The notes below the pieces were generated by a model that made no database searches, was not told where the DNA came from, and worked only from the letters and a program-made list of their open reading frames with translations. 64,000 nt of DNA, from contig NIVC01000114.1 in assembly GCA_002269645.1 (NCBI GenBank), forward strand, positions 62,001-126,000, in the 5' to 3' direction. This document shows positions 1 through 64,000 of the stretch, one piece after another. Both the position numbers and the translations under genes were made by a program. Position 1 is the stretch's first letter. Each line of letters begins with the position of its first letter. The stretch comes from Macrostomum lignano (Eukaryota).

Positions 1-711
1 ATATGCTTCCATGTGACTCTGTCATAGCACTTTTATATTGGTGTATCCCCCCATAGAAAATTCACCTAAAATCTAATTTCTTATGATTTTAGAAATTTAT
101 TTAGATATATTGAAGGAGCATAATGCCAAATTTCTTTTAAGCTCTTAATCTAATTTCTAAAAATTGGCATACTTTGAACAATGACATAGTAAAAGGCTAT
201 GTTAGAAGGTTTCTAGTTTACAAGTATTTGTCTATTGTCCTATTGACAATTTATTTTTTCAAAAGATATGATGTATGATAATGATAATGATATCTAGATA
301 TATATGTCTTACTAAACTAAACTAAGCATATGCTTTAATAGAATTAGGTCTATTGACACCATATATACAATAGCAATATAGATTAGGGCCTAGTTTATAG
401 AATCCAAAATCTAAAAAAAAATTGCATTTTTGCAACTAGATTTTTGGCTTAAATTAAAAAATAAAGCTTTAAGATTATTTTCTTTATAAATATTAAGTTA
501 TAAGGATTGTTTGGAAAGTCTGCAATCAAACATGCATATCTTTTTTGAGTCACTACTTTTGTACTTTATGCTGAAACTTTATACTATAGACAAATATTAT
601 ATCCTAAATGTTTTAAAATAGGACACCTATACTTGTTTGAGCTAGGCATTTCTTTCTTGCAGTGTTTTTAGTCACATAGCCTACTAATTAATATTTTCAC
701 TTTGTTGAATA

Positions 712-1054
712 ACAAAAGCAAAAATGAAATTTATCATTTGGTTTTTGTAGAAGCAAATGAAGCAAAAAGCAGAAATTCTTTATAAGGTGCAAGCAATATA
801 CAGTGAATATACACCATCAAAAACAATGGTTAATAAACAAGTGGGTCTAGCAGTTTGAAGATGTCTAGGAAACAGTTGATGACTTTCCATCAAGTGGCTA
901 GGTTGCCACCATGGTCAATAGGTCAACATTGAGCTTGTGCTTTTTGCTCTAGATGTTGACCAATGAGCCACAGTGTGAGAGTTGCCTATCAATATTGTTA
1001 TCTCATTAATGGCCATTCACTCAATCTTGATGTATGTTGCATATTGTTGCTCAA
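712..1054 (+). mobile_element. Decayed mariner (Tc1/mariner) transposase, N-terminal HTH half
   Basis: Manual translation gives KMKFIIWFL*KQMKQKAEILYKVQAIYSEYTPSKTMVNK...ETVDDFPSSG...AIHSIL, matching the mariner N-terminus pattern (vIkFl..eI...l..vyg...s..tV..W..F...veD.pRsGRP). Multiple stops and frameshifts. Continues at 4603. Confidence 0.7.
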
Positions 1055-1667
1055 TCCTATATACTAAAAATGAAAATCTTGCTTGCTTGCTTGTAATCGA
1101 TTAGAGAAAAAATGGCTGGACCGATTTTGTTCGAACTTGCACTGTTCGATCAGAAATTTTCCCGTGACTGTACATGCATCGTGGCTAAGAAATTGCTCGA
1201 TGCTAAAGGCATTAAATATTCAAAAAACATGCTTTTTTGCAAAGGTCAAGCAAACTTTTCGACTTGAAATGCATTGTAAGAATGCTAGAGAAAAAAATGA
1301 CTGGTTGAATTCTGATTCTGAAATAGATTGCATCATAACTGAATTGTAGCTCCGACTTGAATTGAAAATGCAGTGTGGAAGCGTAGCACCAGACTTGATT
1401 TAAATTGCGTAACCATATTGTTAACTGATACTGACTGACTGAGAAACTGATTATGTCATAACTGCTTCGTGTGATTTGCTCGATGCTTGGATTTTAAAGT
1501 GTTGAATTATATAAGTGCAAAATTTCATGTTATCAAAACGATGAGAGCTAGCCTAGAGGTGAACAGACTGAACTGCTAAATGCAGCGACGATGGTTCGAA
1601 TTTTCATAGAGTATAATTTTTTTAATTAAAGCTTTTCAACGTCAGGAAAACTAAAAGACTTTTTAAA

Positions 1668-3420
1668 AAGAAGCGTCATTTAAAAGATCATAGAAGCGTC
1701 ATGTAAACAATCATAGAAGCGTCATGTAAAAAATCGTAGAAGCGTCATATAAAAATCATAGAAGCGTAATTTAAAAAATCATAGAAGCGTCATGTAAAAA
1801 ATCGTAGAAGCGTCATATAAAAATCATAGAAGTGTCATTTAAAAAATCATAGAAGTGTCATGTAAAAAATCATAGAAGCGTCATGTGAACAATCATAAAA
1901 GCGTCATGTAAACAATCATAGAAGCGTCATGTAAACAATCATAGAAGCGTCATTTAAAAATCATAGAAGCGTCATGTAAACAATCATAGAAGCGTCATTT
2001 AAAAATCATAGAAGCGTCATTTAAAAATCATAGAAGCGTAATTTAAAAAATCATAGAAGCGTCATGTAAAAAATCATAGAAGCGTCATGTAAAAAATCAT
2101 AGAAGCGTCATGTGAACAATCATAAAAGCGTCATGTAAACAATCATAGAAGCGTCATGTAAACAATCATAGAAGCGTCATGTAAACAATCATAGAAGCGT
2201 CATTTAAAAGATCATAGAAGCGTCATGTAAACAATCATAGAAGCGTCATTTAAAAAATCATAGAAGCGTCATGTAAACAATCATAGAAACGTAATTAAAA
2301 AAAATCATAGAAGCGTCATGTAAACAATCATAGAAGCGTCATTTAAAAATCATAGAAGCGTAATTTAAAAAATCATAGAAGCGTCATGTAAACAATCATA
2401 GAAGCGTCATATAAAAATCATAGAAGCGTCATGTAAACAATCATAGAAGCGTCATGTAAACAATCATAGAAGCGTCATGTAAAAAATCATAGAAGCGTCA
2501 TATAAAAATCATAGAAGCGTCATGTAAAAAATCATAGAAGCGTCATGTAAACAATCATAGAAGCGTCATGTAAACAATCATAGAAGCGTCATGTAAACAA
2601 TCATAGAAGCGTCATGTAAAAAATCATAGAAGTGTCATGTAAACAATCATAGAAGCGTCATTTAAAAAATCATAGAAGCATCATGTAAACAATCATAGAA
2701 GCGTCATGTAAAAAATCATAGAAGCGTCATTTAAAAATCATAGAAGCGTAATTTAAAAAATCATAGAAGCGTCATGTAAACAATCATAGAAGTGTCATAT
2801 AAAAATCATAGAAGCGTCATGTAAACAATCATAGAAGCGTCATGTAAAAAATCATAGAAGCGTCATGTAAACAATCATAGAAGCGTCATGTAAACAATCA
2901 TAGAAGCGTCATGTAAAAAATCATAGAAGCGTCATATAAAAATCATAGAAGCGTCATTTAAAAAATCATAGAAGCGTCATGTAAAAAATCGTAGAAGCGT
3001 CATATAAAAATCATAGAAGTGTCATTTAAAAAATCATAGAAGCGTCATGTAAAAAATCATAGAAGCGTCATGTAAAAAATTATAGAAGCGTCATGTGAAC
3101 AATCATAGAAGCGTCATGTAAACAATCATAGAAGCGTCATGTAAACAATCATAGAAGCGTCATTTAAAAGATCATAGAAGCGTCATGTAAACAATCATAG
3201 AAGCATCATTTAAAAAATCATAGAAGCGTCATGTAAACAATCATAGAAGCGTAATTTAAAAAATCATAGAAGCGTCATGTAAACAATCATAGAAGCATCA
3301 TGTAAACAATCATAGAAGCGTCATTTAAAAAATCATAGAAGCGTCATTTAAAAATCATAGAACCCTCATTTATAAACTAATGAAAGTGTCATTTAAAAAA
3401 TTAAGAAGCATCATGGTAGA
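1668..3420. repeat. Minisatellite, 22-23 bp unit AATCATAGAAGCGTCATGTAAAC, inside the Helitron
   Basis: Directly visible tandem array with A-tract variants (TTTAAAAA/GTAAACA). Confidence 0.97.
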
Positions 3421-4311
3421 ATAAAAGAAGCATCATGTCAGACATGAAGGGTGTCATGTAAAAGTTAAATGCAGCTATAATGCTGTGCTGGGGAGAAAAA
3501 CTGAGACGTAAAGGCTCTCAGAGAATATGAGACGTAAAGGCTCTCAGAGAATAACTGAGATTACGGGGGGGGGGTTTCTGAGATGTCAAAGCAAAAGTCA
3601 GAAGCTACTTCAAAGTTCATGTACTTTACTCAATTTTTTTATTGCATTCTTTGTTGGCTCGCCACGGGGGGGGGGGGGGCGCTGATAGAAGAAGAGTCAT
3701 GTAAAAAATAAAAGTAGCACTATGTATACATAAAAGAAAAGTCATGTCGAAGTTAAAAGATTCATTTGGGAATTGCTACGATGTCAAAGCTTGGTGGAAA
3801 TCGTTATAGTGCTGTGATTCTTAAAGAAGGAATCACTAAAATGTCAAGGCTTAGGGGAGAAGAATTGCTGAGATTTCAAGGCTTTAGGTGGGGTTAAAGT
3901 TAGGTTAGGTCAGGTTTGGGTTGAGGGTTATATTTTATCGGGTTTCAAGGTTAACAGGGGATTTTTTAGTTTTCAAGGTTTATGGGGGCCATCGCTGACA
4001 TGTCAAGGCTTACGGGGGAATAGCTGAGATGTCAAGGCTCACGGGGGTATAAATGAGATTTCAAGGCTAAAGTCAGAAGCTACATGTAGTTTATTGAAAA
4101 CTTATTGTAACTTTTTATTACATTATTTGATGCCTCCTCAGGGGAGGGATCGCTGATAATAAAAAAGCGTAATGTAAAAAATAAAAGCTTCATGTCGAAG
4201 TTAAGAGATTCATTTGGGAATCCCTACGATGTCGAGGCTTGTAGGGAATCGCTATAATCCTGTAGTAGTGCTATTATGACTCTTAGAGAGAATTACTGAA
4301 ATTTCAATGCT

Positions 4312-4379
4312 TTAGGGTTAGGTTAGGGTTATGGTTAGGGTTAGGGTTAGGGTTAGGGTTAGGCTAGGGTTAGGGTTAG
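4312..4379 (+). repeat. Interstitial telomere-like (TTAGGG)n tract
   Basis: About 11 mostly perfect TTAGGG units. A degenerate sister tract lies at about 3880-3930. Confidence 0.9.
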
Positions 4380-4602
4380 AAGGTTGACAGATATTTTTAG
4401 ATTTCCAAGGCTTATTGGGGGCATTGCTGAGATGTCAAGGGGGGAAGTTGATATGTTAAAGCTTGTGGGGGGGAATTACTGACATGTCAAGGCTTACAAG
4501 GTTTGACAGGAGATTTTTTAAGATTTCAAGGATACATGTAGCTTATTAAAAAAACGTGTATTGCATTTCTTTGGCTCCCCAACGGGGGGCGTAGATTGCT
4601 AG

Positions 4603-5320
4603 TAGGTTCTAAAACTTGATGGACCAGTAGCAGCCAGCAGTGAAAGTGCCTAGGTGTGTCAGCAACTCCTCCAGTCATATTATAGTGATCCCAACTTTTT
4701 GGATTGAATTGTGACTAGGGATGAATCCTAGTTTTATTATAGTGAACCTAAGTTTAAAATGCAAAACAATGTGTAAAAGGCTAGCCATGAGCCTATACCT
4801 ATCAAGGCCCTGACTGCACCTTCAGCTAGCAAGCAAATGACTACTATCTTCTAAGAGAAGGAGTGCATTCTGCTTATCAAATGACTTCCCCATGGTGTTA
4901 CAATTAAAAGTGAGTACTGCATCCAAGTCCTGCAAAAGTTGCATGAAGCTATCAAGGCCCAGCAATATAGCAAGCTAAGCTGTGGCATCCTGTTTCAGGA
5001 ATCAATACAACAATGCTAGGCCATATATTAGCCAAGTAACAATGGCTGCCATTTCAAACCTAGCCTTTGAGATGCTGCCATACTTACCCTACTTGCTAGA
5101 CCTCACACCTAGTGACTTCTGGCTATTTGGGGAGATTAAAAACATATCTGAGGTTGCCAATATAGCTCTCTACAGACCCTGGCATCAGCCATCAGCCAGT
5201 GGGTCAAGGGGTCACCTACTGATTTCTATGCTGCTAGCACCGAGAAATTGCCTAAGAGGTGGCACAAGTGCATAAGTCTCAAGGGTGCCTACATTAAGAA
5301 GCAGGAAAAGTAGTGTTTAC
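4603..5320 (+). mobile_element. Decayed mariner transposase, catalytic DD34D half
   Basis: Translates *VLKL (WVPxL) ... NFLD*IVTRDES* (FL.rIVTGDEtW) ... YNNARPY (HDNARPH) ... LPYLPYLLDLTPSDFWLF (PHPPYSPDLAPSDF.LF) ... LPKRWHKCISLKGAYI. Many stop codons. Confidence 0.88.
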
Positions 5321-5796
5321 ATTTGTTCAATCCATTAATCTGTTAGAAAAGTTTGATTGTGGACTTTCTAAATAACTCTCAAGCCTCATATTTATCATTT
5401 TAAGTCAAAGTATGTACTAAGCAAGTATAATTAGGCCCTATAGGCCTATTATACTCTATTATATCTAGTAAGTAAGTATAACATATATTAGCTTTTTTAG
5501 AGAAATATAATAAAAACTTGAATTTTTAATATAAGTTTTATATTATCAATACCAAAGAGCATCATTTTTTGAGTGATTATATACCTTTTTCTATCTATAT
5601 AATCCTATAGAAATAAAACTCTATGCATTCAATAGAAATAATATTTATTGTTCTTTTTTAAAGTTTTAAAGCAAAAGTTAATAATAATTAATGAGTAATA
5701 ATATTTAGTCAATAATTAATTAGCATGTAACAAAAAGATTCAAATGGCACAGGAAACAAACTCATAATTGCCCCACCTTCAGCAGTTCTCACTCCA

Positions 5797-8700
5797 ATGC
5801 TTTCATTTGGCATTGTGCTTGAACAGCCAGCTGTCACAGCAAACAATCATCAGTCGCCAATAATTCTTTCGCCACTATCTGACTCGATCCAGACTCAGTC
5901 TCAGCAGCATCAACAGCAGCAGGCTACTGCTGGCACAGATAACCGATTAGAAAGATTACAATCCAGATTAGCTCGCCTAGATAAAGGCACCTTGCCTGAG
6001 TATCAAAGATGCAAAGCTGAATTGGAGGCCGAGTGCCAGGACAGGCAGCAGGCGGCACGGGATTGGTACAACCTGCGCTGCGAGCTTATTAACAAGGAAC
6101 ATGCCGCTGAAAAGCACAGCGCTCAGAGGGAGCTGGAGTCTAGGAAAAAGGTGAGCTGGCTGTATGCCAACTCTTGAGAATTGGAGTTGCTTAGAAGTGC
6201 AGTCGAATTTGAACATTATTTCCTAGACTAGGCAGTGTGTGTAACCTCCAGAGCTCGCTTTTCTCTTTAATACACATTCTTACCTGTAGGACACATTCTC
6301 ACCTTAATGCACATTCTCACCTGTAGGACACATTCTCATCTGTAGGACACATTCTCACCTGTAATGCACATTCTCACCTGTAATGCACATTCTCACCTGT
6401 AGGACACATTCTCACCTGTAGGACACATTCTCATCTGTAGGACACATTCTCATCTGTAGGACACATTCTCATCTGTAGTGCACATTCTCACCTGTAATGC
6501 ACATTCTCACCTGTAGGACACATTCTCACCTGTAGGACACATTCTCACCTGTAATGCACATTCTCACCTGTAGGACACATTCTCACCTGTAGGACACATT
6601 CTCACCTGTAGTGCACATTCTCACCTGTAATGCACATTCTCACCTGTAGGACACATTCTCACCTGTAGGACACATTCTCACCTGTAATGCACATTCTCAC
6701 CTGTAGGACACATTCTCACCTGTAGGACACATTCTCACCTGTAGTGCACATTCTCACCTGTAGGACACATTCTCACCTGTAGTGCACATTCTCACCTGTA
6801 GGACACATTCTCACCTGTAGGACACATTCTCACCTGTAGTGCACATTCTCACCTGTAGTGCACATTCTCACCTGTAGGACACATTCTCACCTGTAATGCA
6901 CATTCTCACCTGTAGGACACATTCTCATCTGTAGGACACATTCTCACCTGTAATGCACATTCTCACCTGTAATGCACATTCTCACCTGTAGGACACATTC
7001 TCATCTGTAGGACACATTCTCATCTGTAGGACACATTCTCATCTGTAGGACACATTCTCATCTGTAGGACACATTCTCACCTGTAATGCACATTCTCACC
7101 TGTAGGACACATTCTCATCTGTAGGACACATTCTCACCTGTAATGCACATTCTCACCTGTAGGACACATTCTCACCTGTAATGCACATTCTCACCTGTAG
7201 GACACATTCTCATCTGTAGGACACATTCTCACCTGTAATGCACATTCTCACCTGTAATGCACATTCTCACCTGTAGGACACATTCTCACCTGTAGGACAC
7301 ATTCTCACCTGTAATGCACATTCTCACCTGTAGGACACATTCTCACCTGTAATGCACATTCTCACCTGTAGGACACATTCTCACCTGTAATGCACATTCT
7401 CACCTGTAGGACACATTCTCACCGGTTGGACACATTCTCATCTGTAGGACACATTCTCACCGGTTGGACACATTCTCATCTGTAGGACATATTCTTATCT
7501 GTAGGACACATTCTCATCTGTAGGACACATTCTCACCGGTTGGACACATTCTCATCTGTAGGACACATTCTCACCGGTTGGACACATTCTCATCTGTAGG
7601 ACAAATTCTCACCTGTAGGACACATTCTCACCTGTAGGACACAATCCCACCTCTGAGACACAATTCCACTTTGAGGCACAATCCCACCTCTAAGACAATC
7701 CCATCCCTGAGACAAAATCCCACCTCCAATACACAATCCCACCTCAAGACACAATTCCACCCCGGAGACAAAATCCCACCCCTGAGACACAATCCCACCC
7801 CTGAGACACAATCCCACCCCTAAGACACAATCCCACCTCAAGACACAATTCCACCCCGGAGACAAAATCCCACCCCTGAGACACAATTCCACCCCTGAGA
7901 CACAATCCCACCTCTAAGACACAATCCCACCCTTGAGACATAATCCCACCTCAAGACACAATTCCACCCCGGAGACAAAATCCCACCCCTGAGACACAAT
8001 TCCACCCCTGAGACACAATCCCACCTCAATACACAATCCCACCTCCAATACACAATCCCACCTCCAAGACACAATCCCACTCCTGATACACAATCCCACC
8101 TCAAGACACAATCCCACCTCTAAGACACAATCCCACCTCAAGACACAATCCCACCTCAAGACACAATCTCCACGAAAATCCCACTCGCCATCGCCCCCCC
8201 CCCCAGGAGCTGACAGACCTCCTGCTAGCCGAGCTGAAGGAGAAGCGCCGAGCTGTGGAGGTCGAACGGGCCAGTTTCGATTTGAATTTCGACGGCGACG
8301 TGCACGACGTAAAACAGCCGGCCACTTGGCGACTGCGAAATCGACAGCCGGCAAAAGTCTCCGCAGCCGCGGCCGCCGCCAAAGAGGCCGTCGGGCAAGT
8401 CGACACTGGCTCGTCAGCTTCCGGCGCTGGTGGCAGCGGTGTGTCAGCGGCCAGCGCCGCCGCTGCCGCCCTACTGGCTGTGGCGGCGTCCGGAGATCCC
8501 TGCTCCGGTGGCATCTCAGCGGCCACCGCAGCGGCTGCCGGTGTTGCTTCTTCGACATCGACTGGCGCTTCAACAGCCGCTGTTGGCGGCCTCGGCTCTA
8601 TCGGTGCACCGCTGTGGGGCGTCGGTGGCGCTTTCGACCCGCTGCTGCCCGACTCGGACATTCAAGAGGATCTGCGAATCATCGCCAAAGCCAGGCAGAG

Positions 8701-10104
8701 GGTGGCGTCCACTTCTACGACGGGTTCTTCGGGATTGACAGCGGCCGGAGGCGCTGCTGGCGGAGCGGCGGCTTCTGGCGCTACGGCAGGGGCGTCGGGC
8801 GTTAGCGGAACGACTTCGGCATCGCAGCTGCAAGTTGTGGACGGCGTGCTGTACTATCGGGATCGAAGTTTCGGACGGGGTGTGCAGGTTTCGCTTGAAA
8901 CCCGGCGAGCGCCCCGGTGCTGCGGAATGATTGTTAATGTTAGCCAGCAGGAGGTGAGCCAGTGTAGCTAATGCTGAGGTGGACAGGTAGCTAATTCTGA
9001 GGTGGACAGGTAGCTAATGCTGAGGTGGACAGGTAGCTAATTCTGAGGTGGACAGGTAGCTAATGCTGAGTTGGACAGGTAGCTAATGCTGAGGTGGACA
9101 GGTAGCTAATTCTGAGGTGGACAGGTAGCTAATGCTGAGGTGGACAGGTAGCTAATGCTGAGGTGGACAGGTAGCTAATTCTGAGGTGGACAGGTAGCTA
9201 ATGCTGAGGTGGACAGGTAGCTAATTCTGAGGTGGACAGGTAGCTAATGCTGAGGTGGACAGGTAGCTAATTCTGAGGTGGACAGGGAGGTGAACAGGTA
9301 GCTAATTCTAAGGTGGACAGGTAGCTAATTCTAAGGTGGACAGGGAGGTGGACAGGTAGCTAATGCTGAGGTGGACAGGGAGGTGGACAGGTAGCTAATT
9401 CTAAGGTGGACAGGGAGGTGAACAGGTAGCTTATTCTAAGGTGGACAGGTAGCTTATTCTAAGGTGGACAGGTAGCTTATTCTAAGGTGGACAGGTAGCT
9501 TATTCTAAGGTGGACAGGTAGCTTATTCTAAGGTGGACAGGTAGCTTATTCTAAAGTGGACAGGTAGCTAATTCTAAGGTGGACAGGTAGCTAATTCTAA
9601 GGTGGACAGGTAGCTTATTCTAAGGTGGACAGGTAGCTTATTCTAAGGTGGACAGGTAGCTTATTCTAAGGTGGACAGGTAGCTTATTCTAAAGTGGACA
9701 GGTAGCTAATTCTAAGGTGGACAGGTAGCTAATTCTAAGGTGGACAGGTAGCTTATTCTAAGGTGGACAGGTAGCTTATTCTAAGGTGGACAGGTATTTA
9801 CTCCTTAAAAATAGGTACCTTCTCCTGAATAAACAGTGCCTACTCCTAAATAAACAGGTGCCTACTCTAAATAAACAGGTGCCTACTCTAAATAAACAGG
9901 TGCCTACTGCTGAATAAACAGTGCCTACTCCTAAACAGACAGGTAGGCGCTCCTAAACAATAATAATTTATTACGAAGTTCTCCTCCACCCGCCCTAAAT
10001 CGCAGGTAATTATCAAGCGATCCTCAGACGGCGCCAAGATAAAAGTGTCGTTGAAGCACCTGCGGTCTGGCAAATTTGTATTAAAACGAATTCCGAACAA
10101 ATAG
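5797..10104 (+). CDS. SUDS3: Sin3-HDAC corepressor subunit SDS3; exons 5797-6150, 8207-8953, 10006-10104 (about 399 aa; 5' start uncertain)
   Basis: Sds3-like coiled coil RLQSRLARLDKGTLPEYQR...ELESRKK|ELTDLLLAELKEKRRAVEVER...TWRLRNR, then SDIQEDLR, and C-terminal VVDGVLYYRDRSF...NVSQQE|VIIKRSSDGAKIKVSLKHLRSGKFVLKR*. All junctions are phase 0 with AAG|GTGAGC, CCCAG|GAG, GAG|GTGAGC and CGCAG|GTA. Confidence 0.9.
6283..8165. repeat. 19-bp minisatellite filling SDS3 intron 1 (CACATTCTCACCTGTAGGA grading into CACAATCCCACCTCTGAGA)
   Basis: Tandem array with a switch of subtype near 7640. Confidence 0.96.
8951..9795. repeat. 23-bp minisatellite GCTAATGCTGAGGTGGACAGGTA in SDS3 intron 2
   Basis: Tandem array starting at the splice donor. 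Confidence 0.96.
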
Positions 10105-10544
10105 TGTTAATATTATTTACCATCTGGCAGCTTGTTATTAATATTTTGTTTAATAGTAGATTTTACCTATTTATTGTTACAACTGAGAATTGCGTCACGT
10201 TAATTCTGTTTAAATGTTAAATTGTTAATCAATAATGAAATCCATTTTGCTTTTTTCTGCTTTGTATATCTGTTATCGCTCTGCTCTCATGTCTGTCTGT
10301 ACGCAACTGTTTTTTCTCTTGCTGTGTACATGTGCCTCTATTAACAGCAATTCATTTTGTTTGTTAATGCACTTTAGCGTCTGTTTATAGGTTTGCCTGA
10401 GACACATGTTTATAGGTTTACCTGGCGTGTGTACTTTCATCAAATTTAATGTTTGCTGCTAAATGTACTTTTGTGCCTGAGTGTACTTTTGTGTTTTACC
10501 TGTAATTCAATGTACTTTAATAAACGTACCTCTGTACCTTGAAG

Positions 10545-11200
10545 TTAAATGCACTTTAGTGTGTGCTATAGTTTAATGCACTTTCGTGTGTGCTATAGTT
10601 AAATGCACTTTAGTGTGTGCTATAGTTTAATGCACTTTCGTGTGTGCTATAGTTAAATGCACTTTAGTGTGTGCTATAGTTTAATGCACTTTAGTGTGTG
10701 CTATAGTTAAATGCACTTTAGTGTGTGCTATAGTTAAATGCACTTTAGTGTGTGCTATAGTTAAATGCACTTTAGTGTGTGCTATAGTTAAATGCACTTT
10801 AGTGTGTGCTATAGTTAAATGCACTTTAGTGTGTGCTATAGTTAAATGCACTTTAGTGTGTGCTATAGTTAAATGCACTTTAGTGTGTGCTATAGTTAAA
10901 TGCACTTTAGTGTGTGCTATAGTTAAATGCACTTTAGTGTGTGCTATAGTTAAATGCACTTTAGTGTGTGCTATAGTTAAATGCACTTTCGTGTGTGCTA
11001 TAGTTAAATGCACTTTAGTGTGTGCTATAGTTAAATGCACTTTAGTGTGTGCTATAGTTAAATGCACTTTAGTGTGTGCTTTAGTTAAATGTACTTTAAT
11101 GTGTGCTATAGTTAAATGTACAATACTTTAATGTGTGCTATAGTTAAATGCACTTTAGTGTGTGCTATAATCAAATGCACTTTCGTGTGTACTTAAATTA
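10545..11200. repeat. 27-bp minisatellite GCACTTTAGTGTGTGCTATAGTTAAAT
   Basis: Near-perfect tandem array; explains ORFs 10681..11067 and 10694..11131. Confidence 0.97.
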
Positions 11201-11559
11201 AGTGCGCTTTTGTGTGTGCTATCGTGTGCAAAAGTTTCGTGTACAAGTACATGTATGTCATATCACTTGCAGTCATGTTTATAATGGTTAATTAGCCGCA
11301 CGCATGTATTGATAATGAACCTAGCAAGCTGGTTGGCCTGTCTAATTCTTATTATTAGTTGCTGCTTGATTTAAATTGAGTTTCTGTAAAACATTTTTAC
11401 ACACGTTTTCTTACACGAATTGAGAAAATAATATACAAGCCGATTGTTGCAATCTAATCACTCATTGTCTGCCAGCTACATGTAGTTTAACAATTTTAAG
11501 CTTGTTAGAATGGTGCAACTCTTCTGCTTAAGGCTGATGCAGAAGTCTGGACACACTAC

Positions 11560-12030
11560 TGAGTCTGGATGAAGCTGTGACACTGTGACACTGGGTCTAG
11601 ATAAAGCAGTGATGCTGAGCAGGGGTCTGGATGAAGCTGTGAGGATGAGCAGTGGGTCTGGATGAAGCTGTGAGGATGAACAGGGGGGTCTGGATGAAGC
11701 TGTGAGGATGAACAGGGGGGTCTGGATGAAGCTGTGAGGCTGAGCAGTGGGTCTGGATGAAACTGTGAGGATGAGCAGTGGGTCTGGATGAAGCTGTGAG
11801 GATGAGCAGTGGTTCTGGATGAAGCTGTGAGGCTGAGCAGGGGGTCTGGATGAAGCTGTGAGGCTGAGCAGTGGGTCTGGATGAAGCTGTGAGGCTGAGC
11901 AGTGGTTCTGGATGAAACTGTGAGGATGAGCAGTGGTTCTGGATGAAGCTGTGAGGATGAGCAGGGGGTCTGGATAAAGCTGTGAGGATCAAGAGGGGGT
12001 CTTTATGAAGCTGAGACTGAGCAGGGGGTC
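11560..12030. repeat. About 31-bp satellite GAGGCTGAGCAGTGGGTCTGGATGAAGCTGT (left array)
   Basis: Tandem array of the same family as 12870-13450. Confidence 0.93.
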
Positions 12031-12179
12031 TATTCTATAGGCAGCGGCTCTGCAGCCATTGTCCCCTTCGGAATTAAAAAGAAAATTCCAAAGCTGCTTC
12101 CATCAAAGCCATCCAAAATCGATACTGAAAATTATCCTTCGAACTTTGCAATCAGATTTTTAAGTGAAAAAGTGGCAAA

Positions 12180-12901
12180 ATGCCGAAACTGCAACTCCTT
12201 GCTACAATATATCTTCTTTTGTTGCTAACCGAGGTCCAATTGACTTTGCTGTTGCCTGCCTCATCGGCAGCTTCTGGGATTCCGTTACATCGGTAGCTAT
12301 GTAGACACTTCTAACCGGGATCTGTCCGGACTGCGCGGTCTGAAGTCAATCGGTCCCTACTCCGTTAGTGCCGAAGTGCTAGTAAGACACGATTCGATGA
12401 CGCTGCAGCTCAGCGGCCGAGTCTAGCTGCAGTTCTTGTCCCGGCAACTCCACTCAAAAATGTGGAGCTAATTCCAGGAATTCCGTTTACGAAAGTTTCT
12501 TTTCTACCAACCGAGTATGTCCCACGTGTTGCTTGTCCACTGACATTGCATTTCTAGGCCTAAATTTATTATGTCTATAAAGTTCGTCCTACTGCCAGTG
12601 CACTTTAGTATACTACGAAGCTGTTTATCGCATATGCAACAACACGCGACCCGCAGTTGGACCGATGCTCAAAAAGCTACCAATTTCGTCCGTGCCGACT
12701 CTCTCCACTCGAATCAGCTCTGCTGCTCATCTCAGCGCAAGGGTCGGCGACGCCATCCAGTGCTTTGTTCTCTGCCACCTCAGCCAGGACTGCCTGGGCT
12801 GCGTCTTTGAGCCTTCAAAACTTCTGTGCCGGCTACTGAAGTTCGTCGCTGTGCCCTTTGAGGTGGCCAGCGAGGCTGAGTGGATCTGGATGAAGCTGTG
12901 A
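12180..12901 (+). pseudogene. Secreted WSC-domain plus PAN/apple-like protein, internally deleted and frameshifted
   Basis: Signal-like MPKLQLLATIYLLLLL. WSC start FRYIGSYVDTSNRDL...SMTLQL is joined out of frame at about 12414 to WSC end SCSSCPGNSTQKCGANSRNSVY. Downstream PAN-like AIQCFVLCHLSQDCLGCVFEPSKLLCRL. The WSC core and first Cys are missing, and there is an in-frame stop. Confidence 0.6.
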
Positions 12902-13450
12902 GGCTGAGTGGGTCTGGATGAAGCTGTGAGGCTGAGCGGGTCTGGATGAAGCTGAGGCTGAGTGGGTCTGGATGAAGCTGAGATGCTGAGTGGGTCTGGA
13001 TAAAGCTGAGAGGCTGAGCATTGGGTCTGGATGAAGCTGAGCAGTGTGTCTGGATGAAGCTGAGAGGCTGAGCAGTGGGTCTGGATGATATGCTGTGAGG
13101 CTGAGTGGGTCTGGATGAAGCTGAGGCTGAGTGGGTCTGGATGAAGCTGAGAGGCTGAGTGGGTCTGGATAAAGCTGAGAGGCTGAGCAGTGGGTCTGGA
13201 TGAAGCTGTGAAGCTGAGCAGTGTGTCTGGATGAAGCTGAGAGGCTGAGCAGTGGGTCTGGATGATATGCTGTGAGGCTGAGTGGGTCTGGATGAAGCTG
13301 AGAGGCTGAGTGGGTCTGGATAAAGCTGAGAGGCTGAGCAGTGGGTCTGGATAAAGCTGAGAGGCTGAGCAGTGGGTCTGGATGAAGCTGTGAGGCTGAG
13401 CAGTGGGTCTGGATGAAGCTGTGAGGATGAGCAGTGGGTCTGGGTGAAGG
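12870..13450. repeat. 26-31 bp satellite (right array), same family as 11560-12030
   Basis: Tandem array whose first unit is the last codons of the PAN-like ORF (EAEWIWMKL*). Confidence 0.93.
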
Positions 13451-13824
13451 TGAGGTACATGTAGAAGTTTTGAAAAAGAGGCTTTTTTCTATAGTTGCAA
13501 TGAGTCTATCTAGTGAAATGTATTTTGGTTTCTCTTTCCCCGGAAACGCTACAGTATAACGAAGGCCAACACCTACGTAGCTTGCAGCTGTGTTTTAACG
13601 CTGGCAATTAATATTTGACTATTGACAGAGAACTACATGTAAATGGAACTTTTATTTGCTTTTTAACAGAAAAGCAAACAAATATATGGAAATTTTTCTT
13701 CGCAGTTACACAGTTTCCTGCCACAAAAAACATCACTAAAAGCTTCAGGAAATTGACGTCTTTTGCGTTGTTTGAATCGTTGAGCTTGCCTCCACCCCCT
13801 GAATCGGCCTTTCCGCTCCCTTAA

Positions 13825-14480
13825 TTTCTGAATCAGCCTCTCCTCCCTCAGTCACTTAATCAGCCTCTCCTCCCTCAGTCACTGAATCTGCCTCTCCTCC
13901 CTCAGTCACTTAATCAGCCTCTCCTCCCTCGGTCACTTAATCAGCCTCTCCTCCCTCAGTCACTTAATCAGCCTCTCCTCCCTCAGTCACTTAATCAGCC
14001 TCTCCTCCCTCAGTCACTTAATCAGCCTCTCCTCCCTCAGTCACTGAATCAGCCTCTCCTCCCTCAGTCACTTAATCAGCCTCTCCTCCCTCAGTCACTT
14101 AGTCTGCCTCTCCTCCCTCAGTCACTTAATCAGCCTCTCCTCCCTCGGTCACTTAATCAGCCTCTCCTCCCTCAGTCACTGAATCAGCCTCTCCTCCCTC
14201 AGTCACTGAATCAGCCTCTCCTCCCTCAGTCACTTAATCAGCCTCTCCTCCCTCAGTCACTTAATCAGCCTCTCCTCCCTCAGTCACTGAATCAGCCTCT
14301 CCTCCCTCAGTCACTTAATCAGCCTCTCCTCCCTCAGTCCCTGAATCAGCCTCTCCTCCCTCAGTCACTTAATCAGCCTCTCCTCCCTCAGTCACTTAAT
14401 CAGCCTCTCCTCCCTCAGTCACTTAGTCTGCCTCTCCTCCCTCAGTCCCTGAATCAGCCTCCGCTCCTCTCTCAGTCCCT
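13825..14480. repeat. 27-bp minisatellite AATCAGCCTCTCCTCCCTCAGTCACTT
   Basis: Direct tandem array. Confidence 0.97.
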
Positions 14481-15329
14481 AAATTCTGCTTCTTCAAGTA
14501 TAGAAGCACTTGCAAAGTTGAGCAAAAGCAGAGAAAAGCCAACTAAAAAGCGAATAGTTTAGTTGTGCATTAACTTTGTGCTAGTTTTTATAACGCATAT
14601 AGATTGATGCATGAATAGAAAACAACTGTGTACAGAAGTAAGTAGTAAATGATGCTTTTAACGGTATTATATTTAAAATCAATAAAACACTATATAGTAT
14701 ATTCCAATGTGTGGAGTACAGGACATAAACTCTAAGCACTTTATACACAGATATTATATAGCATAAGCACTTTGATTCAATTAGACAAACGGCTCCACAG
14801 AAAACAAAACTAAACTGCTCACTTAAAAAAATCAATTTTAGACAAGAAAATCGATATATTGACAGAATTAATCAGTTGACAACAGCATGCTTACTTTTAT
14901 AAACCATAACTATAAATGATGATATTAAACATTTAGTTGAAAGACACTGTTAAACACTGTGTACAAATATTATTGAATTAATTTTTTGTGTGCATTTAGT
15001 TGAAGCGCGCACAAAAAAGATGAAATAGTATACTACTTATCGATGAAGTGTAAGTAGTGCACAAGAGATTATTTGCTATTTTTTGTTTATAAAGTTTATA
15101 TACTTCGAAATAAGAGTATGTTATTATCCAGATATAACATTCTTCTGTATCGTCACAAAGAAACAATACTAGCGTATACGTTATTTCGCAAAAGCACAAG
15201 AGACTACTGACAGAAAGTAGACACGGGATTTAAAATGTCGTTAGAAGCAATCCGGCAAATTTATAAGTATTCTTATGTATATATTATTGCTATGCACATT
15301 TAATATATGATGTACATTGGCAATGAACA

Positions 15330-15910
15330 CTAATGATTGTTACAGTGATGTACCTTTGCAAATTGCATGTACACCAATGATTGATCCAGTGATGTACATT
15401 GACAATGTACATGTACACCAATGATTGATCCAGTGATGTACATTTACAATGTACATGTACACCAATGATTGATCCAGTGATGTACATTGACAATGTACAT
15501 GTACACCAATGATTGATCCAGTGATGTACATTGACAATGTACATGTACACCAATGATTGATCCAGTGATGTACATTTACAATGTACATGTACACCAATGA
15601 TTGATCCAGTGATGTACATTGACAATGTACATGTACACCAATGATTGATCCAGTGATGTACATTGACAATGTACATGTACACCAATGATTGATCCAGTGA
15701 TGTACATTGACAATGTACATGGACACCAATGATTGATCCAGTGATGTACATTGACAATGTACATGTACACCAATGATTGATCCAGTGATGTACATTGACA
15801 ATGTACATGTACACCAATGATTGATCCAGTGATGTACATTGACAATGTACATGTACACCAATGATTGGTACAGTGATGTACATTGACAATGTACACTAGT
15901 GATGTGCATT
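15330..15910. repeat. 44-bp minisatellite GTACATGTACACCAATGATTGATCCAGTGATGTACATTGACAAT
   Basis: Direct tandem array; source of ORFs 15290-15909. Confidence 0.97.
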
Positions 15911-16551
15911 AATTATATAATGTACAGTATGTGTAAGAGTTCTAGTTTATCCGCAATTGCTTCGTAAGACTTCCCTCGCTCAAAAGAGAGTAATTCAAGC
16001 GATGGTAAAACAAAATAAAAATATTTAATGAGAACACACAGGGCAACATAGACTAATATATTGACAAATATACAATATTGCATTATTGTTGAATAATTGA
16101 TCAAGCAGTCACAATGCAGAACAAAAAACTTCAAAACTGACTCTCGTTTCCCCTCAAAAGAACACACAATGATATAAAAGGCAGATTTTCTTAGGAAACG
16201 ACACAAAAAACGCAATACATCCTACTAGGAATCCAGATGGAAACAGTAGTAGATAGAATAAACGACAAATTGAATAAGATTTGTGTACCTAAAATTGATT
16301 AATAATTCTGCAACATTAGAAACAGACACAAGTTGAAGCTTCCTGTGACAAGAAACAATTTACAATTCGAATTTTTTCATAATCTCTTTTTAGCAGCTGT
16401 AGAAATGTTTTAAATCATTGTTATAGATTGTAAACAATATTTGTTCAACTGCAAGACCACAAACAACTAAAGCAGGAAAAAGCTACACTATACTAGGTTG
16501 AAAAGGTTATAGTAAATTCTCTTTTCATTAAATTCCAACTGGAGGGAGACC

Positions 16552-16668
16552 AGCGCAGTGTTGAATAAATAAGGTTTGGCCATAGACAAATTACGAGGCT
16601 CTCGGGGCTCTTTACTGTATTTTTCACAACCAAATATGTCTATGGCCAAACCCCATTAAGTACTGCGC
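16552..16668. other. Short foldback / MITE-like inverted repeat downstream of UBL3
   Basis: Perfect 16-bp inverted repeat GGTTTGGCCATAGACA (16573-16588) / TGTCTATGGCCAAACC (16637-16652), plus an outer GCGCAGT/ACTGCGC pair. Confidence 0.6.
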
Positions 16669-16795
16669 AGTTGAAGAAGAAACCATAACAAAAATTTGCT
16701 AGTGCAGCCTCCTATTACTGCAGTTGTCAATTAGGTAAAGTCTTTGAAAAGCTTATCAATATACCTGCTTTAATAGGCAAAATGATGTACTGACT

Positions 16796-16948
16796 TTACA
16801 GTATGGTGCAGCAGCAGGTGCAGCCGCAGCAACAGCCCGAGTCGCCATTCTTGCCGCGACGGTTTTCACCTGTAGATTTAGAGTACATCGGAGGGCATTG
16901 TTTCACAGTGAAATTTTACTGGGTCTATTCTCTTTAATCTAGATAGAG

Positions 16949-16984
<36 letters not shown>

Positions 16985-17033
16985 GGATAGATAGATAGAT
17001 AGATAGACGGATAGATAGATAGATAGATAGATG

Positions 17034-17066
<33 letters not shown>

Positions 17067-17109
17067 GATAGACAGACAGATAGATAGAAAGATAGACAGA
17101 TAGATAAGA

Positions 17110-17141
<32 letters not shown>

Positions 17142-17203
17142 TAGATAGAAAGATAGACAGATAGATAAGATAGATAGATAGATAAATAGATAGATAGATG
17201 GAT

Positions 17204-17239
<36 letters not shown>

Positions 17240-17377
17240 TAATTGATTGATAGATGATAGATAGATAGATAGATAAGATAGACAGACAGACAGATAGATA
17301 GAAAGATAGACAGATAGATAAGATAGATAGATAGATAAATAGATAGATGGATAGAAAGATAGATAGATAAGATACTG

Positions 17378-17444
<67 letters not shown>

Positions 17445-19972
17445 AGATAGATAGATAGATAGATAGAGAGATAGACAGATAGATAGCTTAAGATTCTCTT
17501 AAGATAAGTACGTGTAGTTCTATTGAACTACTGCTTGGCAAACATTGCATTCTAGCTTCTAGGAAAACACAGCAATGGGCCTTTGAGGGCTGTGCCTGGA
17601 TGCTGATTAATTATTTATGTGCAGACAGATGAGCAAGAGACTGTAGAAGCTGTTGAGCTGAGCAGGGAAAACTGCGCTTTGCTGATCAAGGGATGCGTGA
17701 GATGAAACACTGGGATCTTTGCCGGCGCACAGCATAATGACTAGCTAGAATATTATGAATATTTAAATGACTCAGTTACAATGACTGAAAATATGAATAA
17801 ATGACCAAACTGACTGAGCGAGTGTTTGACTGAACGAGCACGAGAGTGACCGTGTGAGTGCTGGAGTGAGTGAGCGAGTGCTAGAGTGACTGTGTGAGTG
17901 CTAGAGTGACTGTGTGAGTGCTGGAGTGAGTGAGCGAGTGCTAGAGTGACTGTGTGAGTGCTAGAGTGACCGTGTGAGTGCTGGAGTGAGTGAGCGAGTG
18001 CTAGAGTGACTGTGTGAGTGCTAGAGTGACTGTGTGAGTGCTGGAGTGAGTGAGCGAGTGCTAGAGTGAGTGAGCGAGTGCTAGAGTGACCGTGTGAGTG
18101 CTGGAGTGAATGAGCGAGTGCTAGAGTGACCGTGTGAGTGCTAGAGTGACTGTGTGAGTGCTAGAGTGACTGTGTGAGTGCTGGAGTGAGTGAGCGAGTG
18201 CTAGAGTGACTGTGTGAGTGCTAGAGTGACTGTGTGAGTGCTAGAGTGACCGTGTGAGTGCTGGAGTGAGTGAGCGAGTGCTAGAGTGACTGTGTGAGTG
18301 CTGGAGTGAGTGAGCGAGTGCTAGAGTGACTGTGTGAGTGCTGGAGTGAGTGAGCGAGTGCTAGAGTGACCGTGTGAGTGCTAGAGTGACTGGGGGAATG
18401 CTAGAGTGACCGTGTGAGTGCTGGAGTGACTGTGTGAGTGCTAGAGTGACTGGGGGAATGCTAGAGTGACTGTGTGAGTGCTAGAGTGACTGGGGGAATG
18501 CTAGAGTGACCGTGTGAGTGCTGGAGTGACTGTGTGAGTGCTAGAGTGACTGGGGGAATGCTAGAGTGACCGTGTGAGTGCTGGAGTGACTGTGTGAGTG
18601 CTAGAGTGACTGGGGGAATGCTAGAGTGACCGTGTGAGTGCTGGAGTGACTGTGTGAGTGCTAGAGTGACCGTGTGAGTGCTGGAGTGAGTGAGCGAGTG
18701 CTAGAGTGAGTGAGCGAGTGCTAGAGTGACCGTGTGAGTGCTGGAGTGAATGAGCGAGTGCTAGAGTGACCGTGTGAGTGCTGGAGTGACTGTGTGAGTG
18801 CTAGAGTGACTGTGAGTGCTAAAGTGACTGTGTGAGTGCTAGAGTGACTGGGGGAATGCTAGAGTGACCGTGTGAGTGCTGGAGTGACTGTGTGAGTGCT
18901 AGAGTGACTGGGGGAATGCTAGAGTGACCGTGTGAGTGCTGGAGTGACTGTGTGAGTGCTAGAGTGACCGTGTGAGTGCTGGAGTGAGTGAGCGAGTGCT
19001 AGAGTGAGTGAGCGAGTGCTAGAGTGACCGTGTGAGTGCTGGAGTGAATGAGCGAGTGCTAGAGTGACCGTGTGAGTGCTGGAGTGAATGAGCGAGTGCT
19101 AGAGTGACCGTGTGAGTGCTGGAGTGAGTGAGCGAGTACTAGAGTGACTGTGTGAGTGCTAGAGTGACCGTGTGAGTGCTGGAGTGAGTGAGCGAGTGCT
19201 AGAGTGACTGTGTGAGTGCTGGAGTGACTGTGTGAGTGCTAGAGTGACTGTGAGTGCTAAAGTGACTGTGTGAGTGCTGGAGTGAGTGAGCGAGTGCCAG
19301 AGTGACAGGAGTGTCAGACCGAAAACAGCAGCATACAAAGCCATCATCAACTTACCCTCTCTGTGCGGCTCTGGCGCCGTGTCCCTAGCAACTAAATGCA
19401 TGACGGTGGTTTTGCCGACTGGCAACCGCAGCGCCGCTAGCGTGACGCTGCGGTGCAGAAACCGGCCCTGGTAGATGAGGCGCAGAATGTTGGATGCCGG
19501 ACGAGGCACCTCAGACCAATCTGCAGTGGGGAATGTTATCACAGTTATCACTGATAGACACCTGCAGACGTGACTGGGGTTACGGTGACCCAGCAACTGA
19601 GGATCTGGGAGGCTGGCCCAGCAACTGAGGATCTGGGAGTCTGGCCCAGTAACTGAGGATCTGGGAGACTGGCCCAGCAACTGAGGATCTAAGCGTGTGG
19701 CCCTACCTAGCAACTATAGACCAGAGAGACTAAAAAATCCCACTGAACATAATCCTCAGCGCATAAGGCAACATAAATCAGTCTAAGAAAAAGCAATAAA
19801 ACCAGACAGCCCCCGCACCTTCCGGCCAGTTGTTGTACACGAACTCCGTGATCTCCTCGGCGCAATCGTCAGGATTGAACAGGAAATTGTGAGTCTCCCC
19901 GGTGACCAGCAGCAGGCGAAGATTCACCCGCTCGGCTGGCACAGTAGGAGAATGAGGCCGGTCAGTTTCCAT
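16796..19972 (-). CDS. UBL3: Ubiquitin-like protein 3 (membrane-anchored Ub-fold); exons 19972-19819, 19520-19356, 16869-16796 (about 130 aa)
   Basis: [21 protein letters not shown]...VYNNWPE|DW...[42 protein letters not shown]|...[13 protein letters not shown] (CaaX). Both introns are phase 1 with GTGCGG/GTAAGT donors and CAG acceptors. The true 5' end may be a further upstream exon, since there is a good acceptor at 19936. Confidence 0.93.
16950..17487. repeat. (GATA)n/(GACA)n microsatellite in UBL3 intron 2
   Basis: Direct. Confidence 0.97.
17835..19310. repeat. 20-bp minisatellite GAGTGCTAGAGTGACTGTGT in UBL3 intron 2
   Basis: Direct tandem array with recurring variant blocks. Confidence 0.97.
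19588..19690. repeat. 27-bp repeat (about 4 copies) CCCAGCAACTGAGGATCTGGGAGxCTG in UBL3 intron 1
   Basis: Direct. Confidence 0.85.
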
Positions 19973-19978
19973 GGCAAC
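19965..19978. promoter_or_regulatory. RFX X-box-like palindrome GTTTCCATGGCAAC at the UBL3 5' end
   Basis: Matches the RFX X-box consensus GTTNCCATGGNAAC and overlaps the putative ATG. Function not demonstrated. Confidence 0.4.
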
Positions 19979-20739
19979 GCAGCTAGCGGTCTCTAATATA
20001 TGCTTTGGTATGTTCTCTGATGCTCTCTCAAAGAAACCTGACAAAACTGCATGAATGCATAAGTTTTTGTCAATACAGTTGACAATTGACAAGCTAGATT
20101 ACGTGTGATTCATATTTCTTTTGAAGTATCCGCCCCTAAGAGCTGCAAGCTAGGCTAGCAGTCTCTGTCAATAAGTTTCATAAAAAAAGATTTTAAAATG
20201 TTCTTACTACTACTAGTTTACTACTGACACAAAAGCAAACAAGCCTTATTGGGACAAATCTAAAAAAGAATATGTTGATGCCCTAATAACTGTATAGACA
20301 GCTTTGTTGTATCATTTTTTTATTAAAAAGTAAATTGAATAGCCAATGTGAAAATGTGTATGCATGCGCAACTGCTGGCCAACCTGGCCCATCTGGCTAC
20401 TATAAATTGTGGTAGACCAGGGTAAGTTGCAAAATTAAGTTGATCAAAAACAAAAAGCCAAGAAACCAAGGAAATAGAAATGGTGAAGCAAAAGAAAAAC
20501 AAGTTGCAACAAAAGCAAATTAAGTTGCACAGATGATTAGGTAAGTCACAAAAGGAGCAACTAATTTGCAAAAAGGATTAAGTAAGTCAGCAGCCTATGC
20601 CAATAGTTTCCCATTGATTTCCTAAACTCTTGAGCAGGGGTCAGCAAACACTGGCTCACGAAGTCCCTCTATCTAGCCTTTGCCCCTTGGGTTCTTTGAA
20701 ACTTCCTAATTAGAAAGGTTGGTGTCTCTTCAACTGTTT

Positions 20740-21270
20740 TCTCTCTCCCTTCTCTACTTTCTCTCCCCTTTTCCTTCTCTTTTCCCCTCTCCTTTCTCCC
20801 TTTTTCTTTCTACCCTTTCTCCTCAATGCCCTCTTCTATCCTTTAATCTTCAGCAAAAATGTGAGCAAATTTTCTTACTTCAAAGGAGAGGAAATAGAAG
20901 ATTAGAGATGAGCAAACAGAGAAGTAAGCAATGTGATAGGAGAAAGGATAAAATAAGAGAGAAAAGCTGAGTGAGGGATGAAAGAGATAAGAGAGAAGAA
21001 GAGATAAGAAGAAAGAGAAGAGATGAGATTATAGATAAGATCAGAAAAGAAGAGAGATGAGAGAAAAGAAGAAAGGACAGAAAAGAATAGATCAAAGAAA
21101 ATAGGATATAAGAAGAGAGAGTGAAGAGAGTAAAGAAAGAAGAAAGAGAAGAGGAAATTAGAGAGGAAAGATAAGATGAGAGATTAGAATAGAAAGAGAT
21201 GAGAGGAGAGAGAAGAGATAAGAGAGGAAGAAAAAGAAAAAGAGACAGATAAGATTGAGAAGAGGAAAAA
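20740..21270. repeat. Pyrimidine-rich then purine (GA)-rich low-complexity tract
   Basis: Direct. Confidence 0.85.
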
Positions 21271-21992
21271 CATTATAAAGGCCTCAAATCTTAATTTAAC
21301 ATGCATTAACTCTTAACTTTGTTTGCCTTTTTCCTCACTGTTAACAAGTTTTTATTTGAGAATGACTTCAAATTTAAGAATCTAGGCTATATAAAGATAG
21401 TTCTATGAATTAAACTTTAGTGGTATTAAAATCTATGGGCTTTAACAGCTTGTATCTCTACTGGATTCATATTTTGAATCTAATGAACTATTTGAATCAG
21501 GGCTCTACATTGTATATGCTTATTTTTGATTGCAAGGCTAATGCATACCCAAATGTTTAGGCATAGGCCTATACTATGTTATGTTATCCAGAGCATGGTT
21601 TTTAATTAAACTATAAGACTTATACTTGTTACATATAAAACAAAGTTAGGCCTATTGAGTTGTAATGTTTAAATAGGTTTCTTTATTAATAGATTGTATA
21701 AAAAGCTTAAAACACTTGCTTATAAAATTTAGGTACCAAAAACTTATATATTTATTTAAGGTAAACAAAAATTATACAAAAAATTGTATACAAATTTGTT
21801 CCAAAATAGTTAGGGCCCTATAAAGATTGTATTTTGGCTCTGCCTTAAGGCTCGAACCATGCATCTATGGCTATATGCAAACAAAACTTATATTATAATG
21901 TAGCAGCAGAATTTGACTTGGTTTTCCATGCTGCCACATAGAATGAGGTTTAGCCCCAAATGTTGCCTTTGGGTTAAGCACTCTGCCTCAAT

Positions 21993-22570
21993 CCAGTGTG
22001 CGGATCATGTACCCGTGTACGCCGGAAAAAATTCGGGCGTCAAGGACTTTGTACGCCAGTGTACGCCAAAAACAAAAAGTTGCACTCAAATGTACACTAA
22101 AAATTCCAAAAAAAGGGTCATTCGGTTTTCACGAGTAGAGTTTTCTAGGAAAGGCTTTCGTATGAAAAGTGTCTTTAAAATATTACGAATATTGTCAGTT
22201 TAAACAAACTTAAATAACACCTACAAAAAATATCATGCAAAGTTAATACTTTCAGCAAAATTTTACACTAGTTTAATTTTTTTTTTAACTTAAAATAAGC
22301 AAAAAGTTTATCACTGACGATATAAATTTTCCTTTACTTTACGTAAAAACATTAATTTACATTACAATTTTCATGCACGGCATGAATTGATTCACCAAAA
22401 TTTGTACGCCAAAAAAGTATGCGTGGCTGTGTTACTTGTGTACGCCAATAGTGTACGCCAACAAAGTGCGCCAGGGGTTGTGTACACCGATTGTGTACGC
22501 CAAGGACTGAGGGTGGCCGTTTTGTACGCCGGAAAAGTTCCGGCGTACATGCATACCATCCGCAACCTGG
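21993..22570. mobile_element. 578-bp MITE (hAT-like): imperfect TIRs of about 33 bp, 8-bp TSD GCCTCAAT
   Basis: TSD at 21985-21992 and 22571-22578. Left end CCAGTGTGCGGAT...TGTACGCCGG; right end (reverse complement) CCAGGTTGCGGAT...TGTACGCCGG. Many subterminal TGTACGCC motifs. Non-coding. Confidence 0.82.
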
Positions 22571-23912
22571 GCCTCAATATTGTCATATTTTTGTTTGTTA
22601 TTATTCTTCCAATGCCTTAAAAAATTGTTTTAACTTTTTTGTAATATTTTGTTTGCCCAATAGCATTTTTTCTGTTTTTACAACTAAGTTGTAAATATAA
22701 CTTTAACTAGGCCTAATATTTTTATGGCTAGTTATAAAAATGTAACAAATTGGTTAGGCCTAGGACTATAGTAAAAAATAAGTAGGCTCTATTCTATAAA
22801 AATTTAAATAAAAAAAGGCCTAAGTCTAAAAATAGATTTATCTAACACTTATCAACCTTTTAGTTTTACTTTTAGCTACGCCTAAAAATAAAATAAAAAA
22901 ACAAAAAAGTAATTTAATACAAAGTAGGCTAGGCTAGGCTATGAGATTCACTTAGGATATTAGGCCTATTATGAACTGCATTACTTATTTAACTTAGTCT
23001 TCCTAATCTTAGGCCTATATTATAGGGCCTAATATTATATTAAAACAAATATAGGCCTAAGACTAAACTTTTAATTTAGCCAACTATCTTACTCTCCATA
23101 GTTCTATACTACTTTTCTACTCTATCTAAGCCTATATCATATGCTTTATCCTATCTTTCTTCTTACCCTAGACCCTATTACCCTTTGGCTATACTATCTT
23201 GACCTAGGCACTTGCCTTAGCCAACCTCTATCCCTCCTAAGTCCTACCTTGTCCTTGCCATTGCCCTATTTTAGTATTTTGCTTTGTGCACTAGATTGCT
23301 AGTTTGCTCTAAAATAAAAAATTAGTAGGCCTAGTATTATTATGAGTATTAGAAACTGTTTTTGTCATTTTAGATCAAGTGACAAGACAATAATACAATA
23401 TCACAACACAACACCAGTCAGTATTTTGCGCCAAAGTAAGCCAAAAATGTTGAATCTAGCTGATAATTCTAAATATATATCAACACCATGTCAATGACTA
23501 GGGTCCTTTAGATTATAGATATCTAAGTCATAACTCATAATCTTCAACTTGCAACTTGCAGTTGCATCATCTGATCATCATCGTCTGATCTACTAGTCGA
23601 CCCGAGAAAAATGCCCAAAAAAGTATACTTTAAAATAGTCTCACATTTTAAACAAATTATAGAACGGCTCATTGCATAAAAGTCATGCAAAAAAACATGT
23701 CTATACTTAGCTTAAATGCATAAAAAATTTTCAACTACAGTTTAAAAGCGTGCTCGAGGCACTAATTATTTTTATGGATTTTTTCCATAAAAATCCTGAA
23801 GCGTCCTTTAATAAACCACGCAAAGATAACACAAAAGAATCGTTCAGTTTAACCAGAACAGAAAATTGGATTAAGTTTTATCAGCGCAGATTATTTTAGG
23901 ATCGTTGTAGAA

Positions 23913-25262
23913 ATGACGGAAGGCTATCAGAAAAAACAATCATCGGATTGCCAGATTTTAAGCGCAGCAAATCTTCCACAGCGTCGCTGCTACCCCACTG
24001 TTTTGCGTCGGCGCCAGAGCTGCTGTAGCTTTTCTGCCCAGCCTGCAACCTGCGCAGCGACCGTTTGCACTGGAAGCAGCAATGGCGAGGGTACCGACGA
24101 CCTGCATTCGCCAATACAGGATGGCACGCATTGTGACGTCGATGATGACTCAAAACTCGAGATCGAGTGGCAAAGGCGCAGCTACCGACAGCGACGTCCT
24201 TCTATTGTCTCCCTGATGCAGTCGTCCGGCATTCGACTGTCATTGGAGCGCCTACCGGAGGAAATGGCCGAGGCAATTCAACAGGAGCGTCTGGCATCGA
24301 CCTCAGCGTGCAACGTTGCCGAGATGAAGACAGGAATGCTGAGCCAGTCCGAGTTGGACGATGCACCTAAAGGTACCGCGTCCTTGGCCTCTGTGTACAC
24401 CGCTGCTGACGCAGAGGGTATTTCTACACCGTCCGCCAACGGCATTCTGAGTCGACTGCTGAGCCTGTGCCGGCGGTGTCTCCAACCAGTGGCTGAGTTC
24501 ACGTCCAGCTCGAGACGGCGTCAGCAGCAGCAACAACAGCGCTATCAGCAGCTGCACCAGCTGCAGCATCAGCATCAGCACCAATACACACTCGGGCAAC
24601 GTCCGTCGAGTATCCAGACTCTGTCGCGACGAACCGGCTTCTCCATCGGCGAATTAAAGATCTTGTACCGTCGCCTCAAGCAGCACTGTCCGTCTGGCCA
24701 GGTGCGGCGTCGTCAGTTCACTGACGCAATGTGCCAGCTGTTCCCCACCGGTAACGCCACGCTGTTCTCGCACTACGTGTTCAACACGATGGACAATGAC
24801 TCGGACGGTTGTGTTTCTGTTGAGGAGCTGCTCAAATCTCTTGCAATGCTTACTCGAGGCAGCCGCCGCGACCAGGCCGAGTGGCTGTTCCGCCTGTACG
24901 ACGTCGACTGCGACGGTCGAGTGTCGCGTCAGGACTGCCTGTCCGTCTCCGCCGCGGTGCTGGATCTCTGCTGCTGCGAGCTGGCCCAGCCGCCTCTGCG
25001 ACCGGACAGTCCGGGACGCCTGGCCGACCGGCTGCTGAACGAAGCCGCCGACGTAGCGGCTGTCGGCCGCAGTGGAGTGACGTCCGGAACGACGGCAACG
25101 GTCGGGACGGTGACAACAACCGACGAGGAAATCGTCGATTCCGAAGGGTCCGGCGTTGGCAGCTCAGCGGCACTGACGAGAGAGGAGTTCATCGCCTTCG
25201 CGATGGACAAGCTGGCAGCTGTGCTGCCGGAGGCTGGGGTTTTTGACACCGCGTTTGGCTGA
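23913..25262 (+). CDS. KChIP/neuronal-calcium-sensor family EF-hand protein with long N-terminal extension (449 aa, single ORF)
   Basis: TGFSIGELKILYRRLKQHCPSG (cryptic EF1 with Cys-Pro), FPTGNATLFSHYVFNTMDNDSDGCVSVEE (EF2), WLFRLYDVDCDGRVSRQD (EF3), and ALTREEF remnant of EF4. This is the KChIP1-4 pattern. Confidence 0.85.
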   Translation: MTEGYQKKQSSDCQILSAANLPQRRCYPTVLRRRQSCCSFSAQPATCAATVCTGSSNGEGTDDLHSPIQDGTHCDVDDDSKLEIEWQRRSYRQRRPSIVSLMQSSGIRLSLERLPEEMAEAIQQERLASTSACNVAEMKTGMLSQSELDDAPKGTASLASVYTAADAEGISTPSANGILSRLLSLCRRCLQPVAEFTSSSRRRQQQQQQRYQQLHQLQHQHQHQYTLGQRPSSIQTLSRRTGFSIGELKILYRRLKQHCPSGQVRRRQFTDAMCQLFPTGNATLFSHYVFNTMDNDSDGCVSVEELLKSLAMLTRGSRRDQAEWLFRLYDVDCDGRVSRQDCLSVSAAVLDLCCCELAQPPLRPDSPGRLADRLLNEAADVAAVGRSGVTSGTTATVGTVTTTDEEIVDSEGSGVGSSAALTREEFIAFAMDKLAAVLPEAGVFDTAFG

Positions 25263-25370
<108 letters not shown>

Positions 25371-27816
25371 GGACAACAGCTGTATTTTTGATAACCCCTA
25401 GTAAACCCTCTGAATTTATTTATCAGTAAAATTTTATCAGAAATTTGTAATACTGGTATATTTTTATGTAACTGTATCGCAATGAAGGACTTTTAAAGCA
25501 TCGAAAATCTTAACACTGTTAGACCTGTTAAATATTGATTGCAGCGAATTTCCATGCACAATGGATTTAATTGAGTGTAAGACGGCACACCTTTTGGAAT
25601 TTGTTAATTCTAAAGCAGTACATAGCGTTTGCATTAATTGGGAATCGTGCTTAAAAAATTATGCAAAAATTATGCAATTTTTTGAAGTCGAAACCGCAAT
25701 TTATCGCCCGCCACAGAACCAGAAAGCGAAATAAAATCCAAGCGTATTTTTTGTTTTATCGTCGTCAGCTTTGTTATTACGATCCATCCAGGCCTGCGTA
25801 AAGAATTGTCAGCAGTTTTGTGGTGAGCAACATATTTTTGGTAAAAAAAATGATATCTGTTCGGTCGGATCTCATGAATTAGTAACGAAATGAGAAGTCT
25901 GAGGCTCTACAGGTTTACCGGACTGAATCACTTGGGAATTCGGCTGTGAGTCAGTATTCGCGGCTAAAATATTCATTCAGTTTGCTTGAATGTCGAGTTC
26001 ATGGATGTCTGTCACTAGCACTCTCAAAGATCGCGTGAACTTGAGGCTAGGGGCTGGTTTTCGATGCAGACGTATGTAGACAACGTTATGTTTTCGAGAA
26101 ACTTTTTTCATAAAATTTAACGGATTGTAACGATTGTTTAAATACTCGCACTGGGGGGGGGGGTCTTTTGTCCCTTTTTCCTTGTCCTTTGAAGTTGGCC
26201 GCACTCTGTGTTTGGGGGTTTGACCTTACATTGGCGTATACATGTAGATCTTCCCAAATGAATGTGCATGGCCACGCATGGAATCGCAAGGTCGGGCTAT
26301 CAAGGACTGCTTCTTGGAAAACAAATAATATAGAGGCAGGTTTTATCGAAAAAATACATTACTTAGAATGGAAGTTTCCATCTTTTCAGAACAAAAATTA
26401 TTATTGCTTTTGATAGGAGGCTTTTCATACTTAGTTCTATACGAGTATTGATATCATGAGGCTTAGGCCTAGGTATCCATCAAAGCATCAAAGGTTGGTT
26501 GTTGCTTTTGTTAAATTAAATTTGTCAAGCATTGCAGAGAAGTTCATATTCACTTCACGCACCGTTCAGTCTTTTGCAGTCCAACCAGACATGCAGTTCT
26601 TGCGATCCTGAATAAAGTCAGATATAAATTGGTAAGACATTTTTTGACGTGACGCGATGGAGTTCCCTGTTAGGAATACATTTAGTAAGCTGCTAACATG
26701 AAGGTAAGCGTAAAATATTGGCTCGCTGCGTGTTTCGAGAGGAAAAGCAGGCCTTTCTAACTCGGTTAAAAATAACTGAGGCGACGACCTTTTTAAGCTT
26801 TACCTGACTGTAAAGTAAGGGCAGTTTTATACTTTTATATTGTCACTAGGGAGTCGCTAATTGATGGATGGATTTAATCCAGCATTAATTCATGCTTGGG
26901 TCAGTTATAAATTTGATGCCTATGACCTGATAGATCACTCCAAGTCCGTATGAGTTGCAGAATTCTCTTGCTTTATAAACCTTCAGTCGCCATCTTTCAC
27001 TGAGATTGTATGATGGACATGCAGTGTTTTGTAAAGTTATCGTGTAAATTATCGTGTGGGGGCCAACCCACAAGCCAACCCACACCCTGTGTGTACAGTA
27101 TTGGCGTGCTTGCATGTGCTCAGTCAGGAGTCGGCGTAATAGACAGAATTGCCGTCAGCGCTGGTTGCAGCATGACGTCACTGAAGGCGCTGCGTCAGGG
27201 TGCCCCCAGACGGCCCTCCTTCAGTCATTATTATACATGTCAGGTTCTGCTTAAGATGTTTTTATCTACCTTTGCAAACTGGAAGAACATCCAAGGCTTT
27301 CTGCTTCTGATAGGGGGTTTGCTTCCAGTCCATGCATGCTCCATCCACAGCCCATGCAGGTCATAAAAATAGCCACCGACTCTCATTTCGCAGCTCGCAT
27401 GTTAATTCAGCTTCACAGATTTCTGCAAAGGGAACCGCAAGCTGTTTTATGACTGGACGCATCCGCTGGGAAATCAAGCAGCCCTGCATGGAGAGCCGCC
27501 AAGAGTCGAGTAGCATATAAACAGATTCTGTAAAATAAAGTATTCGGTCTGGTCTCAATATAAATTACAGCTTGCATGACTCGGGAGAAGATTTTAATTA
27601 AACAACCCCCCGTGCAGCTTGAGTGATTGATGGCGCGAAAGTCGAAATTCGACTCGAAAAAATAGTGGAAAAGTGGCGTCTTTTTGTATATTTTTGTATG
27701 AGTAGCTATAGTTTTATTTGGAGCTCAGACAACACGCATCGAAAAAATTGCATATCTATTTTCAGGTTTCATGTATATAGTTTTCTGACTTGCTGGCGCG
27801 AGTGGATGAATATTCG

Positions 27817-29145
27817 ATGGATGCTGAAGGTGCTGTGGATGCTGAAGGTGCAGTGGATGCTGAAGGTGCGGTGGATGATGAAGATGCGGTGATTGCTGAA
27901 GGTGCTGTGGATTCTGAAGGTGCTGTGGATGCTGAAGGTGCAGTGGATGCTGAAGGTGCAGTGGATGCTGAAGTTGCGGTGGATGCTGATGGTGCTGTGG
28001 ATGCTGATGGTGCTGTGGATGCTGAAGGTGTTGTGGATGCTGAAGGTGCTGTGAGTGCTGAAGGTGCTGTGGATGCTGAAGGTGCTGTGGATGCTGAAGG
28101 TGCTGTGGATGCTGAAGGTGCTGTGGATGCTGAAGGTGCTGTGGATGCTGAAGGTGCGGTGGATGCTGAAGGTGCTGTGGATGCTGAAGGTGCTGTGGAT
28201 GCTGAAGGTGCTGTGGATGCTGAAGGTGCTGTGGATGCTGAAGGTGCTGTGGATGCTGAAGGTGCGGTGGATGCTGAAGGTGCTGTGGATGCTGAAGGTG
28301 CTGTGGATGCTGAAGGTGCTGTGGATGCTGATGGTGCTGTGGATGATGAAGGTGCAGTGGATGCTGAAGGTGCAGTGGATGCTGAAGTTGCGGTGGATGC
28401 TGATGGTGCTGTGGATGCTGATGGTGCTGTGGATGCTGATGGTGCTGTGGATGCTGAAGGTGCGGTGGATGCTGAAGGTGCAGTGGATGCTGAAGGTGCT
28501 GTGGATGATGAAGGTGCTGTGGATTCTGAAGGTGCTGTGGATGCTGAAGGTGCTGTGGATGCTGAAGGTGCAGTGGATGCTGAAGTTGCGGTGGATGCTG
28601 ATGGTACTGTGGATGCTGATGGTGCTGTGGATGCTGATGGTGCTGTGGATGCTGAAGGTGCGGTGGATGCTGAAGGTGCTGTGGATGCTGAAGGTGCGGT
28701 GGATGCTGAAGGTGCAGTGGATGCTGAAGGTGCTGTGGATGATGAAGGTGCTGTGGATTCTGAAGGTGCTGTGGATGCTGAAGGTGCTGTGGATGCTGAA
28801 GGTGCTGTGGATGCTGAAGGTGCTGTGGATGCTGAAGGTGCGGTGGATGATGAAGGTGCTGTGGATGCTGATGGTGCTGTGGATGCTGAAGGTGCTGTGG
28901 ATGCTGATGGTGCTGTGGATGCTGAAGGTGCTGTGGATTCTGAAGGTGCTGTGGATGCTGATGGTGCTGTGGATGCTGAAGGTGCTGTGGATGATGAAGG
29001 TGCTGTGGATGCTGAAGGTGCGGTGGATGCTGAAGGTGCTGTGGATGCTGAAGTTGCGGTGGATGCTGATGGTGCTGTGGATGCTGATGGTGCTGTGGAT
29101 GCTGAAGGTGTTGTGGATGCTGAAGGTGCCGTGAGTGCTGAAGGT
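27817..29145. repeat. 18-bp minisatellite GTGGATGCTGAAGGTGCT
   Basis: Tandem array; generates five of the long ORF-track entries. Confidence 0.97.
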
Positions 29146-29209
29146 GAAAATCTGCAATACAATTGAAAATTCCAAAAGATTTTCGGTCCAATTTCAAAGA
29201 GCTCTGTAG

Positions 29210-32200
29210 TCAGTTCGGACTGTCTCCAACCACAGTCTCATTCACGGTGAGATCGTTGGTGAAGACGCCAACCATGTTGCCATGACAACAGCAACAACTC
29301 TGGGCGGGACAGCATCTCACGCAGCGACTCAACATTCGTCTCACTTCTCTCCTCAGCTCGGCCATGAAGACAAACTGAACCAAAGGGTCTGTGAGGCAGC
29401 CCAGCAGGAAAGTGTGATGCAGAGCGAACGGCATGGTGAGTCCAGTCTCAGCCAGAAGGTAGTGCACCGTGAAGGGCGCAATGATCACCAGGCGACAGGC
29501 AGCCAGGACGGTCAGCATGGCACACAGGCGGAGCATGCAGTTGTTCTGCGTCTGTTGCTGCTGGCTTCTGTGCTGCAGAAGTCGCACAAAAGTCGCAACG
29601 TAAGCGACTGAGGATCCGACAAACAGGGACGCGGCGATGAGCATGTGCAGCCAGCGGATGGCTTCGCCGAGGCGCATTCGAATGTCGCAGCTGCTGGTCA
29701 GCGATTCCGCAATGGGAACGGCGCAGCCAGCGGCCATGAAGGGCGCAGCCATGGCCAGGAACAGCCCGCTGGCTGTGCGACGGTTCCAGCGAGTGGACAG
29801 CGGCTTAAAGACGGCCAGGGCGCGGTCCACAGCCAGGCAGAAGCTGGCCGCCATCTCCGTGCCGATCAGGGCGTCCCGGGGTGCCAGGAAGGCCGACGCC
29901 GGCCAGTAGAACCGCTCGAAGCGGAACAGAGGATTGGCCTCGACGTTGCCAAGACCCAGGGTGGCCGCGAACCAGCAGTAGATGCACATCTGCACGGGCG
30001 AGGGGTGTGCAGTTCAATGGGGTTGTAGCCCAGGGGTCAGAGCGCCTGACTCATGGCTAAAATGTTGTTGATCGAATCTGAATCAATCGAAAAAGATTTG
30101 TGTCCTTGAGAAAGACAACTGACTCTGCATTGCTTCAGTTCACCAGCTATAAAATGGGTGCCAGCATTAGCTGGGGTAATTGAGGGTGTGTGTGGCGATC
30201 CCCCTCCCCCACCCCAGTCTTTGGGCTGAACAGCCGTACGCAGTCTTCAGATGAGCCTTCAGGCTCAAGCAAGCAAGTACACTCTGTGCCTTTAGAGTTG
30301 AGCCTCATGGCTAGCTGGGTGAATCTTACGACAACCCCCCCCCCCTAGGCCTATTAGATTGCACACCAATGAATATGTCATCTTATCCTAGCGTTTTGAG
30401 TTCTAGGAGTATCAGATTGGGCACCTCATCGCTGTCTTTAAATCTATCTATCATTTTTACTATAAGTAGTGTCTCCTGCGACGTATTTTCTTCTCTGTCT
30501 TTTCAGCCTTTTAGCGACAGCAGCACGTGACGCAGCATTGCAAAAGAAGCAACTGCCAATCAACATTTCATCGATTGAACTGGCAACCTCATGGCTGGTC
30601 TATTGTTCTCAAAGTCTATAGAGAATAGTCCAATAGAAAACGGTCCAATATACCAGTTTAAAAGTACAGTCGGGTGTTCGAGTTGTACTTTTAACTCTTA
30701 ATCTTCCTGTCGACCTAATGAAGTCTGATTTTTTTGCTATCAACGCAGCACTTTTGACGGCAAACCTCTTTAGTAAAGACAAATTTCCAGAAATACATTT
30801 CCTTCATCGATCCATATCGTGTCTCCCGTAGATGAGCAAATCAGCAAATACTGCCATGCTGCCATGGGAGACATTGTTTGCGTACTCAGTGCCATGGCAG
30901 CTTCTTTGAATGCTGAACTGTGTGAATATTTATTCAAGCTGGTGATGTTCCAATTTCAAGTGGTTAGCGGCAGTTCTCAGGTGCTGCTTGAGCTTGTCAA
31001 ACACAGCAGGAGCTGCACTGCAACTCAAACTATTTATGGAAGACGAAACAGAAATCCTAGAGAAGATACGAGATTTGGGAGAATAGGATGCAGATGGGGA
31101 ACTGAAATAGAACTATTTTGTCTGCAGCTAGGGCGATGCTAACTTGAAAGTTTTAACTGACATGGTCTCATCACAGTCAGAGCTGAAATAGGGACACGGA
31201 TAGACAGACACTAAGACAGAAACTATGACAGACGCTGAGACAGACACTAAGACAGACACTAAGACAGACACTGAGACAGACACCAAGACAGACACTGAGA
31301 CAGACACTGAGACAGACACTGAGACAGACACTGAGACAGACACTGAGACAGACACTAAGACAGACACTGAGACAGACACTGAGACAGACACTGAGACAGA
31401 TACTAAGACAGACACTGAGACAGACACTGAGACAGACACTGAGACAGACACTGAGACAGACACTAAGACAGACACTGAGATAGACACTGAGGCAGACACT
31501 GAGAAAGACACTGAGACAGACACTGAGAAAGACACTGAGACAGACACTGAGACAGACACTAAGACAGACGCTAAGACAGACAGTGAGACAGACACTGAGA
31601 CAGACACTGAGACAGACACTAAGACAGACACTGAGACAGACACTGAGACAGACACTAAGACAAACACTAAGACAGACACTAAGACAAACACTAAGACAGA
31701 CGCTAAGACAGACACTGAGACAGACACTGAGACAGACACTGAGACAGACACCAAGACAGACACTGAGACAGACACCAAGACAGACACTGAGATAGACACT
31801 GAGACAGACACTGAGATAGACACTGAGACAGACCCTGAGACAGACACTAAGACAGACACTAAGACAGACACTGAGACAGACACCAAGACAGACACTGAGA
31901 CAGACACTGAGACAGACACTGAGACAGACACTGAGACAGACACTAAGACAGACACTGAGACAGACACTGACACAGACACTGACACAGACACTGACACAGA
32001 CACTGAGACAGACTTTAGGACAGACACTGAGACAGACACTAAGACAGACACTGAGACAGACACTAAGACAGACACTGAGACAGACACTAAGACAGACACT
32101 AAGACAGACACTAAGACAGACACTAAGACAGACACTAAGACAGACACTAAGACAGACACTGAGACAGACACTGAGACAGACTTTAGGACAGACACTGAGA

Positions 32201-32854
32201 CAGACACTGAGACAGACACTGAGACAGACACTAAGACAGACACTAAGACAGACACTGAGACAGACACTGAGACAGACACTGAGACAGACACCGAGACAGA
32301 CACCGAGACAGGCAGCCCGTCGCCACTCACCTGAGCAATCAGCAATGTGCTCAAGCTGCAGTTCAGCACCGCCACTCACCTGAGCAATCAGCAATGTGCT
32401 CAAGCTGCAGTTCAGCACCGCCACTCACCTGAGCAATCAGCAATGTGCTCAAGCTGCAGTTCAGCACCGCCACTCACCTGAGCAATCAGCAATGTGCTCA
32501 AGCTGCAGTTCAGCACCGCCACTCACCTGAGCAATCAGCAATGTGCTCAAGCTGCAGTTCAGCACCGCCACTCACCTGAGCAATCAACAGGCTGCTCAAG
32601 CTGCAGTTCAGCATTGCCACAATGCTGAGCAGTCTGCGGAAGCTGGACCTCTTGGTGATGCCGCCTTTGCAAGCAGCCGCCAAGATGAACGAGTTGAGCA
32701 CGGAGCTCAGCGCACCAGCGGCCCCGTAGGCAGTCAAGAAAGGCACATTGAGATGCGTCAGCAGAGCGTAGGTCTTCGTCTGCGGGCAGTCAGCTGAGCT
32801 CGCTTCAGTTGAAGCTGCTGTCATTTTGCCAATGCAATGAGAAATGTTTGCCAT
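29210..32854 (-). CDS. Divergent class A (rhodopsin-like) GPCR, possibly chemosensory; exons 32854-32576 and 29989-29210 (about 352 aa)
   Basis: TM1 AYGAAGALSSVLNSFILAA (GN-like); phase-0 junction LLIAQ|MCIY with CAG|GTGAGT and CCCGTGCAG acceptor; TM3 CLAVDRALAV (DRY-like); TM7 GCLTDPLVQFVF..ELRREV (NPxxY/helix 8-like); about 7 hydrophobic segments. Confidence 0.78.
31200..32311. repeat. GACACT/GAGACA 6-12 bp microsatellite in the GPCR intron
   Basis: Direct; source of the DT-rich and VS-rich ORFs. Confidence 0.96.
32321..32612 (-). repeat. 49-bp tandem repeat (about 6 units) made of the GPCR exon-1 end plus 5' splice site
   Basis: Minus-strand unit GTGCTGAACTGCAGCTTGAGCACATTGCTGATTGCTCAG|GTGAGTGGCG; exon ends at 32576, 32527, 32478, 32429, 32380 and 32331. 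Confidence 0.92.
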
Positions 32855-33263
32855 AAATCAAAGCATGCGATCTGTCAATCCAGCTGTTAGATGGACATTT
32901 TTATCCTTCAAATCGAGCAGTTAATAGCAGCATCGTTGGCATTGGCTGCTGCGGGTCTGGGGGTGTGGCATCCAGCTCCCCTTAGCAACCAGAACTTCTA
33001 TTGAACCGGAAGTGCGGCTGTGCGTGCATCGCCCATTGTCCCGGACAGGAGAAGTGAGCAGCTGCTCCGAGATGGGGCGGACTGGATTGACCAGCTGAAA
33101 AAGAAGCTGATTTTGGGAACTCTGCGAAATTTACTCTGACAGCGAATGGTAAAAATGGCTGCTGGATAAATGAGCCAGACTGCATGTGAAAAGTGCACGA
33201 TTTGATCTGAGTCACCTTGCTCAAGCTTTGAGTTCTTGGAAGTATCTCCCATTTCTGGGATTC

Positions 33264-33898
33264 CACTAATTACACACAGACATGCCACTGATTACACAGA
33301 CATGTCACTAATTACACAGGCATGTCACTAATTACACACAGACATGTCACTGATTACACAGACATGTCACTAATTACACAGGCATGTCACTAATTACACA
33401 GGCATGTCACTGATTACACAAACATGTCACTAATTATACAGACATGTCACTAATTACACAGAAATGTCACTGATTACACAGACATGTCACTAATTACACA
33501 GACATGTCACTGATTACACAGACATGTCACTAATTACGCAGACATGTCACTGATTACACAGACATGTCACTAATTACACAGAAATGTCACTGATTACACA
33601 GACATGTCACTAATTACACAGAAATGTCACTGATTACACAGACATGTCACTGATTACACAGACATGTCACTGATTACACAGACATGTCACTAATTACACA
33701 GAAATGTCACTGATTACACAGACATGTCACTAATTACACAGAAATGTCACTGATTACACAGACATGTCACTGATTACACAGACATGTCACTGATTACACA
33801 GAAATGTCACTGATTACACAGACATGTCACTGATTACACAAACATGTCACTGATTACACAGACATGTCACTAATTACGCAGACATGTCACTGATTACA
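33264..33898. repeat. 20-bp minisatellite GACATGTCACTGATTACACA
   Basis: Direct. Confidence 0.97.
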
Positions 33899-34072
33899 GG
33901 TTATAATTTCACTCGAACTGACACACAGAACCACAGGCGCAGGACAAAAAATCGAATGCAGTTGGTCTGGAAGGCGGCTGTTAGGGTATCAGGCTCTGAT
34001 TCGAACCCCATAGAAACCGCTCTGCTCACAACATGAGCAGCCCAACCCTCATAAACTTGAGCACAGGTCACC

Positions 34073-34465
34073 AAGAGTGACCAATTGATAAAAATTTCAA
34101 GAGTGACCAATTGATAATTTCAAGAGTGACCAATTGATAATTTCACGAGTGACCAATTGATAATTTCAAGAGTGACCAATTGATAATTTCACGAGTGACC
34201 AATTGATAATTTCAAGAGTGACCAATTGATAATTTCACGAGTGACCAATTGATAATTTCAAGAGTGACCAATTGATAATTTCATGAGTGACCAATTGATA
34301 ATTTCAAGAGTGACCAATTGATAATTTCATGAGTGACCAATTGATAATTTCAAGAGTGACCAATTGATAATTTCATGAGCGACCAATTGATAATTTCATG
34401 AGTGACCAATTGATAATTTCAATAGTGACCAATTAATAATTTCAAGAGTGACTAAATGATAATTT
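34073..34465. repeat. 22-bp minisatellite GAGTGACCAATTGATAATTTCA
   Basis: Direct. Confidence 0.97.
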
Positions 34466-35270
34466 CAAGGGCCGGTGCCGTCCGGTACCGATCCTTCGGT
34501 CCAGGCCTCGATGTCGCTAAGTGGTCGGCTCTTGAGGGCCTGCCGAGCTGCGGCCTTGGGACCGTCGGATCGGGAGGCCGCTCTGGCGATGTCTAGGTCG
34601 AAGGAGACATGCTCGCACTGGGCGTCCCAGGGTGCGCTGCCGGAATCCATGCCGCTGGGTGAAAGGCCGTCCAGGGTCTGGCAAATGTCTACTTCGGTAG
34701 CTGCGCGGCGCCAGCAGCCGCGGAAAGGGCGTGTGAGATCGCGTTGATCGACGAGGGTCCCCGTTGTATTGGGGGCGCTGTCCGTGCGGTGTTCCTCTTG
34801 GCAAAGTAGGAACGCCTCATGGCAGCGGCTTTTGAGTCGAGGCTGCAGCACGCGACTGAGGCTGGCGTGTCGGCTGGGAGGCGGAGGACCCGCTCGCGGA
34901 GGCAGGCGGCCCTCTCGGAGACGAGGTGGCTGAACAGCAGCAGGTCGGCAAGCTGCAGGACTGCTCTGGCATCCGTTGGCAGGATACAGCCTGTAATGGC
35001 GCAAGCTGCAGGACTGCTCTGGCATCCGTTGGCAGGATACAGCCTGTAATGGCGCAAGCTGCAGGACTGCTCTGGCATCCGTTGGTAGGATACAGCCTGT
35101 AATGGAGCAAGCTGTTCGCGTTTGATGGTGAGCCGCGTGGACGGTGCTGCACAGGCTACTCATCCGTATTCAGCGATTAGGCGACTCGTGCTGATGTAAG
35201 CCGTGTGTAGGGTGCGCATGTCCTCCCCGGTAGAGCGGATTATCGGGGAGTTTCTGATGGCGTTAGCGGG
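34466..35270 (-). mobile_element. Non-LTR retrotransposon fragment (I/R1-type, RT thumb to start of RNase H), degenerate, with an internal 53-bp triplication
   Basis: MRTLHTAYISTSRLIAEYG* (LY..yirs.lEYG), AACAITGCILPTDARAVLQLADL...ERAACLRERVLRLP (post-RT motif), and IEAWTEGSV (RNase H WTDGS). 53-bp repeats at 34948-35112. Confidence 0.7.
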
Positions 35271-35325
35271 GATTCGCTAGGATCAGGCAGCAGATCTCTA
35301 ATCCCATATCCATCCTTTTTTCCAG

Positions 35326-35641
35326 TCCCCAGCCGCCGCAAAGTCCTGTGGAAACACATGCTCCATCTGCTCATCAGCTGTCACCCATCAGTGGAGTGGC
35401 TGGACGCCGGTTCTGCTTCATCAACAGCGAGTCAGCAGCCCGCACCTGGGCCCAGGTGAAAAACCGGCCATCGATGGACTTTGAGAAGATGACTCACTCA
35501 ATCCGACTGTACTATCCCGGCAAGAAGAACATCGTGTACAAAGGGGTCAGGGACTTGGAGTACGGGTTCAACATGGGGAGCACTGAGGTGCGAGCTTTCA
35601 TGGAGCTGAGCCAATGTGCTGAGCCTCAGGTGCGCAGATAA
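35326..35641 (+). pseudogene. ETS-domain transcription-factor exon, frameshifted near 35408
   Basis: TTCCAG acceptor, then RRKVLWKHMLHLLISCHPSVEWLDA; after a frame change RFCFINSESAARTWAQVKNRPSMDFEKMTHSIRLYY...YKGVRDLEYGF. This is the ETS pattern (LW.FL..LL, W, A..W...KN.P.M.YEKLSR.LRYYY). Confidence 0.72.
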
Positions 35642-35811
35642 GCGGACAGCAGCTGCACTGCATGAAGTCATTTTTACTGAGCTGTACAGAATCCTGACTC
35701 TTGATGAGCGCCCACGGATGTTACTTTAGGTGTATTTTTAATTTGCTCACTGATAAACAAATTTAAATAGCTTTTTTATTATTAAAAAATTTTTCATTTG
35801 TTATTTGATTT

Positions 35812-36212
35812 GTCACTCTGGGCTGGGAGCTGAGCACTGTGATCTGTCACTCTGGGCTGGGACCTGAGCACTGTGATCCGTCACTCTGGGCTGGGACCTG
35901 AGCACTGTGATCTTCCACTCTGGGCTGGGACCTGAGCACTGTGATCTGTCACTCTGTGCTGGGACCTGAGCACTGTGATCTGTCACTCTGGACTGGGACC
36001 TGAGCACTGTGATCCGTCACTCTGGGCTGGGACCTGAGCACTGTGATCTTCCACTCTGGGCTGGGACCTGAGCACTGTGATCTGTCACTCTGGACTGGGA
36101 CCTGAGCACTGTGATCCGTCACTCTTGGCTGGGACCTGAGCACTGTGATCTGTCACTCTGGGCTGGGACCTGAGCACTGTGATCTGTCACTCTGGACTGG
36201 GACCTGAGCACT
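35812..36212. repeat. 34-bp minisatellite GGGACCTGAGCACTGTGATCTGTCACTCTGGGCT (array in duplicated block A)
   Basis: Direct; same unit as 37767-38457. Confidence 0.96.
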
Positions 36213-36949
36213 TGGGCGTTGAGCGACAGCGAGGGTCGCCGGTCCCGGACGCCACCGGACGCCACTCTGCTGTCGGGTGCCGTCTTGACGGCATCAACGT
36301 GGAGGCGCCAGCAGCGCACCTGAGCCCTTTGTCTCAATTCGCACTGGAAGGAGTGGCGGGTCGGCAGTGAGGGTGAGGCAGAGAGAGATAGGCAGAGAGC
36401 CGAGCTGCTTGCCAACCAACTGGCTGAAGCTGCGGCAGTTGAGATGCCGTGCAGCGGCAGAGTGCGATAGAAAAACTCACCAAGGCGGTTTAAAAAGGCA
36501 CTTTCCTGTGCACCCGAGCCGCCTCACCCAACTGATGCGATTTCAAGCCATTCATTGTTTTGCTTTGAACAGACCAAAACACACTGAGTACAGGTGAGGG
36601 ACTGAGCAGCATTTTACAGCGCTCAGTGGGCCATTAAATGAATTTAAAGATCTCAGACTGCACTGGGGCACAATGGGTCAGCTCAGCCTCATGAATTACA
36701 GCTTGGGGTGGCCGCTGCAGCCGCAGCCTCTCCGTTGCCATGCTGGGTGCACAGAGGCGAAGGCGGCGGACATGCTCGCGGACATGCTCATGCTCGGGAG
36801 AGAAGCTTCGGTTGCTAAGGCCGGGGTGGTCGGCCTCGCCAGAGGCTGCAAAAGGGCGGCAGCTGAGAGTTGAGGCGGTAAAATCTTTCTGGTAACCGGC
36901 TGCACAAACCTTTGAAACTCCTGAAAAAAACCTGCCACCGGTTCTCCAG

Positions 36950-37280
36950 ACAGGAGAAGCACCGGTGACTGACAGCTGCTACTCTGACAGCAGACAGGAG
37001 AACCACCGGTGACTGACAGCTGCGACTCTGACAGCAGACAGGAGAAGCACCGGTGACTGACAGCTGCGACTCTGACAGCAGACAGGAGAAGCACCGGTGA
37101 CTGACAGCTGCGACTCTGACAGAAGACAGGAGAAGCACCGGTGACTGACAGCTGCGACTCTGACAGAAGACAGGAGAAGCACCGGTGACTGACAGCTGCG
37201 ACTCTGACAGCAGACAGGCGAACCACCGGTGACTGACAGCTGCCACTCTGACAGCAGACAAGAGAACCACCGGTGACTGC
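36950..37280. repeat. 44-bp minisatellite ACCGGTGACTGACAGCTGCGACTCTGACAGCAGACAGGAGAAGC
   Basis: Direct. Confidence 0.95.
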
Positions 37281-37766
37281 AAAAGAGTCGAAAACATCTT
37301 TAGGTAGGCGATGATTTCACTTTGCCATTGGAATATCCGAAATGAGCAGCTAAGCTACATATCCCTATAGCAGCAAGCAACAATTGGTCCCCACCGAATG
37401 AGCTGGAATGCACGTCACCCCCCCCCCTCCTTTGTAAATGCACTTTACCTATCTGTGAGCTCAGCCTTGCAGTTTCCGTCTTGCACCTCACATCCCTCCC
37501 CTCTCCACCCTCCCTCCCCTCTCCACCCTCCCTCCCTTCTCCCCCTCCCTACCCTCTTCCTACTCCTCTTTCTCCTTCCATCTCACTCCTTTCCTTTTTC
37601 TCGCTCACAGCATGAAATCATTTTTAGTAAGCTGTATACAGACCTCCTGACTCTTGAGCGCCTGCGGATGTTACTGGGTGTACTGGTGTACTTTTGATTT
37701 GCTCACTCACTGATAAATAAATTCAATTTGCTTCAATTTGCTTCGATTAGCCAGAGTAACACATCA

Positions 37767-38457
37767 CCTGAGCACTGCGACTTGTCACTCTGGGCTGGGA
37801 CCTGAGCACTGTGATCTGTCATTCTGGGCTGGGACCTGAGCACTGTGATCTGTCATTCTGGGCTGGGACCTGAGCACTGTGATCTGTCATTCTGGGCTGG
37901 GACCTGAGCACTGTGATCTGTCATTCTGGGCTCGGACCTGAGCACTGTGATCTGTCACTCTGGGCTGGCACCTGAGCACTGTGATCTGTCACTCTGGGCT
38001 AAGACCTGAGCACTGTGATCTGTCACTCTGGGCTGGGACCTGAGCACTGTGATCTGTCATTCTGGGCTGGGACCTGAGCACTGTGATCTGTCACTCTGGG
38101 CTGGCACCTGAGCACTGTGATCTGTCACTCTGGGCTGGCACCTGAGCACTGTGATCTGTCACTCTGGGCTGGCACCTGAGCACTGTGATCTGTCACTCTG
38201 TGCTGGGACCTGAGCACTGTGATCTGTCACTCTGGACTGGGACCTGAGCACTGTGATCCGTCACTCTGGGCTGGGACCTGAGCACTGTGATCTTCCACTC
38301 TGGGCTGGGACCTGAGCACTGTGATCTGTCACTCTGGACTGGGACCTGAGCACTGTGATCTGTCACTCTGGACTGGGACCTGAGCACTGTGATCTGTCAC
38401 TCTGGGCTGGGACCTGAGCACTGTGATCTGTCTCTCTGGGCTGGGACCTGAGCACTT
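37767..38457. repeat. 34-bp minisatellite (array in duplicated block B)
   Basis: Direct. Confidence 0.96.
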
Positions 38458-39189
38458 TAGCCCTTTGTCTCGATTCGCACTGGAAGGAGTTGCGGGTCGG
38501 CAGTGAGGGTGAGACAGAGAGGGGGCAGAGAGACGTGCTGCTTGCCAAATGAGAGAGAAAAACTCACCAAGGCGGTTTAAAAAGGCACTTTCCTGTGCAC
38601 CCGAGCCGCCTCACCCAACTGATGCGATTTCAAGCCATTCATTGTTTTGCTTTGAACAGACCAAAACACACTGAGTACAGGTGAGGGACTGAGCAGCATT
38701 TTACAGCGCTCAGTGGGCCATTAAATGAATTTAAAGATCTCAGACTGCACTGGGGCACAATGGGTCAGCTCAGCCTCATGAATTACAGCTTGGGGTGGCC
38801 GCTGCAGCCGCAGCCTCTCCGTTGCCATGCTGGGTGCACAGAGGCGAAGGCGGCGGACTCAGTGCTCATGCTCGGGAGAGAAGTTTCGGCTGCTTCGGCC
38901 GGGGTGGTCGGCCTCGCCAGAGGCTGCAAAATGGGGGCAGCTGAGAGATGAGGTGGTAAAATCTTTCTGGCCACCGGCTGCACAAACCTTTGAAACTCCT
39001 GAAAAAATTCCAGTTACGAAGCCGCCCCATTTACTATCTCCCGTCTTTTAGCCCTTCCTCTCTCCCTCTTCCTCGCCGCTCCACCTCCTCCTCTTTCTCC
39101 CTCTTTCAATCAATCCAATTCATAAACCAACGGAACAATATTTTCGCTCCTACCTTCCAGTGTAAGCACTCAACAGCGCATCAAGCGAA

Positions 39190-41247
39190 ATGAGTGAACA
39201 AATCAGTGCCCGTGAGGCTGCCACCACAGGAAATATCCAGGCACTCCGACATCATCTGAACCCTAAACGAGGAAGAAACAAAATATATCTTTTTTTGCAA
39301 AACCGTTTCAAAACTTGCTGCAACTAATGGTCACTTAGAAGTTGTCAAGTTTCTCGTGCCGACAGTCGCTGACCAAGCAAAAAGAGATCAGTGCTGCATC
39401 GAGGCTGTTGAATCTGCTGCAATCAATGGGCACTTAGAAATCGTCAAGTTTCTCTTCAAAAAAGTCGCTAACCAAACAAAAAGAGATCAGTGCTGCATCG
39501 AGGCTGCCAAATCTGCTGCAAGCAAGGGTCAGTTAGAAGTCATCAAGTTTCTCGTGCCGACAGTTGCTGACCAGACAAAAAGAGATCAATGCTGCATCGA
39601 GGCTGCCAAATCTGCTGCAAGCAATGGTCAGTTAGAAGTCGTCAAGGTTCTCCTCGAAAAATTCGCTAACCAAACAAAAAGAGATCAGTGCTGCATCGGG
39701 GCTGCTGAATCTGCAGCAAGCAATGGTCAGTTAGAAGTCATCAAGTTTCTCGTGCCGACAGTTGCTGACCAGACAAAAAGAGATCAGTGCTGCATCAAGG
39801 CTGCGAGAATAGCTGTAATCCGCGGTTATGTAGAAGTCGTCAAGTTTCTCCTCGAAAGAGTCGCTGATCAAACAAAAAGAGATGATTGCTGCATCGAAGC
39901 TGCCGAATCTGCTGGCAGAAATGGCCACATTGATATCGTCAAGTTTCTCGTGCCGACAGTCGCTGACCAAACAAAAAGAGATGATTGCTGCATCAAAGCT
40001 GCCGAATCTGCTGGGAGAAATGGCCACATTGAAATCGTCAAGTTTCTCGTGCCGACAGTCGCTGACCAAACAAAAAGAGATGATTGCTGCATCAAAGCTG
40101 CCGAATCTGCTGGCAGAAATGGCCACATTGAAATCTTCAAGTTTCTCGTGCCGACAGTCGCTGACCAAACAAAAAGAGATCAGTGCTGCATCAAAGCTGC
40201 CGAATCTGCTGCAAAAAATGGTCACTTCGAAATCGTCAAGTTTCTCGTGCCGACAGTCGCTGACCAAACAAAAAGAGATCAGTGCTGCATCAAAGCTGCC
40301 GAATCTGCTGCAAAAAATGGTCACTTCGAAATCGTCAAGTTTCTCGTGCCGACAGTCGCTGACCAAACAAAAAGAGATCAGTGCTGCATCGAGGCTGCGA
40401 GAATAGCTGTATTCCGTGGTCAGTTAGAAGTCGTCAAGTTTCTCCTCGAAAAAGTTGCTAACCAAACAAAAAGAAATCACTTCTGCATCGAGGCTGCTGT
40501 ATCTGCTGCAACAATTCTTGAGTGGGAAGTCGTCAAGTTTCTCGTGTCACAAGTCGCTGACCAAGCAAACAGAGATCGCTGCTGCATCAGAGCTGCCGAA
40601 TCTGCTGCAATCAATGGTCAGTGGAAAGTCGTCAATTTCATCTCGTGTCTCTTAAGTCCAGATCAGAGAGCGACTCTCCGTTTCGGATACGCAGGTCAGG
40701 CTTGCTCTCGTCTTCAAGAAGATGCCGTTGCCTCCCTCGGCGGTCTCGAACCCGACTGGCTCTTCCAATCGAGCTCCATCCTCAGCTTCACTGCAGCAAT
40801 GGCCATCGAAGGCAGGAACTCTGTTCTCAACGACACCCTCTCTCGAATGCAGCCAGCTCACATCACACAGCTGCTCCGTCTCTCCATCTCTCACAGACAC
40901 GTCGCTCTTGCTGTCACACTGATCAATGATGAGCGAGTCAGCACACAGCATGTCGATCTGCCAGACAGCACTGGAGTCACTGCTCTCATGATGGCAGCTG
41001 ATGCAGGTCATCACGAGCTCATTGAGAAACTCGTCGATCTCGGTGCGTCAGTGCGTGCTGAAGACAGTCAGGGTCGGACTGCTCTGTCACGAGCGTGCGA
41101 AGCCGGTCACGTGCGAGCAGCCAAGGCTCTGATGGACAGAGGAGCGGATGCGAGTCATCGAGACGGTCGGGGTCTGACGTGTGCGGAGGTGGCAGAGCGA
41201 TTTGAGCAGCGGCAGGTGCTGCGGCTGCTGGATCTCAGTAGAGAGGG
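39190..41247 (+). CDS. Paralog 1 exon 1: 13 full plus 1 partial 33-aa near-identical ankyrin repeats and 2-3 canonical C-terminal ANK repeats
   Basis: 99-bp units (e.g. 39961 vs 40060) with consensus CCIKAAxxAxxxGHxEIVKFLVPTVADQTKRDQ; C-terminal TGVTALMMAADAGHHELIEKL...GRTALSRACEAGH. Confidence 0.9.
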
Positions 41248-44200
41248 GTGAGTGAGGCGAGAATTTTGTGAATCTTTTTAGTATTTGATATTATATCCTG
41301 CTTTGGTAAAGCATTTTTGTTATGTTAGTAGGAAACTCTTGGTAAAATTGCTTAAAGCAAAAATATTTTAAAGAATAGTTGGGGTTACGCGACGAAGTGG
41401 TGAACACAGGAACGAGAGAAGAAGTGAGACAGACATGGGAAAAATGACAAGACAGAAGACAGAAAGTAAGAAATTGTTTTCTGAAGTTTCTGATGAGTCA
41501 AGAAGTAATTTTTGTGTCCAGTGAGGAGAGGCAGAGAGCGCTGGCAGAGAAGAAAAGCAGCCAAGCACCGGTTTGCTCAAGTGCAGCTCACTGCACACCG
41601 CAGACGTTTCAATATTTTCAACTCATCAGCAACCGAACTCTAGAATTTCCGGTCCAGCTAGCGATTTTCTTTTTAAATTTGCACATTTCTCCCATACTTT
41701 ACTCTGTCTTGCTCATTGCCTGCTTTCTTTCGGTCATCTGCTTCTACCTGGCTCCCTCCGCTTTTTGATACTTTTACCTGAAAGAGCATTGGAATTTGAT
41801 GAAGCTGGATTTTTAACTCAATCAAGAAATGTGTGGCGCGAAACATTCTAAAAGTCAACTGCTGTGAGAACCCTCGCTTTCCTTCCCGCATTGCAGAAGC
41901 CCAGAGGTCCGGCAGGCAGCCGCTCACCGCTTGGATTCGGGCCTTCATCGGTGAGTCTGACCGGTTCGGCTTTCACTGCCGCATTGCACCTTCCAACAGG
42001 CTGGCAGCTTGGGGCAGAAATTGCAGCGAAACTCAGGAGGGTTGAGATGGGTTGGACTGAGTGCTGCAGCAGCTACACTCTCAGCTCTCCTGCTTGAGAT
42101 GCCAGTCTGAGTGCTGCAGCAGCTGCACTCTCAACTCTCCTGCTTGATATGCCAGTCTGAGTGCTGCAGCAGCTGCACTCTCAGCTCTCCTGCTTGAGAT
42201 GCCCGTCTGAGTGCTGCAGCAGCTGCACTCTCAGCTCTTCTGCTTGTTCTGTCCATCCAACTCTGAGCAAGTCACCCACACGCATCTCGGATCATTCCAG
42301 GCTCCCAGACGACTCCCAGCAAGACAGGCGCATGAGCGAGGAGCTGCATCGACTGCTCAGCGATGCGGGATTCACCGAGCAGAGAGCAAAGTGTCAGCAG
42401 AGACTGGCTGACTGGCTGGAAGAAGTCGCTGGAGTCCTCACACAGGATGGCGATCGCAGGCGGATTACGGGCAGCTACGCAGAGGGCTGGGCCAACAGTC
42501 TGGTTCAAGTGAACGGCAGGACAGCTGCAGACTCGGACATTGACTGGACTGTGCTGGTTGCTAAGCAAGAGTTCCATCTGGAAGGTGGCTGCAGAGGACG
42601 ATCTGGTTCCTGCAGAGACGCCCCTCGACTGCAGGTCACGGAGGGCCACGCACAGGTGGCAGTGGGAGCAGGTGAGTGAGACTGGGTTCATCATCAGAAT
42701 GCTGAGATCCGCATGCAACTGGAAGCCCATTAACTTTGCTCAATTTTAAATTCGCAACCGAGTGGCGCCCAGCCTCCAGCATCTTCTGTGACTGCGAATG
42801 TCGGCTTGGGTGCTGAAACAAGCGGCAGGCGAAATTGAAAAGAAAACTTTGATGCCAACTTGCTGAGCCGGGCCATTAGGTTTTGAATTCACAGGCTCCG
42901 ATTGCAGCAGAGTGGGTGCCGCGGTGCTTGGGTGACCCACGGTAGGCGGCATGGCTCTGCTGAGGTGCCGCTGCTCTCACTTGGAAAATTTCAAACAAAA
43001 TAAAACGAAGCCGCCCTGACTGCCTGATCGGTGCCTTGCTGCGGGGCACTGAGTCCTGATGATGCTTGAGCAGCTGTGCTGAGCTGCAACCTGATGAAGC
43101 CAGAGCAGCTGAGCAAGTGTATAAATAAGTGGCAATAAATAAATGTACTTTCACGAGCGAATCGGCGGCCATTTCGAAGTGGAGGAAATGGCTGCACGCG
43201 CTGAAGATTTACCGCCACTACCTGCTCGGACGGCACTCACGGTCTTCACCGAGCACTGCCCGCTCACGTTTCTGAATTCCGAACGAGTCGACAGTCACGG
43301 CCGTCTCGGGCGCTGGCGGTTTCTACTGAGGGAATTCAACTTCACCATCAAGTACACAAAGGGCGTCGACAACGTGGAGGCGGACGGCCTGTCGAGAATG
43401 CACGAGAGCCATTGCGAGACGCTTCGAGCGTTGGCAACAGAGCTGCAGCCGCAGGTGCCCAACCGAGAGATGCGACAGGCACTGGAGAGCGACAGCACGA
43501 CTCCGCCAAGATGGCCCAACAGCAGCTTGTGACACCTCAGCCGCATCTGGCGGAAGTTGCGGATTCAAGACGGCCTTCTCTGCCGGGCCTTCAACGACGC
43601 TGCGGAACCGAGGGAGGTCCCGATGATTCCTCACTGACTTTCACGAGGGCATCGGCGGCTACTTCAGACCGGAGAAAATGGCCCACACGCTGAAGCAGAC
43701 CGCGTACTGGCCTGGGCTGCAGAGCGACGCGGTGAGTTTCTGCCAGGAGTGCCAGACCTGCCAGCTGAAAAAGGCGCAGCACCGGCCCGCAGCCCCACTC
43801 GGTGAGATGCCGATCGGCAAGCCCTGGCAGACGGTAGCGATCGATGTGTTGAAGGTCAGATCAGACCGAGGCAACAGATACCTGCTGGTGATGCAGGACC
43901 AGTTCTCCAAGTTCCTGACCGCCATGCCGATGCCAGATCAGACCGCCAAGACCATCGCGGACGCTGCAGTGAAGGTCTTCTCCCTGCTCGGAGTTCCATC
44001 CGTCCTCCACTCGGACCGGGGCGCGAACTTCGAGAGCGAGCTGTTCCAGGAGACGCTGCGAGCACTGGGCATCAGGAAGACGCGCAACACGCCGTACCAT
44101 CCGCAGGGAAATGGACTGGTGGAGCGCGGTAACAAGTCGCTGCTGCAGCTGCTGCGGCTGTTCGCCGAGACCGAGTCTAGCTGGGATGAGCAGCTGCCGC

Positions 44201-46909
44201 TAGCGGTCCTGTCCTACAACTCCAGGGTCCACAGCTCAACCAAGGTGGCACCGCTGACGGTGATGACCGGCCGCGACCCGCAGCTCCCGCCGAAGGTGCA
44301 GAGCAGCGAGCGGCAGTTCGACATCGGCACCTACTCGGCACAGCTGGAGCGGCGGCTCGCCCGGATCCGAGAGTTCGTCGAGGAGAACCTGCTGGTAGCC
44401 GCCGGGCAGCAGCAGAAGGCGGCTCACGACAAGAAGGCGACGGACCTGCCGCAGTTTCTCCAAGGCTTCGAGGTGCTGCTTAGCATTGAGATGCGGCGCT
44501 CGAAGGTGGCGCCCTACTGGGAGCCGGGTTGGACGGTGCTTGAGCAGCGCGGCCACTCGGTGTGCATCCGCCGCGCCTTCGGCAGCCGGCCGGTCTGCTG
44601 GGTGCACGTGAACCGGCTGCGCAAGCGGTTTGAAGCCCAGCCCGACTCTGACCAGCTCCGCCAGCCGCCGGTGACCCACCAGGTCGTGCCGGAGCGCAGC
44701 CCAGGACTTCTTTGGTGTTAGCACTGAGTGAGAGACCGAGACAGTTCTGTTATTGCGTCTGCTGTAGCTGTTTGCTTTTTTTGTGCTTCCGTTCCACTTT
44801 TTGATTCTATTACCTCATTTGCTTTTGCTCTTTTCATTGGTGGAGAATTGTAAAGTTTTATTCCTGGTCTCAGAGGCACACTCGTAGATATTGCTGAATC
44901 ATTGTCGTGTTTTAATATAGGAATGTACATCTCGCTTATATGTACATTGATGCCAATAAATATATCGTTCACTGCCAAATACCTCGGGTTACACAGATAC
45001 TTACGAGTATCAAAAGAGGTATTCAGCTATCTTTATTATGGTCGAATGAAACTCTCCATTGCGCGCTTGTCTTAAGTATTCTTATAAAGGCTTTAGGTCA
45101 ATAAAATGTTTTCATAATTACATGCCCGGTTTCGGCCTAAAAATATGAAAATTGAGTGGAAACTTCTACCTTTTGTGTTTGAAAGAATAGTAAATTCCAT
45201 TGAACTGTCGAATCCTCAAAATTCTCTCGCAGCCGAGAGAAAATATTGCTGTTTTAAATGATATTTCATTAGATTCAAAGCAACCCATCTTCTTCACTTT
45301 CCGCTCACTGCTCTCTACAGGCAGCCAACCTGCAGTGACAGACACGGCGTGCGGTGTGCGGCCTGCACAGCACACGTGCCATGCGATCCAGTGCTGCAGC
45401 AGTTTCTGTAAAGACAGAATTGAAAAACTGCTTAGAGACAGTCCTGATCAGGTTCACCTCGTTCGGGCGACCAGACCGAGCTCGACCAACGAGCTCAGAG
45501 TGAGCTTCAGCTTCCAAGAGAAACGCATCATGAGAGACCTGAGCACAGTCCAGGGCCAGCTGTTCAAACTCATCAAGTTCATCTTCAAGAGACACTTGCC
45601 GCTCACTCTGGACACACCTGGACTCAAGACCTACCATGCAAAGACTCTGCTCTTCACAATGCTCGAGAAGCATGGCGCAGATCCTGAAACTGAGACTTGG
45701 CAGCCCCACAATCTGATCGCTCTGCTCAAGGAGTCTCTCGACATGATGCTGAGCTTCATCGACTCAAGCAGCTCGCCCGATGAGTGCATGCCGCACTTCT
45801 TCATGCCCGACGCTCCGCTCTACTTCAAGAACGCTGGAATCGGCGGCGACTTCGACAACACGAAGGCGAGGGTTCAAGACCGACTTTGTGAGCTGAGAAG
45901 CGACATCGGCGGAGTGGTCGAGCAGCTGAAGAGACTCGTGAGACCTCTGCAGTCAGAGAAGTTCTACTTTCACCCGTTCACTCTGCTGCCTCTGACAGCG
46001 CCGCTTGCTGTCACCAACATCATAGAATTAATTGACTATCCACAAATGTACTACAAGTTCGCAGACGTGTACAGTGTGGTGCACCAGTGTGTGAGCGAGC
46101 TGCAGTCGGAATCGAGAAACAGAAGCACCCTGATGAGGCAGCTCAGTCTCCTGCATGAGCTGCAGTGGTGCAAATGCGCCGCCCTGTGCATGACCGCCAT
46201 GGCGTATTTGAAGTTCGGAGAATCTGAGGAGGCTGAGAGACTCACGATGAAGCTGCGGGGACATCAGGTTGAGTCGGGGTTGAAGCCATTGGATATTCGA
46301 GATAAGGGTAGATACCAGTTTAGTGAGATAAAGCTGCCAGAAGACTCTGACTGGGCGTGGAGGTTCTGCCTCCCCTGCGACTCTCCGCCTCGCTTCCCAT
46401 TCCTTCCCGAGTTCACGCAGACTCTGTTCACAGACAGACTGTCGCAGCCTCTCTCCTCCCACCTGTACGTGAACTTCCGCTGCCTGAGCTGGAGTCTCCA
46501 AGCTGAGCTGCTCCGCAATCGCGCACCTGCAATCGCATTCGATCATTGGATTGAACAGCTGCTTGGAGACCCGGACTTGGAGGAGCTGCTCACTCTGGCT
46601 CACTACAGCGACTGCCGCGAGCACGTGGAGCTCAGCCTGCAGCAGATGGAGATGATCGAGAAAGAGAGACGCGTCGCCATGGAGACGCAGGACGGGGAGA
46701 AGATCGGCTGGGTCAGGCAGAAGCGGTGGCGAGTTTCGAACCGCAGCGGCAGCGACAGCAGCGCTCAGCGCAGCAGGGAAGATGAGGAGCGGAGGCTGTG
46801 GGCGAGGGGAGGCTGCGGCGAGACGGGGTCGATTTTGGGTGTCTGGTTGCCATGGAAACTGCAGCGGAGCAGAGAGACAGCTGGACTCACGCCAAGCTCA
46901 GTCGGATGA
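39190..46909 (+). CDS. Ankyrin-repeat / cGAS-like (Mab-21, cGLR) nucleotidyltransferase fusion, paralog 1; exons 39190-41247, 41897-41950, 42301-42671, 45321-46909 (about 1356 aa after correcting a +1 T at 39290-39296)
   Basis: Junctions GG|GTGAGT (phase 2), TTGCAG|A...CG|GTGAGT (phase 2), TTCCAG|G...G|GTGAGT (phase 1) and CTACAG|GC are all in frame; the corrected CDS is 4071 nt = 1357 codons. NTase motif TGSYAEG...SDIDW; Mab-21 motifs LRVSFSFQEK, LIKFIFK, LKTYHAKTLLF, W.P.NL, MPHFFMP. Confidence 0.82.
42050..42245. repeat. 50-bp repeat (x4) in intron 2 of paralog 1; sister array at 62590-62780
   Basis: GAGTGCTGCAGCAGCTGCACTCTCAGCTCTCCTGCTTGAGATGCCAGTCT. Confidence 0.9.
42301..42671 (+). CDS. 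Paralog 1 exon 3: NTase catalytic GS/DxD motif
   Basis: RRITGSYAEGWANSLVQVNGRTAADSDIDWTVL; canonical AG/GT boundaries. Confidence 0.85.
43143..44721 (+). mobile_element. Ty3/Gypsy LTR-retrotransposon pol fragment (RNase H end, integrase HHCC and DDE), truncated, in cGLR intron 3
   Basis: VFTEHCPL...RLGRWRFLLREFNFTIKYTKGVDNVEADGLSR (RNase H end); YWPGL...CQECQTCQ (Zn finger); VAIDVL, HSDRGANFES, PYHPQGNGLVER (D,D35E). Frameshifts between the segments; no gag or RT visible. Confidence 0.92.
45321..46909 (+). CDS. Paralog 1 exon 4: Mab-21 C-lobe plus helical C-terminal region
   Basis: ORF 45200..46909; HLVRATRPSSTNELRVSFSFQEKRIMRDLSTVQGQLFKLIKFIFKRHL...LKTYHAKTLLFTMLEK. Confidence 0.87.
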
Positions 46910-47659
46910 GACTAGAGAAGCTGGAGAGACTTGATGCAGCAGCCGGAGTCCTCAAAGTCGAGTCGCAAAGTCGAGGTCGGAAAAGGAAGGCCGAGTCAGA
47001 CTGACTGCGTGGTGCGGTGTTCGGTGCTGACACAAATTTCATGTACTTTGGGTTTGTTCAATCGAACTGTTTATTTTGCTGCATGCTGGCTTGATGATGG
47101 TTCTGCGCGTTCTGCCAATTTCTGTCTAATTTAGCAACTGAAAGGCTGCTTTGATTTGTCTGCTTTTTAGGAAATAAGCACATCGAGAGACATCAAATGC
47201 GAGCAGCCCTCCTGCTATGAGCTGCAGTTTTGCACATTTGTGCTGCAATTCAATTCACACTGCATGCTAAATTGCTTTTTCCATTCAAACTGCGTGTCTG
47301 CTTTGATGCGGGCTTTTCTCTGCGATTTTGTTCTGCAGACTTCAATACCCAATTGCCAATGCTTTAAATGAAATATTCAAGCCGAATGTGCAGGTAGCAG
47401 TTATCTGATGAACCTGGAAAATTTAAAGGTTGGCTGAGTCAGTGAGAAGCTGGAGAGACTTGATGCAGCAGCTTGAGTTGAACTCGTAATTTTGTAAGCT
47501 TTTCTGACATATTTCAGATGCACTCTTGTGTCTTAGGAATTTTTTGTCCGTTCTCTTGGTTTTTTAAGTACCAGTTTTGAGTACCTGCTCAATCAGCCTT
47601 CAAATTTATTACATCATGTACTTTCATCATGTTGTCGTGTACCCTGCAGCAACTGCCAG

Positions 47660-48828
47660 CCTGACAGCTGCCTCATGAACATTCAGTGACTGACAGCCTG
47701 ACAGCTCCCTCATGAACATTCAGTGACTGACAGCCTGACAGCTCCCTCATGAACATTCAGTGACTGACAGCCTGACAGCTCCCTCATGAACATTCAGTGA
47801 CTGACAGCCTGACAGCTCCCTCATGAGCATTCAGTGACTGACAGCCTGACAGCTCCCTCATGAACATTCAGTGACTGACAGCCTGACAGCTGCCTCATGA
47901 ACATTCAGTGACTGACAGCCTGACAGCTCCCTCATGAACATTCAGTGACTGACAGCCTGACAGCTCCCTAATGAACATTCAGTGACTGACAGCCTGACAG
48001 CTCCCTAATGAACATTCAGTGACTGACAGCCTGACAGCTCCCTCATGAACATTCACTGACTGACAGCCTGACAGCTGCCTCATGAACATTCAGTGACTGA
48101 CACCCTGACAGCTCCCTCATGAACATTCACTGACTGACAGCCTGACAGCTCCCTCATGAACATTCAGTGACTGACAGCCTGACAGCTGCCTCATGAGCAT
48201 TCAGTGACTGACAGCCTGACAGCTCCCTCATGAACATTCAGTGACTGACAGCCTGACAGCTCCCTCATGAGCATTCAGTGACTGACAGCCTGACAGCTCC
48301 CTCATGAACATTCAGTGACTGACAGCCTGACAGCTCCCTAATGAACATTCAGTGACTGACAGCCTGACAGCTCCCTCATGAACATTCAGTGACTGACAGC
48401 CTGACAGCTCCCTCATGAACATTCAGTGACTGACAGCCTGACAGCTCCCTCATGAACATTCACTGACTGACAGCCTGACAGCTGCCTCATGAGCATTCAC
48501 TGACTGACAGCCTGACAGCTGCCTCATGAGCATTCACTGACTGACAGCCTGACAGCTCCCTCATGAACATTCACTGACTGACAGCCTGACAGCTGCCTCA
48601 TGAGCATTCACTGACTGACAGCCTGACAGCTGCCTCATGAGCATTCACTGACTGACAGCCTGACAGCTCCCTCATGAACATTCAGTGACTGACAGCCTGA
48701 CAGCTCCCTCATGAACATTCACTGACTGACAGCCTGACAGCTCCCTCATGAACATTCAGTGACTGACAGCCTGACAGCTCCCTCATGAACATTCAGTGAC
48801 TGACAGCCTGACAGCTCCCTCATGAACA
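47660..48828. repeat. 37-bp minisatellite CATGAACATTCAGTGACTGACAGCCTGACAGCTCCCT
   Basis: Direct. Confidence 0.97.
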
Positions 48829-49529
48829 TCATCTCCGTCATGAAATTTTATTTTGTTTTTTTATTTCTGTTTAATATTTGTCAGAAAGCGATATGAATGA
48901 TAAAATTCCCTAATGTGTACTTCAGTACTAGAAGGTTTATATTATGTTTACCTGATTGTTACAGTTCGAAAATAGATTTGAAAATAATGGAAGAATTCGT
49001 GAATGAAGTCTCGAAATTTTCGACTTTTGCCCATAATGCTGCCTTTAAAGTGCGGCAAAGAGTTTTTTGGTTAAGGAAACAAAATTTGATTTTTTACGGC
49101 GGCACAACACGAGGATTGCATTGAATTCTGAATATAATATGATAATGATAAACCAAATCACAGGCAGATCCCTAAAGACAACAATAACACAAAACACATG
49201 GAACGCTGCGGGTCAAAAAAGGTCAGCCAGCACTTCATCAGCCAGCAGGCAGTCAACGAATCGCCTGTGGCTGCCTGCAGCGTCAACAGCAGCACCTCCT
49301 GAACTTCCGGCTGTGGGTGGCCACTCAACGCGGATGACTCGCTCTGAAGCATCTGAAGTGCAGCAGCCAGCGCCGCATCAGGCTGCGGTTCGAGCGAGTC
49401 CGTCAGAGTCCTGCGCTCGGCGTTGCCTGAGCTGCGCCGCCCTCTGACGGTCAGGCAAGGCTTCGGACTGCAGGGCCGCCCTCACACAGCCACAGGCAGC
49501 CATCATCTGTATTGATCTTCACGGACATC

Positions 49530-49820
49530 AGAAACCACTGACTCATCTGTATTGGCGCCACTGACTCATCTGTATTGGCGCCACTGACTCATCTGTATTG
49601 GCGCCACTGACTCATCTGTATTGATCTTCACGGACATCAGAAACCACTGACTCATCTGTATTGGCGCCACTGACTCATCTGTATTGGCGTCACTGACTCA
49701 TCTGTATGGCGCCACTGACTCATCTGTATTGGCGTCACTGACTCATCTGTATGGCGCCACTGACTCATCTGTATCGGCGCCACTGACTCATCTGTATCGG
49801 CGCCACTGACTCATCTGTAT
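49530..49820. repeat. 22-23 bp minisatellite GCCACTGACTCATCTGTATTGGC
   Basis: Direct. Confidence 0.92.
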
Positions 49821-49952
49821 CCGGTTGCTAAGGAAATCATCAAGCTAATCCGTTTGCTAAGGAAATCATCAAGCTGATCCGGTTGCTAAGGAAATCAAGC
49901 TTATCCAGTTGCTAAGGAAGTCATCAAGCTGATCCGGTTGCTAGGGAAATCC
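49816..49952. repeat. About 29-bp repeats ATCCGGTTGCTAAGGAAATCATCAAGCTG, inverted relative to 50822-51620
   Basis: Direct; core is the reverse complement of the downstream array core. Confidence 0.85.
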
Positions 49953-50821
49953 TGTTTCTATAGCAACGCTGCGTAAATCGAAATCTGAGAATGCTTCTTA
50001 GAAAGAGTGCTCAAACCCGAACAATTCTGCAACCCAGCTTCATTCCCCTGCATCATTCGCAACCAGAAATTCGAACCAATCCACGATATGAGCCATAACA
50101 AAATGCTCATAAGTTTAGGAACAGGGATGGTCAAGGGCACCTGGTCGTGTCACCTGGCCGAGGCTGGACGGCAGCGAGAGGACCCGATGAGAGCCTGGAG
50201 CGAGGGGACCAAAGTCAAGAAGTTAGCCCCAACATTGCGGACGCCAGCCTCTGTCAAAGACACCCACCACAGCTCGGCTCGCACCATCAGCAGCATCAAG
50301 GATCTCAGCAGTGCGCACATCAGCAATGAGCCGCTCAGCCCAGGACAGCCAAGACCAGCTCAGCAGGAGTTCATTGTGCTTCCCATGCTCAATTGTCTGC
50401 ACAAGTGAAAGTTAGAAAAGGTCAGCAGGAGTTCATTGTGCTTCCCACGCTCAATTGCTTGCACAAGTGAAAGTTGGAAAAGTTCAGCCGAATGAAGCTG
50501 GTTTGCACTGAGAACGTCTGGTTCTCACGGAAACTGCTGAGACCAGCGCCCAGGATCTGCGACAGCTGAGACTCTGGTGGAGCTGCCGGAGGATGCAGGA
50601 CGGCCGGGTCCGCTCAGGCCGTGTTCCCATAAATCTGGCTTGCAGACGTCCAAACTTTCTCACCAAATAAAATTGCCAGGCTTTCTTGCTGTTGCTTTTG
50701 AAAAGGAGGCGCGAGCGAACGCATATAACCACCTGTACTGACCAAAAATAAACCTCTTATAAACTGCCAGCCTTATTCAAATGCAAATCTCACATCTGAC
50801 ACCCAAAATTTACTCGGACCA

Positions 50822-51620
50822 ATCATTCCCCTAGCAACCTGATCCGGGATTCCCCTAGCAACCTGATCCGGGATTCCCCTAGCAACCTGATCAGGGATTC
50901 CTCTAGCAACCTAATCAGGGATTCCCCTAGCAAACCTGATCAGGGATTCCTCTAGCAACCTGATCTGGGATTCCCCAACAACCTGATCCGGGATTCCCTA
51001 ACAACCTGATCCGGGATTCCCTAACAACCTGATCCGGGATTCCCTAACAACCTGATCCGGGATTCCCTAACAACCTGATCCGGGATTCCCCTAGCAATCT
51101 GATCCGGGATTCCCCTAGCAACCTGATCCGGGATTCCCTAACAACCTGATCCGGGATTCCCTAACAACCTGATCCGGGATTCCCTAACAACCTGATCCGG
51201 GATTCCCCTAGCAACCTGATCCGGGATTCCCTAACAACCTGATCCGGGATTCCCTAACAACCTGATCCGGGATTCCCTAACAACCTGATCCGGGATTCCC
51301 CTAGCAACCTGATCCGGGATTCCCTAACAACCTGATCCGGGATTCCCTAACAACCTGATCCGGGATTCCCTAAGAACCTGATCCGAGATTCCCTAACAAC
51401 CTGATCCGGGATTCCCTAACAACCTGATCCGGGATTCCCCTAGCAATCTGATTAAGGATTCCCCTAGCAACCTGATCCGGGATTTCCCTAGACAACCTGA
51501 TTAAGGATTCCCCTAGCAACTTTATCCGGTATTCCCCTAGCAACCCTATTAAGGATTCCCCTAGCAACCCTATTAAGGATTCCCCTAGCAACCCGATCAA
51601 GGATTCCTCTAGCAACGCGA
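50822..51620. repeat. 22-23 bp minisatellite GGGATTCCC(C)TA(G/A)CAACCTGATCC
   Basis: Direct. Confidence 0.96.
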
Positions 51621-52199
51621 TCTGCTAATTATAGACATGTTTGATTAGCAATCAATGAATTTCCCTAGTATCCGGTTTTCGTGTTGGAAATAAAAAATGA
51701 AATGCTTTCCCAGAGCGCCATTGGTGACTGAAGGTACCCAATGAACACAGCTTCTCCTTCCCGACTACAGCAATGAGGCAGCACAGAATGGGCCATGGCT
51801 GATGACGCATTGGCAGTCACTGATGCAGCACTAAAGGGCCAGCAAATGCACATAATAGCTGATGCTGGGCCAGCATTGATACTCACAGCAACTGAACTCA
51901 AATAATGGCATTTTTACACTAACTGTGCTCATAAATAATCTGTCTCAGTTCTGGCTCATAGACACAATCACACAGGGTGCACAGCGGCCCTGACTGTCTA
52001 ATCGGCAGGCATGTACACCCTCTGTGGCCTGGGGGTTGGCGGTACACGAGCTGCAACTCCATCAATCTTTAGTCACTACTGACTACTGCTTTTTAAGATT
52101 GTTAGTATTAGGTAAGGAGAATGCTCAGCATAATTATTATTTTATAACTGTCTGGTATTATGAGAGGTGTATTGACAAAAATAATAAAACATCTTCACG

Positions 52200-52280
52200 C
52201 ACGGGCGTGGAGGTTCCGCCTCTCCTGCGACTCTCCGCCTCGCTTCTCATTCCTTCCCGAGTTCACGCAGACTCTGCTCT
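52200..52280 (+). pseudogene. About 80-bp relic of a cGLR exon-4 C-terminal segment
   Basis: GGGCGTGGAGGTTCCGCCTCTCCTGCGACTCTCCGCCTCGCTTCTCATTCCTTCCCGAGTTCACGCAGACTCTG is nearly identical to 46352-46427 (AWRFCLPCDSPPRFPFLPEFTQTL). Confidence 0.8.
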
Positions 52281-52556
52281 CGTGAGATGCTGCTCAGCTG
52301 TGGCAAACCCAGACGGTGTCGGCATATCGACCAGGTGAAGCCTTGGCGGTCTAAACGACTAAAGGCTGGGGATTCCAGCTGCCTGTTTGTTGCATCAAGC
52401 TCCGGGTTTTCTGATTGGTCGAACCCGGGATGACCAGCTCGACTCTGATTGGCTGAGCTCGAAACTCTGAAATCCTCTCGACCTTTGAGACCCCATTGGA
52501 CTTGGCAGGTGCGAGCAGAAATCATAAAAATGGGTAAGGCTAGCCAACAAGGTGAA

Positions 52557-52870
52557 AGATAGGTGATCATATATCAACTGTGACAGGTAGGTGATCATAT
52601 ATCTAATGTGACAGGTAGGTGATCATATATCAAATGTGACAGGTAGGTGATCATATATCAAATGTGACAGGTAGGTGATCATATATCGACAGATAAGCCA
52701 CTCAACAAAAGTAGATACCGCAGAAACCATTGACTCCTATTGACCCCATTGACCCCATTGACCCCATTGACCCCATTGACCCCATTGACCCCATCGACCT
52801 CATTGACCCCGTTGACCCCATCGACCTCATTGACCCCGTTGACCCCATTGATCCCATTGACCCCATTGAG
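52557..52870. repeat. 28-bp repeat GACAGGTAGGTGATCATATATCAAATGT followed by 9-bp TTGACCCCA array
   Basis: Direct. Confidence 0.9.
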
Positions 52871-52889
52871 CCCCTTAGAGTGAGTCTTC

Positions 52890-53402
52890 AATGAGTGAGT
52901 CACCAATGTGGCCTCAGCTCACAGTCACCAATGAGTGAGTCACCAATCCGGCCTCAGCTCACAGTCACCAATGAGTGAGTCACCAATCTGGCCTCAGCTC
53001 ACAGTCACCAATGAGTGAGTCACCAATGTGGCCTCAGCTCACAGTCACCAATGAGTGAGTCACCAATGTGGCCTCAGCTCACAGTCACCAATGAGTGAGT
53101 CACCAATCTGGCCTCAGCTCACAGTCACCAATGAGTGAGACACCAATCTGGCCTCAGCTCACAGTCACCAATGAGTGAGTCACCAATCTGGCCTCAGCTC
53201 ACAGTCACCAATGAGTGAGTCACCAATCTGACCTGAGCTCACAGTCACCAATGAGTGAGTCACCAATCTGGCCTCAGCTCACAGTCACCAATGAGTGAGT
53301 CACCAATCTGGCCTGAGCTCACAGTCACCAATGAGTGAGTCACCAATCTGACCTGAGCTCACAGTCACCAATGAGTGAGTCACCAATCTGGCCTCAGCTC
53401 AC
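52890..53402. repeat. 40-bp minisatellite CACCAATGAGTGAGTCACCAATCTGGCCTCAGCTCACAGT
   Basis: Direct. Confidence 0.96.
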
Positions 53403-53430
53403 TCCAGTGTGCCAATTCCATGGCGCCAAT

Positions 53431-53970
53431 AGGGCGCCAATGCCAGGCCGCAGTGAAGGGGCAGCAGGAAAAGGGCGCCAATGCCAGGCCGCAGTGAAGG
53501 GGCAGCAGGAAAAGGGCGCCAATGCCAGGCCGCAGTGAAGGGGCAGCAGGAAAAGGGCGCCAATGCCAGGCCGCAGTGAAGGGGCAGCAGGAAAAGGGCG
53601 CCAATGCCAGGCCGCAATGCAGGGGCAGCAGGAAAAGGGCGCCAATGCCAGGCCGCAATGCAGGGGCAGCAGGAAAAGGGCGCCAATGCCAGGCCGCAAT
53701 GCAGGGGCAGCAGGAAAAGGGCGCCAATGCCAGGCCGCAATGCAGGGGCAGCAGGAAAAGGGCGCCAATGCCAGGCCGCAATGCAGGGGCAGCAGGAAAA
53801 GGGCGCCAATGCCAGGCCGCAATGCAGGGGCAGCAGGAAAAGGGCGCCAATGCCAGGCCGCAATGCAGGGGCAGCAGGAAAAGGGCGCCAATGCCAGGCC
53901 GCAATGCAGCGGCAGCAGCAAAAGGGCGCCAATGCCAGGCCGCAATGCAGTGGCAGCAGCAAAAGGGCGC
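53431..53970. repeat. 41-bp GC-rich minisatellite GGGCGCCAATGCCAGGCCGCAATGCAGGGGCAGCAGGAAAA
   Basis: Direct; source of the overlapping ORFs 53380-54342. Confidence 0.96.
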
Positions 53971-56900
53971 CGTGGCTGCGGTGCAGAGGCTGCATTTGAG
54001 CGCCGGTCCTCAGCGGCTGTCCTGGCGGGGTCGCCAGAAGGGCAGCTCAAAACTTCAGTGCTTCCGCAGCAGCCCCTCAGCTCAGCCCAGTGGATTCGCC
54101 CCTGCTGCAAAATGGCTGAGTCCCGCACTGCTCAAACTCAAACTGCTGCAGGATGGTGGAAGCAAGAGGAGAGCAAATGCTCTGTGGCAGGTGGGCGAGC
54201 GGTCAGCCCTGGCAACACGGGAGACATAGGAGCGGTCAGCCCTAGCAACACGGGAGACATAGGAGCGGTCAGCCATGGCAACACGGGAGACAGGAGCGGT
54301 CAGAACAAAAAAGTGTTCTGCATCACAAATTTTCATGGTTGAGTTTTATAACATAGTGAAAATATTTTCTTTGAAACTTCCCCTACCATAAACACTGAGC
54401 TCGTGCTCAGTTTCCACTGAAACTCAGTTGTGTTATGTAGTATTGTGAGCAGACAGTCAGCTGCCTCCGCCAATCTTCACAAGCTGCTCTTTGGAAACGA
54501 ACCGGCCTGGGCCGCCTAAGCCTTCCACGTCTGCTGCGCTCCCCGGCCAGCTCATCCATTGTTTTGGGGTGGACCAGAGGTTCCGCTTTCCAATGTGCGT
54601 TTCAGCCCCACTTCTGCCAGTACGCAGCCAAGTTCTACTCAATTGTCTGAGGGTAGGGATTACCTGCAGTTTCCCTGTCAGCCATCCGGATGTACGGGAA
54701 TGAATTTCTGTGACGGCTGCGTAAGCTCCGTTTCCCTCCCAGCCTTCCCTCCAGCTCTCCCCTGCATTGTTTGGTCTTCCTACCTCTGACCCTCTGTCTC
54801 TTCATTTCATCAAGTACCGTGTTTGCTTGCTGCAGAGCCTCCTGTCTGCTTTTGCGAGTTCCGCCTTCTCTGCAAACTGTGAGTCTCTGCCTGCCGCTCC
54901 ATCTGCAGATTGACGAGTTCAAAATCATAACTGGCAATCGGTGAGTCCTGCTCTGCCCTGCTTCAGTCTGCTGGGCTGGCATTGGAGTGAGCTGTCAGTT
55001 AGGCTTGCGATTAGGCTGGGAAAATGTGCTGACGCCCCCGGCGCTAACGAAGCCGTCACAGCCTCACAGTCACTTCAATATGGGGCCGGATGATTAGCAG
55101 AAGCTGACTGACCATCTCACATTCCTACAGATAACTGATAACCCAATTAACTGTTTAAATTGGTGCCACTTGAAACAACAGCGGTTATAACAAAGGATAA
55201 TAATAATTAGAGACACGCAGACGATATACTACTGTCAGTAGGGTGAGCCGTCACTTTGAACAGCCGGTCAGGTCGCTTATAAATATGAATAAAAAACAGA
55301 GCTGGCAGTGGGAGAAGCCCGGACCGGTGCGGCCGGCTTTGAGACTCGCCGCACAGCAGGGGGCCGGCAGGTTGCATTTCTAACAGGCAACCAGCACACT
55401 GTAACACCCTGATTCTATGATATTGTGCATGACTGTCGATTTGTTGACGGTATTGTCTGTGTCTGCTGTCTACAACTGGATGATATTGTATTTTTCGAGC
55501 CATTAAATTTCTTCTCAGTCCCCAAAACGAGGACTCAGAAATGATAGGTTGAGGACTCAGAAACGATAGGTTGAGGACTCAGAAAGAAACGATTTTAGGA
55601 CTTAAACGATTCAATCGTCTCATACGAGTAGAAGCAAGATGAATACAAAAGTGCAACAACGAGGCAACAAGTAGTTAAAAGTGGCAAAAATTGTCCAAAA
55701 GTTCATCACATTATTAACTGTGTAAATGTAGACAGTCACTCCTATGCAACAGCTGAATTAAAGCATTGCACTTGCTCCCATCCTGTTTGCGCTTTTCGAA
55801 AAAGAATCGCCTCAGAAGATATTTCCAACTGCCTCGACTCGGTTCTTCAATCGGTTTGGAGACAAGAAGTGCTTTGGTTTCACCTTGCAAATCTGTGCAA
55901 TCTCATGAGGTCACGCAAATTGTTAAGATGAGGAGCCAGCACTGAATGTATGACTCTGTCTGCCTCTGTCTATGCTAGTCTGGCCAAAATGAGATAGCCA
56001 TATGCGTTTCCAACCCTCTTCTCCTGCCAATGCGCTGTCAAATTGTACTCATTGGTGTGCGGGCAGGGCCTTCTTTCCTGTGCTCTGTGCTTGCACCATC
56101 AGCCCTCCTGTCGTGCGGGAATGACTTTCTGTGACGGCTTTGTACGCTCGTTTCGACAAGCGCTCACTCTGCTGTGCATTTCTGTGCTTTGCTTGACTTT
56201 TGGCTTGCCATTCTCTTCCAGATTGCTTTCCAACCAGCGTTCAATTCCACTATAGCAGCCCACCATAATTTATTTGGTCTCTTCTTTTTCCACAAGTACC
56301 GTGTTTGGTTATTGCAGAGCGCCCTGTCTGCTTTTGAGAGTTGTGCTTTCTCTGCAAGTCTCTGCTGCCAGCAGCCTTGCGAGTTCAGAACTGGCCATCG
56401 GTGAGTCCTGCACTGCCCTGCTGCAGTCTGCTGTGTTGGCGTTGGAGTGAGCTGTCGATTTCCCACTCACTGAATCCTTTACTCTGAATTCACAGACTGG
56501 CTTCTCCTTCTCTTCTCCCTCCTTCTTCCCCTCTTCTTTCCCCTGTTTTTCTCGCTCCCCTCTTTCTCCCTCGAGTTCAGGTTTACTCTGGGCTGAGACC
56601 TGACCACTGTGACTACTTAAACCGCTCAGTAGGAGAGATTTTAAGATCTCAGACTGCACTGAGGCACAGTGTGTCAGCTCAGCTTCATCAAGTACAGCTT
56701 GGCGTGGCCGCTGCAACCGCAGACTCTCCGTTGCCATGCTGGGTGCACAGAGGCGAAGGCGGCGACTCAGCGCTCATGCTCGGGAGAGAAGTTTCGGCTG
56801 CTCAGGCCGGGGTGGTCGGCCTCGCATGAGACTACAGAGTGTGGGCAGCTGAGAGACTTTGGCAACCTGTTGCACATACGTTTGAAATGCATGCCTCTCT

Positions 56901-57100
56901 GACTGCAGCCGTGACTGACATCTGCCACTCTGACAACATCTAGGAATCATTAGGTATTCCCTTCACAAGTCTTCAAAATCACGACGCCACCCTTTTTCTC
57001 TCTGACCGTTTCTCTAAATCCATTAAAGTACTCGTAATAAACCAGAAGAAAACTATTTACGTACCTTCTAGATGAAGCACGCATCAGCACACCAAGCGAA

Positions 57101-60100
57101 ATGAGCCAACAGGTCAGATCCGATGAGGCCGCCAAGACAGGAAATATCCAGGCACTCCAACATCATCTGGACCTTCAGAGAGAGACAAACAGAAAATATC
57201 TTTTTTGCAAAAGGTATTCTAAACTTGCCGCAAGAAAGGGTCAGTTAAAAGTAGTCAAGTTTCTCGTCTCTAAAGTCGCTGACCCAACAAGAAGAGATCG
57301 GTGCTGCATCGAGGCTGCAGAATCTGCTGCATACAATGATCAGTGGGATGTCATCAAGATTCTCGTGCCTAAAGTCGCGGACCAAAAAAAAAGATATGAT
57401 TGCTGCATCGAGGCAGCTAAATGTGCTGCACACAAAGGTAAGATAGAAGTCGTCAAGTTTCTCGTGCCGACAGTCGCTGACCAGACAAAAAGAGATCAGT
57501 GCTGCATCAAGGCTGCCACATCTGCTGCAAGAAATGGTCAGTTAGAGGTCGTCAAGTTTCTCGTGCCTGAAGTCGCTGTCCAAACAAAAAGATATGATTG
57601 CTGCATCGAGGCTGCCACATCTGCTGCAATAAATGGTCACTTAGAAGTCGTCAAGTTTCTCGTGCCGACAGTCGCTGACCAAACAAAAAGAGATCAGTGC
57701 TGCATCAAGGCTGCTAAATCTGCTGCAAGAAAAGGTCAGTTAGAAGTCGTCAAGTTTCTCGTGCTGACAGTCGCAGACCAAACAAAAAGAGATCAGTGCT
57801 GCATCAAGGCTGCTAAATCTGCTGCAAGAAATGGTCACTTAGAAGTCGTCAAGTTTCTCGTGCTGACAGTCGCAGACCAAACAAAAAGAGATCAGTGCTG
57901 CATCAAGGCTGCAGAATCTGCTGCTGACAATTGTCAGTGGGAAGTCGTCAAGTTTCTCGTGCCGACAGTCGTTGAACAAACAAAAAGAGATCAGTGCTGC
58001 ATCAAGGCTGTCAAATCTGCTGCTGACAATTGTCAGTGGAAAGTCGTCAAGTTTCTCGTGCCGACAGTCGTTGACCAAACAAAAAGAGATCAGTGCTGCA
58101 TCAAGGCTGCGAGAATAGCTGTAATCAGTGGTCAGTGGGAAGTCGTCAAGTTTCTCGTGCCGACAGTCGCTGACCAAACTAGAAGAGATCAGTGCTGCAT
58201 CGAGGCTGCTGAAACTGCTGCTGACAATTATCATTGGGAAGTCGTTAAGTTTCTTGTGCTGACAGTCGCTGACCAAAGAAAAAGAAATCAGTACTGCATC
58301 CAGGCTGCACAATATGCTACAGAAAAGAATCAAGGAGAAGCGGTTGATTTTCTCATCTCGTGTCTCTCAAGTCCGGATCAGAGAGCGAATCTCCGTATCC
58401 ATTGCGCAGTCACGGCTTGCTCTCGTCTTCACGAAGATGTCGTTGCCTCCCTCGGCCTCGAGCCCGAATGGCTCTTCCAATCCAGCAACATCCTCAACTT
58501 CACCGCAGCAATGGCCATCGAAGGCAGGAACTCTGTTCTCAACGACACCCTCTCTCGAATGCAGCCACCTCACATCACACAGCTGCTCCGTCTCTCCATC
58601 TCTCAAAGATACGTCGCTCTTGCTGTCACACTGATCAATGATGAGCGAGTCAGCACAGAGCATGTCGATCTGCCAGACAGCACTGGAGCCACTGCTCTCA
58701 TGCTGGCAGCTGATGCAGGTCATCACGAGCTCATTGAGAAACTCATCGATCTCGGCGCGTCAGTGCGTGCTGAAGACAGTCAGGGTCGGACTGCTCTGTC
58801 ACGAGCGTGCGAAGCCGGTCAGGTGCGAGCAGCCAAGGCTCTGATGGACAGAGGAGCGGATGAGAGTCATCGAGACGGTCGGGGTCAGACGTGTGCGCAG
58901 GTGGCAGAGCGATTCGAGCGGCGGGAGGTGCTGCGGCTGCTGGATCCCATTGGAGCGGGGTGAGTGTTGGTCTAGGCAAAACTGAGCCAGGTCATGTTTG
59001 CAAGCGAAGAAGACTACGATTGAACAGAACCATGCTCACTGGCAAGCGCAAATGTACAAACTGTTAAGGGTAAAACGATAGCGCGCAAGAATGACCAGTC
59101 ACGGGAGGGAGAGAGAGAGAAAGTGACAGTGAAACAACGTGAAAACTAAAGTACAACTCGAACATTGAGTGAGGCGGGAATTTCGCGAACATCTTTTTAT
59201 GATATTATTTTTTTAAGCTAAGCACTATAAATCTAGTGCCCCCTTACGGGGCGCACAATAAGCAATCAAAGAACCAATTCCTTCTTCTGTTTTATAAATC
59301 ACCTTGTTCGAGTAAAATTGTCACGGACAAAGATGTTTGCTAAGAATCTCTATTTTGTGAAAGTAACAAAAATACGAAAAAATACAACAAAAAAGCCTTC
59401 ACAAAGACAACACGCATTTGTCCTAATAAAATCTATAACTCAGACCGCAAGCATCCCCCTAAATAGCAAGCATCCTCCGGTAGCATGCACCCCTTCCCAG
59501 ATAGCAAGTACCCCCAGATGGAGAGCAACCCAGACAGAAAGCATCCTACCCCCCCCCCCCCCCCAAGATACAAAGCATACGCCCAATTACAACAGCAAGC
59601 ACCCCCCAAACAATAGCAAGAACCCCAAAATACAATCCCAAGTATCCCCCAGATAGCATACCCCAAGATGGCAAGATCCTTAGCAATAATCCTTAGTTCA
59701 TCAAGTGCAGTAATCCTTGGTTTATCAAGTACAATAATCATTAGTTTATCAAGTGCAGTAATCCTTGGTTCATTAGGTGCAATAATCCTTAGTTCATCAA
59801 GTGCAGTAATCCTTAGTTCATTAAGTGCAATAATCCTTGGTTTATCAAGTGCAATAATCCTTGGTTTATCAAGTGCAGTAATCCTTGGTTTATCAAGTGC
59901 AGTAATCCTTGGCTTATTAAGTGCAGTAATCCTTGGTTTATCAAGTGCAGTAATCCTTGGTTTATCAAGTGCAGTAATCCTTGGTTTATCAAGTGCAATA
60001 ATCATTAGTTTATCAAGTGCAGTAATCCTTGGTTTATCAATTGCAAGAATCATTGGTTTATCAAGTGCAGTAATCCTTGGTTCATTAAGGCAATAATCCT

Positions 60101-61099
60101 TGGTTCATCAATTGCAAGAATCATTGGTTTATCAAGTGCAATAATCCTTGGTTCATTAAGTGCAATAATCCTTGGTTCATCAATTGCAAGAATCATTGGT
60201 TTATCAAGTGCAGTAATCCTTGCGCTGTCCCTTCTTCATCCCGTGCCTACTTAGAGTATTGTTTGTGCTCCTCGTCACCCCATCTACTTTTAGAATCCCA
60301 AATGGTGACGCAAGGCTCCTGACCTCTCCCTCACCCCGATGACTCGATCATCACCCTCCTCTTTTGCAGCCTTTTCTCATGCTTTTGTTCTCTTATCAAA
60401 ATTTCTCATGCGACACCCACCCCTCCTCCGCCTCTATTGTTCTCTTTTACTATTTTTTGTTCTCCTTTGTGCACACAATTATCACATTTTTCAGATTTTC
60501 TCGTTCTTCTGTTCTCGTTTTCGCATCCAATTGGCACCCCTCTCTCAATTTTTGCTCTGCTATTGTTCTCGGTTCTCCCCAATTATCCCCGTTTTCCATT
60601 TCCTTTGATCTCGTTCTGGATCCCATTGTTCTTATTTGCTTACGCAACACTTCTTCGGCTCCCCGCTGTGCTCTTTTTCCCCTACCCCTCCTCCAAATTG
60701 CGCAATTCTCCCATTTCTCATGTTGCTATGCCGTTCTCATACTTCTCATCATGACTCATTGACGCCATTTTCCCGGCAGCCAATCAGAGAGAGGGAGTCT
60801 TGGAAACGAGCTTGCAGCGGCCGCTGTGAGGACTATTTAAAGAAGTGATTTTCGGCTTGATAGCCTCCAGAAGTCTTTCTTTCCTTCCTTCGGATGGTTG
60901 CCTTTGGCCTTTGCTACGGCCAACGCCTAGGGCTTGTACCTTCGGTCCTACCTTTGGACTCGTTTCGTCTATAAGACGAACCTATGCCGGCCCGCGGTCC
61001 AGCATGCTCAGCATCACCTGAGCTTCATCAGCGCCTCGTCGCTACAGCGCATCGCCACTTCACTACCTGCCTGTCTGCAGTCAACAGCTCACTCCATCG

Positions 61100-61130
<31 letters not shown>

Positions 61131-63204
61131 TCTCTCTGTGCAGCTTCCGGTGAGTTCGTGTACTGGTTTGTACTCTAATTGCCTTTGCTTATTTGGGGTT
61201 TGCTTATTTCCCATTGCTTGATTAGAGGACTGAGCCGATTGTGAACCGTACTTTGCTGCATTTTACTCAATAGTGAAGCCGCCGAATCGCCTGCTTATTT
61301 CGCCTAAGGGCCTAATTATTAACAATTACTAAACTCCTCATTAGGCACTCTTTCACCACCATTTCAGTCATGAGTTGCTGAGCCTTTCTCCCTGGGTGAA
61401 AAAGCATAAGGAAGTTTGGGTAAGCCAATGGCCTCTCCCTGTGAAACGCCCGCCTGTGTGTGCGTGCTGCGGGTCCGTGTGTGTCAGTAGAGGGGATTAG
61501 CGATTTGTGGCACAGAATGGCAGCAGGGAGGTTGCAACCCCATGCTGACGCGTCCCTTCGCCCTGAGCAATCTGAACTTTAGCTAGCACATGTTCACCTC
61601 ACACTACTCTTAGTAATTGAAGCCGGAAGTCCGCCTCATTCACAGCCACAAAGGATCTCCTGCTGAGAAATGCTCCAGATTGATCCCAGAGTTCCCGATT
61701 GTGCCCAAAGCAAAGTCCCTGTACTCGGTTGCATGCGCCTCCCCTGTTAGCTTAAATCCTCTGGTAATCAATCCAGACAGGGCTCTAGCCTGATAAGGTC
61801 TGGTCATAGATCCAGGTGAGCCCGGTCATATAGAGTGGTGGCAGCCACTCGGTCACGCCAATTATTGCACCTTGGCTGCAGGTGGGGCCCATGTGGGTCC
61901 TCGGCCCTCTGGTTTCGAGGTCCTTCAGGTCATTCAGGGCAAAGGTCCTTCAGGTCATTGCCCGGTCATAGGCAGCCTACGGTCATTGCTCCTCCCTGCG
62001 AAGCGGACGGTCATCAAGGGCGATTACATCAAAGTGCAATAATTCTTGGCTTAGCAAGTGCTACGTGGCAAAATGGCGAGCACAGTAAAGAAGAGGAGAA
62101 AAGATGGGCATCAGTTTGCTCAGGTGGAGCCCACGGCAGACCGCAGCCGGTTTGATATTTTTAAATCATCAAGCATCCAATATACTAAAACTAAAGTCTC
62201 AAATCTCCGGTCCAGCAATCGAGCTTCTCCTTCAATCTGCGGAATTCACTCGCTCTTGGCTCGACTCTCTCTCTTGCTCATTGATACTTCTACCTTAAAG
62301 AGCGTTGAAAATTGATGAAGCTGCAGATGAAGATGAATTTTTAACTCAATCAAAAATGTGTGGCACAAAAAACATTGTAAATCCTCACTGCTGTGAGAAC
62401 CCTCGCTTTCCTTCCCGCATTGCAGAAGCCGAGAGGCCCGGCGGGCAGCCGCTCACGGCTTGGATTCGCGCCTCCATCGGTGAGTCTGACCGGTTCGGCT
62501 TTCACTGCCGCATTGCGCCTTCTAACAGGCTGGCAGCTTGGGGCAGAAATTGCAGCGAAACTCAGCAGGGTTGAGATTGGGTTGGACTGAGTGCTGCAGC
62601 AGCTGCACTCTCAGCTCTCCTGCTTGAGATGACAGTCTGAGTGCTGCAGCAGCTGCACTCTCAGCTCTCCTGCTTGAGATGACAGTCTGAGTGCTGCAGC
62701 AGCTGCACTCTCAGCTCTCCTGCTTGAGATGACAGTCTGAGTGCTGCAGCAGCAGCTGCACTCTCAGCTCTCCTGCTTGTTCTGACCATCCAACTCTGAG
62801 CAATTCACCCACACGCATCTCGGATCATTCCAGGCTCCCAGACGACTCCCAGCAAGACAGGCGCCTGAGCGAGGAGCTGCATCGACTGCTCAGCGATGCG
62901 GGATTCACCGAGCAGAGAGCAGAGTGTCAGCAGAGACTGGCTGACTGGCTGCAACAAGTCGTTCGAGTCCTCACACTGGAAGGCGATCGCAGGCAGATGA
63001 CGGGCAGCTACGCAGAGGGCTGGGCCAACAGTCTGGTGCAAGTGAACGGCAGGACAGCTGCAGACTCGGACATTGACTGGACTGTGCTGGTTGCTGGGCA
63101 GGAGTTTCATCTGGAAGGTGGCTGCAAAGGAAGATCTGGATCCTGCCGAAACGCCACTTGGCTGCAGGTCACGGAGGGCCACGCACAGGTGGCAGTGGGA
63201 GCAG
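57101..63204 (+). CDS. Ankyrin-repeat / cGAS-like NTase fusion, paralog 2 (partial; exon 4 beyond the window); exons 57101-58959, 62426-62479, 62834-63204
   Basis: Intact 620-codon ANK ORF with 11 full plus 1 partial 33-aa repeats ending GG|GTGAGT. The 54-bp exon 2 and 371-bp exon 3 have the same sizes and phases as in paralog 1. Exon 3 encodes MTGSYAEGWANSLVQVNGRTAADSDIDWTVL. Confidence 0.82.
59683..60221. repeat. 24-bp minisatellite ATCAAGTGCAGTAATCCTTGGTTT in intron 1 of paralog 2
   Basis: Direct. Confidence 0.96.
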
Positions 63205-63379
63205 GTGAGTGAGGCTGGGTTCATCATCAGAATGCTGAGATCCGCATGCAACTGGAAGCCCATTAACTTTGCTCAAATATAAATTCGCAACCGAGTGGTG
63301 CCCAGCTTCCAGCAGCTTCTGTGACTGTGTCTTTACCTGGGTCGGTTTGGGTGTCCAGTCCCGAGTGCAATATGTAATA

Positions 63380-64000
63380 TACGTGATATTATATATTGTG
63401 ATGTATATTGTGACGCTCTGTCTGTACTTTTTTTGGATACGAGCAGACGTGACGACGCTCTTCGAAAGTAATTCGATCCATTTGGTGTTGTGACACTCAG
63501 AGTTCACGCTGCGGCTCGAGGTGTGGTGACACTCTCGAGTGCTTCTAGTCTCGATACTGTAGGTTGTACAAACTGTATAGAGTAGCCGGTACAGTACTAC
63601 AAGAAGCTATATCATCTCCGGCGTTATGACGCTCTGGCAAGAACTCTGCCTAACAAGCTCCCCAGAAAAGAATGAACTCAAGCAGCAGGCGGCTTACCAG
63701 TGGCCAAATCGCCGTTCGTACGTTTATTGATTTGCTCGTTGGTCTTGACTTCTTGACTTGACTTCTTGACTGGTTTCTGACTTCTCAATTCTCAAAGACT
63801 CTTCTCACTAAGGCTCTTATGTTTCGTTTATCGTAGTAGCTAGTGTTGCTGTTTATTACGTCAATTCTCGCGCTTGCACTCTCGGAGCACACCAAAACAC
63901 AAAAGCGCAAACAGCACGAAGGGCGTGGGCAAGACCCAGAGCCGCACTATAAATAACAACCAAACCCTGGGGCCGATGGCCTCACCGGCTAAGCCCACAA
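63380..64000. mobile_element. Unidentified insertion, possibly an LTR, in intron 3 of paralog 2
   Basis: Homology to paralog 1 intron 3 ends at about 63352. The sequence then reads TGTAATATACG... with TATAAATA and TTTATT motifs. No coding evidence. Confidence 0.25.

Follow-up and report, generated by a model that had tools for sequence, protein, structure and literature searches.

The described genes closest to the locus analysed here come from Macrostomum lignano itself. Li et al. 2023 (PMC9980059) catalogued the M. lignano family in their Table S2 as ankyrin (ANK)-fused cGLRs, listed PAA68676.1 with Ank_2 domains, and noted repeat-domain fusions and lineage-specific radiations of cGLRs. Five M. 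lignano nucleotidyltransferase (NTase) domains, constructs #89-93, were part of their biochemical screen; these carry no 'active' note and are not among the 15 enzymes marked active (Li et al. 2023, PMC9980059). The screened NTase paralogs are 78-84% identical to the copy studied here. Likewise, PAA68676.1 / BOX15_Mlig016402g1 (P0003) and PAA93208.1 are alike in family and architecture, with a C-terminal part 78-84% identical to ours. The kind of gene is not new, since the family was catalogued in 2023 and the studied copy is a further member, and the novelty that the original prediction implied for an ANK-fused flatworm cGLR was overrated. Junction-spanning peptides, the TGS/DSDIDW and LRVSFSF motifs, and the tail domain are shared with the catalogued genes. 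The studied copy departs from them in the histidine that replaces its third catalytic acid, in two breaks of the reading frame, and in a retroelement within intron 3; its array of 14 ANK repeats is also longer and at most 63% identical to theirs.

Three further groups of proteins are related at greater distance. Vertebrate cGAS (PDB 4K9B, 6CT9) has in common with the studied protein a bilobed NTase and helical Mab-21 fold, the GS and DxD motifs, and a WRLSFS-type motif that corresponds to LRVSFSF (hhalign 95.7%). Identity is approximately 14-16%, however, and the studied protein lacks the Zn-thumb insertion at the cGAS position, has a core that is close to neutral, not basic (pI 6.6 versus 8.95 for mouse cGAS), carries histidine at the third acid, and adds an ANK array at the N-terminus and a domain of 245 aa at the C-terminus. 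The bivalve and coral cGLRs, including ANK- and death-domain-fused proteins of Stylophora pistillata, align as a profile over the whole NTase/Mab-21 core (98.8%). The studied gene differs from these in belonging to Platyhelminthes, in its 33-aa 'CC' type ANK encoded by 99-bp repeats, and in a tail domain that has no PDB match. MAB21L1 (PDB 5EOG) shares the fold; it is a single-domain developmental protein, highly conserved in animals, whereas the studied family is rapidly evolving, multi-copy, and equipped with a repeat array. We know of no enzymatic activity for MAB21L1, whose catalytic competence is uncertain or lacking.

To our knowledge, flatworms are usually described as having no cGAS/STING-type immunity. 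Our literature search found nothing specific on a Macrostomum cGLR or a flatworm STING; no flatworm STING was reported, with Schistosoma the sole flatworm cited. The statement in the original prediction that flatworms have no functional description of such a gene still appears to be true. Macrostomum is the exception, with a large, functionally uncharacterised ANK-fused expansion.

Gene structure and reading frame

Coordinates of the features in the window, the 64,000-nucleotide stretch of M. lignano DNA that we analysed, are given in Table 1. Three open reading frames are present, at 39356-41251, 42161-42679, and 45200-46909, which the original prediction had joined into a single four-exon gene. 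All three introns (41247/41897, 41950/42301, and 42671/45321) have GTGAGT donors and polypyrimidine-CAG acceptors, and a single frame is kept across the junctions from 39356 to a stop at 46907-46909, with phases 2, 2, and 1. The spliced product has 1357 codons (1356 aa) once one T is dropped from a T7 run near the 5' end. Four exons of the same kind are annotated in the M. lignano paralog P0001 (locus L001), with a matching 54-nt exon 2 and matching junction contexts, and annotated paralog proteins read through all three junctions. The consensus junctions and the structure of P0001 bear out the four-exon model, and tandem-repeat, Pfam, and motif evidence agrees with the proposed layout of ANK array, ANK cap, 54-bp linker, NTase, Mab-21 lobe, and tail. 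Judged from these sequences, a single predicted spliced gene encodes the NTase/Mab-21 part together with the ANK array.

Table 1. Positions of the ANK-cGLR gene, its disruptions, and its tandem paralog in the window.
Feature	Position	Strand	Remarks
Exon 1: ATG, N-terminal cap, ANK-like array, ANK cap	39190..41247	+	Assembled ATG frame stops at 39325-39327
T7 run, one T more than the T6 of the intact tandem paralog	39290..39296	+	Aligned at the DNA level with 57060-57330
Divergent ankyrin repeats in tandem, 99 bp (33 aa) each, 13.4 copies, 83% match	39316..40639	+	Tandem-repeat analysis; Pfam Ank_2/Ank_4
ANK cap: degenerate, then canonical ANK repeats	40643..41247	+	Canonical from ~40970
Exon 2, 54-nt linker	41897..41950	+	Annotated paralog P0001 (L001) has a 54-nt counterpart
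Exon 3: spine helix, TGS (42470-42475), DSDIDW with catalytic Asp 1 and 2 (42536-42544)	42301..42671	+
Intron 3	42672..45320	+	Holds the ~2.2-kb insertion
~2.2-kb insertion in intron 3	about 43110-45295		Missing from paralog loci
Exon 4 (extent in the original prediction): remaining NTase lobe, Mab-21_C, tail domain, out-of-frame terminal peptide	45321..46909	+
CAC (His) codon at the third catalytic acid position	45371..45373	+	GAC (Asp) in paralog loci L001 and L002
Family-specific C-terminal tail domain, ~245 aa, helical hairpins and small sheet	45989..46723	+	Confidently modelled
−1 frame change relative to paralogs (~46805-46812) and conserved C-terminus beyond	46805..47004	+
Tandem paralog of the same family	57101..63206	+	Remainder lies past the window end

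As assembled, whether through mutation or through assembly error, no open frame runs from the ATG to the family's conserved stop. The ANK reading frame is offset by one base from the ATG at 39190, and the T7 run halts the ATG frame at codon 46. This extra T is the sole indel relative to the tandem neighbour gene across the first 270 nt, which matches the single homopolymer correction proposed originally. At the other end, it is a different frame, running from 46810 to a stop at 47002-47004, that encodes the conserved C-terminus, RLRRDG...KLERLDAAAGVLKVESQSRGRKRKAESD. The original prediction overlooked that its 3' end at 46909 probably lies in the wrong frame. Splicing out of 46725-46915, considered as an explanation for the shorter C-termini of the paralogs, was rejected on two grounds: there is no GT/AG where required, and L001 does not contain the segment. 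A homopolymer run holds the 5' indel, and the 3' indel borders a G-run. Apart from the indels the reading frame stays open over ~4 kb, and the C-terminal peptide that falls out of frame still nearly matches that of the paralogs; the indels are therefore either very recent or assembly errors.

The insertion in intron 3 carries an LTR-retroelement pol fragment with RNase H (43143-43532) and integrase (43678-44721). Comparison of dN/dS between the studied copy and P0001 (0.78) and between two annotated intact paralogs (0.62) gave no clear signature of relaxed, pseudogene-like constraint.

The nucleotidyltransferase core and tail domain

The C-terminal part is predicted with high confidence to have a cGAS-like fold. 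An AF2 model of the C-terminal 581 aa has a pLDDT of 90.4 and a pTM of 0.91, and in a Foldseek search of the PDB the top 46 matches are cGAS chains (probability 1.0, E 1e-7, TM 0.5-0.6 per target length), followed at rank 47 by MAB21L1. At the sequence level, hhalign of the family profile against the mollusc and coral cGLRs of Li et al. gives 98.8% with E 5e-17 over residues 1-350, and pairs the TGS (with the TGS...SDMDM of molluscs), the DxD, and the third-acid column. Homology thus extends from the NTase core into the C-terminal helix bundle, where Mab-21_C (PF20266) is matched at 45566-45820. Of the expected Pfam profiles, PF20266 (28 bits versus a cut-off of 24.1) and Ank_2 (E 1e-55) were found, whereas PF03281, the Pfam Mab-21 NTase, had no match to the spliced C-terminal protein even at E<=10 and was absent from all family members of set A1 at E<=0.001. 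A phmmer search of PDB sequences returned a sole weak cGAS match (E 0.065) over the Mab-21_C part. A global hhalign against four cGAS/cGLR sequences was discarded for misalignment of the N-lobe. The tail domain alone had no Foldseek match in the PDB with E<1, just weak TPR-like matches. Some more distant M. lignano subfamilies bear the UniProt name 'Mab-21 domain-containing'.

The first part of the cGLR active-site motif, h[QT]GS and, 8-20 residues further on, [DE]h[DE]h, is present in exon 3 as I-T-G-S, 20 residues, and D-I-D-W, within the TGS and DSDIDW motifs. The second part, h[DE]h at 50-90 residues past the DxD, is replaced by Q-H-T at 58 residues past DIDW. The third-acid column lies in RPAQ[D/H]TCHAI, on a strand that is followed by a Cys/His cluster; ELRVSFSF was rejected as its site, being the counterpart of the cGAS WRLSFS motif. 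This column holds Asp or Glu in 53 of 56 relatives and His in the studied copy, where the CAC codon is taken from the assembly as given and may be a mutation or a base-call error. The Asp-to-His change is a G-to-C transversion, unlike typical indel-type assembly errors. Because the third metal-binding acid is histidine, the studied copy falls outside the active-site definition of cGLRs of Li et al. 2023. When any key residue of the motif is mutated, cGLRs lose their activity (Li et al. 2023, PMC9980059, Fig. S5A legend). The original identification as a cGLR is upheld in its fold, GS, and DxD, but not in its third acid, where it missed the histidine.

Among the 44-56 family members compared, GS never varies, and at least 90% retain both DxD acids and the third acid. 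By its sequences, the family conserves the putative GS / DxD / D catalytic motif.

The ankyrin array

The N-terminal array consists of tandem 33-residue helix-turn-helix repeats that match ANK profiles, with Ank_4 found in 10 stretches in addition to Ank_2. Positions 16, 19, 22-24, 26, and 27 of the 33-aa repeat are variable. The array is the fastest-diverging module of the gene, with a best database match of 66% identity versus 85-89% for the C-terminal part. Positive selection in the array is not supported, because dN/dS is below 1 both at variable positions (0.77) and at framework positions (0.46). Repeats 9 and 10 are identical at the protein level, and adjacent identical repeats suggest unequal crossing-over, as read from the repeat sequences, rather than selected diversity. 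An array of this ANK type is also fused to a kinase in P0195.

The Macrostomum family

Database searches returned 45 matches, up to 85% identical: 44 named M. lignano proteins and one unnamed metagenome fragment. The assignment of the DNA to a flatworm, made from sequence in the original prediction, agrees with every named match. A near-identical protein for either half of the gene was not found in the databases searched. At E<1e-10 there are 97 representative clusters, and all eight of those sampled are M. lignano. Mab-21_C is found in 41 of 44 family members and ANK in 36 of 44, and family-wide dN/dS is 0.6-0.8. The tandem paralog has an intact ANK exon (57101-58963, 75% aa identity) and an NTase exon (62832-63206, 88%). 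Two members, P0027 and P0050, combine a C-terminal caspase domain with degenerate NTase motifs; these fusions could be gene-model merges. Taken together, the sequences appear to represent a large ANK-cGLR family specific to Macrostomum.

Interpretation of the locus

We consider the locus to be a four-exon gene of the Macrostomum ANK-cGLR family whose copy here is disabled as assembled, most likely a paralog that decayed recently or has lost catalysis (probability about 0.7). The studied copy is probably inactive because its catalytic residue is mutated and its reading frame is broken twice. Its decay would comprise the Asp-to-His change, the additional T at the 5' end, the −1 shift at the 3' end, and the retroelement in intron 3; less likely, the gene is intact and both indels arose in assembly. 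Two observations speak against decay: the dN/dS of the copy lies just slightly above that between intact paralogs, and its frame is open elsewhere. Intact family members would be nucleotide-second-messenger synthases. Their ANK module may bind a protein or other non-nucleic-acid ligand, or hold the enzyme autoinhibited, and so control the NTase. The original prediction went further and saw in this copy a functional, ligand-gated cGLR in which the ANK array sets specificity and the NTase sends out a cyclic-nucleotide signal. On that reading, both indels would be assembly errors, and the histidine would be an error or be tolerated. The perfect splice sites and otherwise open ~4 kb coding sequence favour that reading, as do the conserved catalytic triad of the family and the clustering of variation at few positions of its most divergent module, and indels at homopolymers and G-runs are typical of long-read assembly errors. 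The transversion is not of that type, however, and the loss of activity on mutation of the motif, together with the place of the paralog NTase domains outside the marked active enzymes (Li et al. 2023), weighs against function. So do the dN/dS below 1 at the variable positions, the neighbouring identical repeats, which point to unequal crossing-over, and the lack of any reported flatworm STING in a literature that cites Schistosoma alone. We regard a functional receptor at this locus as unlikely.

Two other explanations concern the enzyme and the gene as such. The whole family could be a non-enzymatic Mab-21-like scaffold that makes no second messenger and signals through protein-protein contacts of its ANK, tail, and sometimes fused caspase or kinase domains, in the manner of MAB21L1 or of an apoptosome/inflammasome-type sensor. 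MAB21L1 is indeed among the structural matches, PF03281 goes undetected, the core lacks the basic charge of cGAS, the enzymes marked active include no M. lignano construct, and the caspase-bearing members and the kinase fusion of P0195 fit such a role. The invariant GS and the retention of all three acids in nearly every member, despite a dN/dS of 0.6-0.8, are hard to explain without catalysis, though, and the caspase fusions may be artefacts of annotation; we consider a scaffold distinctly improbable. Separate ANK and NTase genes, or chance reading frames joined in frame by coincidence, would be compatible with a locus model predicted from DNA and with certain database models that are ANK-only or Mab-21-only fragments. 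Against this, three successive consensus junctions are all in frame, paralogs on other contigs are annotated with identical architecture, the two parts occur together in 36 of the 44 family members, and the exon order is repeated in the tandem copy within the window. Such a coincidence is very hard to credit.

Implications for the family

The studied copy itself adds little, and mainly shows the birth-and-death turnover of the family, marked by tandem duplicates, frameshifts, the insertion of a retroelement, and a catalytic residue that has been lost. A further caution is that homopolymer indels in an assembly can mimic pseudogenes, or conceal them. More speculatively, and with the odds against it, the Macrostomum ANK-cGLR-tail genes may form a lineage-specific, rapidly diversifying receptor repertoire that is laid out in tandem pairs and numbers ~100 clusters at 50% identity. 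Unequal crossing-over would reshape the hypervariable 33-aa ANK arrays, and these would sense a range of ligands other than nucleic acids and would gate a cGAS-like enzyme, and the tail domain or fused caspases would give a STING-independent output. If so, this would be repeat-array-based innate recognition in a phylum thought largely to have lost cGLR signalling. RNAi and transgenesis are usable in M. lignano. If its intact family members are active, they would offer a tractable model for the control of a nucleotide-second-messenger synthase by a repeat array, and for the signal receiver in an animal where no STING is known.

Gene structure

The window sequence is eukaryotic, and the gene model at 39190-46909 on the forward strand is right. 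All three ORFs named in the original prediction are present, and its junctions 41247/41897, 41950/42301 and 42671/45321 each have a GTGAGT donor and a pyrimidine-rich CAG acceptor, so that the ORFs fuse into a single frame with phases 2, 2 and 1. The ankyrin (ANK) ORF is one base out of frame with the ATG at 39190. When the first 270 nt are aligned with the intact tandem neighbour that starts at 57101, the sole indel is a T7 run at 39290-39296, against T6 in the neighbour; deletion of one T gives a protein of 1356 aa, exactly the length predicted. The gene for the annotated M. lignano protein P0001 (contig NIVC01000085.1, paralog locus L001) shows the same four-exon layout, 54-nt exon 2 included, with matching junction contexts, and the three junction peptides are uninterrupted in M. 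lignano paralog proteins. Annotated gene models therefore back the structure independently and confirm the original observation. Other features of the window are listed in the table.

Features located in the window
Feature	Position	Strand
EF-hand protein, 449-aa ORF	23913-25262	+
Rhodopsin-type 7TM receptor fragment	29210-29995	-
LTR-type retroelement pol fragment in intron 3; the corresponding introns at paralog loci L001 and L002 lack it	43110-45295	+
RNase H ORF of the retroelement fragment	43143-43532	+
Integrase ORF of the retroelement fragment	43678-44721	+
Second ANK-cGLR family gene, tandem, ~10 kb downstream of the first	57101-63206	+
Tandem paralog ANK exon, intact from ATG to donor, 620 aa, 13 repeats	57101-58963	+
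Tandem paralog NTase exon, with TGS and DSDIDW	62832-63206	+

Predicted fold of the C-terminal part

Pfam recognises Mab-21_C (PF20266) in the protein at 28 bits (cut-off 24.1), and its nucleotidyltransferase (NTase) model PF03281 has no match there. The structure of the C-terminal part was predicted from a 44-sequence family alignment with pLDDT 90.4 and pTM 0.91. In a Foldseek search of the PDB, the top 46 matches are all cGAS chains (probability 1.0, E about 1e-7, target-normalised TM 0.5-0.6), with MAB21L1 next at rank 47. A family profile aligns with mollusc and coral cGAS-like receptors (cGLRs; sequences from Table S3 of Li et al.) at 98.8% probability over residues 1-350, pairing ITGS with TGS, DSDIDW with SSDMDM, and the RPAQxTCHAI column with the third-acid strand. 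The predicted model, the Foldseek matches and the profile alignment together support the cGAS-like fold originally proposed.

In this family, LRVSFSF corresponds to the WRLSFS motif of cGAS. The Zn thumb of cGAS is missing and appears as an alignment gap. A conserved Cys/His cluster (C87, C94, C124, C133, H134, C138, C139 and C143 of the 581-aa spliced C-terminal part) occupies a different place, beside the third-acid strand, at 42560-42600 and 45340-45415 on the forward strand, and may be a metal site. The 245-aa tail is also predicted confidently (pLDDT 88), and nothing in the PDB matches this domain.

Family and catalogued relatives

The spliced C-terminal part, used as a query, retrieved 45 proteins, 44 of them named as M. 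lignano and one a metagenome fragment; the best is 85% identical, and the majority combine ANK repeats with Mab-21_C. Mab-21_C occurs in 41 of 44 aligned family members and ANK repeats in 36. When 1.8 billion cluster representatives were scanned exhaustively with HMMER, 97 clusters matched at E<1e-10, and all eight checked for organism belong to M. lignano. Assignment to a flatworm was thus correct, the named database relatives being from this species. Paralog loci share 90-95% DNA identity, in introns as well as exons, and no protein identical to the window gene product was found in the searched databases; the gene is therefore an unannotated paralog.

The definition of a cGLR in Li et al. 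2023 (PMC9980059) rests on the motif h[QT]GS-X8-20-[DE]h[DE]h-X50-90-h[DE]h, on homology across both lobes and on predicted structure, and the authors note ANK and TPR fusions. The window gene departs from the motif at the third acid and has both the two-lobe homology and the structure. Table S2 of the same study includes PAA68676.1 (our P0003, 84% identical) with Ank_2 domains, and Table S3 records that five NTase constructs from M. lignano (#89-93, PAA68676.1 and PAA93208.1 among them) were purified and screened; the note marking 15 active enzymes stands on none of these five. The architecture, and indeed this family, has therefore already been catalogued. We found no functional description of M. 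lignano ANK-cGLRs in the literature.

Apparent damage to the window copy

Of 56 family members, 53 have an acid (D or E) in the third catalytic acid column (among the 25 closest, 24 have D and one E), and the window gene has His. Its codon is CAC at 45371-45373, against GAC in loci L001 and L002. According to the legend of Fig. S5A in Li et al. 2023 (PMC9980059), mutation of any key residue of the cGLR motif abolishes activity. At the 5' end, the T7 run as assembled shifts the ATG frame to a stop at 39325-39327. At the 3' end, the paralogs P0046, P0003 and P0006 read ...RRLWARA(R/K)LRRDG...VAMETAAEQRDSW..., and P0046 goes on ...KLERLDAAAGVLKVESQSRGRKRKAESD. The conserved peptide lies in another frame of the window, from 46810 to a stop at 47002-47004, which places a −1 change near 46805-46812. 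By these paralog C-termini, the predicted stop at 46909 and the terminal 33 residues are an out-of-frame reading. At the very end of the family's conserved C-terminus is a basic segment, SRGRKRKAESD (46960-47001, forward strand, alternative frame), which is out of frame here and in its sequence resembles a nuclear localisation signal. Within intron 3 lie about 2.2 kb that the paralogs lack, encoding parts of an LTR retroelement (RNase H and integrase) in sense orientation; a 46-nt direct repeat in this insertion, at 43147 and 43637 (80% identity), points to an internal duplication.

The 5' indel falls within a homopolymer run and the 3' indel adjoins a G-run; either could have arisen in the assembly. 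An error of that sort is less likely for the D-to-H change, a transversion. For this copy against P0001, dN/dS is 0.78; the value between two annotated intact paralogs is 0.62. Since intact paralogs also score high, an elevated ratio is a family trait, and a value near theirs counts against decay of this copy. The window gene is a new ANK-cGLR family member, probably inactive or misassembled.

Proposed mechanism and the ANK array

That the GS/DxD/D motif is conserved although the family evolves fast argues for catalysis in the intact members, which on these grounds would be catalytic NTases. At pI 6.6, against 8.95 for mouse cGAS, the NTase core is close to neutral, and this speaks against direct nucleic-acid sensing when judged by the pI trend given by Li et al. 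2023 (PMC9980059). A near-neutral core would fit an NTase under the control of the ANK module, which would either bind a ligand or partner or autoinhibit the enzyme.

Of all the modules, the ANK array has diverged most: its closest database match is 66% identical, compared with 85-89% for the C-terminal part; between the tandem copies the values are 75% and 88%. Variation among repeats is concentrated at positions 16, 19, 22-24, 26 and 27, where dN/dS is 0.77, and identical neighbouring repeats are present. Unequal crossing-over accounts for these data no less well than selected diversity does. We know of no downstream receptor for an ANK-cGLR signal. According to one review, Schistosoma lacks both cGAS and STING.

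Genomic surroundings and other family members

The last exon of the tandem paralog falls outside the window. The exact EF-hand protein has no record in the public collection. Across 1-24000, GC swings sharply in 2-kb blocks, between about 31-39% and 47-57%, which suggests AT-rich repeats or introns among GC-rich genes. The unusual 33-aa 'CC' type of ANK array is also joined to a protein kinase domain in the M. lignano protein P0195 (755 aa); it thus seems to be a module that is mobile in this genome.

In two M. lignano members of the family, P0027 (1099 aa) and P0050 (2111 aa), the Mab-21/tail and ANK parts are followed by a C-terminal caspase domain (PF00656). Their NTase motifs are both degenerate (DCDMNW; TNDINW together with Thr in the third-acid position). 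Such proteins may be direct sensor-protease fusions or may be merged gene models. The family is a large expansion, and is of interest for its tail domain with no PDB match and its caspase-fused members.

Follow-up and report, generated by a model that had tools for sequence, protein, structure and literature searches.

Does the stretch at 57101-63204 hold a second gene of a receptor family in which an ankyrin-repeat (ANK) sensor is joined to a cGAS-like enzyme, and is this part of a cluster evolving by birth and death, as a sequence-only reading had proposed? The window analysed here is a 64,000-nt stretch of Macrostomum lignano contig NIVC01000114.1 (positions 62,001 to 126,000, forward strand), in which a first copy, paralog 1, lies upstream of the second, paralog 2. 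We consider it very probable that 57101-63204 contains the 5' portion, with three exons, of the second tandem member of a Macrostomum-specific set of genes for ANK-repeat plus cGAS-like (Mab21-family) nucleotidyltransferases (NTases).

Gene structure of paralog 2

Paralog 2 lies on the forward strand. Exon 1 (57101..58959) begins with an ATG at 57101 and runs for 619 codons plus 2 nt without a stop up to the GT donor at 58960, closing in phase 2 with GTGAGT next to it; its product passes from an N-terminal cap through an ANK-like array and a linker to three canonical ANK repeats. Intron 1 (58960..62425, 3466 bp) is followed by exon 2 (62426..62479, 54 bp; AG acceptor, GTGAGT donor), and intron 2 contains a 50-bp tandem repeat of 3.8 copies (62587..62779, TRF). 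Exon 3 (62834..63204, 371 bp, phase 1 at its end) encodes a spine helix and the first half of the NTase core; the GS motif occupies 63003-63008, and 63069-63077 encodes the catalytic acids in D-I-D. All donors in the model are GTGAGT and all acceptors AG, and the three exons together give 761 codons with zero stops and zero frameshifts. Upstream, the promoter-proximal block at 56638..57100 (forward strand) shares homology with 38729-39189, on the 5' side of paralog 1 (BLASTN 80-85%), and is 94.4% identical to the block 5' of the third gene in M. lignano locus L003. The exon-1 ORF is not recorded as a called gene, and exact look-ups of this ORF and of an EF-hand ORF in the window found no public match. 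When the cap plus exon 2-3 peptide was compared with public proteins, none was identical, and the best reached 84% among the matches listed, which were dominated by ANK repeats.

Intron 3 begins at 63205 and continues to the end of the window at 64000. Its homology to paralog 1 ends at ~63327-63370 (BLASTN), after which the window continues with unrelated sequence for 630 bp or more; BLASTN matched the segment 63328-64000, perhaps a transposable element or a rearrangement, neither elsewhere in the window nor in the M. lignano loci L001-L004. The family has its third catalytic acid, its helix-bundle lobe and a C-terminal extension in exon 4. No tblastn match to this exon was found from 63206 to 64000, and exon 4 of paralog 2 would lie beyond the window. 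Up to the end of exon 3, paralog 2 has an open frame and correct splicing, and any remainder lies outside the window.

Intron 1 is much longer than its counterpart, as had been noted (3466 bp versus 649 bp in paralog 1). A lineage-specific insertion of ~3.1 kb occupies 58967-62091, and homology to intron 1 of paralog 1 is confined to 62092-62425. The insertion contains a 24-bp satellite (59635-60235, TRF) interrupted by a nested piece of 1.8 kb (60236-62031), beyond which stands an orphan satellite unit (62032-62061). Around it no terminal inverted repeats and no LTRs were found, only low-complexity GA/CT arms. A promoter-like, donor-bearing piece of the intron was considered as a known spliced-leader or snRNA gene and rejected, since scanning the full 64,000 nt against Rfam gave no match to any RNA family.

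Comparison with paralog 1

Paralog 1 (39190..46909, forward strand; exons 39190-41247, 41897-41950, 42301-42671 and 45321-46909) carries a +1 frameshift at a T7 run (39290-39296) and has His at the third catalytic position (CAC, 45371-45373, in QHT); the corresponding codon of four M. lignano genes is GAC. In addition, its intron 3 holds Ty3/gypsy RNaseH and integrase ORFs (43143-44721). With these inactivating-looking lesions, the frameshift, the Asp-to-His change and the intron-3 retrotransposon, paralog 1 is probably dead or inactive.

The two tandem copies are spaced 18 kb apart and are matched by two BLASTN blocks at E = 0 (57226-58966 versus 39514-41254, 86%; 62281-63327 versus 41765-42794, 92%). 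The shared architecture that had been described was found again throughout. Exons 2 and 3 measure 54 and 371 bp in both copies, the splice phases agree when checked base by base, and intron 2 of paralog 1 shares the 50-bp repeat, likewise of 3.8 copies (42057-42246, TRF). The 32-residue NTase core TGSYAEGWANSLVQVNGRTAADSDIDWTVLVA, which spans GS...DID, does not differ at any residue, and the canonical ANK cap is ~90% identical (85.6% for the whole linker and cap). Meanwhile, the ANK arrays differ as stated, with 10.9 units in paralog 2 versus 13.4 in paralog 1 and 71% amino-acid identity.

The description of the pair as a conserved enzyme was not supported. Between the copies dN/dS is 0.71 for exon 3 and 1.32 for the cap, among close family members it is 0.6-1.0 for exon 4, and introns 2 and 3 of the two copies are 95-96% identical, above the exons at 93-94%. 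The related contrast between sensor and enzyme stood in one part: across the family, identity is 27-62% in the ANK array, far below the 81-93% of the cap and the 73-84% of the Mab21 part, but with dN/dS of 0.6-1.3 the enzyme part shows no strong conservation. For exon 1 of paralog 2 and its M. lignano counterpart, dN/dS is 0.75.

These values bear on the strongest alternative, in which paralog 2 would be a dead or cut-short copy that makes no functional protein, its exons 1-3 open through youth and its intron 3 the place where it was cut or disrupted. The break at ~63330-63370 is where homology ends not just to paralog 1 but to all M. lignano relatives, and no exon 4 appears up to 64000 although the usual intron 3 of the relatives spans ~0.2-0.7 kb; however, the M. 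lignano relative P0046 is annotated as intact with an intron 3 of ~6 kb, so that a gene may function even when its intron 3 is long and interrupted. Similarly, dN/dS against paralog 1 is near 1 outside the array (~0.7-1.3), which favours this alternative, but values of 0.6-0.8 are general among annotated family members. Derived changes, polarised by outgroups, are evenly divided between the paralogs (15 versus 17) and give no sign that paralog 2 is better conserved than the visibly broken paralog 1; the degeneration of this adjoining copy and the lack of an identical protein in the public record point in the same direction. The uninterrupted 761 codons, the canonical splice sites and the unaltered catalytic core of 32 residues argue for the opposite. 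A dead paralog 2 is a sizeable possibility, though the less probable state of this gene.

Ankyrin array and enzyme domain

The array of paralog 2 (57239..58318, forward strand) consists of 10.9 tandem units of 99 bp (33 aa; TRF), each with an invariant CC dyad. It has the 33-residue period of ankyrin repeats, matches the ANK profile (Pfam Ank_2: E = 1.7e-61 in paralog 2 and 1.9e-89 in paralog 1) and is predicted to fold as a solenoid, with units modelled without the canonical beta-hairpin. The AlphaFold model of the exon-1 protein is a continuous alpha-solenoid (pLDDT 93.3), and its best Foldseek matches are the solenoids of AnkB and ankyrin-1 (E = 1e-13 to 1e-12). The array thus resembles the 24-repeat domain of AnkB/ankyrin-1 and the DARPins in period, Pfam match and structural match. 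However, the modelled unit pairs a 17-residue helix with a 10-residue helix, [KE]AA[KE] stands where ankyrins have TPLH, and the CC dyad occupies the expected place of the hairpin tip; the canonical ankyrin repeats of exon 1 are its last three only. Unit variability (unit table, entropy) is highest at positions 7, 11, 12, 14 and 15. Position 11 varies most of all and, together with 12, corresponds to helix-1 positions randomised in DARPins. Most units find their nearest neighbour within their own array (b5/b6 98%, b7/b8 95%), which suggests that ANK units duplicate and turn over inside each array.

For the enzyme part, the cGLR motif criterion is h[QT]GS - X8-20 - [DE]h[DE]h - X50-90 - h[DE]h (PMC9980059). 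The family has h[QT]GS-X20-DhDh-X57-hDh, within these limits, with GS in 38/38 members, the first Asp in 35/38, the second in 34/38 and the third in 31/38. Paralog 2 shows MTGS, 20 residues and DIDW, all in exon 3, the exon of the third acid lying outside the window, and paralog 1 fails the third element with QHT. The octapeptide ELRVSFSF was considered as the third catalytic strand and rejected; it aligns with W-R-L-S-F-S of cGAS, and the D in RPAQDTCHA supplies the third acid. The domain and structural features of cGLRs according to Li et al. (2023) are present in paralog 1 and the family, and paralog 2 shows the first half of the core only. Exon 4 of paralog 1 matches Pfam Mab-21_C (PF20266) at 27.8 bits against a cut-off of 24.1; PF03281 (Mab-21 NTase) gave no match at E<=1 in exon 3 of either copy or in the spliced exon 2-3-4 of paralog 1.

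The Mab21 part of paralog 1 was modelled by AlphaFold with a pLDDT of 87.2 and a pTM of 0.90. The top 31 PDB matches of this model in Foldseek are cGAS (probability 1.00), followed by MAB21L1 (5eog and 5eom) as the second group. The best cGAS match has E = 5.6e-8 and a TM score of 0.57, normalised to the target, over ~390 columns, the cGAS alignments covering ~355-395 columns with chains of ~350 residues. The family shares with human and mouse cGAS and Drosophila cGLR1 a bilobed NTase cage, predicted at high confidence, the hTGS...DhDh...hDh motif at allowed spacing and the Mab-21_C helix bundle. However, identity to cGAS is only ~15%, a sequence search of the PDB reaches cGAS at E = 0.065 only and in the C-lobe only, and the long non-canonical ANK solenoid sets the family apart from cGAS, as does the extra C-terminal region of ~250 aa.

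Alternatively, the family may have a Mab21/cGAS-like fold and yet be no cGLR-type immune sensor. In functional terms, a cGLR makes a nucleotide second messenger on ligand activation and signals to STING or another receptor. The family could instead be enzymes with a different product or role, or a non-catalytic scaffold like Mab21L1 or MID51 with ANK repeats for ordinary protein docking. Mab21L1-like proteins have no predicted functional active site (Li et al., PMC9980059), but here the full GS / DhD / D motif at cGLR spacing is found in 31/38 diverse members. Likewise, Mab21L1/L2 share the fold but are conserved single-copy developmental genes, whereas this family mostly keeps the active site and forms a fast-evolving, lineage-specific radiation. 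Exon 3 is without a PF03281 match, and cGAS has no known equivalent of the C-terminal extension of ~250 aa that the family conserves, yet complexes of cGAS with DNA and nucleotide rank above MAB21L1 among the structural matches. The 15 cGLRs that Li et al. list as active include no member from M. lignano, whose five entries (Table S3 #89-93) are not flagged active in that screen (PMC9980059), and recognisable cGAS and STING are reported missing in the planarian S. mediterranea (PMC13563047). A search with the human STING C-terminal domain returned deuterostomes only among the 120 matches listed, a weak test that is uninformative for Macrostomum. The tandem lineage-specific radiation, the fast evolution and a member fused to a caspase are typical of immune gene families, and we regard a non-cGLR role as the less likely reading, though a credible one.

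For the cGLR-like reading, we infer by analogy that the family may act as sensors and immune receptors. By homology, intact members would carry a cGAS-like cage behind an N-terminal ANK solenoid. This solenoid would probably bind a partner or ligand, or auto-inhibit the enzyme, and may thereby control how the GS / D-h-D / D site makes a nucleotide second messenger, in the manner of the cGLR class of pattern-recognition receptors. If intact members are active, the family would show a cGAS-like enzyme re-targeted through a modular repeat array, and the expansion of receptors by tandem arrays in a phylum thought largely to have lost the pathway.

Family expansion and tandem arrangement

Judged from sequence comparison, the family is a large Macrostomum-specific ANK plus Mab21/cGAS-like expansion in tandem arrays, as the proposal of an expanding family had it. 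Clustering at 50% identity gave 146 representatives, 98 of them with E<1e-10; named clusters among those sampled are M. lignano in nine cases (9/9), and 45 M. lignano homologues combine ANK with Mab-21_C. Some more distant clusters carry the UniRef name 'Mab-21 domain-containing'. In one relative, P0027, this NTase is fused with both ANK repeats and a caspase p20 domain, a hint of death or immune signalling.

The family and its status as ANK-fused cGLR candidates are already in the literature. ANK-bearing M. lignano proteins are among the predicted cGLRs of Li et al. 2023 (Cell; preprint PMC9980059), in which ANK fusions are a minor cGLR architecture; PAA68676.1 (BOX15_Mlig016402g1, P0003), 81% identical to paralog 1, was cloned in that study. 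ANK-fused cGLRs of the coral Stylophora pistillata provide another comparison. The M. lignano candidates have the domain order of the window genes (ANK array, canonical cap, Mab21/cGAS-like NTase, C-terminal extension), are 76-87% identical to them across cap and NTase, and share the 54-bp exon 2, the exon-3 phase, the intron-2 50-bp repeat, the spacer satellites and the tandem layout. However, the window copies have no identical public protein (<=87%), the number and sequence of ANK units differ, paralog 1 is frameshifted with Asp changed to His, and paralog 2 lies only partly inside the window. The window thus adds two unannotated members, one a probable pseudogene and one open but incomplete there.

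It is conceivable, though doubtful, that the early-branching Macrostomum, in a phylum otherwise reported without immune cGLRs and STING, has a very large, fast-evolving cGAS-like repertoire (~100 clusters at 50% identity in tandem arrays), whose specificity would come from the hypervariable, non-canonical, cysteine-studded ANK solenoid rather than the NTase surface. Such a repertoire might form a diversified protein- or ligand-sensing system acting via a possibly non-STING receptor, with some members wired to caspase.

Tandem arrays and colinearity were seen across loci L001-L004. M. lignano contig NIVC01001976.1 (GCA_002269645.1) carries at least 3 family genes at a pitch of 14-20 kb, colinear with the window, and the 5' region of paralog 2 is closer to the downstream gene there (94.4%) than to paralog 1 (~80%); the same gene-spacer-gene order indicates that the window genes are old tandem duplicates. 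A single locus, split into two by mis-assembly of its haplotypes or by false duplication, might be suspected behind both copies in a highly repetitive, satellite-rich genome with a duplicated karyotype, but this is very improbable and effectively refuted by the matching order and 5' identity just given, by 7-20% sequence divergence, by 10.9 versus 13.4 ANK units, by different insertions in introns 1 and 3, and by upstream regions only 80% identical.

The family shows tandem paralogs together with a lineage-specific expansion, pseudogenes or relics occur among its copies, and the birth-and-death description is borne out by the degenerate paralog 1, the transposable-element and satellite insertions in introns, the turnover of ANK units and the tandem arrays. 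The two window genes diverge by gain and loss of 33-aa ANK units within each array, by insertion of transposable elements and satellites into introns 1 and 3, and by point substitution at near-neutral rates; the window documents such diversification in its unit duplications, intron insertions and near-neutral substitutions. Among the relatives, the 54-bp exon 2 recurs in L001, L003 and L004, the intron-2 repeat matches L001-L003 at 91-93% (BLASTN), and exon 3 varies from 362 to 380 bp with constant phase.

The upstream block does occur in triplicate (36642-36869, ~38729-38950 and 56638-56855), the piece at 36642-36869 matching ~220 bp of the block upstream of paralog 2. However, the count of at least three copies in ~30 kb, which rested on this block and on a relic near 52200, falls to two genes. 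An exon-4-like piece does exist (52203..52279, forward strand; tblastn 26 aa, 81% identical to exon 4 of paralog 1), but it is only 77 bp of a spacer recurring across tandem units, and the copies in the window are therefore two, not three. The sequence around it, 52000-52400, matches spacers of L003 (two copies) and of L004 at 95-96% identity.

Gene models and condition of the two copies

Both gene models were rebuilt by hand. Paralog 2, the second tandem copy of the ANK plus cGAS-like (Mab21) gene, has its start codon at 57101, an exon 1 running to 58959 (619 codons plus 2 nt), an intron 1 of 3466 bp, exon 2 at 62426-62479 (54 bp) and exon 3 at 62834-63204 (371 bp). The upstream copy, paralog 1, starts at 39190 and comprises exon 1 to 41247, an intron 1 of 649 bp, exon 2 at 41897-41950 (54 bp), exon 3 at 42301-42671 (371 bp) and exon 4 at 45321-46909. 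GTGAGT is found at every donor, the splice phases are equal between the two copies, and the 50-bp repeat of intron 2 occurs in 3.8 copies in each. At the nucleotide level, 57226-58966 is 86% identical to 39514-41254, and 62281-63327 is 92% identical to 41765-42794 (BLASTN, E = 0 for both). The sequence-only reading had claimed for paralog 2 the exon sizes, phases and intron-2 repeats of paralog 1, a near-identical NTase motif, a different ANK array and an intron 1 of about 3.5 kb versus 0.65 kb, and the base-level models agree with it on all of these: the 32-residue core TGSYAEGWANSLVQVNGRTAADSDIDWTVLVA does not differ between the copies, and the array of 33-aa (99-bp) ANK-like repeats in exon 1 has 10.9 units in paralog 2 versus 13.4 in paralog 1. 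In addition, exon 2 is likewise 54 bp long in four M. lignano loci, where exon 3 measures 362-380 bp and keeps the phase of the window copies; this exon structure is thus a family trait. Going by the C-terminus of the homologue P0001, the 3' end of the paralog 1 model (after ...GWVRQK) may hold another short intron.

Judged from its sequence, paralog 1 looks inactivated. It carries a T7 run at 39290-39296, which is T6 in paralog 2 and in two M. lignano genes, and the additional T brings a stop codon into frame at 39325-39327, although it could also be a sequencing error in the homopolymer. Its third catalytic acid is replaced by His (CAC, 45371-45373), the codon being GAC (Asp) in four M. lignano genes with an otherwise identical 23-nt context, and its intron 3 contains a Ty3/gypsy RNaseH-integrase remnant (43143-44721). 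In paralog 2 the reading frame stays open to the end of exon 3. Homology to all relatives ends at ~63330-63370 and the gene has no exon 4 within the window, no exon-4-like sequence being found between exon 3 and the window end (64000). Relatives usually have an intron 3 of 0.2-0.7 kb, but that of the annotated gene P0046 spans ~6 kb, and therefore exon 4 of paralog 2 may just be located farther downstream.

Within intron 1 of paralog 2, the stretch 58967-62091 harbors a 24-bp satellite at 59635-60235 and an orphan unit of it at 62032-62061, so that the 1.8 kb between them (60236-62031) is a nested insertion. Near 60781-60840 the insertion has CCAAT- and TATA-like boxes, and a GTGAGT donor occurs near 61150; neither an Rfam match nor terminal repeats were found in it.

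Tandem organization and spacers

On the M. lignano contig NIVC01001976.1, the homologues P0022 and P0046 are located at ~136.6 kb and ~150.6 kb, respectively, and a third gene begins at ~170.6 kb. The window is colinear with the P0046-spacer-third gene portion of this contig, and the window spacer is 94-97% identical to it. The upstream region and first 1 kb of paralog 2 share 94.4% identity with the third gene but only ~80% with paralog 1; the duplication is therefore old. The two copies might have been seen as mis-assembled haplotypes of one locus; however, the gene pair is also present on NIVC01001976.1, which rules this out. Two further M. lignano loci of the family (L001 and L002) are tandem too.

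The window is packed with minisatellites. The spacer at 47652-54303 is a chain of them, with periods of 37, 23, 29, 28, 9, 40, 41 and 33 bp. M. lignano tandem arrays (L001, L003 and L004) contain most of it in their own spacers with the order unchanged, so that the duplicated unit consists of a gene plus a ~10-kb spacer. The exon-4-like relic at 52203-52279 had been taken as the remnant of a third copy; it is only 77 bp long and lies within a spacer block recurring at 95-96% identity in M. lignano spacers. It is thus an old piece of sequence that was duplicated together with the tandem unit, and does not represent a third gene in the window. The triplication of the upstream block is confirmed, with three occurrences in the window. 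Upstream of paralog 1, a ~1.3-kb block is doubled in tandem (35656-36929 and 37606-39007, 86% identical), including a 34-bp satellite in 12 and 20 copies, with no ANK exon after the first of the two blocks.

Domains, array turnover and divergence

Exon 1 of both copies gives strong ANK matches in Pfam, and exon 4 of paralog 1 matches Mab-21_C (27.8 bits versus a cut-off of 24.1), with no match to PF03281. In an alignment of 38 diverse family members, the GS is kept in all 38, and the two acids of D-I-D and the third Asp are kept in 35, 34 and 31, respectively, with spacings of X20 and X57. This predicted active-site pattern agrees with the cGLR motif of Li et al., h[QT]GS-X8-20-[DE]h[DE]h-X50-90-h[DE]h (PMC9980059). 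The enzyme part of paralog 1 was modelled confidently by AlphaFold (pLDDT 87.2, pTM 0.90), and the top PDB matches of the model are cGAS complexes (E = 5.6e-8, TM 0.57 normalised to target), followed by MAB21L1. The cGAS alignment stops short of a well-folded C-terminal extension of ~250 aa (46000-46909 in exon 4; residues ~330-578 of the modelled part), which is conserved family-wide and carries the motifs FYFHPFTLLPL, DWAWRFCLPC, HLYVNFRCLSWSLQAELL and DLEELLTLAHYSD.

Exon 1 of paralog 2 was modelled as a single continuous solenoid (pLDDT 93.3), nearest to the AnkB and ankyrin-1 solenoids. In contrast to usual ANK repeats, the modelled array unit consists of a 17-residue and a 10-residue helix without a hairpin, and canonical ANK is limited to the last three repeats. 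Array units are mostly nearest to units of their own array (a9 and a10 of paralog 1, 100%; b5 and b6 of paralog 2, 98%); duplication of units is thus how the arrays diversify. The most variable unit positions are 7, 11, 12, 14 and 15, and the hairpin-equivalent RDQCCI is almost unvarying. Its CC dyad (RDQCCI.AA) is invariant in every 33-aa unit (57239-58318 and 39316-40639), and would give 11-13 cysteine pairs stacked along the modelled solenoid, possibly with a metal, redox or lipidation role.

Between the two copies, amino-acid identity and dN/dS are 71% and 0.65 for the array, 85.6% and 1.32 for the linker plus cap (the three canonical repeats), and 87.8% and 0.71 for exon 3; close family members compared two by two give 82-88% and 0.6-1.0 for exon 4. 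The exons are less alike than introns 2 and 3 (95-96% identical), and derived substitutions are split 15 in paralog 1 to 17 in paralog 2. Family-wide, identity is 27-62% in arrays, 81-93% in caps and 73-84% in the Mab21 part. The proposed combination of a conserved enzyme with a divergent sensor therefore holds in part: the array is the less conserved across the family, but the values for the enzyme exons, the more similar introns and the even substitution split restrict "conserved enzyme" to the catalytic motif.

Family, prior catalogue and possible role

All strong protein matches are from M. lignano, a free-living flatworm (76-87% identity). An exhaustive phmmer search gave 146 clusters at 50% identity, of which 98 have E<1e-10, and all nine named clusters among those sampled are from M. 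lignano; the family is thus a large, lineage-specific radiation. The family and its cGLR label were already known from Li et al. 2023, where ANK-repeat fusions are a minor cGLR architecture, several M. lignano accessions with Ank_2 domains are in Table S2, and five M. lignano proteins (#89-93, Table S3) were cloned for the biochemical screen; the note marking the 15 active enzymes in Table S3 is absent from all five (PMC9980059). One of the five, PAA68676.1 (BOX15_Mlig016402g1, our P0003), is 81% identical to paralog 1. The window adds a new, partly degenerate member pair to this catalogued family.

For the family, the analysis shows how the domains are ordered, which fold they have and that the active site is conserved, and the earlier view of an expanding immune-receptor family is partly supported. 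By binding a ligand or a partner, or by auto-inhibiting the enzyme, the ANK solenoid would gate the synthesis of a nucleotide messenger, which would serve defence. Planarians are reported to be without cGAS and STING (PMC13563047). Outside the window, the homologue P0027 (BOX15_Mlig012150g1) has an NTase/Mab21 part (aa 2-546), then ANK repeats and then a caspase p20 domain (PF00656), that is, a cGAS-like enzyme joined directly to a death protease. This fusion would be compatible with a death or immune role.

Two ORFs unrelated to the ANK-cGAS-like genes lie upstream of them. A 449-aa ORF at 23913-25262 has an EF-hand pair (E = 1e-9), and an exact look-up of its product returned no sequence on public record. 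The other, at 5797-6177, encodes 126 aa with an Sds3-like match (E = 9e-7).
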